Below are positions 1-64,000 of a stretch of 64,000 nucleotides of DNA, in pieces; position 1 is the first letter of the stretch, and each line of letters starts with the position of its first letter. The notes under the pieces are model-generated. The model saw only the letters and a list, made by a program, of their open reading frames with translations, did not search any database and was not told the origin of the DNA. The position numbers and the translations under genes are program-made. The DNA comes from Antedon mediterranea (Eukaryota > Animalia > Echinodermata): the NCBI RefSeq assembly GCF_964355755.1, contig NC_092680.1:19663045-19727044 (forward strand). The letters are read 5' to 3'.

Positions 1-3000
1 TTATCCAGAACAAATTCATGTCCAAATTAGTCATTCCTAGTGAATCCTAAAATAAAGAAATTTAATTGCAGATATAAAGTATAGGAATTAAAATCTATAT
101 AATCCATCCATGTTCTAGTGAAAACTTCTACTTACTGTTGACGGATCTCGTGGATTTGCTGGTTCATCCAAATTGTCCATCACATTAAATGCAACACAGT
201 AAGATACTGTATTTGTAAGAAAAAACTAAAAAATACACAAAACGTTACAATAAAAGGAGAAAATTATTAAAATCCATTTAATGTAATTAACCATAATAGA
301 TTATGCATGTACAGTAATGTTAAATAACAATCTTGAATCGAGTCTGGCACTTTCTCTTCTCAAACCTAATTCTTATTGTTTATCCTCAGCACCACACGAT
401 CAAATTAACAGACTTATTCTAGTACTAGAGTGTTGATATATGTTTCAAAACTTAGCTAAAATTCAATAGGTAATGATCATAGTCATAATGATAATGAAGA
501 TGCAAAATAGTAAAAGTGTACCCTGTGTGTTATGTAGTAGTCTAGTTGACCGGCGTAGTCCCATATACTAGTTATGTCACTCACATCTACCTTCCCGATT
601 GTTAAACTTTTATATAAAAACTTCACAGCTTTAGCCACCAAAGTGTTATCATTGTTTTCTAAACAAAAATTACAAAATATTAATGCTGATCAATAAATCG
701 TTTTTAAATCAACAGTATAAACCCAATATTTAGATGTTGGAAAAGTGTCTTAGTTATAGTATACCTTTCCCTAATTTCTTATCAACATTTTTTGCTAACG
801 CATGTTCACGAGTTTCCTTGGATAGCTTTGCTTCTGTACAAAAGGGTGAGAAAAGTACATAATTACTTGTTTAATTTTACATTAATTTTAAATTTAATAT
901 TTAATAGATATTAATAAGTTAGGTATGAAGCAGTGTAGGCCTATTGGTCGAAACTTCGAAAAACCAACAGTTCTTTTCATAACTAATATATTACAAATTG
1001 ATAGGTAATTACATTGTTTGATTCATTGATGCGGTGAAAACTTCTGGCATCAGTACAAAATTTCTAAAGAAATATATATATAAAAACTTTCCTCTCGAAT
1101 AATCTCCCTGCGAGATTCTTATGAAATATACCCTTATCGTGTATCGTTTACCGTTGTTAGAAAACTGCGTGTTTACAAAAAAAAATAAAAGTTGTCTCCT
1201 CCTGAACAATTGTCCGGGGCGATACAATTAACATTGAAAACAACAATCTTTATGTCATTTTATAATCTAAATATTATAGTTAATGTTAAAATTATGGAAC
1301 AATAATGAATGTGACAAATGATGTTTTATACTGTATGTTTTAGTTCAAATTGTTTTTAGCTGCCTTATCTTACCATCTACATCTTTCATCATCCTCCACT
1401 TCCCACTATCATTCCCTCTTGCTTGAAACAATGTCGTGGTAACAATACCATTAGTAGATGGTTCTTTGGAATCAAATCTATTATAACAATGTATGGTAAA
1501 GTTGAACACTAAACAGAAGAAAAATGTCAAGACCGAAACTTATTATTTAGATCAATTTAGATCTTCAATCGAATTTTAAAAATATAAAGGGTTATCATTG
1601 AGATTATGGTTAGTTTATATTGAAGTAAATAAAAATTGATGTTCTACGAAATTCTTTATTTTTATCCTTTAAAATTTTCAAAAACACAAAAAAATGATTT
1701 ATTTAGTATAAAATGCCATTAAAATGATACGTTTGTTTATTACTTTTTTCCAACCATAGCCTTTACACAGCTAGTCTTGCCAGCACCTTCTTTCCCAAGA
1801 AACATACATCTTGAATTTACAAGTGAGATTTTACCATTTTTAAGTTCATCTTTGTATAGCTTGATAGCATTTTTACCCTTAAAATATATTTCTGCTGGAA
1901 CTAACAATTCTAATAAACAAATAGGAATTTAAAATACATTAATAAATCTGTCTTATTTTTTAATTGTTTGACAAAATTGAATGTAGCAATGAAAACTATT
2001 TTGACATTGGTGTTAAGTAAAATAATTATTAAAACCTCACTTACTGTCAAAGAGGTTTAAAATATCAGTTTGTATTTTTGGGTTTTTTATCTCTGTACTA
2101 TTTTCTAAAACAGACACGGGTGTAACTCCTTCCTATAAACAAACATGTTTGGTTAGTATTAACAAAGATTCCTAACTCTAACTGCATATAAACACTGTAA
2201 AAAATATTGAAAAAGCACTAAAATGCTTTAAAATCAGAATACATAATAAAATGAATGTTTCAAATAGTTTTAAAAGTCTTGAATTGATTAGAAAACAGGT
2301 AATTAAAAAACAAACGTTTTGCAAATATTTTAAAAGATAGTCTAAAAATCTATACACAGCGAAGTGCATTATATTTTAAGAGACAAGTCACTATATCTAA
2401 GGTAGGTTCATGTTCAAATAGCAGATATATAATGAGAAATTGTTTTTTTTCTGTCAAAAAACAGATTTGCCAGAAAAGATCGATAGATTGTAAACCTATT
2501 CCTGACAACTATATAGATTACCTTATTTTGCAATGTTGCTGCAGATGCATTATGCTTTAAGAGACAAGTCACTATATCTAAGGTAGGTTCATGGTAACTA
2601 TTACTCAGATATAAATGTAGTGGAGTGTTTCCATCCTTGAAAAAATGAAATTCATTGAGGTAATTAATACTGCCGCTATAATCGCTATAATATAATGCAA
2701 AATTGGTTTTCCGTTATTTTATTATTATTTTTGATAAGCCAGTGCCAATTTCACAATTCATGACAACAACTATCGAAAATTACTTCTAAATCTAGTAGCA
2801 AATAATCCCAATTGATTTAGAATGATGAACATTAAAAAAAAGATTTGCCAAAGAAGGTCCATAGATTATAAGCCTATTCCATGACACGTATATAGATTAC
2901 CTTATCTTGCAATGTTGCCGCAGATGCACTATGCTTCAAGAGACAAGTCACTATATCTAAGGTATGTTTATTCCTATGACGCAGATATAAATGTAGTAGA

Positions 3001-6000
3001 GTGTTTCCATTCTTGAAAAAAATTAAATCATTAAGTTAATTAATACTGATAATTAAAAAATTAGTTTTTCTTTGTCATATTTGATAAGACAATGACAATT
3101 TCGAAATTCATGACAACAAATATCAACAATTACTGCTAAATCTAGTAGCAAATAATCCTATATCGTACGCCTATTCCTGACAAGTATTTAAAGCTATTAC
3201 CTTATTTTGCAATGTTGCTACAGATGTATTATGCCTTAAGAGACGAGTCAATATATCTGAGGTAGGTTCATGTCTAAATAGCAGATATAAATGTAGTGGA
3301 GTGTCTCCATTCTTTAAAACAAATCAAAATCATTGAGTTAATTAATACCGATAACCTGTGTCTAATAATCCAATGACAATTTCACAATTCATGACAACAA
3401 CTATCAACACTTCTAAATCTGGTAGAAAATAATCTTAATTGATGAATGATTAACAAGAAAAGTAGATTTGCCACAGAAGATCCATAGATTGTAAGCCTAT
3501 TCCTAACAAGTATATATGATTACCTTATTTTGTAATGTTGCTGCAGATGCATTATGCTTTAAGAGACAATTCACTATATCTAAGGTAGGTTTATTCCTAT
3601 GATGCAGATATAAATGTAGTGGAGTGTTTCCATCCTTAAAAAAATTAAAATTCATTACAAAAATAGATTTACCAGAGACGATATATAGATTGTAAGCCTA
3701 TTCTTGACAAGTATATAGCTATTACCTTATTTTGCAATGTTACTGCGGATACATTATGCTTTAAGAGACAAGTCACTATATCTAAGGTAGGTTTATATCC
3801 ATAACTCAGATATATGTGTAGTAGAGTGTTTCCATCCTTGAAAAAATCAAAATCATTCAGTTAAGTAATACTGATAACAGCTTTAATGCAAAATTGGTTT
3901 TTTTTTGTTGTTGATATAAAGTTTACGGTACCCCACGTATATTAGTTCTGAAAGAACTGTTGAGTTTCTCGACCTTTCGATCAATATGCTTTGATCGTCC
4001 TCAGGAGTGAGAATGCAGAAAGTCCAGGAAACTTGGAATATAAGTAAAAAGGGGTGGGACTGGTGTGGAAGCCAGAAACAATGGCAAGTTCACAAAGTGG
4101 AAGGGATTGAAACTAGCTATAGAAGAGCGTTGTTTCTGATAGGTGTGAAAAGCAAAGTGAGATAAGCTAAAAACAATAGCATTGTCTCGAAGCTGGGTGT
4201 AGACTGGCCAAACAAAGACCATGTGTCTAGACAGGATTCTATGGCATGGTTTACTGTCGATGAAGATTCTTGTTGAATAAAGATAGCCAAATGTCACTGA
4301 TAACAAATCCAATATATTGATAAACAGTGTTGTGTTTGTAGATTTCAATAACTTCCCTGGTTCGTCTGGAAGAAACGGTAACAATTAGTTCAGCATCTTT
4401 CCAATTAACTCGGTGTTGTTGTTTGTGAGAATGCATAAGTATTGATGATTTGTCTTGCTCTCCTCTTCTGGCATGGCCTTGATGTTCTTCGAGCCTGTTT
4501 GAGCACCTTCAATTATACCGAAGGAAGAGATCATCCAACAAATAGAACCTACTTTGACAGGTCAAGAACATTCGTATGCATTCAACTGTTACGTCAGGGC
4601 ACTAAACCGAAATCCAACATCACCAAGGAAGAACGAGATGCTCTTAGAACTTTTATCATCTGGCAGCACAACAAGGTGGACTTAGATAATTTTCTAACAC
4701 ACCTAAACTCTCAACATTGAATTATTGCATTCACCAGGGAAGAGGAAAACGACCACAGTTTACCATTCCTTGACGTATTTGTCACAAAAATCTTTTTTTC
4801 AGAATTAATATACGTGGTGTACCGCAAACTTTATAGCAACATTTTATTTCGCCATGCAAACCTTCAAACAATATATGGGGTTTCTTTGTCATATTTGATA
4901 TGCCAATGACAATTTCATTCATGACAACAACTATCAACAATTACTGATAAATATAGTAGCAAATAATCATTGATTGTCAATGATGAACAAGAAAAAGTAG
5001 ATTTGCCAGAGAAGATTTATATATTGAATGCCTATGTAAAATAGCTATTACCTTATTTTGCAATGTTACTGCAGATTCATTATGGTTTAAGAGACAAGTC
5101 ACTATATCTAAGGTAGGTTCATGGTAACTATTATTCAGATATATATGTAGTGGAGTTTTTCCATCCTTGAAAAAAATAAAATCATCATTGAGTTAATTAA
5201 TACTGATAACTGCTATAATGCAAAGTTTGTTTTTCTGTAATATTTAATAAGCCAAGTTCATTCAGAATACCAACAATTACTGCTAGATCTAATAGCAAAT
5301 AATCCTAATTGATTGTCAAGGAGGAACATAGAAAATACATTTGCCGGAGATAATATATGATTGTAAGCCTATTCCATGACACGTATAGATTACCTTATTT
5401 TGCAATGTTGCTGCAGAAGCACCATGCTTCAAGAGACAAGTCACTATATCTAAGGTATGTTGATTCCTATGACGCAGATATAAATGTAGTGGGGTGTTTC
5501 CATACTTAAAAAATCAAAATAATTGAGTTAATTAATACTGATAACTGCTATAATGCAAAATTGGTTTTTCTTTAATATTTGATAAGCCAATTTCATTCAG
5601 AATACCAAAAATTACTGCTAAATCTAATAGAAATAATCCTAATTGATTTTCAAGGAGGAAAAAAGAAAATACATTTGCCAGAGATATCTATGATTGTAAG
5701 CCTATTCCATAACACGTATATAGATTACCTTATCTTGCAATGTTGCCGCAGATGCACTATGCTTCAAGAGACAAGTCACTATATCTAAGGTATGTTGATT
5801 CCTATGACGCAGATATAAATGTAGTGGGGTGTTTCCATACTTAAAAAAATCAAAATAATTGAGTTAAGTAATACTGATAACCGCTATAATGCAAAATTGT
5901 ATTTTCTGTAATATTTGATAAGCCAGTGCCAATTTTACAATTCATGACAACTATCAACAATTACTGCTAAATCTAGTAGAAAATAATCCTAATTGATTGT

Positions 6001-6862
6001 TAAGGAGGAACAGGTAAAAATAATCATTAACTCTATTATCTAAATATGAAATTGTGTATATTGACTGACATGGGCCAATCCCGCACTGTTCACTTGTTAA
6101 ACAAAATACATATATATTTATTAGTTACATTATATTTACTAACTACATGTCGCTTTTAGACCGTACCTTATCGATAGCTTCCACCAATGGATACGTAATA
6201 CAAATTTGTTCAATTCTTTCCAAGTCATTACGTAGAAAAGCCTGTTTCCACTGTACTGTAAGAATTTTAATTAATTAAATTTTTGAAAAAAATAATTCAT
6301 TATTACTTGTATATATTCATTATTAATCAATTTATTATCAAAATAATAAAATTTAATATAATTTTTTTTAAGATTTTGTATCAAAATGTTATTCTCTACC
6401 TAATTTTATGAAAATTAGTCATTTTTGTATCAACATGTTCAGCTCTACCTTAATTGTTGTTTTATTTAAAATTAACCTTAAAATCTTATTCAAATATGTA
6501 GCTTTCTGCCTATTATCTTTAATTTATTAGTGTCAAAAAATGGACTTTTATCTGTTGGTAGTGGCACGAATTGCTATTACGTGTTTCGGGGCGATTAAAG
6601 ATGGAGAAACTTCCTTGTGACATAAAATACAAACACATAACAAACAGGAATCCAATTATAAACTTTACAATAACTCTTAAGAGATCATTCTCACTTTACA
6701 ACCATTCTCCATCCCTTTTTGTTCCTCAATTCTTTTAACATATTTTGTTCCAGAACGTTGTATTAGTTATGTTAACTTAGGTTAAGGAATGGTGCAGTTA
6801 TTACAGTTGGATTTGAAATGTTTAAAATACTTACCTCTCCTTTTAAAAACGTCTTTATTCAT
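1..6862 (-). CDS. Ankyrin-repeat ROCO-family GTPase (ANK array + ROC domain); 3' part lies outside the window
   Basis: Frame-consistent GT-AG exons in transcription order: 6862-6835 (MNKDVFKRR), 6255-6167, eight ankyrin exons (5839-5729, 5504-5394, 5165-5052, 3836-3726, 3634-3524, 3311-3201, 3011-2901, 2635-2522), 2132-2045 (EGVTPVSVL cap), 1909-1744 (VPAEIYFKG...RCMFLGKEGAGKTS, P-loop), 1477-1374 (EPSTNGI, switch I), 833-765, 658-522 (IWDYAGQLDYYITHR, G3), 225-136 (FFLTNTVSYCVAFNV), 46-1 (LDMNLFWI). These are the characteristic ROC motifs. The start exon is less certain than the rest. Confidence 0.88.
3910..4840. mobile_element. Rearranged Penelope-like retroelement fragment with inverted terminal segments
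   Basis: Minus strand encodes a GIY-YIG C-terminal remnant (NRLEEHQGHARRGEQDKSSILMHSH...NWKDAELI...RRTREVIEIYKH). Plus strand 4600-4790 encodes a PLE RT remnant (SNITKEERDAL; FIIWQH..LDNFLTHLNSQH*IIAFTREEENDHSLPFLDVFV). About 40 bp at 3915-3951 is inverted-repeated at 4799-4835. Confidence 0.85.
3968..4007 (-). ncRNA. Minimal type I hammerhead ribozyme motif (Penelope pLTR-associated)
   Basis: Reverse complement reads ctc-CTGAGGA-c-GATCAA-agcata-TTGATC-GAAA-ggtc-gag: conserved core boxes, 6-bp stem II, ctc/gag stem I. Confidence 0.7.
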
Positions 6863-8779
6863 GTTGGCTTATGGTAACGAAAATTAGGTCTAAGCGTTCT
6901 CTTTTGGAAAATATAAAAGTAAATAATAATGTAATCCTATGTCTCTGTAAACTGATAATTTGTATACATTTCTTTTTCTATTATTAAGTTGTATGTAGAA
7001 GTCTAGGATAGGCCTATACTGAATACCAACGATATGGATCACTCAGATTTTCAGAACAAGAAAAAGAGACTCATAAATAATTCTAAAATGCTTTATATAT
7101 CAAACCGAAAACAAATCAATGCAAAACAACTGTTTGCCTCACAGTAACTTAATGGTACAAAAGGAATGCTATATTCTTTCACCTACTAGAGAAATAAAAT
7201 GGAGTGACATTATTTACTTCCGTTAAAAGAGTGTACATAGAGTAAAACCATTTTATAGGTCTAATGAACTACAGTATTTTGTTTCATCAAAACCACTTGC
7301 ACATACAGAATTTTAACAGCATTTATGGTGTGTTACTATTAAAAACTATTATTTCATACTTACATAAATCTGTTCATAATCGTTTCCAAAACGGTCACGA
7401 CATATCAATAGCACTTGTCTTCTGGCGTTGCTGTATCAATATATATCAATGAGTAAGTAAGTAATGACTTCGGACTTTCCTCATACTCTATTTAACTGTA
7501 ATCTTTGTTGTACTAAATAACAGAAAAAAGGTCTAAGATTTTCGACCATCAGAAAGTGTTTTTATTTTCTTCAAAATGTCTATATATACTTAATTTTATT
7601 TGTTTTTGGTAATTAAGTGGAGACTGCCAGATAAATAGATAAAATAATTAACCTAGTGACCCATACAAAATCATCATTCTAAATGTATAACCTGTACGAA
7701 TGTTCTATTGAACGTCAACAGCTACTGTGTGGGACATGAACAAGCAACAATGAAGTTCAATTATAAAAATGAAGTGCGTTTTTAGGTTTAAGACGGTTGA
7801 ATGAATATGTAATAACACCCAGTATTGAAGATATTTTAGCCGGAGGTATTTTAAAGAATGTATACATGGTGTAACACCATTTCTACTGGACTATTATAAA
7901 AAAAACATCAGAACCCATGAATTTATTTTAAATCTGTTAAGACAGGCCTTTTTTAGAAGGTATCATTAGCAATACGTGACAACTGTTCACACCTCAGCAG
8001 TTGACAGTCTGTATATAACTGTCTATGATCGGATGTGAATTATTGCTGAAAGTGAATTTCTGTTTCTTGTGACCACAAAATGTGTGTTTGAAGACAATAG
8101 TCTTTAAGAGACCGAATAAAAAACTTGTCAATAAGTTAAGTTTATTAAACATGACATGAATATCATATTACTTGCTGTTGTGCTAACCTCATGTTTGCCT
8201 AATACAACATTTCCTTACATATTTAATCAACTAAGTTGATGTTGTTTATCATGGTAATATTGTAGCTCTGTTATATTTTTCAAATATTTTTGTCTTTTTC
8301 TATATTACTAACCTTCAACTAATTTTGAGCAATTGTATGTACTACAATTGTATAACTATGAACTATTTAAGTTAATACATATTTTTTGTAAAGTTAACTT
8401 CCTGTACTAAACGTCATAACAACGAAAACAAATTCATGCTTTTTTAATATAGTGGGAAATGAAGCAATAATTAAGCCTACATATATACTAATCTATATAT
8501 AGATGTTTGTTGAATAAAAGACAAATTCTGATTCAAACGTTAGGGCTATTGTTGTTTTAGGAACGCTAGTACACCAAAACCAGTACAGTTTCATGATCAT
8601 TCAAAAAATGTCATGATATTTTACTCACAAATTGTCAAGACCAAACAAAGTAACGTTTTCTGCTAAAAACACAGTAAATAATCTTAATCAATTATCATTA
8701 ATGATGAAAGAGACAACAAAGTGAGTGAGATGGGTTATTTGTTTCAGATCCAGTCTTAATCAGTGCCACTGTTTTAATA

Positions 8780-8885
8780 CCGTACCTTATATATATACAT
8801 ATATGTTCACAACACATGGATACTATATACAAATTATTTGGTCAATTGTTTTCAATATGTAGAAAGCTTGTTCAAAATAATTGTA
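8780..8885 (-). pseudogene. Decayed copy of the second coding exon of the ANK-ROC gene
   Basis: ccgtacctta...atggatac...tacaaatt...gtagaaagc resembles 6161-6255 and keeps the same donor, but has indels and a TA expansion. Confidence 0.55.
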
Positions 8886-9267
8886 CAATTTTTGTTTAAA
8901 TAAAAGAAATAATGCAACATTACATGTAGGCTCAATCATTAATTCATAACATTTATTCATTCACTAGTCGACCACTTTTGAAAATATAAAAGCTAATCTT
9001 TAAATTAATATACAATCTTTCCTAATAAAATATGTTTGTCTCTGTGAACTACAGTAATTCTTTTTCTATTGTTTTTAAAATTTCTCATCGCCAAAAAACT
9101 GCAAATTGTAACAGGGAGGGATAGATTTTATTAGCAAATTGACGGCTTACCCCAATGGGGCGAATTCGTATATATATATATATACTGTACATTCTAGTAA
9201 CACCTAATTTCCCCAATACCATCATTCTAAAATGAAAAAAAAAATCGAAAATCCATTTTAGGTCCTT

Positions 9268-9364
9268 TTAGTCGTGTGCAACGCCACTATGTCGGTCGGT
9301 TGGTCGGTCGGTAAACACTAACTTGAGCACGCGACTACAGCCATGTAGCCTATATGGCCTTGTT
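9268..9364 (+). mobile_element. Non-autonomous Helentron-type (DINE-1/HINE-like) element
   Basis: Starts in a T run (tttagtcgtgtgc), has a (GTCG)n microsatellite, an internal inverted copy of the 5' end (gcacgcgacta) and a 3' hairpin (gccatgtag..ctatatggc). It is absent from the paralogous site near 11485. Confidence 0.65.
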
Positions 9365-10384
9365 AAGTTATAATTGTATCATTTGCAAACTTACAATAGT
9401 GAAACGTTTAATCTGGTAGCTGAAAAACTATATCATTACAAAAAACAAACAAGTTTCACTCCTTCTACCTTCATCAGTTATAGACTAGATCAGGAAGTAT
9501 GTATAACTATAAGTATCACCTGTGAGAATGTCCTATTGAACGTCAACAGTGAACTTCAATTATAAAAATGGAATGCCATTATTTGTGTCGTACCGTTGAA
9601 TAAATAACTTGTAATAACACCAAGTATTGAAGGTATTTTAGCAGAGGTATTTCAAAGGTTGTATACATGGTGTAACTGTTCTGTTTCAACAAAAATATTG
9701 CCCTACAATATGTACTTTTATTGTATCAATTATTCTTAAGACAATTATTTTAAACAAATATCAGAATCCATGAATTTAATTTAGATTTAGATTTCTTGTG
9801 ACCCCAAGTGTACAGTATTTGAATACAATAGCTTTTAAGAAACCGAATAAAAATGAAGCACGAATAAAAATGGTCAATAAGTTAAGATTTTTAACCATGA
9901 AATGAATCATATTTCTTGCTGTTGTCCTAACTTCATGTTTTGCCTAATACATCATTTCCATGGATATTTAAGTTAGGCCTAATACATATTTTTGTAAAGT
10001 TAACTTTCTGTACTAAACGTACGAAAACAAATTAGTAACTAGATTTAATTTGTCACTATGACGAATTATAGGTTATATGCAACGATTTAAATAAAGATAA
10101 TTTTTTTTAAGATTGATTTTGTCTTGATCTTTAATTATTTATAATATGTGAAAGATAGGATCTTGGTAGCGCAAATACAAATATCCGATATCACTGTGGC
10201 ACATCGAGCCACTTGAATAAAACAATCCGATCAAAGATCCCTCCGCGTATATGTCATACCACCCTTGTTACATAATAGTAAAGACATAAGTTACTCTAGA
10301 TTTTATTATACATCAGGCGTACAATTTATACACTAAGAAATAAAATTGAATAAACAATACGGATATATTTAGTATTATTTCGTT

Positions 10385-10470
10385 TCGATTCCGAAGGTGA
10401 GATTCGATCTCAGTACCTCGACTGCTACAGGAGACGCGATCACAGACCACCGAGCCATATACACACCTGA
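10385..10470 (-). mobile_element. tRNA-derived SINE head
   Basis: Minus strand has A box-like TGGCTCGGTGG and B box-like GATCGAATC but no good cloverleaf. Confidence 0.45.
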
Positions 10471-13400
10471 ATAAAAAATGAAGAAAGATTCCTCCGTGTA
10501 TTTACTATGCAGTAACCACTTTGGTTACATATCGCAATGAATCATATTTTTTTTATACTATGATGACATCTTTAAAAATTTTAAAGAATGATGCACTGTC
10601 AACGTATATATACTTTTAACTTTAATATATGAACTTTTTAAAGAAGAAGGTTAAGTTTGCTATTTCGGTCCAAGAAAATGTCATAGTTTGTTTGATTATC
10701 GAAATAATTTTTTTTTTATTTAATATGATAACGTAACGAATAAATCATAAATATGATACATACACTTACAGATGTATGAAAAATGAAGATTACTTAAATC
10801 AGACTTTATTTTGTAGTTTTAACAAAGTTAACCACTTCCGTAGAAAAAAACGAAAAAAATGTTTTCACTTATAAAATGAAAAAATAAATGGTTCAATTCA
10901 ACCAAAAACCCACTGGCTGGCAGCCAATATGACCATTTGTTTTGCTTTAAATTACATTTTTTCATGTAAATACATTTTTCCGATCCAATTTTTGGTCAAA
11001 GTGGATAACTATTATGTTACATTAAATATTATATTCAACAAACATTTTTTTATGAATCATTTTTTCAGGGGGAGAATACATGAATGAAAAATAAAACACG
11101 AAACACTTAATTTTAGTATATCTTTGAAATTATAAAGTTGTAAAAAGTATCATTTTGAGTGATGACGTACGCTCATACAGCAAGGCGGTACGATTAGTGG
11201 GCATTTGTGGAGGGGGGAGTGGGGTCGAATCATAAAAAAAACCCTGACTACGGGCCTGGTCTATAATCATTTTTTAAATAAACATATATTTTCATCATTG
11301 TTTTAGCCTACACATATGCTTATTCTGTTATGTGCTCGTACAACACAATTTCAAGTTAAAAAGTGAATAAAATATAATGACATTGCTAAAGAAAGGTTGG
11401 GGCGAATTCGTATATTGTAAAAATATACCTCTACCACTTAATTGCTCTAAAATGAAAAAAATCGAAAATCTATTTCAGGTCCTTTTTAAATTATAATTGT
11501 ATAGAAGTTGGGAGTACCAATACAACTATTTGAAAACTTACCGCGTGAAACATTTAATCTGGTAGCTGAAAACACTATTAACAAACTTCATCCGTGATAG
11601 ACTAGATCAGGAAGTATGTAATAATACTAAAGTAATACCTTTAATAACTACTGTGTGGGACACGCATGAACAAGCAACAATGAAGTTAAATTATAAAAAT
11701 GGAGTTCTTTTTAGCTTTAGGACGGTTGAATAAATTCTAAACATGTAACAATACCCAGTATTGAAGGTATTTTAGCCGGAGGTATTTTAAAGAATGTATA
11801 CATGGTGTACCACCATTTTAGGTCTAATGGACCGTTGTTTTAACAAAAATATAGGCCTACAATGTTTACTTTTATTGTATCAATCGTTCTTAAGAAAATT
11901 ATTATAACCAAATATCAGAATCCATGAATTTATTTTGATGGATTTTTTCAGACAAGCCTTCTTTAAAATGTTCCATGGATAAGGGAGAGGGGGACTCTAG
12001 CTACCTCCTGTCTTTCCTTCTTCAAGTGACAACTTTTCACATCTCCATAGTTGACATCCTGTACATGCCTTGCAATGACGCGAATCATTGCTGAAAGTCA
12101 ATTCAGTTTCTTTGACCCCAAGATGTGTATTTGAAGGCAATAGTCTTTAAGAGAAACCGAATAAAAATGTTCAATAAGTTACGTTTATTAACCACCGAAA
12201 TGAATAATGCATCATTTCCATATGGTTTTTATATACTGTATTTAAAAAATATTTTAAACAAAGTTTTAAATATTTTAAAATATGTTTTATATGTTGTTTT
12301 TTAATATTGTTTTATTCATGAACATTTTACTTTTGTGATTTTGATCAAATAAAATAAATGAATAAATGAACTAATCAGTAATTATAAGCATTGCTTTTTT
12401 TATATAGCAGAGAAAGCACTAAGTAGGCATATTGAATGAAAGACCAATGTTGATTCATAAGTTAGGACTATTGTTGTTTTATTCAGGCAAGCTAGACTTA
12501 GAATGGAGTTTGTATTGTTCAAAAGCCATCATGATTGTAAAAGAGCTACAATTTAAACGTTTCTAAAGAATCGAATTGTGCTATACAATGATTATATCTT
12601 CCTTTACAAATATTCAAATTTTTGGTTTAATTTAAAATCATAAGAACATAGGAGAACAGTTTTTATTTTAAACAATGGTAAAAAAAAATGCTGAAATTAC
12701 GAATAGTGTAAATTTATTTAAAATTACAGTTACTAAATTACTATTAATGCTACAATAACATTAATTGAATATTTATACAAATATTTAAATTATTGTATAA
12801 TGTAATTAATGTCTCAGGTGCAATCAGTTAAACTTTTCACAGATAAATATGTATATCATTGGCTGTAGAAGTACACTGGTTGCTTCTTTGCATTGTGGCT
12901 TTGTTAATTATTTATTATTTATTTATTTATTCACTTTATTCCTTTCAGTAAAGACAATACTGAGAGACAAAAGCTGTCAAAGACTACTATCGCCAAAGAG
13001 CGTGCCTCTCCAACTCCAACATTCATACAGATATGCACTAAAAACTAATTAAGCAAAATTACTAGCAATAAACGCAATTGCGAGGCCAATCATGATTCTG
13101 TTTATAAAAAACGAATACAAGGAAAATTACTACACGAGTTCCTCTTGCTATGCATAGCATAGATACCAACAACTACTACTATTTATTCAGAAAATTTTCT
13201 ACAGAACTAATTTTAAAGATATTTAATTTCAGACATTCTCTATCTAGCTTGATTTAATCTGTTTCACTAATATTAAATATTTGTTTAAAGCTACTGAAAT
13301 TACAAATGGTATATTGATTTCATATAATGTAGATCCTCTTTGTACAGGTACTGTTATCCCAGGATCCAGAGTTTTATTATGAATTGTCCAGTAAGTTTGT

Positions 13401-14353
13401 TTGAATAGGCAAGAGTGACAGAAAGTTATATATTCTTACATATTTCATTATTTAATATAGGCATAATTATTAAAATTGAAAAAAAATAAAATAAAAATGT
13501 ATACTTGATAACAGCTATCATAGTACTATTATTGTGGTTAAAAAAATTAATATATATGTCTATTTATGCTTGTTCTATTCTACTACCATTTCTACTGCAC
13601 TAAAATTGCAATATTTTAAAATTCTATTGAAAAATTCTTCAGATTATAAAAAATTGAAAATTAAAAATGCAAAAAAGGCAACGTATGTTCTTTAGTAGCA
13701 ATTCAAAGACTTTTATTTTACAAATACTTTTTTATGCGAGATATTCTATGATTTTGGTTTCATTTAATAATGTTTAAATAATGGAATTATGATGGGCGCA
13801 TTTGGAAAATGAAAAGTCACTTCCCACCTACCATTAGACCATTAGACTATGCTGTGTTAAACACACATTTTGTTTGTCTGTTTTTTGTTTGTTTTTTCAA
13901 CTCTCTAGCAACACCTCATTTTCGGTATGAATTTAGCAACTTTATAATTAATACTTGAAAAATATAATTTAATAGGTATTATAAATATTGAAAACTTACT
14001 CAATAAATAATTTTATTGGATTTTTTGTAACACCTAATAATTTAAATTATTGGACACCAATATAAATTTGCATAATGAATTTACACACAAGGTTTGCTTT
14101 TATAGTAACTGTTGCCGCAGATGAAAGTTGGGTTAATAGTACAAGTAGGTAGGCCTACTCACTGCCAATAATATCAGCTGGGTTGAACTGTGTTAGGGTT
14201 GTTTACCATGCTTGGCAGTAAACAAGTTAACAACCATATTGACATGACAGACGCTTCTCATAAGGTTCTGTATTCTGATTATCAGTGCAAATACACGAGA
14301 GCTTAATCTGACTCAAACAATTGATTTATCACTTATTACTGAACATCTGAGCT

Positions 14354-23001
<8,648 letters not shown>

Positions 23002-24814
23002 GTAAGTAACACTGATAATAGTATTAATATAGGCTAGTATAAAAATTTACATTGTGTTATTTATTGCAAACTTATGTAGCTTTTCCCCTTCTTTACTTTA
23101 CTATGTGCTACTAGCCTAGCCTAGTACTAGGCCTAGAACCTTGCATATATTTTTCAATTTATCTTTCAGTATTTGAATAGTGCTGAGTTTGAAAAAGTAT
23201 ATAATTCTAAAGCATTTTAAACTTAAAGCAACAAAATTGATTGAGTATTTCGAAAGTTAAGAATAAAATAAGGTATAAAATTTGACACCCTCACTAGCTA
23301 GTAGTATTGCTATTGCCTTTTTTGCTATTAATAATATTAATTTATTTATTTGTTCTTTCTTTGAACTGAAATTCAAATGCACTTTCAATACAAATGTACT
23401 GATTTCCAAAGTGGTTCAGTATACAACATCATATAACAAAATATTAAAATTCAAAAGAAAAACAAAAAACGATTGTAAAGGTAAATTTAATATTTACGTT
23501 CTTTTTATACCTTTTTATTTCATAACAGAATAAATAAATCGTTATTACTTTGAGGGCGAGTGCATTTATTATGGTTATTTACAGTAAATTGAAATAATAT
23601 TGTTAAATATGTTGGAGCGATTCCTTTTAAACATTTAAATAGCATATTTTAAGAATGTAAAATCAAACTTTACTACAGTGGATAGTAATTGTATGCAGCA
23701 CATAGTATTCTACTAACTATTAATATCATTGACCTTTAATACCCTTAGATAAAGAATAGGAAGTTGAAGTTGTATTTTGTTTTATAATTGTAATAACTGT
23801 ACCTGTTGAACCATTGATTTTGACCTTAAAGTAACTTGAGATATTCTTAGAAGAGGTGCAGAGCTTCATTAAATATTATTTAAGGGTCTGTTTCTGCTGT
23901 ATTGCGCGAATAAACTGATTATTATTTTATAGTGACTGCTCAATTTTTGCTCCAAAATCAGTGGGTGGTCGGTCGTTGACCAAAATTGTTAGAATTACCC
24001 AAAATGCAACAATTGGTCCTGGTGGTTAATTCAAACGTTACTGCAGTGTAGTTTGACTCAAAGTCAGCAGCTGTCAATCTAATAACCGTTATTTCGTGTT
24101 CCAGCTAAAAATTGCTCAGCGATAACCGGTTCTAACACCGAATTGAATGGGTGTTTTTAATAACATTGCAATTGATTAATTAACAATTTCACAAGTTTAG
24201 TAAACAACAGGCCTTGTTGTCCTTTTACTGTATGTGTGCTACAAATTGCACTCCTCAATACATTCAGGGGTGCTGTAGGTGTGCTGTTTGTACAGTACTT
24301 TGGTGCGTAGAAGTTTACCAAATTTAGGCGTGTTGTAAATCGCACTTCTCAAGAGCAGTTTTGGAGTGTGTTAGGTGAGTGATCACACTCGCTCGCCTTA
24401 AAAAAGACAAGACCTGAAACAATCTTATTTTCATGATTAAGTACAGTACAGGAAAACCTGCTTATTTTTGTAGAATAGAAGGGCATGCTCTAGTATTACA
24501 AGAAGGAAAAACGTTTATTCTAAGAAAATTTAAATACAGCTTCTCATTAAATTATAGGATCATATTTTTTGTTCCTGTTATATATTATATTGCATTGCTA
24601 TTATTTGCTAGTATTTTTCACCATGCATAATTATTGATTATTAATATAATAATTTATTTTACCAAGCTATCTTCTTTGTTTTCTACACAATACTATCTAC
24701 ACCCTCTATTCACCAGCCTTAATATGCCTCTATTGTTTTATTTCTTTTTTTCCTGTCCACTCAGGCAGCGCTTGCCTGATATATCTATCTATCTTGTCCC
24801 AAGTACCTTCACTT

Positions 24815-24851
24815 GCACTGATGACGGGCTAGTGTTGCCCGAAAGCTCTGC
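24815..24851 (+). ncRNA. Minimal type I hammerhead ribozyme motif in a Penelope-type pLTR remnant (about 24680-24960)
   Basis: gca-CTGATGA-c-GGGC-tagtgtt-GCCC-GAAA-gctc-tgc: exact core, 4-bp stem II, gca/tgc stem I, palindromic AGCT stem III. Confidence 0.85.
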
Positions 24852-27210
24852 TAACTTTTCTGTGAGCTTTACTTTATCGCTTTGATTTAGCTTTTCGCTT
24901 TTTTTTTGTATCTCCATTGAGATCCAGCCACTGATTTTTCTGTATTTTGCCTTTGGATTTATTAATAATGATTAATAAATATGTCAATATGTGTATATAT
25001 TGAATACACTATCAGTATCTGTATTTTCTATCTGCTATGCATAATTTTTATTTCACAAAAAAATGACTGGTTAATACCTGTAGTAGTACAGTAGTTAAAA
25101 GTAATAATGCATTATAAAATGACAAGTCCTTTTACCTACACAATACAACCATTTCCCTTGGGATTATTAATCTACTAATACACAGCACTTCTGTACTACT
25201 ATTTAAGTACTAACAGTACTACAGTATTTGAATACTAACTACAAACAATACTAAAAACAATACTATTCTATTCTACACGTACAGTAGTACAGATTTTGTT
25301 TTTAATTCTAATGCATTTCATACAATGTGTTGTATAAAATATTGTTAGCTGTCTGAGTCGAAATTCATAATGTTGTCGAATTCAAGATCAATTTTTAAAT
25401 TTTGCCAATGTACCTTGAATTGAATGGCAAATATCATTAAAATAATCAGCTTATCCTTATGTGAGGTTCGGTTAATTATTAATTCTATCTATAGAATCTA
25501 CTGTATCTATGTAAGTTCAGGGAATAATTTCGCCAGTGTAGCATAGCAAAAAGCTATACAAAACAACCTTCTTGCTACACATTTCTACAATTGTGTAGCA
25601 AAATATACTACAGAAAACTATGTATCTATTTATTAGCAATATTGCTAAACAAAATTTTAAGATGAAATTTTTCCTTGAAGTTCACCTACAAAGAACAGAG
25701 CGCTTAACAATGCAAGCATTATTCTTTTTTTTTTTTTACAGTTTTAAGTTTCAATTGTTGATTAAGAGATTGTGTTATTATGTAGTGAAATTATAATAAT
25801 GTTAAAATAGATCTACAGTATTAACTAATATCATTGTTAAGTTTTATCATAGAGCTATCAAAACAGAAAGAAGGCACAGTATACTGTGCACATATCTCAA
25901 CATTTTATAGAATTTTAACAACTCACGCAGTTATGCAGAAGAGGTCTCTAATAGATAAGACGCCATTGAAAACAATTTTTTTCATAGAGATGCAAGCTGC
26001 TAATTTTATTTTGAAGGAGCTTGTGAATGTGAAGCAACTTTGTTTCGTTGTTCTAAATGGTTTTATCAAATAAAATGATCTATGAATGAGGAAGTGAATT
26101 TCGAAACGTAAAAGAACCTTTTATGAAAATGTGTTCATATTTCATTTTGTTGCCATAGACTGGAACTCATCCAGATTTTTTTGGGGAAGGTCTACAGGAA
26201 GAAGGTGCTGTGGTTACCACATCTATAGCGATTAGCCAAAAAAACACTAAAGTAATCTACTGTATGTACAATACAAGGTTCGAAAATACGCTTCTACAAT
26301 AACAAATAGTACAGTAGGTTTTGTTACCTCCAAAAAGGACATCATTTTTTGGATCTGCCTATTGTATTCATAGGAATATTCTCCACCATGGCTAAACTAC
26401 ACCTACTAATCACAGTTTAATATTTATCTGTTATTGACAATAATGTTAAAGGTATGTGAGAGAATGTAAACAGTAATCTAGTACTTGATATCAAATCTTC
26501 ATATCTTAAGGAGCCTTCAATTTGTTGTGACCTGGAAACTAGTTACTTTATTGTGCACATACATGGATATTTTTGGACATGCTTCCTCATTTCTTGGCTT
26601 TCTCAGTTTTGGCAGCTTCTTTCTAGGTCCAGATTACCGACACAATATGCATCGATGCGTAATATAAGTCATTGGTTATCGAAGATCGAAAGCCTCTGTA
26701 CTATTTTCAAGCCCAGACCCCCCTCCCCCATTTCAAGTTCTATATCTGCCCTGTAGGCCTACTTTAATTTACAGACTTATTCAAGCAGACACAACTTGTT
26801 GTTGTGCTGACCCTTCTCTGTAGTGCCATGTGACAAGAAAGATGACCCAAGGAAATCATTTTGAAAGTACAGTGTAAAGTGAATCATAACCTAACTGAAT
26901 AAATATTCAATGAATTCAGTATTGCATCAAGTTGTACAGTAAAAAAAACGTTAAACTGTACAAGAATTATTGTTATCATTTTCCTGCCTGTAAACTAATT
27001 ATAAAGATATATTGACCTCCTGAAAAAATATTTTTTTTAAATGTTTTTTCATATATACTGTAGTTATTCACTTATGACCAAAAATTTGATTGAAAATAAA
27101 ATAATAGTAAAATTTACTGGATGGAAGTCAATTGTGTTTTTGGTTGAATTTAATTCTTAATATTTATCTTGAATTGAAGGAGATGTTTTTTTAAAAGGGG
27201 AAACAACAAA

Positions 27211-27738
27211 GTGTCCCATGATATAGAGGTTGTCCCATGAATGAAGGAGATGTCCCATGAATGAAGGAGATGTTTCATGAATGAAGGAGACGTCCCATGA
27301 ATGAAGGAAACGTCCCATGAATGAAGGAAACGTCCCATGAATGAAGGAGATGTCCCATGAATGAAGGAGATGTCCCATGAATGAAGGAGATGTCCCATGA
27401 ATGAAGGAGACATCCCATGAATGAAGGAGACGTCCCATGAATGAAGGAGACGTCCCATGAATGAACGAGACGTCCCACGAATGAAGGAGACGTCCCACGA
27501 ATGAAGGAGACGTCTCATGAATGAAGGAGACGTCCCATGAATGAAGGAGACGTCCCATGAATGAAGGAAACGTCCCATGAATGAAGGAAACGTCCCATGA
27601 ATGAAGGAGACGTCCCATGAATGAAGGAGACGTCCCATGAATGAAGGAGACGTCCCATGAATGAAGGAAATGTCCCATGAATGAAGGAGACGTCCCATGA
27701 ATGAAGGAGACGTCCCATGAATGAAGGAGATGTCCCAC
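27211..27738. repeat. 20-bp minisatellite, about 25 copies
   Basis: Unit (c/t)gtcccatgaatgaaggaga. It explains the repetitive ORFs at 27150-27799. Confidence 0.97.
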
Positions 27739-30700
27739 AAATAGGTGTTATCCTGAAAGGGTTGATCCCTGAAAAGGGTGTCCAAAAAGAGTACAGCATA
27801 CAGTATATTTATTTATTTGTTTTTTATTGTTTGTATTTTATTATTATTTTTCATTATTGATGAAATAAAATTAAAGATTTATGCACAGACATTTACGTAA
27901 AGTATTACAATTTACTTGACAGACAAGATTTGTCTTACAACATAAATGTCTTGCTGCTTTAATTGAAAGTAAAGCTACATAGTGTAGGTGGACTAATTAA
28001 TACAGATTAGATTTCTTGGTAAATTGAATTATAGATTTTATGGGAGTCATTCAAAGGTTATATGTGCCATAAAAAAAGATAATGTATGCATAAAGTATTG
28101 CTGTTATTGTCATCCTCAGAATTGCTTTAAATGCTGTGTGTAAAATCATTCCTATGGTGTATGGTGGACCATTATGTCAAGAGTTGGTATCCTAGCAACC
28201 CTCTACCAACAACTACCTGAGAAATATGACTAACACAACATGAGTTGCCATTACTAAAGGATATGAATTGAAAAAACTAAAAATAATACTGGCATAAATC
28301 ATTTAATATTCTTTTTTTTGAACAAATAGAAGGACTGATGTTTTCTATTAAACAAATGCACAACAACAAATTGTTTATAGAGGTATAACATCTGTATTTT
28401 TTTGTCATACTATAAAGCATTATAAATAGAGTTACTGTACCGCAATACAGTACAGTATCTGGTTTTTTAGAAAGTCTGGTATTCTTAATGAATTTTCAAC
28501 CTTTTGTGCCTAAAGGAAAGTCTGGTATTAGAAGTTTTCCGAGAGTCTGGTATTAAAGGAGTATACTGTAAGTGTAATAGCACTGTGACATGCTTGCTTA
28601 CAATTCCCAGAGTTCTTGGTTTAAATCCTGTCAAAGTTCCGTTAGTATATGGCCAGTTTGCAGAAACCCAGTTTTCGGACTCGTTTGCCGAGTCCCAGTC
28701 GGCACACAAAGACCAGAATTTCAGAGAAAAAAATAAAACTATGGAAATTTTTACTTTAATCAATGGTTTCTTTTAACTAAGATACCTGGTGTTTTGTAAT
28801 GTCTTTTTCATACGCAACAACGGAAAAAAAAACCACAAGCCTACAGGTAGCTAAGCCATAAACTGGGAATCGGCAAACTGGCCTAGATAAACCACCTCAT
28901 GTGAGACTTGGTTTAGAAGCATGGGTTTCCCATGGCATCCTGTAATTGGCGAGTCATGCATTTTCTGCTGGATGGATGCTAAGATAATAAAAAGATAAAT
29001 TTTATTTAAAATTAATAATTTCTGTATTTTACTGTGTGTAATTGCTATTGTTTTGTTTTAACTTTATATCTTGTGCTATTACAGTAGTAGTACTAGGGCA
29101 ACATTTTATAATCACAGTCATTTAAAGGGTACAAACAGAAGCATCCTGCAGAGACGCGAATTGAAGACAGCATGCAACGTGTCATTCTTACCCAAATGCC
29201 TAGATTCTACAAACTTCCAATCTGTTGGACTAGAATTTCCTTCTTAGAAAAGATTAAAACACACTTGAATTCTGCTAAAAACCTTGGATTATCTTCAGAA
29301 AAATCATTTTGATGAGGGCTTATAATATTATATTCTAACAAGTGTTATAGGCCTACTACATACTACTTAGGCCTAGGCCTAATGAACAATATCATTTACA
29401 TCCTATTTAATAGAAAAGAAATTATATTTGTTTGATAGATTAAGCGAAGTGTTGACATTTTTCATCACTGTCTAAAAAAAAACCATATATGCATGATACA
29501 GTAGGATGGTAAAATTGTTAGATCAGATCCAGATGCATCTTATATAACTTATATTTTAATTGGTTGACATACCTAACTGTAAACTAGAAATTCAAAATAC
29601 GTTATTCTTCTTTCGTTAGTAATTGTATTTTCTAGCAAAATCATTGTACTGTAGCAAACATAGTAAATAATAATCATGGTTGGCAGCTTTTATTAAATAA
29701 TATTGCCTGGATTTGCAACAAATCATTGTAGTGAAATTCTTTGATTCAAAGTATAACACTAATTTTACCTCTTTTCATACAGGCCTACCTGAAATTTTTA
29801 AAAGCTCTGTTATTTTGATTGCCCTAAAACTTTTATAACAATTGTGTAAAATAAATTTCATTTATTGTCACGAAGTAGAACCATTTCAAAAAAAATGAGG
29901 CCATTCAGAAATTTGATAAAAATAGTATATAATTTTGTATAAAGCTCTGTCTAAACTCAAACTAGTTTGACAACAAAAGTGTGAATTGCCTAAATATGGT
30001 AGTGATATGGCATCATCATGTCGTCTAATGGGCACATCACATTTTTTTGTCACATAATGTTTTATAGTGTAGATTGAAACAGTATCCAGTAGAAGCTAAC
30101 CAAGAAATCTAGATGATGATGTCTCTTTTTGACAGTAATGTTTCTGTTTTGATGTCTAGACCAAAATCTCAATCGTTTGCTTCTCAAATCATCCCCTTGT
30201 TAGTCATTTAACATTTCTGCTGGTACAGTATGTTGTAATGGAGGAGACTGACACAAATCCGCTGCAATGTGACATTTTCAAAATGTATTTATTTTTAAAT
30301 ATTTTGATTTGTATTTCTTGAATTGTACTGGTACAAATTTCAAACAAATTTTTCAGCAGACGACAAATATTGTTCTAATCAATAATTTTACAAAAGTTAA
30401 TTAAATGTTTGCGTTTATTAATTAGCATAGCATGTTTCAAAATCAATCCCTTATTAGCCATTTAATTAAGATTGTTTTTACGAATGTGATGCATGAATTT
30501 GTTTATACATTTTCCGATGTACATTGTCATGTACTTATAAAAGTGGCTAAAATAAATCCGGTCTCTGATTTGTGGTTCATGAGAAAATTAAGTTTATGTT
30601 TGCCATGTTTGATTCCCATGATGCATCTGACTAGTTGATACATTACGGTAGGGCAGATCCAGACAGCTGAAATGAAATTATGAATTTGTGACAGCTATTA

Positions 30701-32050
30701 AAATTATTATAATTATATGTTAGATTTTAGGGCTAACCCATTAAACAAATCCTGGATCCGCCAAGTGTACAGTATTGTATCTTCAGTTTTACTTTTGCTT
30801 TACATCATATTCTTGGAGCATTTACAACCATACTAAAAGTAAAATCATCATGTTTTTTTGTTTTGTTGTGTGCAACTTGACAAAATTTACCAATATCTGA
30901 ATTATCCAACAATTGAAATGTACTTGTTTAACTTTACATGATCAACATTTCTGATAGAGTGCCCTCTATTTACGTAAACCACATCATGTATCATGTAGTC
31001 GCACATTCTACTCTAGGCTTGGCACCTGTTCGTCAATGAACGGGATAGTGTTTAAGTGGTGTGATTGGACGTCGTCCAAGTCCACTTTAAATCATTGTCT
31101 GATGATTGGTTAATGTAACTGTAGTAGGTTTTCATTCTATTTTGTATAAGTGCTTGAGTGCAAAACGGGAAATGGCAGATTATGAAGATTTTAATATTAT
31201 TTCATACTTACAGTATTTAAATTTACTGCAGTAATTTTTGGAATATTTAGTACTGTAGCTATTTTATTTAGTTTTTAGCTTTTTTATTTTTTCTGTACAA
31301 TGAATAAAATACATACATATTACAATGCACATTATGTATCATCACACACATTTTTTAAACATTCTGAACATCAAATTAGGAGTAAGCCTTTCCTCTTCGT
31401 TATCTGTCTATGGTTAATCATTTTGTTATATGATTATTCATTCCTCAAGCTTTGTTTTTCATTATAATTTAGCATAGGAAGGAAGTCCCCAGTTTTATTT
31501 ATAAGATGCATGGTTTATCAAGAACAGTTTAACTCGCTCGCCGGGTGACTGACGGAACAACTGACATTGTTGCAACTTTGCATATATTTTTTTTATACTA
31601 CGCTTCGTGACTTGATTGCAAAAATAACTGTACTGTAATTATAACAAAAGCCCTGGAGTTGCTAATAGTTTGTGGTGACATTTGTAATTGGGATAATGAT
31701 CATCTACAGCTTGTCGAAAAAACTGAGAGCAATTAAAACGGAATAATAAACAAACGATTTCATGCGTCATGACAAATCAGTTTTAGCAAAAAGTAGATAA
31801 TTTCAACAGTGACATAAAACTTTGAGTGCGGTTTTTTTCGGAGCTTTATTCTGGTTATTCTCGTTATTGACATTTCAGTTTGTTTCAGGAAGTTTGTTAC
31901 TCAGTACTTCAACCTAGTACCATAAAATATAGGATTTGTTATTATAAAACTATAGTTGTTAAATAAGAAGTTTACTTAAGAAGGCTAATCAATATGACCT
32001 GTGAACCTTTACTCTGTTCTAGGGTATTCCAGAGGAGGTCACGACTTAAA

Positions 32051-35000
32051 ATGGCGGTTTTTAAAAAGAATAAAGGTCCAGGGATGATTGGCCGCAAGAA
32101 CGATGACCTTTGGACAAAGACAGGCACGTTCATCAACAAGCCAAACAGAGGTTGGATTCACCCTGATGACAGAATTAAAGTTGGAGGAATCTGCTATGGT
32201 GTTCGGGTAAGACTTAATCTCTATCTACACTTTCAAACTTTATGTGACAAAAAATGTGATGTGCCCATATATGGACATGATGATGTCATATCACTACCAT
32301 ATTTGGGCGTATCACTACCATATTTGGGCACATCATACTTTTTTTTTCAAGTTTGATAGTGTAGACAGAAATTTAATCTTCTTTATTTTTAACAAATTTA
32401 TTTGTTTGAGTTAATGTTTATACAGTAGCTGGTTTATCTTTTTTTAATTACTCATTCTTCAATACAGATATATTCAAAGCAAAGAAAAATTTGATTTGTG
32501 AAATTATATAAAAACCGTCTACTGAAAAAGATTTGATATTTTTAATTATTAATTTGATTTGATAGAAATTGTTAGATATTGCTGACAACAGGGCACCTAA
32601 ACTTTTCCATGGGATAATTTATAAAAAAATATTTATAAGCACAACTTGGCACACACTATACACTAAGTGAATTATAGCAGGAAACGCACTACAATTTATA
32701 TAGTCATGAATACACTTTACACATTTCCCGTACTTGCATGTTGTTCTATTCATCACACATATCTAAACAACTGATGATATCATATGAACTTAAAGAGAGT
32801 GTGAAGGAATCATTTCTGACTACCACCAATTATTTCTGACTACCACCAATCATTTCTGACTACCACCAATCATTTCTGACTACCGCCAATCATTTCTGAC
32901 TACCGCCAATCATTTCTGACTACCACCAATCATTTCTGACTACCACCAATCATTTCTTACTACCACCAATCATTTCTGACTACCACCAATAATTTTTGAC
33001 TACCACTAATCATTTCTGACTACCACCAATCATTTCTGACTACCAGTCACCAATCATTTCTGACTACCACCAATCATTTCTGACTACCACCAATCATTTC
33101 TGACAGTATTAGAAAATTAGATCTGTTTAAAGATAAAAAAAACCCCCAGAATTTAGAATTCAAGATGACTTAATTCAAATTGACTGTATGGATAATCTAG
33201 GGAGTTTACGAGGCATGTTGTGCTATCGTTCAGCGAGGGCAATGTCAGTATTTAGTGTTACTGTCACCAGTATTGCCATCTTTGCATACATTATATAAAT
33301 AACATAATATTTCATAATACCATTGTCAATGTCATCATTGTGAAACAGCATTATAGTGATAATTCTGTGTCAAATCAACAAAATTTAGAAAAAGATCATA
33401 TTTGTGTAGCTTTGTCCAAATCTGAGATGGTTGCTCGGGGGACTCTGGTTTATTTGACACAGATTGACTCTATAAAATCTAGTGTTACAGTAATTTCTGT
33501 GATACAGGGACAAAATAATTAATTCTATAATTAAAGTATGAATTATGATTATGATAATCTGATAGATAGATGAAGATGTTTTGGCCAAAGTTCTATAGTA
33601 CAGAATACTCATTAATTATATTTAAAAAATACATTGTGAGAAAATGGAGAATCGAACACATGACCTCCAGATATTAGCATTCATTACCTCTAGACCACCA
33701 AGCTTGCACATGACAAGTAAGCAACCGGTACAATACTGCACACCACCAAGTTTACATTTTTTTTATTTGGTCTTAGTAGCCTAAATGAGACAACCAAATT
33801 TTCATTTTAAGTGAGATAATAATAATAATAATATCCTGGATTTATATAGCGCCTAATGTTGTGAAACCTCTAAGCGCTGAACATTATTACCCCAGTCATT
33901 TTTTGCATCAAACACATATGGAAACATACTTCCATAAAGCAGCTAGTAAATAATGTCTTGATCTAACTGGGTACTCACTTATACACCTGGGTGAAGAGAG
34001 GTAAACGTAAATAAAGTATCTTGCCTAAGGATACAAGCAATGCGGCGAGAGTTGGATTCAAACGATGATCTCACGATCAGTAATCCAACGTTCAACACAT
34101 TGCGCCACACACCCTTAGATGGGAAAGTGCACAACTTCCGAATAAGTATAGTAAAAGAACTATAACAAGTGAATGTAGAATTAATAGTATGTATAATCTG
34201 TCTGTATTTTTTATAATTTTTTAATAGTATGTTGGTTGTCTGGAGGTGAAGCAGTCAATGAGAACGTTGCCATTTGATATGAGGGGTCAAGTAACAAAGT
34301 AAGTTAACTAACGTTGTTTTTGCACAAGCTTTAAAGATTAATTAGCATGAATTCTATAAATCAGTTACTGATGCAAAAGGATATAATTTAGAACTTTCCA
34401 ACAATATACAGTAAACCTTTGTTGTTAACCTAAAGCTCTGTCTACACTACCAAAACAAGTATGATGTGCCCAAATATGGTAGTGATATGCTTAAATATGG
34501 TAGTGATATGACATCATCACGTCCATATATGGGCACATCACATTTGTTGTCGCATAAAGTTTGATAGTGTAGACAAATCTTAAGATGCATAGCTGACAAG
34601 GACATTTCTCAATTACAGAAATATTAATAAATATAGTTAATAATAAACCTCATAGACAATGATAATAAATACAGTCAACTCTCAATAATGGACACCCTTG
34701 GGCCAGGCTATAATGTTTTCTGGAGAAGTCTGGTAATCAAAATGTGTTTTTAGTGGTAAATAAGAATTTGGGACCTTTTTGTTCTCAAGAAAAATCTGGT
34801 TTTGTGAGATTTTCTGGTTTTACGATATTGGGAGAGTTAACTTTTTTGACCTTCTTAACATTTTGACACTGATACATTGAATGTTACCACCAGGTGTACA
34901 GAAGTTTTATTTATCCTATAGTCAACTTACTAACAAACAAAATTAATTCTTTGTTTATTTTAGAGAAGCAATTTTTCGAGTTTGTGATGCTGCAGGTTTT

Positions 35001-38000
35001 AGGTATAATCGTAAAAAGAAGGTAATTTACATAGTTTATTGGTTACATGTCTGATCGGCAGTAAAATACTAAATCTTGGATTGTTATTTAAATATTTTAG
35101 TTTGTCCACATTGATAAATTACTGGACCTTGTTTAGTTTGAACCTAAAAATTTACAATACACAGTATTAAATGAATTAATGTATTCACAAAATAAAATTC
35201 TTTTTCTTACTGTCTGTACAAAAAGTAAATTATATTATTAAAATATAAATGCCCCCCCCCCCCCACTCACTTTTCCCATATTAAAAATTATGAATTGTTT
35301 TGCTCTTATTTAAGTTTGTGTGTTATATCCTTGTAGGCTGGTAAGCAAGTCAATAAAGTTCTTGGTGAATTACCCAATATTCAATTTGGTGGTGCCCATG
35401 TAAACTTGACGATATCAACAGTGAGCATTAACCTGATGATAATGGAGACAGGAAAGGTGACACAATCTCATTACAAGTTATATTTTTTATTTTTGTTATT
35501 AAAGAATATTTTCCCCCTAAAAAAATGTTGTTTTTTTTTGGAATATGCCATTTTAATGTCACATAATAGAGTTATTCACTTTTACCAAAATTGGATGGGG
35601 ACAAAATTATTTTCCGGAAGAAACTGTAATTTAAAGCAAAAATAACCAGTAAAATTGACTGATTTTTGGTTGAATTTAACTGTTTAAAAGTAAAAAACAT
35701 TGTTTTTTCGTGTTTTTCTTTTAAGGAAGCGAATATTTATTACTTTGTTACATCTACAAAATTAACATTCATCTTGATTTTTCATATTTTTGGAGACAAT
35801 ACATCTTTAAATATTTTTTATTACAAAACAATGACTAAAAATGTTTTTAAAAAAAATATATAAAATCATAACATTTGATCATCAGAAGCATATATAGCAA
35901 GAGTGTAAAGTATATGAACTGTAGTGATTCAGTCTGTATTGTTAAAAATGGTAGAATATTTCATTAATCAAAGTGCTTAAGAAAAAAAAAATAAATAAAC
36001 ATCTTTCCTCCCCCAAAATATTTATTTAGAGGTTATGCTTAATTAACAAATTTGGATATAATTGTAACATTTGATCATCAAAAGTGACATAGCAACAATT
36101 TTTAAATGGTTTTCTTGAAGTTGAAAGTATACTGTTAACCAAGTTAAAATATATTGGTTTAAAAAAAAAATAAGTTTCAACCGTACTCACTCCCCTGAAT
36201 TTTTCTTAGAGATGAAGCTTATTTAAAAATTATACTGTATAATTATATTTTGCCCAAACTTTTGTAGCAATTAAAGCTTTAAAATCATGCCATTTTTTGG
36301 TGATTTATACAGATTCTATACAAATTATAATATGTACTTGTATTCCCAGACCACATCTAGTATCCTCTTGTTGATTTCCATATCCTAGTAGAAGTACATC
36401 CTACACTTTTACTTTTACCTGGTACGAATATGCACTGAGATCAATCAGTATGAGATCAATAATTGTACACCCGTAATCCTCCGTTCTGGTTGCCTTGAAC
36501 AATCCATGCAATGGTATAATGCCAATCCAGGTTACTCATAATTGAATCCCGCAATCTATAAATAGATCAGCTAGCAGGATGCTGGTTTCAAGGATATTTT
36601 TTTTTTATTTTGATACTCAAAACCCAAAGTCTATTTCAAGTTTTAGCCAGGCAAATTAATAATACTGTATGATAATTTATTTAATAACAAAATGCTTTTC
36701 AACTGGAAACTATATTTGGGTTTTTTTTTTTATTATAATTTTTTATTTTGACACTGAAAACCCAAATTGATAATATTGAATGATATTGATAATAATTTAT
36801 TTTAACTTATGCTTTTCAACAGGAAATTTTTTTTTTTAAATTATTATGAATTTTTTTAATACTGAAAACCCAAAGACTGTGTACCCTATTTCAACTTTTA
36901 GCCAGGCAAATTGATAATATCATATGATAATAATAATATATTTTAACTTATGCTTTTCAACAAGAATCTAAATTGTTTTATTTTGTTTAACCAGAGGGTC
37001 CGCTAATAAGTCTGAATATTATAATATAAAACAAACTCTGAAAAAAGTGAGCAAGCCATTATGATTCAATATTCAAAACTTAATTTGTTTATATCTTCAG
37101 AAACAAAGAATATTTATAATGTAAAATATATAAGATACCTATAAATAACGATAAAATACATTTGATAATTGTAATTATTAAAATAAGCTGTAAATTGAAC
37201 ATCTTGAACATTGAAAATCTTGATACTAAATACCTAAATACCTATGAATAATAACACAAAATATATAAAAATTAATTTGTGTGTATTCAATTTGGTAATA
37301 TTATGTTATATTTTCTTATATACAGACAATAGCAAACCATCAAATGCAAGGAATTTCATTTGCATCAGGAGGTGATTTGGTAAGAGAACTATTGTTTTCT
37401 TTGAAGTCTTTAATGGTATACTTAGACTATTATTTTATTCTTAAAACCACAAATGAGCCTGTTCCACAGAAATGATGTCTACATAGGCTAATGAGGTCTT
37501 CATGTGAACAGGATTTATAATTTATAAAACATGTCTACATATATAGAATGAGGTCTTCATGTGAACAGGATGTATTCCTAAAACATGTCTACATATATAG
37601 AATGAGGTCTTCATGTGAACAGGATGTATTCCTAAAACATGTCTACATATATAGAATGAGGTCTTCATGTGAACAGGATGTATTCCTAAAACATGTCTAC
37701 ATAGAATGAGGTCTTTTGAACAGAACATATTTCCTAAAAAATGTCTACATAGATAGAATGAAACCTTCATGTGAACAGGATGTATTCCATCATGTCTACG
37801 TAGATATGAGGCCTTCATGTGAACAGGATGTATTCCATCATGTCTACATAGATATAATGAAACCTTCATGTGAACAGAATGTATTCCATCATGTCTACAT
37901 AGATATAATGAGGCCTTCATGTGAATAGGATATATTCCATCATGTCTACGTAGATATGAGGCCTTCATGTGAACAAGATGTATTTTTTTTAAATGTCAAC

Positions 38001-41000
38001 ATTTGAGGAATGTGTTTGCATTTTAGATGGTTGATAACATGCTTGTTGTCTGATATCACAGGGCTATGGTATATAACATAGTTTCTGGGTGCAGGATGAT
38101 TTTACTTTCTGTAAGGCTACTCTATTCAGAATACATAGTATGCAGTCAATTCATGTATCATGTCTAGTGACAATGAACATCCTACAGTGTCGTGTCTGCT
38201 GACTGCAACAGCTCATACCATAGCACATTATTCCTAAATACCTAACCTAAATAATCCCTAACTATACTACAGTATCTCACATGGGATGGAGGTTTTGTTA
38301 GAAGAGGCAATACTGTAGGATGTTTAACGTCGCTAGACATAATACTGCTTGTGTATTGGATATAGCGTGGAATAAATGTAAAATAAATCAGTCCAGATGT
38401 AACAATTATTTTTTTGTCAATTATTATTTCTTCAAAGCCGTGGAAAGATTAATTTTAAACTTCAGCTAATTATTCATAAAATGATAAATTAAAACATGAT
38501 TTATATTTATTTATTTTTTTTTTAGGAAACTCCGGATTATGTAGCTTACATAGCCAAAGATCCAGTGAATGCGCGAGGTACGTATGTTAAATAAGTTGTT
38601 GAAATATTTTAAAGTATTTATTTCTTTCTTTTTGATAGTGTAGACAGAGCTTAACTTGACTTAACGATGTTCCGCCGAATAGTCTTCAGACTTTTCAGCC
38701 TCGGCCGCTCTGTGTATTTCTGTTTCTGTAAAGTTTCTCCAAAATGTTCAGTCAAATGCTATGTTCTTTGTTTTTTGTTTGGAAAATGTATAGTTTAAAA
38801 ATACGTATCTTAAATTAAAATGAGTTTACGGTCACCATTAGGTCTTACAGTATCTATAATTCAAGGGAGTTCAAGAGTGTTTAACATAATTGCACTCTCA
38901 ATTGTGCATTAAGTAGCTGTACAAATCCTGTGCATTACTATTTAAAAAAAGTCAAGAAACATCAGCTTTAGAAAGTCCTTCACCTTTACCATCTGTTTAA
39001 AAATGAAGTACACTTATTAGGATTAACAATATTTTAATTATACACATTCGGATTATACACATTTTTTGCATATTTGTTTATCTCAGCATTTGTGTATTTA
39101 ACACATTTTAAAATAACAGTAAAAGGAGTACTTAATAAAGTTAGTACTAAAGAAATAAGAAATCATTTACTACAAAATACATTCTACTGTACTACACACT
39201 GCAAATATAAACATCCCTTGAATAGACAGCACAAACTGAATATATTTGTCAAATTTATGTAACACAATACACATATATAATTTGAATTCATTGAACTTTT
39301 GACCCATCATGTTTTTAATATTTATCCATTTATGCATTCTTTATTTTCTTTATGTCCTTTCATTGTGCCCACTAAACTCATAGTGTTCATAAAAGGCCGC
39401 TGAAACGAGGCTTATAGCTAGTAATTAAAGATGAAACTAATCGCCGTAGCTTGTATTCATCTCAAATATTGATGATACATTAGTAATATATTTGTGTATT
39501 ACGTGATCAGAAAATGTTATTTTATCTATTCAGCTTGCCATGTAATTGAGTGTAGTGATGGTCTAGCCCAAGATGTTATCACAACGATTGGACAGGCATT
39601 TGAAATCAGGTTTAAAGATTATTTAAAGAACCCCCCACAGGCTGTTAATGTTCCTGACAGGTACAATTTTTCATTACATAATATTTTGCCATAAATTGTT
39701 TAGTTTGTTGTATTAAAATATTTGGTATATTTCCAAATATAATATAGTATAGTTATTAAACAATTTAAAGAGACGATGACCTTGCTATCTGTTGTGAGGC
39801 AGTCATTATAGTATTTATAAACGTTTCATATCGCATTTATCATATATAGTCTACTCTCGCAAAACCAATAACCTTTGGGCTGGCCTAAGTCTGAATTTCC
39901 GGAAAGTCTAATATTTTGAATGTGTTTAATGGTAAATATGAGTCTAGGAGTTTCCAGTTTTTAAAGAGAGAGTATTTGGAGAGTTGGTATCTTGAATTAA
40001 TTTGTTTTCAAATTCTATATTTTTAGGTTTGTTTCAGAGGAAAGTGCATGGGGTGATGATCCCGAATATTACAATGATTTATCAGAATTTGGACCAAAAC
40101 CAGTACAAAGAGAGCCTCTACCAGAAATACCTACAGCCAATGGTGTAGATCTAGTAAGTTATCTCAGTTGACAGTTGATGAATTACCGCAGTAACAATAC
40201 AATTACCGCAGTAACAATACAATTACTGCAGTAACAATACAATTCTTGGTTATCAATCTTGATATTTCTTTTATTAAAGACTTTTTATAAATATTCTTGC
40301 TTTCTTTCTTAGCAAACAAACACACATATTTATCAATCTGCAAAAAATGACAGGCCGTTGAGTGGCGGAAATGTGGAAAGAAATGACATTTATGATAACC
40401 GAGCAGAAGGGACAAATCACAATTCAACAGATCCAAAAGTTTACGACAACAAAACAATGTACGATAATAATAAACAGCCTATGATTGGTCAATTGATTGA
40501 TTTAGTTGAGGCAACTCCGGCTCCAGTTTTTGATAATCCGTTAAATCAACAGTGTAAGTTTTGATTCTAAGTTTATTGCAAATAATTTATTATTTATATT
40601 AGGGGCTTTTTGGGTAGACTGTGAGGCACCTATCCTTAAAATGTAACAACATCTGCACATGCTCAGAAAAATTTCTTCTAATGCAATTGTAATGCTTCTG
40701 GAGCTGTAACACTTATTTGAAACCGAAAGCCCAAAATGTTCACAGCCCTAAATTTTTGCGATTTAAATTTTAACTATTTCACGACCTTATTTTCGTGATT
40801 TGAGTTTCTTTTATAATTTGTTGAACCAAATTGGTGAATGTATTTCGCCTCCGCGATGAACGTCAAACAACAATTGAGTAGCGTAAAAAAATTACCGAAT
40901 ATTTGATTGTAAATTTAGAGATGTAAATAAATAAACGTTTTGGCTACACAGTGGGTGAGGCACATGTTTAATTACTAAGTAATTACTATAGACGCCCTTT

Positions 41001-44000
41001 TTTAGGACACCGCTATACAGAGGAAATTTTCCTGGAAAACAAACAAGTGATTTAGATGTTTTAACACTAAGGCCAACTCCATTAAAGAGATATCCCTATT
41101 AAAGGGACACAACAAAATGTCCCTTTAATCTCTTGAATGGGGGTGAATTTTTATAGGAGTTTTACTGAGAATACACAGATGTTGGTACATTCCATTTAAA
41201 TTATTGGTCTTTCTATTGTCACTGACAATCCAATGATGATGACATAAAATGAAGGTGCCTAAAGGCCAATTTACACAGGCAAGCAGTATTAACAGTAATA
41301 AAAAAAACACTGTAGACTGTTATTTCTTATGACAATTTACACACAAAACCGCTCAGGATAGATACAGATTTTTACTGTACATGGAACAAGCTTCCCTGGT
41401 TTTCCGCTTACCATTACTGCTCATCTGTGTGAATTGGCCTTTACAGTACAATCTCTATTTCAGATACAGTTTCATTGAAGAGTAATCCCTGTGTACAGTT
41501 TAATTTAGTTTAAATTTTATTTTTAATATCATTATGTTTATTAAATATATTTTGTTTTTCTCTTTTTTTTTATCATCACTTGGAATGTTTTTAGTTTTAT
41601 TACAATCATTGTTTTTATTCATTAGTTCAATTTAATCATATTTGACTTTAGCTGTCATTGTCACTTGCAGCATCATTAACCTTTCACCTTTGTAACAATT
41701 GTACTTTCACCCTGTTTTAGCCAAAGAAGAGATTACAACCCCTACACCTGTTTCCAATGGTAAGGTTCACCCAATTTTAAATAATGACGCTAAACACTCC
41801 GAGTCAAGTAGGCAAGCTGGTATCAATATGCAAACAGATTTTAACAAAATTCGTGCATCATTGAACAAAACACCAAGAACATCTCTGACAAAAATCGAAA
41901 AAGACCCTGAATTAAGTCCAGCTGTCAAATTACAAGAAATGAAATGTAACTTAAAACCTTCTATGTCGGAAAGACGGACGTCAGCAAATAGGCCGAAGCT
42001 TGACCGCAAAACACCGTCTCTATATGATAATTCATCAAAGGATAGCGAAAATGAAGTTACGTCACCGAAGTCACGTTTTGTCTTGCCTAGCTACGAAAAC
42101 ATAAAACATCCAGATTTGAAACAAATGATCGATGCCGGCTACGATAACTTTCGATCGGCAGGGAAGCTGAATAATCAAAGACCTCCGAGCTCCAAAATGA
42201 AAGGTTCACATCTAGTTACTTTGGCATGAGCACAACAGCAATGCATGAGGCTAATCGCAACACGCAGACCATCACAATATCTGCATGAAGTGCTAGCTAA
42301 TAAGCTAGTGTACAGTATCAAGCAGAATTCTTCTAAAAAGCCCAATATTTCTACTGAATAAACACCACACACTTTTAACAGCATGGTTAATGGTTAATTT
42401 TCACTCTCCTTTTACTGCTGTACACTTTATAACCGCATGGAATGAATATTTATATTCAGCAATTAAAAATTTGAATTAATGATTCCATCCGTATAGAAAT
42501 TAACACTATTTAGAAAATATTGTTTAGCATTGATTTACTGGAGTTTGTATATTTTATTTATAGTATTGATATAGGTATGATATCACCTGACTGCTTCATA
42601 GCTTGAATATATCATCTTTACTATTTAATACACAGTTTCCAGGTCATAATTTTTTAGTAGGTCCTATATCCAATATCCCGTTGTGCTATCTGAAAACTGA
42701 ATAACTGACTGTAGGCCCTATTAATCCAAATAGTAGAAGTAAGACAACAACAAAAACGTTGCTGTCAGCAACAATCACAATAACAGCGTCATCATCTTTG
42801 TCATTATCAATTTCACTCTCACCTTCATATCAAAATCACGACCAGTTTGTCTTAATGTAGCCATAATCATACCATCCCATGTCCAACAATATCATCATCA
42901 CCTCCCTTTCCACTTTTTCCAGCCTTGACCTTATTGAGGACAACATTCAACACTAATCATTTTATAATAACTGCACCTCACATTGCAAACTCATTTTGTA
43001 TTTTTTTTTTACTTATAATTTTTTTTTTATTTGGGTTAAATATTTATTTGGTTTTTTATGCTTTACAATTATATAATCTTAAATACACAGTAAATTATTA
43101 ATTAGAAGTGTAGGTACATTTATTTAATATATTGATATATATATATATATATATATATATTGTTTTTTTCTTTTTAGACGCAAATAGTAACTTTGATTCA
43201 AATGCTGTGAACAGTTGGCAGAACCCTAACCCTATGCCACACAACGACCACTACCAACATCCATCATCAGTTCGCTCAAGCCTTTCTGGAGGTAGTCCGT
43301 TATCACATAGTTTCGACGACAGTGTGTACACGGGTGTGCCAGACAGGCCACAGTCCTCTCCAGTTGCCATGGATACTGGGGTTACAGGTCAGAATGGCAT
43401 GCTGGGTCAGACAAGCCCACAAAATGATGCTTTTGATATGGGTAAGAGACATTATAGACGGAGATCCATTAATAGTTGATTATCATAGTGTAGACTTAAA
43501 GTGTGTCAGTGTCCATCAGAAAAAGACCCACATGGCACATTGACATACCAATGCAAACAGTTTTTACAAAAACAAGCAAAAACTGTTATTTAAAACAAAG
43601 TTATTATGAAATAGTTAAAATCTGAGCGGATTTAAAGCAGTCCTATGAGACAGCCGATTTAGCAGTCTGGAAGTCGTGGCGGTTCATGCCATGAAAACTG
43701 ATAGAGAAAGCATACAATTTCAATTAAGCGATAGATATAATGCAGTCATGAGATTTAAATGCTTACCAAAAAACTAAGTATTTAATAAACCAAAGTTATT
43801 ATTATTAACTACCGATATCCATTTCATTTTGCAAAATTATGAAACTTCATTTCTAAATGATATATGCGATATACTGGATATTAATGGATCTTTGATCTTG
43901 TTTATTGTCGTCTTTGTCTTACCTTGTGAATTGTGTTTCTTTGTGCCATTTTCATAGCTTTTGCCAGCAGTAGGCCGATGTCTACATGCAAGTATAGATT

Positions 44001-45984
44001 AGAGCAATGTTTCAACTTCGAATGAATAAGCATTAAATAACTACAATTTATACATAACAAAAGCTCTGTCTGCACTATCAAACTAGTTTGTGTGATGTGT
44101 CCAAATATGGTAGTGATCCCCACATATGGTAGTGATATAACATCACATATCCATATATGGGCACATCACATTTTTTGTCACATAACGTAGACAGAGCTTA
44201 ACAGCTAACAATCATAAGTTACACACACGGATTGTTTACAATTTAGCACAAGATTTGCACTATTTAAATTAAAATCATAAAGAATTTTGCATGTATTAAG
44301 AATAACAATAATTGCATGGCATTGTATAAAGTATAAAATTCATATAAAACATTTTAATCTGACGAAGAAAATCAAATTTTATTTCTTTGCATTATTAATT
44401 AATTTTATGTTCGACCAGTTTTTTAAGACTAATTTTTTCTTTGTGTTATCAAGCATGTTCAGTTTTGAATTTAATAACAAATAATTTGCAACTAGAAAAC
44501 AATGAAAGGCTTCAATTTACTTATTTTTCCCAAAACTATTTTTCCCACAAAATAAATCGTAGTTTTAATACTGTATAAAATATTATGTTATTTTATAAAC
44601 AATTATATACAAAATTAGTAAAATTTAACAACAGTTAAAACATTAAAAATTATCTTGGCAAGCAATAAGACTGTTTTGTGCTGGTAACCACAATTAGGTC
44701 CATTCAATCAACTCTCCCATCGAACACCTTTGGACTAGCTCAAATGTCTGATTTCCCAGAATCCTTCAGAATGAATTTGGAATAATAAGGCAGAATTTTG
44801 AACCTTGTCAAACTGTAAAAAAAAATGCTTATATTGGGAGAGTTTCCAGGGATTCGGTGTTGAGAGTTGACTGTATATGCTATCAGTATTTAAATACAGT
44901 TTTAAAATTACATAACAAAATGATATCAAATTGAAAAATATTGTTTATAAATATAATACTGTACTGATCATTTCCAGAAATACAAGAAATTGATATTGGA
45001 TTGTCATCATGATCTTCATTATCATTCAAATCATTATCATCGTTATCATCTTTAACTTTGCCTGTCTATTATACCAATGAGTTAATGACTCTGTGTAGAA
45101 TGAAAGAATTCAATGCATGTTTTCATAAATTGTAAAATCATTATCTGAAACTTATCTTTTATTAATATTTATTTTCCTTAAAAGAACCTTTTAATCCATC
45201 TCCAACTGGTACTGGGGATTTAGGAGTACAGCCATCAATTCCTCTAAAAGAAGAAATCTGGTTTCACGGTCCAATGACTCGTAAACAAGCAGAGGGTAAA
45301 TTAGAAGCTGACGGTGATTTCTTGGTGCGTGAGAGTACGACGACACCTGGCCAGTATGTACTGAGTGGTATGCAGAGTGGAACGCCTAAACACCTCCTGT
45401 TAGTGGATCCGGAAGGAAAGGTTGGTGGCACACATTCTTGATTTTATAAAGCTCTGTCTACACTATCAAACTAGTTTGACAAAAAAAGTGATGTGCACAA
45501 ATATGATAGTGATATCCTTATTAAATATGGTAGTGATATGACATCATCATTTCCATATATGAGCACATCACATTTTTTTGTCACATAAAGTTTGATAGTG
45601 CAGCAGACAGAGCTTTAAACTAGTCCCTCATTTCATATTAGTACACCAAGTTGAAAACTGAACTAAAGTTGAAACTGAACTGAACCAGAATTGAACCAGA
45701 GTCTCTAAAAGCACAAAGCTAGAGGGCAGCTTTCTTTCCATCTTTTTATAAATGTTTTTTTGGAGTTCTTTCGTAAAATTGATAAATTGAATTTTGTGCG
45801 TGTCTATTTTACTATCCAAATAATGTATATTGTTGTAACATAGGTGCGAACGAAGGATAAAGAATTTGATAGTGTTAGTCACCTGATTGACTACCATCGT
45901 TCCAACAAATTACCAATCATATCAGCGGGAAGCGCGGTACACCTAAAACAGCCAGTCATCAGCTTGCAAGCAGGCGGCAGGTAA
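32051..45984 (+). CDS. SHC1: SHC-family adaptor protein (PTB-CH1-SH2), 12 coding exons, about 548 aa
   Basis: Exons 32051-32206, 34228-34298, 34964-35021, 35337-35456, 37326-37379, 38526-38577, 39534-39660, 40027-40153, 40313-40553, 43178-43441, 45185-45420, 45844-45984 total 1647 nt in frame. Motifs: [88 protein letters not shown]. The symbol means co-orthologue of vertebrate SHC1-4. Confidence 0.96.
32808..33104. repeat. 20-bp minisatellite, about 15 copies
   Basis: Unit aatcatttctgactaccacc. Confidence 0.95.
33817..34115 (-). mobile_element. tRNA-headed SINE with conserved central domain (Deu/Nin-like) and L2-type tail
   Basis: Minus strand: tRNA-like head, central CCTTAGGCAAG...CTCTTCACCCAGGTGTATAAGTGAGTACC, tail AGCGCTTAGAG...AGGCGCTATATAAAT..(ATT)n. 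Confidence 0.75.
37470..37985. repeat. ~50-54-bp tandem repeat, about 10 copies
   Basis: Unit catgtctacatatatagaatgaggtcttcatgtgaacaggatgtattcctaaaa, with two sub-variants. Confidence 0.93.
41262..41441. mobile_element. MITE family B (Harbinger-like TIR GGCCAATTTACACAG); second copy at about 49540-49725
   Basis: aggccaatttacacag...ctgtgtgaattggcct, and ggccaatttacacagac...gtctgtgtaaattggtc. Confidence 0.8.
41721..42229 (+). CDS. Additional SHC exon (alternative terminal or cassette exon, about 169 codons)
   Basis: Acceptor ctgttttag at 41720, open in the phase left by the exon ending 40553. S/P/K-rich with LYDN, SYEN and GYDN motifs. Stop at 42227-42229, AATAAA at 42357-42362. Confidence 0.7.
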
Positions 45985-48212
45985 CTAGGTGGACGAGCAA
46001 GTATTTAAAATTGTACTGTATGCAAACATTCACATGGGATATTGGTGCTACACTGGTGCCACCTAAAATCCAGCCTTCTAGTGTACAGCCACCTGGTTTT
46101 TAGCCACCTGTCATTTAGCCACCTGGTATTTAGCCACCTGGACTTTTTAGCATTGGTTCAATAGTTACTTTGTAATTAAATATTTACAATTTATTACATG
46201 CGATTCAAGATAAAGGGAAGGTGTTGCTGCTTCTTTACGAGGTGAAGTGTTCAGTGGGACTGAACAGACAATTAATTGTTCAATAGATGACCTGGGTCAA
46301 TATCATTTTGTTCTAAATTGATTTAAAACAACTTTTATGTGACAAATAATGTGCTAAATAAAATGAATTATCTTAAATTGGCACTAAATTCAATATAAAG
46401 AATTTTGCATTGTTTGAGGCTGTGTTCCTTAAGCTCTGTCTACACTATCAAACTGTATGTGACAAAAAATGTGATGTGCCCATATATGGACATGATGATA
46501 TCATATCACTACCATATTTAGGCACATCACACTTTTTTTGTCAAACTAGTTTGATAGTTTAGACAAAGCTTTAGAACTTGAGTTTATGAACAGACGTATT
46601 TATTATAATTTATTTAGATCCAAATATGTTGAAATTCCATGTTAAAGTGCTTTTTTAGACGTTCAGCCTAATAGACCAATATTTCATATTAATATGAAAT
46701 CATGGCAACATATTGGAGTGCGTCATTTCGACCTGTTTGCCACATGAATGCGCTCTTCTTGTGTTCTCTTATTTGTGTGAAATCAGTTTTTACAAGTTCT
46801 AATAAATACAGCATGAGACATAACATGAGGTTAACAAAAACTTTTCTTTTTTTTTGTTGACAAGAATGATACTGCAATGGTAAATCTTTATTTCTGTTGC
46901 ATATATTTTTAAAGAACAAGTTTAGAAGTTTAGAATTGAAATATTCCATTTTTATTTTTATTCAATGGAGAATGTCATTCTTTTGTAAACTATAGTGTTT
47001 GTTGTTTCATAATCTGTATTCACCAACAATTGTGTATTTTAAATTTCTTAATTATGTCATAATCTGTACATTTAGCGCCATCAGCAATTGTAAATATTAT
47101 GGTCCTGTGTAACTGTAAAACTGATTGCATTAGGCCCTCTATGAACATACAGAAGCAATAGTGCAGCAATACAGTGTGGGAGATATGGTTTTGAAGTTCC
47201 TTATCTCAAGCACATGGAAGCCTATAGTCTGAGTGGGGAGATTTGTATGGTCTATGTTTTTCTAAACTACAATACTTTTGTGAGCAAATGTAGTGGAGCT
47301 GTAGCAGGGTTCAATCATGACCTGGTCTCTTTGATTGTAACTCGCTTCATTCTCTTCTCCACTCCTCAAGTTTCTATGAGCCTTGATTTATAAGCACAAC
47401 AAATTTCATAACTTGATTGATATGCAAAGTTGTAAAAGTTTGCTGTTTGTATTTTGAATGAGGTTAAACCATGATATTAATTTGCGACCAAATTAATTGT
47501 TGAAGTTAAATTTATTAAATTTATTTCTAATTGAATATGCGATATGGTTAATATGCTCTGCATATTATTTAAAATAATGTTATGGTGCCCTGTTTATATA
47601 TTTTATGTAAACATTAATTATTTATGCATCTTTGTTTGCGTGTAATTATTTACTCCTTTGTATATGCTAAGCTTAGTTCCTGTTTTGTATTAAATCCTAT
47701 ATTTAGTTACTGTTACCTGCCTTTACATCTCAATTCTGAAATATTGTACATAAGAATTTAACAAATATAATTTAGGTAAAGGTTGTCTAGATTGTTTCTA
47801 TAAAATGTGTTTAAAAGTATTGATTGTTCACGTAAGGATATCATTTATTCAGAGAGGTAGTCTAAGTGTATTATATAAATGTGTATACTTTTTGTAGGTA
47901 AGACAAAAAAAACATTGTGAATCATGTGTACATAGATTTAAAAAAAATCATGTTTATTAAACTTCAACAATATTTCCATCTTTGTTTTTTATTGATATTT
48001 TTAGATCCTTTGTTCTTTATCTTGTAATTAATAATAATGCTGTATCTTCACATGTGACAATATGTGTCCAGCATCATAGTTAAATTATTTAATACAGCCT
48101 TACATATGGTGTCATTATCACGATACAGATGTCACATGTGATGCTGTATTACAGAGGTTGTGTAAAATACTGCACACATTTATACACAGTACCAAGAATC
48201 AGCTATAATTAA

Positions 48213-48690
48213 AGACACCTTCCCTTCAATTTTTGACGTTTTGTAAAAATAATACATATTATATATTACTTTAAAAACATTAAACCAGGTCATTCCTTGT
48301 CTTAAATGTACATTTTATGGTAAATTATGATAAAAAGTGAGAAACTAATTAATAATGCATTAATTGTCTTTCTATTTTTGCCAGACTCCGTTGATACAAA
48401 TTGGGGAAAACCCGGTATTTTCGCTGAAAAGTTAGGAGTCTTCCATTTGTTTTGGCCTCTCGATCGAAAAGTGGGTTAATTACAGAAGAAAAGCAGAAAT
48501 ATCAATCCGCGTGCAATGCATTTTGGGATTTATAGCGGGCTGCTATAATTATTAGAATCGACTTATTTTTCACATTTTTAACCATTTAAAGACGAAAAAA
48601 GTTATCGCAATAGGACCATATAGTATTATTTTTACATTAAATATAGTTTGTGATCTTAAAATAGATCTAAAAAACGTAGGGAAGGGGTCT
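48213..48690. mobile_element. Non-autonomous Kolobok-like DNA transposon
   Basis: TTAA|AGACACCTTCCCT ... AGGGAAGGGGTCT|TTAA: imperfect TIR starting with RR, TTAA duplication. Confidence 0.75.
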
Positions 48691-48718
48691 TTAAGCACAG
48701 CTGTTTTCAATGAAGTTC

Positions 48719-50560
48719 TCAAAAAGTAACAACTCTTGGTCCTGTTTTCTTCCTTTTTTTAGGCTTTATTATTTCTAATCCTTCTACGGCATCAGCACTC
48801 ATTAGGGGATTGATGGTTGACACACTTCCAGGCTTCTCACGGTCACAACCTAATAAGATTAAGGGTAATTCAATATAATCAGAAACATTATTTCTTTGTA
48901 AAACATAGTACAGTAGAATGTTCGTTTTACATACCTTGTACGAAAAGTAGAAGAGGCAAACACGGCAGCCTTTTTAGCTAGGGGATCTACGTATTTGGGG
49001 GTCAACAATTTAAGGTCAACCTGGATTTTACGAATCCAATGTTTTACGTACGTCTTCTGGTCCCGTACCGTACGTAAAATGTTGGTTCTACTGTCCTGTA
49101 ACTTGGTAATCCTCATAGGAGGCTCCATGCTATAAAATAACTAAAGACTGGTACTTCCGTGAACACTTCACATACCAACATGACACCAGTATGACAGGTC
49201 AAAGGTCACGGTCAAGACTTTACTTTGCGCCAAGACCTATACTGAGGAGACTTTACCTGTTTCTTCTTTCATTTTATTGCAGTTCCACCATCTATGTTCC
49301 ACTGACCCACAAGTCTTACATCCGCCACCCATGGGGTACAGCCCTTTAGGATTGTCAGGGCATGACCTTGACAAATGACCCATCTCCTCGCATATAAAAC
49401 ATTTGGCAAAAGGGAATTCACCTGTAATGAAAGCAGTTTGTTATAAACATTGTTTTTAAAGAAAACAGATCAACTAAACCAAAAGAAAAAGACTTGGAAA
49501 AAAGTTTGTTTGTTACAGTGGATACTTATGGCTCCTTTTAGGCCAATTTACACAGACGAGCGGTAAAAGTGAGCGGAAAAACTGCGTAGCTTGTCCCACA
49601 TAGAATCTAATTTCTAGTGAATGGTAACCGCTTGTCCTCTCCGCATTGTGTGTAAGTGGTCAGAAAGAATAACATAGATGCTATATTTCTATTACCATTA
49701 CCGCGTGTCTGTGTAAATTGGTCTATAGTGAGTAATGGGTTACAAACTGCACATTTCGATTATCTGCACAGTACAGTGGTGTACACTTAAAATGACATTA
49801 AAAAAAATAAAAATGTATCAATCCATACAATAAATCAACTAACATGGTAATAAGACTCACTGTGTGTACCTTTTAGTGGATTAACTTTAGCTTTGCATCT
49901 GCCAATGTCATGCTCTGTCGAACCACATCGAAAGCACACTCCTATATTCTCATCATCGTGTTCGTCATTAACTTGAGGGCAGTCTGCAACTCCATGCCCA
50001 GTTTCACGACAATGAAAACAAACCTGATGATTAAAAAATAGTAAATAATAATGAAAAACATTGGCAAGTTTTTAAACTTTGAAAATGTCACTAATTTCCT
50101 TCAAGATTTATTTTACCCTCCAGCTTCTTACCATTTTACTTGTTTTGGCTTTTTTCCTTTTTAATCGCCTGACTTCTCTCCTTCTATCTTTCTTTTCTTC
50201 TTCATCTCCAATTTTTCTGGCTTCATTTAATTGTCTTTGTTCTTCCTTCAATTTGTCATCCAATTCTTTTATGCTGTCTATAAGTGTTGGTTCCTTCTTA
50301 TCAAAGCTTCCACTTATTTTTTCAAATCCTTCTGGAATGGCCATTTTCTGCTTGAATGATCGCATCTGACCATGACCTTGCTGGAATGACCTCACTTTTG
50401 ACTTGTAATCTCTTGATTTTAATTGATTTAGTTGTCCATGGTCTCTTGTCCTACGCTGGTTTGTCGCGACCACCTTTACTCCTTTTTTAAGATCTTTCCA
50501 GGATGCAGCTTCTTCTGGTTTCTTTTTGTTGGCTGTTCCACCTCTTGCAAATCGAGTCAT
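48719..50560 (-). CDS. ZCCHC9: Zinc finger CCHC domain-containing protein 9, 4 coding exons, 292 aa
   Basis: Exons 50560-50132, 50023-49870, 49421-49257, 48849-48719 total 879 nt. Starts MTRFAR, has RRREVRRLKR and four CCHC knuckles (CFHCRETGHGVADC, CFRCGSTEHDIGRC, CFICEEMGHLSRSCPDNPKGLYP, CKTCGSVEHRWWNC), ends RVVTF. Confidence 0.95.
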
Positions 50561-51070
50561 CTTTTAGTTTTCCTTCACTGCTTTTTATTTTAAAAAAAAG
50601 TGAATGTTAAAATAATCAGATAGAAAATTGTGTTAAAGTTATTTCATTGGAAATTCATTCCATTATTGAAGGCTATTCTACTCTATGAACATTTGCAGCT
50701 AATTATGTTCATAGAATTAAATATTCCTATGTAATGTAGGCTAGGCTAGTTGTTACCTTTAGTTTACATATTTTTAGGCCTGCCTACTGCTACTCTTACT
50801 AGGGTAGGGGCCTGGTAGGCTCGCTGAGGCTATAGGCCTCACCACCCCAACGAACTAGGCCTAGGTAGGGCCAAGCCGAGTTTACCTTGATCTTGGACAT
50901 CTAAAGCAATGCTTGTGTGTCCCTCCGGTATATTCTATTTATTAGTATTACATGTTCTATCATATCAATCATATGGGGAAAACTTTTAGTGGGTGGTGTT
51001 TCCAAAACTTCTCTAGTCGGTTTTTAAATTGATTAACATTTATTACTAGAGTCTAGGCCCTAGAGTAGAC

Positions 51071-52680
51071 GGATTACGGTCGAAGCGGCCGCCAACTAAA
51101 GCGGCCGCTAGTTCAATAACGGTAATCTGTATGGAACGCCGTGTGCGCTTTGATTGTCGTTGTTTTGTAATCTTTGATCGTCATTGTTTCGACAGGTTTT
51201 CTTTACCTCGGACGTAAATAACAATCTACATTATTATGTAATTTATTCTCTTTTTTTTTACAGATTGAATGTGATACGCGTACGTTCTTTTAAACGAAAT
51301 GGCGAATCGATGATTACTTATTTTAACTGTTCTAAATGATATACATATGTTTAATAAAGTCTATAAAATACATTGTGGTGTTTATAATAATAAGCCAATT
51401 ATTAAGAATTATATATAAATAAACCAATCAATAAAGTATATCAAAATATATAAATATATTAATAATTAAAAATATTTGTTATTGTATATTAATTAATTAA
51501 TAAAGTAACTATTGTAGTGTTCGCAATCATAATTTAATTACAATAACATGATGACAGCAATTTATTTAATATCCTACACTATTTTATTACTTCAGATATT
51601 TAAATATTGATCAATTGAAAATGAGTTTTAAATACTTAAATAAGATGAAAGTGTCTGTTTGATACGGTAATTAATTACGCGAATTTCTGCTAATAACTCG
51701 ACTGACGGCCAGCAATAGTGCTGCTGCACATTAGGTGCGCGTCCCATGTTGCTTTATTGAAAACACAAACAATGTATTACAATTGAATAACACTTAAATG
51801 TATAACACACCCTATTACTAATAATAAAAACCAAGATTCGATAGTACAGTATGTAAATGAGATATAAATATTCGGCAATACCGTACGTAAATTATTATTG
51901 CAATACTGTATAAAGATTCGATAGTATGTAAACAAGATATAAATATTCGGCAATACCGTACGTAAATTATTATTTAATGCAATACTGTATAAAGATTCGA
52001 TTAAGTCTGTAAATGAGATATCAAGATTCGGCAATACCGTACTGTAGGTAAATTATTAATGCAATACTGTATAAAATTCGATAGTTAAATGTAAATGAGA
52101 TATAAATATTCGGCAATACCGTACGTAAATTATTATTGCAATACTGTATAAAATTCGATAGTTAAATGTGAATGAGATATAAATATTCGGCAATACCGTA
52201 CGTAAATTATTATTGCAATACTGTATAAAATTCGATAGTATGTAAATGAGATATAAAGATTCGGCAATACCGTACGTAAATTATTATTATTGCAATACTG
52301 TATAAGGATTCAATAGTATATAAACGAGATATAAAGATTCGGCAATACCGTATACGTAAATTGCAATACTGTATAAGGATTCAATAGTATGTAAACGAGA
52401 TATAAAGGTTCGGCAAAATATATTTCGATATATGTATTAGTTAATAGTAAATACAAATAAAATATACATTTATTTATCGGCAGGCAAACTTAATTATTAT
52501 AGAAATATAAAGATTTGATAGTACATGAGTTGGCTTATATTTATTTAGCTGTAACTCAACTCGCCATAGGCCATGGCGTTGACAACGACAATCAAAGATT
52601 AAAGCGCACATGGCGTTCCATACAAATGACGATATTAAACTGGCGGCCGCTTTGGTCGGCGGCCGCTTCGACCATACTCC
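51071..52680. mobile_element. 1.6-kb non-autonomous TIR transposon with an 8-bp target-site duplication
   Basis: About 90-bp TIRs (GGATTACGGTCGAAGCGGCCGCC... / ...GGCGGCCGCTTCGACCATACTCC). TSD GAGTAGAC at 51063-51070 and 52681-52688. No coding capacity. Superfamily unresolved (Merlin, MULE or hAT). Confidence 0.88.
51835..52415. repeat. ~77-bp tandem repeat, about 8 copies, inside the TIR element
   Basis: Unit ttcgatagtatgtaaatgagatataaatattcggcaataccgtacgtaaattattattgcaatactgtataaa. Confidence 0.92.
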
Positions 52681-52899
52681 GAGTAGACTATCTAGGGTAT
52701 GCCTAGTAGGTAGGCTAGGCTAGCCAGGTCTAGCTAGCACTAGCTAAGACTAGCCTAGGCGGCCTATAGGCTGGCTAGGCTAGGACTAGGTAGGCCTAGC
52801 TAGGCTAGCCCTCTAGTAGGCGGCTAGGTAACCCGGCCCTAGCCTAGATTATCTCTAAATATGTATGCACTTTATCACCTAATTTATATTTAATCATAT

Positions 52900-53330
52900 T
52901 TTTACCTTATTTTTCTGGTGATACAGATATTACAAACAAGTTTAGGGGGAAAACCAATGGTTATACTGTACTGAACTTTTCTGCAACAATTCTACACAAC
53001 ATGCTTCTTCGTTAAAAATCCATAATAAACCCAAAGTTGTACCCGCCGTTTGGAGGGGCCTGAGATGCAAGGTATGACGTACATCCGGTATTATTCTTCC
53101 GATGCAAATATTTTGGAGTGATCCACACATCTTTGGTTGAGTAGTAACAGTGACAGACATTTTAATGTGCATACTGCAACTACCAAGAATGACTGCTCAG
53201 CTCTAGAGGGCCTAGATATCAGTCAGACGATGAGCCCTCTTGTCTTGTGCGTACGTGTAAACAGAGATTGTATCTTTAAAAAACTTGAATAAATTGTTAT
53301 ATTTATAATTTAAAAAAATAAAATGTATAG
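52900..53330. promoter_or_regulatory. Candidate bidirectional promoter for ZCCHC9 and COG1
   Basis: Both start codons sit just behind splice acceptors (50578 on minus, 53650 on plus), so upstream non-coding exons are implied. Minus-strand donor at about 52905, TGACGT and CATCCGG motifs at 53074-53088, TAGGCCTA clusters on both sides. Confidence 0.5.
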
Positions 53331-53674
53331 GCCTAGGCCCTACTACTAGGCCTAGTAGTAAGTAGGCCTAGATAGCTAACCAGTTGATAGTAGTTAGGCC
53401 GGGTAATAGGCTAGGCCTACTACTACTAAGTTAGCTATGGTTAGCCCTAAACTAAGTACTAGGGCTAGGCCTAGGCTAGCTAGCTAGCCTAGGCTAGGCC
53501 CTCTTTGACCGGGGCTGAGCTGATATAGCCTAACCTACTGTTTTCAAAGTTTGAGTTTTTTTAACCTAGAGAGTATTTTAATTATAGATAATGTTCTAAT
53601 AATAAAGTCAAACAATATTGGTTATTGTTTGTGATTGACATTTTTATTAGCATTTGTGATAACTAAGCCAAAGG

Positions 53675-56508
53675 ATGGAGAAGATAGATACAAGTACACT
53701 TTTTGAGCAGTACACAGTTGAAGAGATTCGGCAGGTGGAACGGAACACTAGGTAAAGTATAAAAAATGTGAATTACTTTTATAGTATTTGATGAGGAGTT
53801 TAAATATAATACATCATGTCACAGCTTCTGAATGCTTCACTTTATTACCCTGGACATTTTATGAACAAGCAATGAAACAAGCATTAGAATCGAACTCCCG
53901 ATTCTGCAATCTAACATCTGGTGCCCAACGCTTACGCCACACATCCTGTAACAATTTAAATATTAAATTTTGTTTGCGCTTTTATAGGGCTGACATTGAG
54001 AAAAAGAAAGAAGATCTAAGACAAATGGTTGGTGAACGATATCGTGAACTTATTGAAGCTGCTGATACAATTACAGATATGAAGCTATGCTCAGATCAAG
54101 TATGTTATTTTGTGTTATAATCCGGTGGGGGCAGGGATGGGGTCATATGGAGAGGTGCCGCATTTATGGGGTATATTTTCTCTCTTGGCCCTTTTTCTGT
54201 TCGTCTTGGTAGTTCAAGTCCATAGTACCTTTCAGTAAAACAGGTACAGGTACAGGTACCACAAGTGACTCCTGTCTCAAAGTGGCTGGTGCACCTCCCT
54301 GTTTGGTTTGTATACAACTGGCCACCCCCAGGAAAAGTACTGTATAATTTTTAGACTAACATTGAAAAATGTATTGCTAATTTTTAGATTGTAAAGTCAG
54401 TAAAAGATATGCAGAACTATTGTGCTACACTGCAAAGAACACATTTATCTAAGGGGATTGGGAACTCAATTAGGCCACAGGTTAAGGACAGGTGAGATTC
54501 TAGTTCAATTTATTCAAATTTATTCAGATATGTGTTTTGATAACAATAACTGTGGCCCTCAATAGAAGCTAAATCTTGTCTCACGACGGCCCCAACAATA
54601 CATAATACACACCCCAGGCTAGTGATCTGGAGATTGTGGGTTCGAGTCCCACCCGAGAATTACTTTCAAATTTTTAGTAAGTATTCTCAAATGTACTTGG
54701 TATGAAGTAGAAATTACATCAGAGTAGGGCAAAACATCTGACCACACACAAAAATGCTAAACAACAAAAAATAAAACCATAAGATACAATATTTAACATA
54801 GTGAGTTTTTACTTGGGGTACCCGAGTCTAGGACTTTCTCATCTTCTCTTCTTCTTCCATCTGGACACTATTGAGTTAAAAGTGCGATTTATAAAGTACT
54901 ACTCCTCCCTTATTCGTTGTAGTATTGAGCTGAGATTTAGCATGAATATACTACAGAGACATGTCCTCAAAGCTATAGATGCAGCCATATCACGTCTCAA
55001 AGATGGTACCGTATAGCCGTATTTGGTAGCGAGGTTATTGATGTGTATGTGATGTTACATCCGGTCTTATGACGTCATTACAGCTTCTTTTGCTGTACCC
55101 CGAGTTTTGCACATCGTGCTTGTTGAGTGTTTAAATTGTAGTAATCAACTTTTTACAGATTTTTTTTAAGTACCTAAAGATACAGAAACATTATTTATTT
55201 TTACAGGGAGATCATTCCATAGTTTAGGTCCTATTGAGACAAAGAAAATATTTATAGTTGATTTTGTAAAAGGAACATATAAACATATTGTTATAAAATT
55301 ATATTCAATACAAATAAAAGAAAATATTTAAGCTGAATTTTGAGTAAAATCTTTATTAGTTTGATAAAATAAGAAGATAAGACTAATATTACTTGACAAA
55401 ACACATGGCACATAGAAAATTTATAAATGTCATTAAACAAGAAATATCCCTGTAGAATTAAACAAATGCAGGTTATATCTTTATATATATTTACAGGCGC
55501 ATATATCATTTTATTAAACTAATAGTGCAGCATAATATTTTAACTTTTATTAAGTTTAAATTTTATAACTATAATTTGACAATAAAGCTTTCTTGTTTGT
55601 ATCTTTTTTTTTTGTAGGATGTCTAAGAGTTCCTTTTATTCCGTTGCATCACAGATTAAACTTCTTCTTGATATGCCAGAAAAGGTATGTTTCAACTTAC
55701 AAACAGAATAATGATATTTTGACATGTAACTGTAAAAGCTCATTTTTCCTGACTTTCTTGATTGAAAAATTATCAACAATATTATATTTTAGAATAGTAA
55801 ACTTCGGCATAGGTAGAATGATAGACGTACACCTATTTACAGTCAATAGTCAGGCTTAGCTAGGGTGTAAAGTAATAACTGTATTTTATACATTGTATTG
55901 TAATAACTGCAAAAATATACCGCAACCTCGTGTGTGGCATTCCTTGGTACATCATTGTATAATTTGGTTTGTTGGATGTTCACTAAGAACCTTACATACG
56001 TTCCTCACGCACTGTAAAAACTGTAATTTAGTTACATCCCTAAATTTACAATCCGGTATTGCACGCTATTCCAAGTTCCTTGTTTTGACGTCCAGAACAG
56101 AGGCGAAATATATTTGCGAATTTAGGCAAGAGGAAACAATTTTTGTTGATGAGGAAACAATTTTTGTTTGTTAACAAGGAAATTAAATCATGCAAATGAA
56201 AGTTCGCAAAATAGTTGTAATTTTTAAATAGTGACAATTTATCTGAATATTAATGAACTAGCAGTACATTATTTGATACGTATGGTATGGTTGTTAACTC
56301 GGTGTAAATATTTTTTTTCCAGATTTGGAGTGCAATAGAGAACAGGCAGCACTTGAGAGGAACCCAGCTATATTTATTAGCATGTCATATCATGAATAGT
56401 TTACAGCTAGATGCTGCCAGTCAGCAATCCACCCAACTGTTAACCTGGTTCCCAATACTATCACGTCAGTGGGCAGCTATTAGCCATTTTAAAGCTAGTA
56501 TTTTGCAG
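53675..56508 (+). CDS. COG1: Conserved oligomeric Golgi complex subunit 1, first five coding exons; gene continues beyond the window
   Basis: Exons 53675-53751, 53988-54099, 54388-54491, 55618-55684, 56323-56508 in frame: LFEQYTVEEIRQVERNTRADIEKKKEDLRQMVGERYRELIEAADTI ... FYSVASQIKLLLDMPEKIWSAIE ... FPILSRQWAAISHFKASILQ. Confidence 0.95.
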
Positions 56509-57229
56509 GTTAGTACACAAATAATACGAGTATGAAACGTATTATGTGCCTAGAGGCAAACAAACTAGGGAGCCACATGTTCTTCTGGTGACAGTGTGTT
56601 TCCTGCTTTTGTGACTCCCGAGCCTGCATGCCAAATGAATAAAATAAAAATAAACACACTATAAACAAGTGCCATGTTACCTGTAAAAAACGTTAACACA
56701 TTGTATAATTTGGAGACATTTCAATTTGCAATATAATCGTGGTATTAAAGAATAACACATTTTTCGAGGCCTAAACCATTTCAAATTTAGGTGCAGAGTA
56801 TTTACAGTTTTACATCCCAAACTAAAGCTTAATTTTCAGTCCACAGCGTCTGATAATTCTGAAAATGTTTACAAAAAAGCTGGACGTCCATTAGTACTGT
56901 TCTTTATCACTATTGCAGTATTTCCGTTCTGTAGTACTTAAACTGAATGACATATGATTCTTAATTAACCAATCAAGGAACACTAACCATTCAGCCTAAC
57001 AGCTTGTTTGTAGAAAAGAAGCAGTATACAGTATATTGTAAAGAGTAACACATTTTGGGAGAAAGGTTTTTGTACTGTAATACAGACACAACACTGTGGG
57101 AATGTTTATTGTCACTAGACATGATACCATGCAGGAATCAGGTGATGATTTTGTAGCATTATAGGTATAGATTTTTCACTGGCTGCATGGTGTGTGATTT
57201 AGATTTTTCATCTTTCCGTTAAAATACAC

Positions 57230-58072
57230 CTACATCATTTCATTGATGATCTTCAAAAGTCCTTGCTGAAATTCACTGAAAGTCATGGCATAAATAAATG
57301 GATTTATTGTTAAATTCAAAGCAAGTAAAAATAACCATATGTCATAAAAAATAAGATCAATACAGGAACAAAAATGATCAATAACACAAATTATATAGCC
57401 TGGTGTCATTGTTATATAAAACACACATGTAACCAGCAATAGAGTTGATAACAGATTTGTTTTTCGACTAGCATTGTTTTTCTGCTGTGGTTGTGATAAT
57501 GAAGTACCAGCGACAGATCTTCTAAATATTGTCCATAAAATACGTCCGTAACAAAAAGTCATAGATGTAGTAGGTAAGAACCACTTAATAAATGATCCAA
57601 TCAGCAGATAAAATGTGTCCTTTTCCCGACAGTTTTCAGTTTTGATAATATTGATAACAACAAAGATTAATCCTGGTAGGTATTGAATTATAAAGCATGC
57701 GTAGTACAAGATATTTCTTCTTGATTTGTTCTGGTGATAGATGTAGGGATGCACAACAGCGATGTATCGCTCAATTGTTATCACAACCAGATTGTATGAA
57801 GATGTAACTGTTATATACCAGAATGTAAGTTTTAATGTATATAATGTTTTAGAACCATAATTGGTATTACAGGCAACAAAAACAATGAACACTATAGAAC
57901 CTAGCAGATCAATGACAGACTGATGAAGTAACAACTTGATTGAAAAAGACTTCTTAAAACTTCTGTTGTAAATAAACACAAAAATGACTAACAAGTTTGC
58001 TGCGATACCAATGCTACTTACAACAGCGCCGGTGACAAAAATAGATTTTTCAAGTGTATCAGAACTATTCAT
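57230..58072 (-). CDS. Single-exon rhodopsin-class (class A) orphan GPCR, copy 1, 280 aa
   Basis: Seven hydrophobic segments, N-terminal NSS sequon, GIAAN (TM1), HQSVIDL (TM2), TIERYIAVVHP (TM3), YGRI (TM5), NPFIY (TM7). Confidence 0.92.
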   Translation of the reverse strand: MNSSDTLEKSIFVTGAVVSSIGIAANLLVIFVFIYNRSFKKSFSIKLLLHQSVIDLLGSIVFIVFVACNTNYGSKTLYTLKLTFWYITVTSSYNLVVITIERYIAVVHPYIYHQNKSRRNILYYACFIIQYLPGLIFVVINIIKTENCREKDTFYLLIGSFIKWFLPTTSMTFCYGRILWTIFRRSVAGTSLSQPQQKNNASRKTNLLSTLLLVTCVFYITMTPGYIICVIDHFCSCIDLIFYDIWLFLLALNLTINPFIYAMTFSEFQQGLLKIINEMM

Positions 58073-58365
58073 ACTTAGATGATACTAGAAAATATAAGTT
58101 TATCCTTTTTGTATAGAAAGTTATTCGGTTCAAATTTCCTTTCTTCTGATTTGAATGATTAATACTTTGCTGGTTCTAATAGTTCACTTCTCAAATGGTA
58201 AAAGAACATGATGCCTGTTGAAGTCACTGTTACAGCACTGGTCTGATGTTTGTAATCGTTTACAACAATATACAGCTTCTAGTCTACTTATGCATTGTAT
58301 CAAATGTAATAAATAAATTATATTTCAATTTAATCTATTTTCATGTTATAATAAATTATTTAGTA

Positions 58366-58635
58366 CTAGATAGCAGGTCCAATGGACGGGCACCATGGTA
58401 AATTATGCATGTTCAACGATGATGGCGCTCTTTAACTGCATGCTTGATTGATTTTGCTAGCCGAGAAACAGCAGCGATTGTTCTAAAAAAACATAGTTTT
58501 TGTACAAATTTACCGTTCTAATTAAGACTAAGGAATGAAAAGGTGCCTCAGCACGGCGCTAGAATTGGATGCGGTATAGGAGGAGATAGATTTTGGCTTA
58601 GTGTTATTATAAATAGAAGATATAGAAATAGAAGA
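58366..58635 (-). mobile_element. 270-bp non-autonomous Helitron
   Basis: On the minus strand it begins TC and ends CTAG with a subterminal GTCCA/TGGAC hairpin. It sits between host A and T with no TSD. The paralogous empty site tttagta|tattaattgaat is at about 60312-60330. Confidence 0.85.
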
Positions 58636-59154
58636 TATTAATTGAATACATTTTATTCATTATACAATAATGACCTATGACCTCTATAGTCTCTATAAGT
58701 GTTACACAAAGGTCAATAATTATTTTTCACTAAAATAAAGTTGAAATGAACAAATACTTAAGTAACATAAAACTTGATGAATTATGCGATTTATTATGAT
58801 ACAATAAAATAAATGGTAAACAAATATAGCAGAATATTAGGCCTATTGAAAATTAAACATTTGTATATTTCAAACTAACCTGCCCAAATATAATAGTAAA
58901 TTGTCAAAGTATAATAAATGGTAAAAACATAAATTTAAAAGTGACAATATGTTACGTTACATCTTATGTAAAACTAGTAAGATCATAGTTATTATACACC
59001 TAAGTATCAACAATTAGTGTTTTTCAATTTCAATATTTGCTTATGTTATGTCATGGAGTAAAGAATATTCCTTACTCCATGGTTATGTGAGACATCTTTA
59101 TGCTTCAGATTATTGTTTTTGGTTGTTATCACCGGTTAGTTTCTTTCCTTCAAA

Positions 59155-60024
59155 TTAATTTGCAATACAGTGAATGATCTTCAAAAATCCCTGCTGAAAT
59201 TCAGTGAAAGCCATGGCGTAAATAAATGGATTTATTGTTAAATTCAAAGCAAGTAATAGATCAAATGTTTCATGAATGATGGGATCAATACAGGAACAAA
59301 AATGATTAACAACACAACTTATGTAGCCTGGTGTCATTGTTATATAAAACACACATGTAACCAGCAATAGAGTTGATAACAGATTTGTATTTCGACTAGA
59401 ATTGTTTTTCTGCTGTGGTTGTGATGAAGCACCAATTTCTGGTTTACTAAATATTGTCCATAGAATACGTCCGTAACAGTATGTCATAGTTGTCGTAGGT
59501 AGGAACCAGCCAATAAAGGATCCAACCAGTAAAGAAAATGTGTTAACTTCACGACAGTTTTTAGGAACTTTTTCCATCATAATAATATCGATAATAACAG
59601 CAATCAATCCTGGTAGGTATGGAATTATAAAGCATGTGTAGTACAAGATTTTTCTTCTTGATTTGTTTTGGTGATAGATGTAGGGATGCACAACAGCGAT
59701 ATATCGCTCAATTGTTATCACAACCAGATTGCATGAAGATGTAACTGTTATATACCAGAATGTAAGTTTTAATATATAGAATGTTTTAGAACCATAATTA
59801 GGATTACAGGCAACAAAAACAATGAATGCAATAGAACCTACCAGATCAATGAAAGACTGATGAAGTAACAACTTGATTGAAAAAGACTTCTTAAAACTTC
59901 CGTTGTAAAGAAACACAAAAATGACTAACAAGTTAGCAACGATACCAATACTACTTACAACAGCGCCAGTGACAATAATAGATATATCAAATCCTACTGA
60001 TGAGTTGGTATCAGAACGATTCAT
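59155..60024 (-). CDS. Single-exon class A orphan GPCR, copy 2, 289 aa
   Basis: Close paralogue of 57230-58072 with intact ORF and ERY / NPFIY motifs. The upstream flank is also duplicated (58073-58365 vs 60025-60320). Confidence 0.92.
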   Translation of the reverse strand: MNRSDTNSSVGFDISIIVTGAVVSSIGIVANLLVIFVFLYNGSFKKSFSIKLLLHQSFIDLVGSIAFIVFVACNPNYGSKTFYILKLTFWYITVTSSCNLVVITIERYIAVVHPYIYHQNKSRRKILYYTCFIIPYLPGLIAVIIDIIMMEKVPKNCREVNTFSLLVGSFIGWFLPTTTMTYCYGRILWTIFSKPEIGASSQPQQKNNSSRNTNLLSTLLLVTCVFYITMTPGYISCVVNHFCSCIDPIIHETFDLLLALNLTINPFIYAMAFTEFQQGFLKIIHCIAN

Positions 60025-61575
60025 ACTTAGATGATACTAGAAAATTTAAGTTTATCTTTTTTGTATTGAAAAGTATTCGGTTCAAATTTCCTTTCTTCTG
60101 ATGTGAATGATTAATACTTTGCTGGTTCTAATAGTTCACTTCTCAAATAGTAAAAGAACATGATGCTTGTTGAAATCATTGTTACAGCACTGGTCTGTTG
60201 TTTGTAATTGTTTGACAACAATATACAGTTTCTTGTCTATTTGTGCCTTGTATCAAATGTAATAAATAAATTATATTTCAATTTAATCTATTTTCATTAA
60301 ATACTAAATAATTTAGTATATTAATTGAATACATTTTAATTATTTAATGTTACAAAGGTTATTTTAATACACTATCTATATGGTGTGCAAATTATACAAC
60401 TTTATGATGTTTCCATGGTTACGAAAATAGATCATTACCACTAGGTAGCCTGCACATGAGTATGAATTATAGCATTTATGAATAGGGTAGTACTTATTTT
60501 TAGGTCGTTTTTCAATTTAGTTTGTTCCTATTGCTCTTGATGCATTCAGGACATGTCAGGTTTGAGTTAGCTGCTGGCTTGAGGTTTAAATTTATTTTGG
60601 TTTTGAGAAATTTGTGATTGATTTCAGTTGCAATGTACCATATATATTTCAGCTGTAATGTACCATATTTCATTCAACGAGTATTAAATTAAAGAAGATT
60701 ATTTTTTTTGTCAAAAATCTTGATCTCATTTAAAATAATCAAACTCTGTTACTGGGGGATTTATAGATTGTTTTATTTTGATTAAAATGCACATAGACCT
60801 ATTTCATAAAGTGATTAATATCAACATTCAAACGACTTTAACATATTGTTAACATTTAATGACCTGTGACCTCTATAGTCTTTATCAATTTTACGCAAAG
60901 TTCAATAATTATTTTTCACTGAAAGTTGAAACGAACAAATAATTGATGTAACATAAAACTTGATGAATTATGCGATTTATTATGATACAATAAAATAAAT
61001 GATAAACAAATATAGCAGAATATTAGGCCTACATTGAAAATTGGACATTTGTATCAAACAAACCTGCCCAAATATGTTAGTAAATTGTCAGAGTATAATA
61101 AATGGTAAAAACATAACTTTAAAAGTGACAATATGTTACGTTACATCTTATGTAAAACTAGTAAGATCATAGTTATTATACACCTAAGTATCAACAATTA
61201 GTGTTTTTCAATCTCAATAGTTGTTTATGTGAAACATGACATATTTAATGTTATTGTTTTTGGTTGTTATCACTGGTTGATTCCTCTTCTTCAAATTAAT
61301 TTGCAATACAGTGAATGATCTTAAAAAATCCTTGCTGAAATTCAGTGAAAGCCATGGCATAAATAAATGGATTTATTGTTAAATTCAAAGCAAGTAATAG
61401 ATCAAATGTTTCATGAATGATGGGATCAATACATAAACAGAAATGATTAACAACACAACTTATGTAGCCTGGTGTCATTGTTATATAAAACACACATGTA
61501 ACCAGCAGTAGAGTTGATAACAGATTTGTTTTTCGACTAGCATTGTTTTTCTGCTGTGGTTGTGATGATGAAGTA

Positions 61576-63682
61576 ATGGTATGATTACTATACATATCAA
61601 TCAATGAACGTGTTGGAATGTTTTACGATCTTGTTGATGCGGCTGTCAGGGACCTTGTCCCCACCATTAAAATTCGCAAAAAAAGTCCTAAATGGTTTGA
61701 TGCCGAGCTTGTGAAAGCCTTAAAATCTAAAGAACATTACCATCGTATATGGAAACAATTTCCATCCATCATTTCACGTCAAAACTTCTGTGTTGCCAGA
61801 ACTAATTTCAAAAAATTATCAAATTGTAAATATAAGGCTTACCTGAAATGCATCTCCTCTGACCTTGTTGCAAGTCCTAAGCGATTTTGGACTTGGATCA
61901 AGTGTAAACGAAAAACTACATCTAATGCCATTAGTATCTCTGATGGGGTTAAGGTTGCTGACAGCCCGCAAGCAAAAGCCACACTTTTTAACAACTTTTT
62001 TGTTTCAGCTTTCTCGGACTCCAGGGATACCCCTATTGCCGAGCATTTAGATCTGCCTGAACTCAACGTCGATGTCCTCAATAACATCAGTATTTATCAA
62101 GATAATGTCGAATACCTCCTAAGGTCAGTCAGTGTGGATAAGGCAGTTGGCAATGATCCTATCAGTAATCATACTCTTAAACTTTGCTCTTCTACCTTAT
62201 CTTTACCCATTACCAATATTTTTAAACATTCAATTTCATCTGGCACTTTCCCTGACCAGTGGAAGACTGCAAACGTTGTCCCCATACATAAAAATGGTTC
62301 AAAAGCTAAAGTCCAAAATTATAGACCCATCTCCCTCCTTCCCACTATCTCCAAAATTCTTGAAAGGGTTATCAACACTCAACTTTTATGTCATGTTTCG
62401 CCCATTATTTCCCAAGATCAACATGGCTTCATGCCCGGTAGATCTTGTGAAACAAACCTTGCTACTCTTCTGTCTACCGTGTATGAAGCCATCGAAACTA
62501 AAAAGCAATGTGACATAATCTACACCGACTTTAGTAAAGCTTTTGATAAATTGTCCCACAACCTATTATTATTAAAACTTCATCAGTTTGGCATCAATGG
62601 TACTTTATTTTCATGGTTTAAAAGTTATCTTGGCGGTAGGATGCAGAGAGTTGTAATTGATGGTGCCACTTCCAATTCTCTCCCAGTCATCTCAGGCGTG
62701 CCTCAAGGTTCCATTCTTGCCCCCCTGCTGTTCAATATATTTGTTAATGAAATACCAAATCTCTTTCAAAATTCCAACTGTCTTATGTTCGCTGACGACC
62801 TCAAGATTTACAAAATTATTACCACTACTGAGGACTCCGTTGCACTTCAGGCAGATCTGGAAAGACTCGGTACGTGGGTTTCCGACTGGAAAATGTCCCT
62901 GAAGTCCGAGAAATGCAAAGTCCTGTCTTGCTCTCTTAAGAAAAAACCTATTATTTTCGCTTACTCAGTTCAAGAAGAAGTCCTTGAAAGTGTAAACTCT
63001 TACCGGGACCTCGGCATTTTCATCGACCGTAAACTGACATTTATTTCACACGTTGATCATGTTGTCAGAAAGGCCAATAGGCTGCTTGGGCTGATGTGGC
63101 GCAATTGCAAACATTTTTCTCCATACACCAAACGTGCGCTTTATCTTTCCCTCGTCCAACCATCTTTTAATTTCTGTTCAATTATTTACAATTCACTCTC
63201 TGCTTCTCAAGCCTCCAGAATTGATCGGACCCATAACAAGTTCTTGCGCTTTGTCGGCCCAGCAGCCAACCTGCCTCCTATTGTTTCCCCGACATCTAGG
63301 AGAGCAAGACAGGACTTGCACTTCCTGTATAAATGTCTTACTTCTAAGTTTGATTGTGATCTTGTTTCGTTGTTTTATTTTAATGTTCCTGTTCGTAATC
63401 TTCGTAGTAAACCCTTTCTTCATGTTAAATTTTCTCGTGTCAATGTTTGTAAAAATGGTATTTTCTGTAGACTCTCGTCATTGTACAATTCTTGTATTTT
63501 AAAAAATAATTCTTTAGATATTTTTAACTGTAATTTTTCTCAATTTAAATGTATTATTAATGAAATTATTTAAATTTTCTTTTTCATTTGTATATATTTA
63601 TATTGGTTCATATTTTATAGTTTAGCTTTTATTTTCAACCTGTTATTGGTGTTTTACACTGTTGGTTTGATATAAAGAAATA
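61576..63682 (+). mobile_element. 5'-truncated non-LTR retrotransposon (CR1/Jockey group LINE)
   Basis: Carries a stop-free RT ORF, a T-rich 3' UTR and a short TAAA-type tail. Flanked by AAGTA at 61571-61575 and 63683-63687, which occurs once in GPCR copy 1. Confidence 0.93.
61618..63573 (+). CDS. LINE ORF2 reverse transcriptase region (endonuclease domain lost by 5' truncation), 651 aa
   Basis: Motifs WKTANVVPIHK, NYRPISLLPTISKILE, QHGFMPGRSC, DFSKAFD, GVPQGSILAPLLF, FADD, YRDLGI. Confidence 0.95.
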   Translation: MFYDLVDAAVRDLVPTIKIRKKSPKWFDAELVKALKSKEHYHRIWKQFPSIISRQNFCVARTNFKKLSNCKYKAYLKCISSDLVASPKRFWTWIKCKRKTTSNAISISDGVKVADSPQAKATLFNNFFVSAFSDSRDTPIAEHLDLPELNVDVLNNISIYQDNVEYLLRSVSVDKAVGNDPISNHTLKLCSSTLSLPITNIFKHSISSGTFPDQWKTANVVPIHKNGSKAKVQNYRPISLLPTISKILERVINTQLLCHVSPIISQDQHGFMPGRSCETNLATLLSTVYEAIETKKQCDIIYTDFSKAFDKLSHNLLLLKLHQFGINGTLFSWFKSYLGGRMQRVVIDGATSNSLPVISGVPQGSILAPLLFNIFVNEIPNLFQNSNCLMFADDLKIYKIITTTEDSVALQADLERLGTWVSDWKMSLKSEKCKVLSCSLKKKPIIFAYSVQEEVLESVNSYRDLGIFIDRKLTFISHVDHVVRKANRLLGLMWRNCKHFSPYTKRALYLSLVQPSFNFCSIIYNSLSASQASRIDRTHNKFLRFVGPAANLPPIVSPTSRRARQDLHFLYKCLTSKFDCDLVSLFYFNVPVRNLRSKPFLHVKFSRVNVCKNGIFCRLSSLYNSCILKNNSLDIFNCNFSQFKCIINEII

Positions 63683-64000
63683 AAGTACCAGCGACAGATC
63701 TTCTAAATATCATCCATAATATACGTCCATAACAGTATGTCATAGTTGTGATGGGTAGGAACCAGCCAAGAAATGATCCAATCAGTAGAGAAAATGTGTC
63801 CTTTTCCCGACAGTTCTTAGGAATATTTTCAGTCTTAATAACATTGATAACAACCGCGATCAATCCTGGTAGGTATTGAATTATAAAGCATGCGTAGTAC
63901 AAGATATTTCTTCTTGATTTGTTTTGGTGATAGATGTAGGGATGCACAACAGCGATGTATCGCTCAATTGTTATCACAACCAGATTGTATGAAGATGTAA

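What the first reader, a model, noticed from the sequence alone, without database searches (positions are those of the whole stretch)
1..6862. ROCO GTPase with a modular one-repeat-per-exon ankyrin array: candidate diversifying immune receptor
Seen: eight near-identical 111/114-bp exons each encode exactly one ankyrin repeat, all phase 0-0, and splice in frame to a capping exon and a ROC GTPase domain (GKEGAGKTS, STNGI, WDYAGQ). The framework (G.T.LH.YL...TLDIVTCLL.H.AS..TLQ.K) is almost invariant. The first turn residue (D/N/Y) and the segment after helix 1 differ sharply: SNSYHEP, RHRNKH, LFRHEP, HHRNKP, SYGYKP, NNSYHEP, RHRNQH. Established: the beta-turn and the end of helix 1 form the ankyrin binding surface (the positions randomised in DARPins), and one-repeat-per-exon shuffling is described for LRR-ROCO candidate pathogen receptors of the brown alga Ectocarpus. 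Inference: this may be an animal ankyrin-based equivalent, a natural DARPin-like library coupled to a ROC switch, diversified by exon skipping, unequal crossing-over or conversion. I cannot tell from the window whether it has been described.
Basis: partly seen in the sequence, partly recalled or inferred. Interest (0 to 1): 0.9.

Follow-up and report, generated by a model that had tools for sequence, protein, structure and literature searches.

The report
Feather-star ankyrin-cassette ROCO sensor
A feather-star gene strings eight near-identical ankyrin exons, one repeat each and differing most at the predicted binding rim, in front of a GTPase switch and likely death-effector domains, so it is likely an intracellular immune-type sensor, although mix-and-match splicing of this gene is not shown.

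Summary
Observation confirmed. Seventeen GT-AG exons give a stop-free 570-aa frame, identical to the start of an annotated 1659-aa Antedon mediterranea protein: cap, eight ankyrin exons (phase 0-0), ROC, COR, a Pro/Lys/Glu spacer and likely tandem DEDs. It belongs to a subfamily expanded separately in two crinoid species, and several paralogues carry their own homogenised arrays that vary at the same positions.

Diversifying selection is suggested, not established. Concave-face codons give omega about 2.7 (p=0.02), but site models are not significant (p=0.16) and framework omega is about 1. Most of the variable segment is a loop insertion that DARPins lack.

One paralogue has annotated isoforms that differ by exactly one repeat, and RNA-like contigs of another sample show spliced, divergent repeat exons. 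This gene has one annotated isoform, and the one sample with DNA data looks homozygous.

Best reading: an ankyrin version of the exon-modular ROCO candidate receptors of brown algae, evolving like fungal HIC-NLR sensors. I found no paper on it. This scan noted similar arrays on other DNA (mussel, choanoflagellate, Trichoplax).

The parts
6835..6862 (-). First coding exon (ATG, 28 bp, phase 0-1)
   Evidence: in-frame stop just upstream of the ATG
6167..6255 (-). N-terminal capping-repeat exon (89 bp, phase 1-0)
   Evidence: helices 3-17 and 21-30 in the model
5729..5839 (-). Ankyrin exon A1, 111 bp, phase 0-0
   Evidence: Pfam Ank E 7e-6
5394..5504 (-). Ankyrin exon A2, 111 bp; same loop as A1
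5052..5165 (-). Ankyrin exon A3, 114 bp (long-loop type)
3909..4841 (.). Repetitive-element insertion in intron A3-A4, with 48-bp inverted ends (90% alike) and high-copy termini
   Evidence: very high summed depth at both ends
3726..3836 (-). Ankyrin exon A4, 111 bp
3524..3634 (-). Ankyrin exon A5, 111 bp, after a shortened 91-bp intron
3201..3311 (-). Ankyrin exon A6, 111 bp, the most divergent copy
2901..3011 (-). Ankyrin exon A7, 111 bp; A1-like
2522..2635 (-). Ankyrin exon A8, 114 bp; apparent mosaic (A3-like loop, A5-like framework)
2365..2434 (-). Decayed ninth ankyrin exon in the intron: 5' and 3' ends lost, loop closest to A6
2045..2132 (-). C-terminal capping-repeat exon (88 bp, phase 0-1)
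   Evidence: helices 342-347 and 355-369
1744..1909 (-). ROC exon 1 with the P-loop GKEGAGKTS
1374..1477 (-). ROC exon 2 with switch I (STNGI)
765..833 (-). ROC exon 3 (insert region)
522..658 (-). ROC exon 4 with G3 (WDYAG)
136..225 (-). ROC exon 5
1..46 (-). ROC exon 6, cut by the window edge. G4, G5, COR, spacer and DEDs lie beyond position 1 and are known from P0001

Best explanation
This gene encodes an ankyrin-ROC-COR protein with likely tandem death-effector domains, one member of a subfamily expanded in feather stars, and it likely works as a cytosolic NLR-like sensor whose ankyrin array is predicted to be renewed in the germ line by exon duplication, loss and conversion. Shown: architecture, intact GTPase motifs, one repeat per phase-0 exon, family expansion, gene-specific homogenised arrays, and variation concentrated at codons 11-17. 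Inferred: (1) the concave face plus the lengthened helix 1-helix 2 loop binds a foreign or damage ligand; (2) binding switches the ROC-COR dimer or oligomer state; (3) the clustered DEDs recruit a FADD or caspase-8-like partner and trigger death or defence signalling; (4) unequal crossing-over between homologous introns changes repeat number in frame, while conversion homogenises the framework and swaps loops. Exon skipping is possible because all exons are symmetric, but it is at most a secondary source of diversity on present evidence.
For: Architecture: Pfam Ank, Roc and COR-A pass their cut-offs in P0001; DED scores E 7e-6, below its cut-off. G1-G5 motifs are intact. A profile of the family hits prokaryotic Roco and LRRK2 structures. 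A low-confidence model of paralogue P0019 matches RocCOR structures and, over about 170 columns, caspase-8, cFLIP and vFLIP DED structures at E 0.03-0.09. The ankyrin model has pLDDT 90.9 and TM about 0.7 to ankyrin-R/B. Expansion: 19 A. mediterranea clusters on five scaffolds and 16 Anneissia clusters; a tree of 14 + 16 rows splits by species at 100/100. Homogenisation: repeat identity is 0.73 within genes and 0.45 between genes, and 26 of 28 repeats have their nearest neighbour in the same gene. Variation: nucleotide p-distance is 0.09 in the framework, 0.16-0.21 in intron flanks and 0.29 in codons 11-17. Six other paralogues vary at the same columns (Spearman 0.51, p=0.001). Published concave positions give omega 2.7 against 1.05 elsewhere, p(omega>1)=0.023. 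Extra amino-acid to synonymous states are 20:1 on face plus loop against 14:7 elsewhere, Fisher p=0.045. Turnover: a decayed ninth exon and the A8 mosaic; annotated isoforms of a paralogue differ by exactly one 36-aa repeat; three contigs of run X5 match exactly one exon each with splice-type overhangs and 7, 10 and 16 differences.
Against: Site models are not significant: M1a vs M2a p=0.16, M8a vs M8 p=0.057. Loop omega above 1 disappears when the loop gets its own synonymous rate (p=0.6). Framework omega is 0.8-1.1, so purifying selection on the scaffold is not measured. The clustering scan gives p=0.056 and 0.48, and PHI-like recombination tests are significant in only 1 of 8 settings. Positions 1, 3, 11 and 12 are diverse in all ankyrins (PMC8415598, passages). 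Paralogue P0162 has seven homogenised repeats with almost no loop variation. The sample with DNA data shows no different letter over 3.9 kb of long pieces at the same depth as a control stretch, so it looks homozygous. This gene has one annotated isoform. Many paralogue models are short or truncated. There is no functional, ligand or expression-induction evidence.
Confidence: 0.6

Rival explanations
1. Relaxed recent amplification: a young tandem exon duplication in a redundant gene family drifts near neutrality. The loop varies most because it is structurally tolerant and escapes conversion, not because ligands select it.
For: Overall omega 1.35 and framework omega about 1; site models not significant; synonymous divergence is also higher in the loop (pS 0.17 against 0.11); many truncated paralogue models; a decayed ninth copy and a repetitive insertion.
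Against: All eight exons keep frame, splice sites and 16 invariant residues while their introns carry many indels. The loop diverges more than the intron flanks. Concave codons show 13 extra amino-acid states and 0 extra synonymous codons. The same pattern recurs in other paralogues. The whole 1659-aa model is open.
Confidence: 0.2
2. Splice- or soma-generated library: each animal makes many receptor variants from this gene by combinatorial exon skipping or somatic rearrangement.
For: All ankyrin exons are phase 0-0; a paralogue has annotated isoforms differing by one repeat; brown-algal LRR-ROCO genes do this by splicing (PMC11378527 section 11).
Against: One annotated isoform for this gene. 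The skipping paralogue is a truncated model that leaves frame at G3. Only four loop types occur among eight exons. No exon copy lies on the opposite strand, unlike Ectocarpus (PMC3341825).
Confidence: 0.12
3. Non-immune signalling scaffold or self-recognition factor: a kinase-less DAPK-like death or regeneration regulator that binds host partners, or an allorecognition determinant.
For: The domain order ankyrin-ROC-COR-death fold is that of DAPK1 minus the kinase (PMC13755220, passages); fungal HIC sensors act in allorecognition (PMC13449251).
Against: Species-specific expansion and turnover, and varied N- and C-terminal modules among relatives, are unlike a conserved single-copy regulator.
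Confidence: 0.08

Closest known systems
Brown-algal LRR-ROCO candidate receptors (Zambounis et al., PMC3341825, passages; Teng et al. 2024, PMC11378527, passages and section 11)
   Same: Repeat-ROC-COR order; one repeat per symmetric exon; variable concave-face residues; non-coding repeat exons inside introns; gene birth and death.
   Different: Ankyrin instead of LRR; 111/114-bp phase-0 exons instead of 72-bp phase-2 exons; C-terminal spacer and likely tandem DED; no opposite-strand exons in the window; site-model selection and multi-isoform splicing were shown there but not here.
Fungal NLRs with high-internal-conservation repeats (Podospora; PMC13449251, passages and section 12)
   Same: Near-identical repeats with a few hypervariable positions, concerted evolution inside each gene, an NTPase switch and a cell-death module; the paper reports such proteins in animals too.
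   Different: The switch is a ROC-COR GTPase, not NACHT or NB-ARC; the sensor is N-terminal and the effector C-terminal; repeats are split one per exon; allelic length polymorphism is not shown here.
AP-GTPase (Roc)-COR counter-invader proteins (Kaur et al. 2021, PMC8195603, passages)
   Same: Rapidly evolving N-terminal repeats, a Roc-COR switch and a variable C-terminal effector.
   Different: Described for bacterial LRR versions; the passages read do not describe animal ankyrin arrays.
DAPK1 (PMC13755220, passages)
   Same: Eight ankyrin repeats, ROC, COR and a death-fold domain in the same order.
   Different: No kinase or calmodulin domain here; DED-like rather than death domain; repeats homogenised; multi-copy family.
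Unannotated invertebrate ankyrin-ROCO models: amphioxus XP_078583877.1 and XP_035661736.1, hemichordate XP_077976934.1
   Same: Ankyrin-Roc-COR order; the amphioxus arrays are also internally similar (63% over 7 repeats, 70% over 3) and vary around positions 8-12.
   Different: Canonical 33-aa repeats without the long loop; exon structure not tested.

Membership tests
ROCO proteins | Roc GTPase with G1-G5 motifs | tested here: met
   (G1-G3 in the window, G4 and G5 in P0001); Pfam Roc passes its cut-off
ROCO proteins | COR domain directly after Roc | tested here: met
   Pfam COR-A E 3e-17 in P0001; structure hits; lies outside the window
ROCO proteins | GTP binding, hydrolysis and dimer cycle | not testable with these tools
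   needs biochemistry
Exon-shuffled ROCO candidate receptors (brown-algal type) | One repeat per symmetric exon | tested here: met
   8 of 8 exons phase 0-0
Exon-shuffled ROCO candidate receptors (brown-algal type) | Sensor made of LRRs | tested here: not met
   ankyrin repeats; works like the family but is not a member
Exon-shuffled ROCO candidate receptors (brown-algal type) | Positive selection on concave-face sites | tested here: inconclusive
   fixed partition p=0.02; site models p=0.16 and 0.057
Exon-shuffled ROCO candidate receptors (brown-algal type) | Alternative splicing of repeat exons | tested here: inconclusive
   one-repeat isoform pair in a paralogue; one isoform for this gene
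Exon-shuffled ROCO candidate receptors (brown-algal type) | Non-coding repeat exons in introns | tested here: met
   one decayed copy, same strand; none on the opposite strand
HIC-NLRs (fungal type) | STAND NTPase (NACHT or NB-ARC) | tested here: not met
   Roc-COR instead
HIC-NLRs (fungal type) | High internal conservation of repeats with hypervariable positions | tested here: met
   mean identity 0.73 among the eight repeats, peaks at 11-16; identity used, not the paper's Psim score
HIC-NLRs (fungal type) | Allelic repeat-number polymorphism | tested here: inconclusive
   only one sample with DNA; it looks homozygous
HIC-NLRs (fungal type) | Repeat exchange within and between genes | tested here: inconclusive
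   A8 mosaic; 2 of 28 repeats are nearest to another gene; PHI mostly not significant
HIC-NLRs (fungal type) | Cell-death effector domain | tested here: inconclusive
   DED E 7e-6 below the Pfam cut-off; weak fold matches to tandem DEDs from a paralogue model
DAPK1 family | N-terminal CaM-regulated kinase domain | tested here: not met
   no kinase in P0001; in-frame stop upstream of the ATG
DAPK1 family | Ankyrin-ROC-COR-death fold order | tested here: met
   with a DED-like instead of a death domain

The most novel reading that the evidence does not exclude
Feather stars run a diversified intracellular receptor repertoire from ankyrin exon cassettes. A long-loop ankyrin repeat, present once in the ancestral crinoid ROCO sensor, was amplified into exon arrays in an Antedon subfamily. 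Its binding-rim loops are swapped within and between genes and recombined further by exon skipping, which gives each animal many binders wired to a ROC switch and DED-caspase output: an animal counterpart of brown-algal ROCO shuffling built on a natural looped-DARPin scaffold.
Probability: 0.2. Interest if true: 0.85.

Novelty: new variant of a known kind. Interest (0 to 1): 0.55.

Why it matters
If true, it extends the design 'homogenised repeat sensor + nucleotide switch + death-fold effector' to ankyrin-ROCO proteins of a deuterostome group whose immune receptors are little studied. It would show the brown-algal one-repeat-per-exon arrangement arising again in animals with a different repeat. 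It also offers a natural ankyrin scaffold with a variable helix 1-helix 2 loop, and a small, well-defined locus in which germ-line shuffling and splicing can be told apart with long reads. The design itself is known, and this scan has noted similar arrays in several other genomes, which limits the surprise.

Tried and rejected
No whole genome is held for this window, so paralogue exon DNA could not be pooled for dN/dS.

No RNA holder was listed by the run search. Run X5 (RNA is the tool's guess) gave no long piece identical to this allele and no cover in several unique introns; this is not used as evidence on expression.

Hemizygosity was tested and rejected. Long pieces at the locus have depth 281-328, 49-50 and 8-10 in X1, X2 and X4, against 237-296, 50-56 and 8-12 in a control stretch at 41.5-45.6 kb. 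The low cover at 5981-6900 is not interpreted, because records are filtered.

The search with the ankyrin region among shorter proteins listed 120 of 211 hits, all generic ankyrins at 38% identity or less.

The Nelder-Mead partition fits converged poorly and were replaced. The 'core omega' line used a wrong offset and is discarded. The 'A9psi' row used wrong coordinates. The DARPin position set was recalled; PMC8683736 (passages) did not list positions, so the published concave set of PMC8415598 is the one relied on.

No paralogous ROCO exon lies elsewhere in the window (0 of 144 tblastn pieces outside 1-6900).

Paper searches found no description of crinoid ROCO genes or of one-repeat-per-exon ankyrin-ROCO arrays. 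PMC9334734, PMC12314368 and PMC11463336 (passages) held nothing on them. Subscription journals and supplements were not seen; the source-data tables of PMC8195603 and the domain tables of PMC11378527 could list such architectures.

No complex prediction was run.
Full report
Observation. Their introns are homologous too, so the duplicated unit is exon plus intron. With two 5' exons, a capping exon and six ROC exons they give 570 codons without a stop. This product is identical at 570 of 570 positions to the start of P0001, an NCBI model named 'uncharacterized protein [Antedon mediterranea]' (XP_071964198.1). A decayed ninth copy lies in the intron after A8, and a repetitive element with inverted ends sits between A3 and A4.

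Whole protein. P0001 has 1659 aa. Pfam Ank, Roc and COR-A pass their cut-offs; DED scores E 7e-6, below its cut-off. G1-G5 are intact. Between COR and the DED-like end lies a 400-aa Pro/Lys/Glu repeat with 11 copies of a 9-mer. A profile of 14 family members hits prokaryotic Roco and LRRK2 chains. A low-confidence model of paralogue P0019 (pLDDT 49) matches RocCOR structures and, weakly (E 0.03-0.09, about 170 columns), tandem DEDs of caspase-8, cFLIP and vFLIP. The ankyrin part folds confidently as a capped eight-repeat solenoid (pLDDT 90.9; TM about 0.7 to ankyrin-R/B).

Where the variation lies. In exon numbering TPLH is 4-7, as in PMC8415598 (passages), whose concave positions are 1, 2, 3, 8, 11, 12, 32 and 33, with 13 and 14 also rich in contacts. 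Codons 1, 3, 8, 11 and 12 vary. Codons 11-16 follow helix 1 as a loop that is 3-4 residues longer than in a 33-aa repeat (my alignment to the recalled consensus). So the variable patch is the concave face plus a lengthened rim loop, only partly the DARPin set. Nucleotide p-distance is 0.092 in the framework, 0.16 and 0.21 in intron flanks, 0.29 in codons 11-17 and 0.37 in codons 11-13.

Selection, results for and against. Pairwise pN/pS is 1.11 overall, 1.87 in the loop and 0.74 in the framework. With my own codon-model code on 8 exons and 37 codons (indel column dropped), one-ratio omega is 1.35, M1a vs M2a p=0.16 and M8a vs M8 p=0.057. Fixed partitions: the published concave set gives omega 2.7 against 1.05, p(omega>1)=0.023; concave plus loop gives 2.8 against 0.8, p=0.01; the loop alone gives 4.1, p=0.002, but p=0.6 when it has its own synonymous rate. 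Five partitions were tried, recombination is not modelled, and the loop partition was chosen after seeing the data. State counts are 20 amino-acid to 1 synonymous on face plus loop and 14 to 7 elsewhere (p=0.045). The same paper says positions 1, 3, 11 and 12 are diverse in ankyrins generally. Verdict: suggestive.

Shuffling. A8 differs from A3 by 1 base in the loop and 5 in the framework, but from A5 by 6 in the loop and 2 in the framework; A5 shows the reverse relation to A7. This looks like loop exchange. Formal support is weak: 94 of 276 site pairs are incompatible, and PHI-like tests reach p<0.05 in 1 of 8 settings.

Family. Searches gave 19 A. mediterranea clusters on five scaffolds and 16 Anneissia japonica clusters, several of them fragments. 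A tree of 14 Antedon and 16 Anneissia ROC-COR stretches splits by species at 100/100 (midpoint root; short models and the more distant Antedon ROCOs P0168, P0238 and P0180 were left out). Anneissia members, and distant Antedon members, carry a few dissimilar repeats with one long-loop repeat before the cap. The homogenised arrays are therefore likely an amplification of that repeat in one Antedon subfamily (inference). For seven Antedon models with two or more long-loop repeats (28 repeats; two canonical repeats of P0004 dropped), identity is 0.73 within and 0.45 between genes, and 26 of 28 nearest neighbours are in the same gene. Variability in the six other genes peaks at the same columns (Spearman 0.51, p=0.001, 38 columns). 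P0162, fetched later and not in that count, has seven repeats with almost constant loops, so not every array is hypervariable.

Wider relatives. A profile search found 5723 proteins at E up to 0.001. Of the 136 new ones among the best 150, 10 carry ankyrin repeats. Seven of the ten were looked up: two amphioxus, one hemichordate and four crinoid models. The amphioxus arrays are internally similar as well (0.63 and 0.70). Other relatives put very different modules in front of ROC-COR (read by eye).

Splicing and individuals. P0001 has one annotated isoform. Paralogue isoforms XP_071957837.1 and XP_071957838.1 differ by exactly one 36-aa repeat; that model leaves frame at G3, and I did not see its read support. 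In run X5 (second sample, RNA by the tool's guess; 0-6 differences per 160-730 bases in the control gene), three contigs match 2522-2638, 3523-3638 and 5393-5508. Each is one exon plus the few letters shared with a spliced neighbour, with 7, 10 and 16 differences. For the last, 9 of the 11 listed differences fall in codons 11-17 and give a loop unlike any of the eight. These are spliced repeat exons of paralogues or of a divergent allele; the contigs cannot tell which. The three DNA-like runs are one sample, possibly the source of the window. Their long pieces show no different letter over 3.9 kb in X1 at the same depth as a control stretch that does show differences, so this animal looks homozygous here. 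Contigs drop rare variants.

Mechanism. Shown: structure of the gene, family expansion, homogenisation and position of the variation. Inferred from Roco biology, DED signalling and the repeat-switch-effector theme (PMC8195603, passages): ligand binding on the ankyrin face changes the ROC-COR state and clusters the DEDs to recruit FADD or caspase-8-like partners. Arrays are renewed by unequal crossing-over and conversion, kept in frame by phase symmetry. I give this 0.6, relaxed amplification 0.2, a splice- or soma-generated library 0.12, and a non-immune or self-recognition role 0.08.

Comparison and novelty. It is a ROCO protein. It works like brown-algal LRR-ROCO candidates (PMC3341825 passages; PMC11378527 passages and section 11) but fails the LRR criterion. 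It evolves like HIC-NLRs (PMC13449251 passages and section 12) but lacks a STAND domain. It has DAPK1's domain order without the kinase (PMC13755220 passages). Searches found no paper on crinoid ROCOs or exon-modular ankyrin-ROCO arrays; paywalled papers and supplements were not seen. Unchecked notes of this scan describe similar arrays in a mussel ROCO, choanoflagellate kinase-PARP genes, a Trichoplax TPR-Roco and an octopus family. I rate it a new variant of a known kind, interest 0.55.

Noticed in passing
window 31967-45441 (+): Shc-like adaptor gene: PTB-like exons by eye (recalled motif, no Pfam hit for the exon tested) and an SH2 exon at 45169-45438 (Pfam E 2e-14); part of it was used as the depth control.
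   Followed up: partly
window 53785-54120 (+): Exon with Pfam Vps51/EXO84/COG1 N-terminal domain (E 2e-10), likely COG1.
   Followed up: partly
window 57230-64000 (-): Tandem cluster of single-exon rhodopsin-type GPCR genes (two intact ORFs with 7tm_1; further partial copies at 61296-61622 and 63654-63998), one next to a reverse-transcriptase ORF at 61585-63573 (+, RVT_1 E 3e-38).
   Followed up: partly
window 50108-50563 (-): 151-aa lysine-rich ORF that looks like a real exon; no Pfam hit.
   Followed up: no
window 27150-27812 and 37522-37995: Tandem repeats that give long repetitive open frames; probably non-coding minisatellites.
   Followed up: no
P0014: Antedon paralogue with two homogenised ankyrin repeats, two ROC-COR units in tandem and a hydrophobic C-terminal segment that may span a membrane; could also be a fused gene model.
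   Followed up: no
P0015, P0300: Relatives with other outputs after COR: DED-like plus ZU5 (PF00791) in P0015; a long amphioxus model whose C-terminus looks like a glycosyltransferase by eye (not scanned).
   Followed up: no
P0001 1072-1476; P0003, P0004, P0014: Each paralogue has its own low-complexity tandem spacer after COR (Pro/Lys/Glu, Glu/Pro/Ser, Thr/Ser/Pro, Asp/His types).
   Followed up: no
window 7679-11936: Dispersed repeats upstream of the gene (families D9-D13), not related to the array.
   Followed up: no
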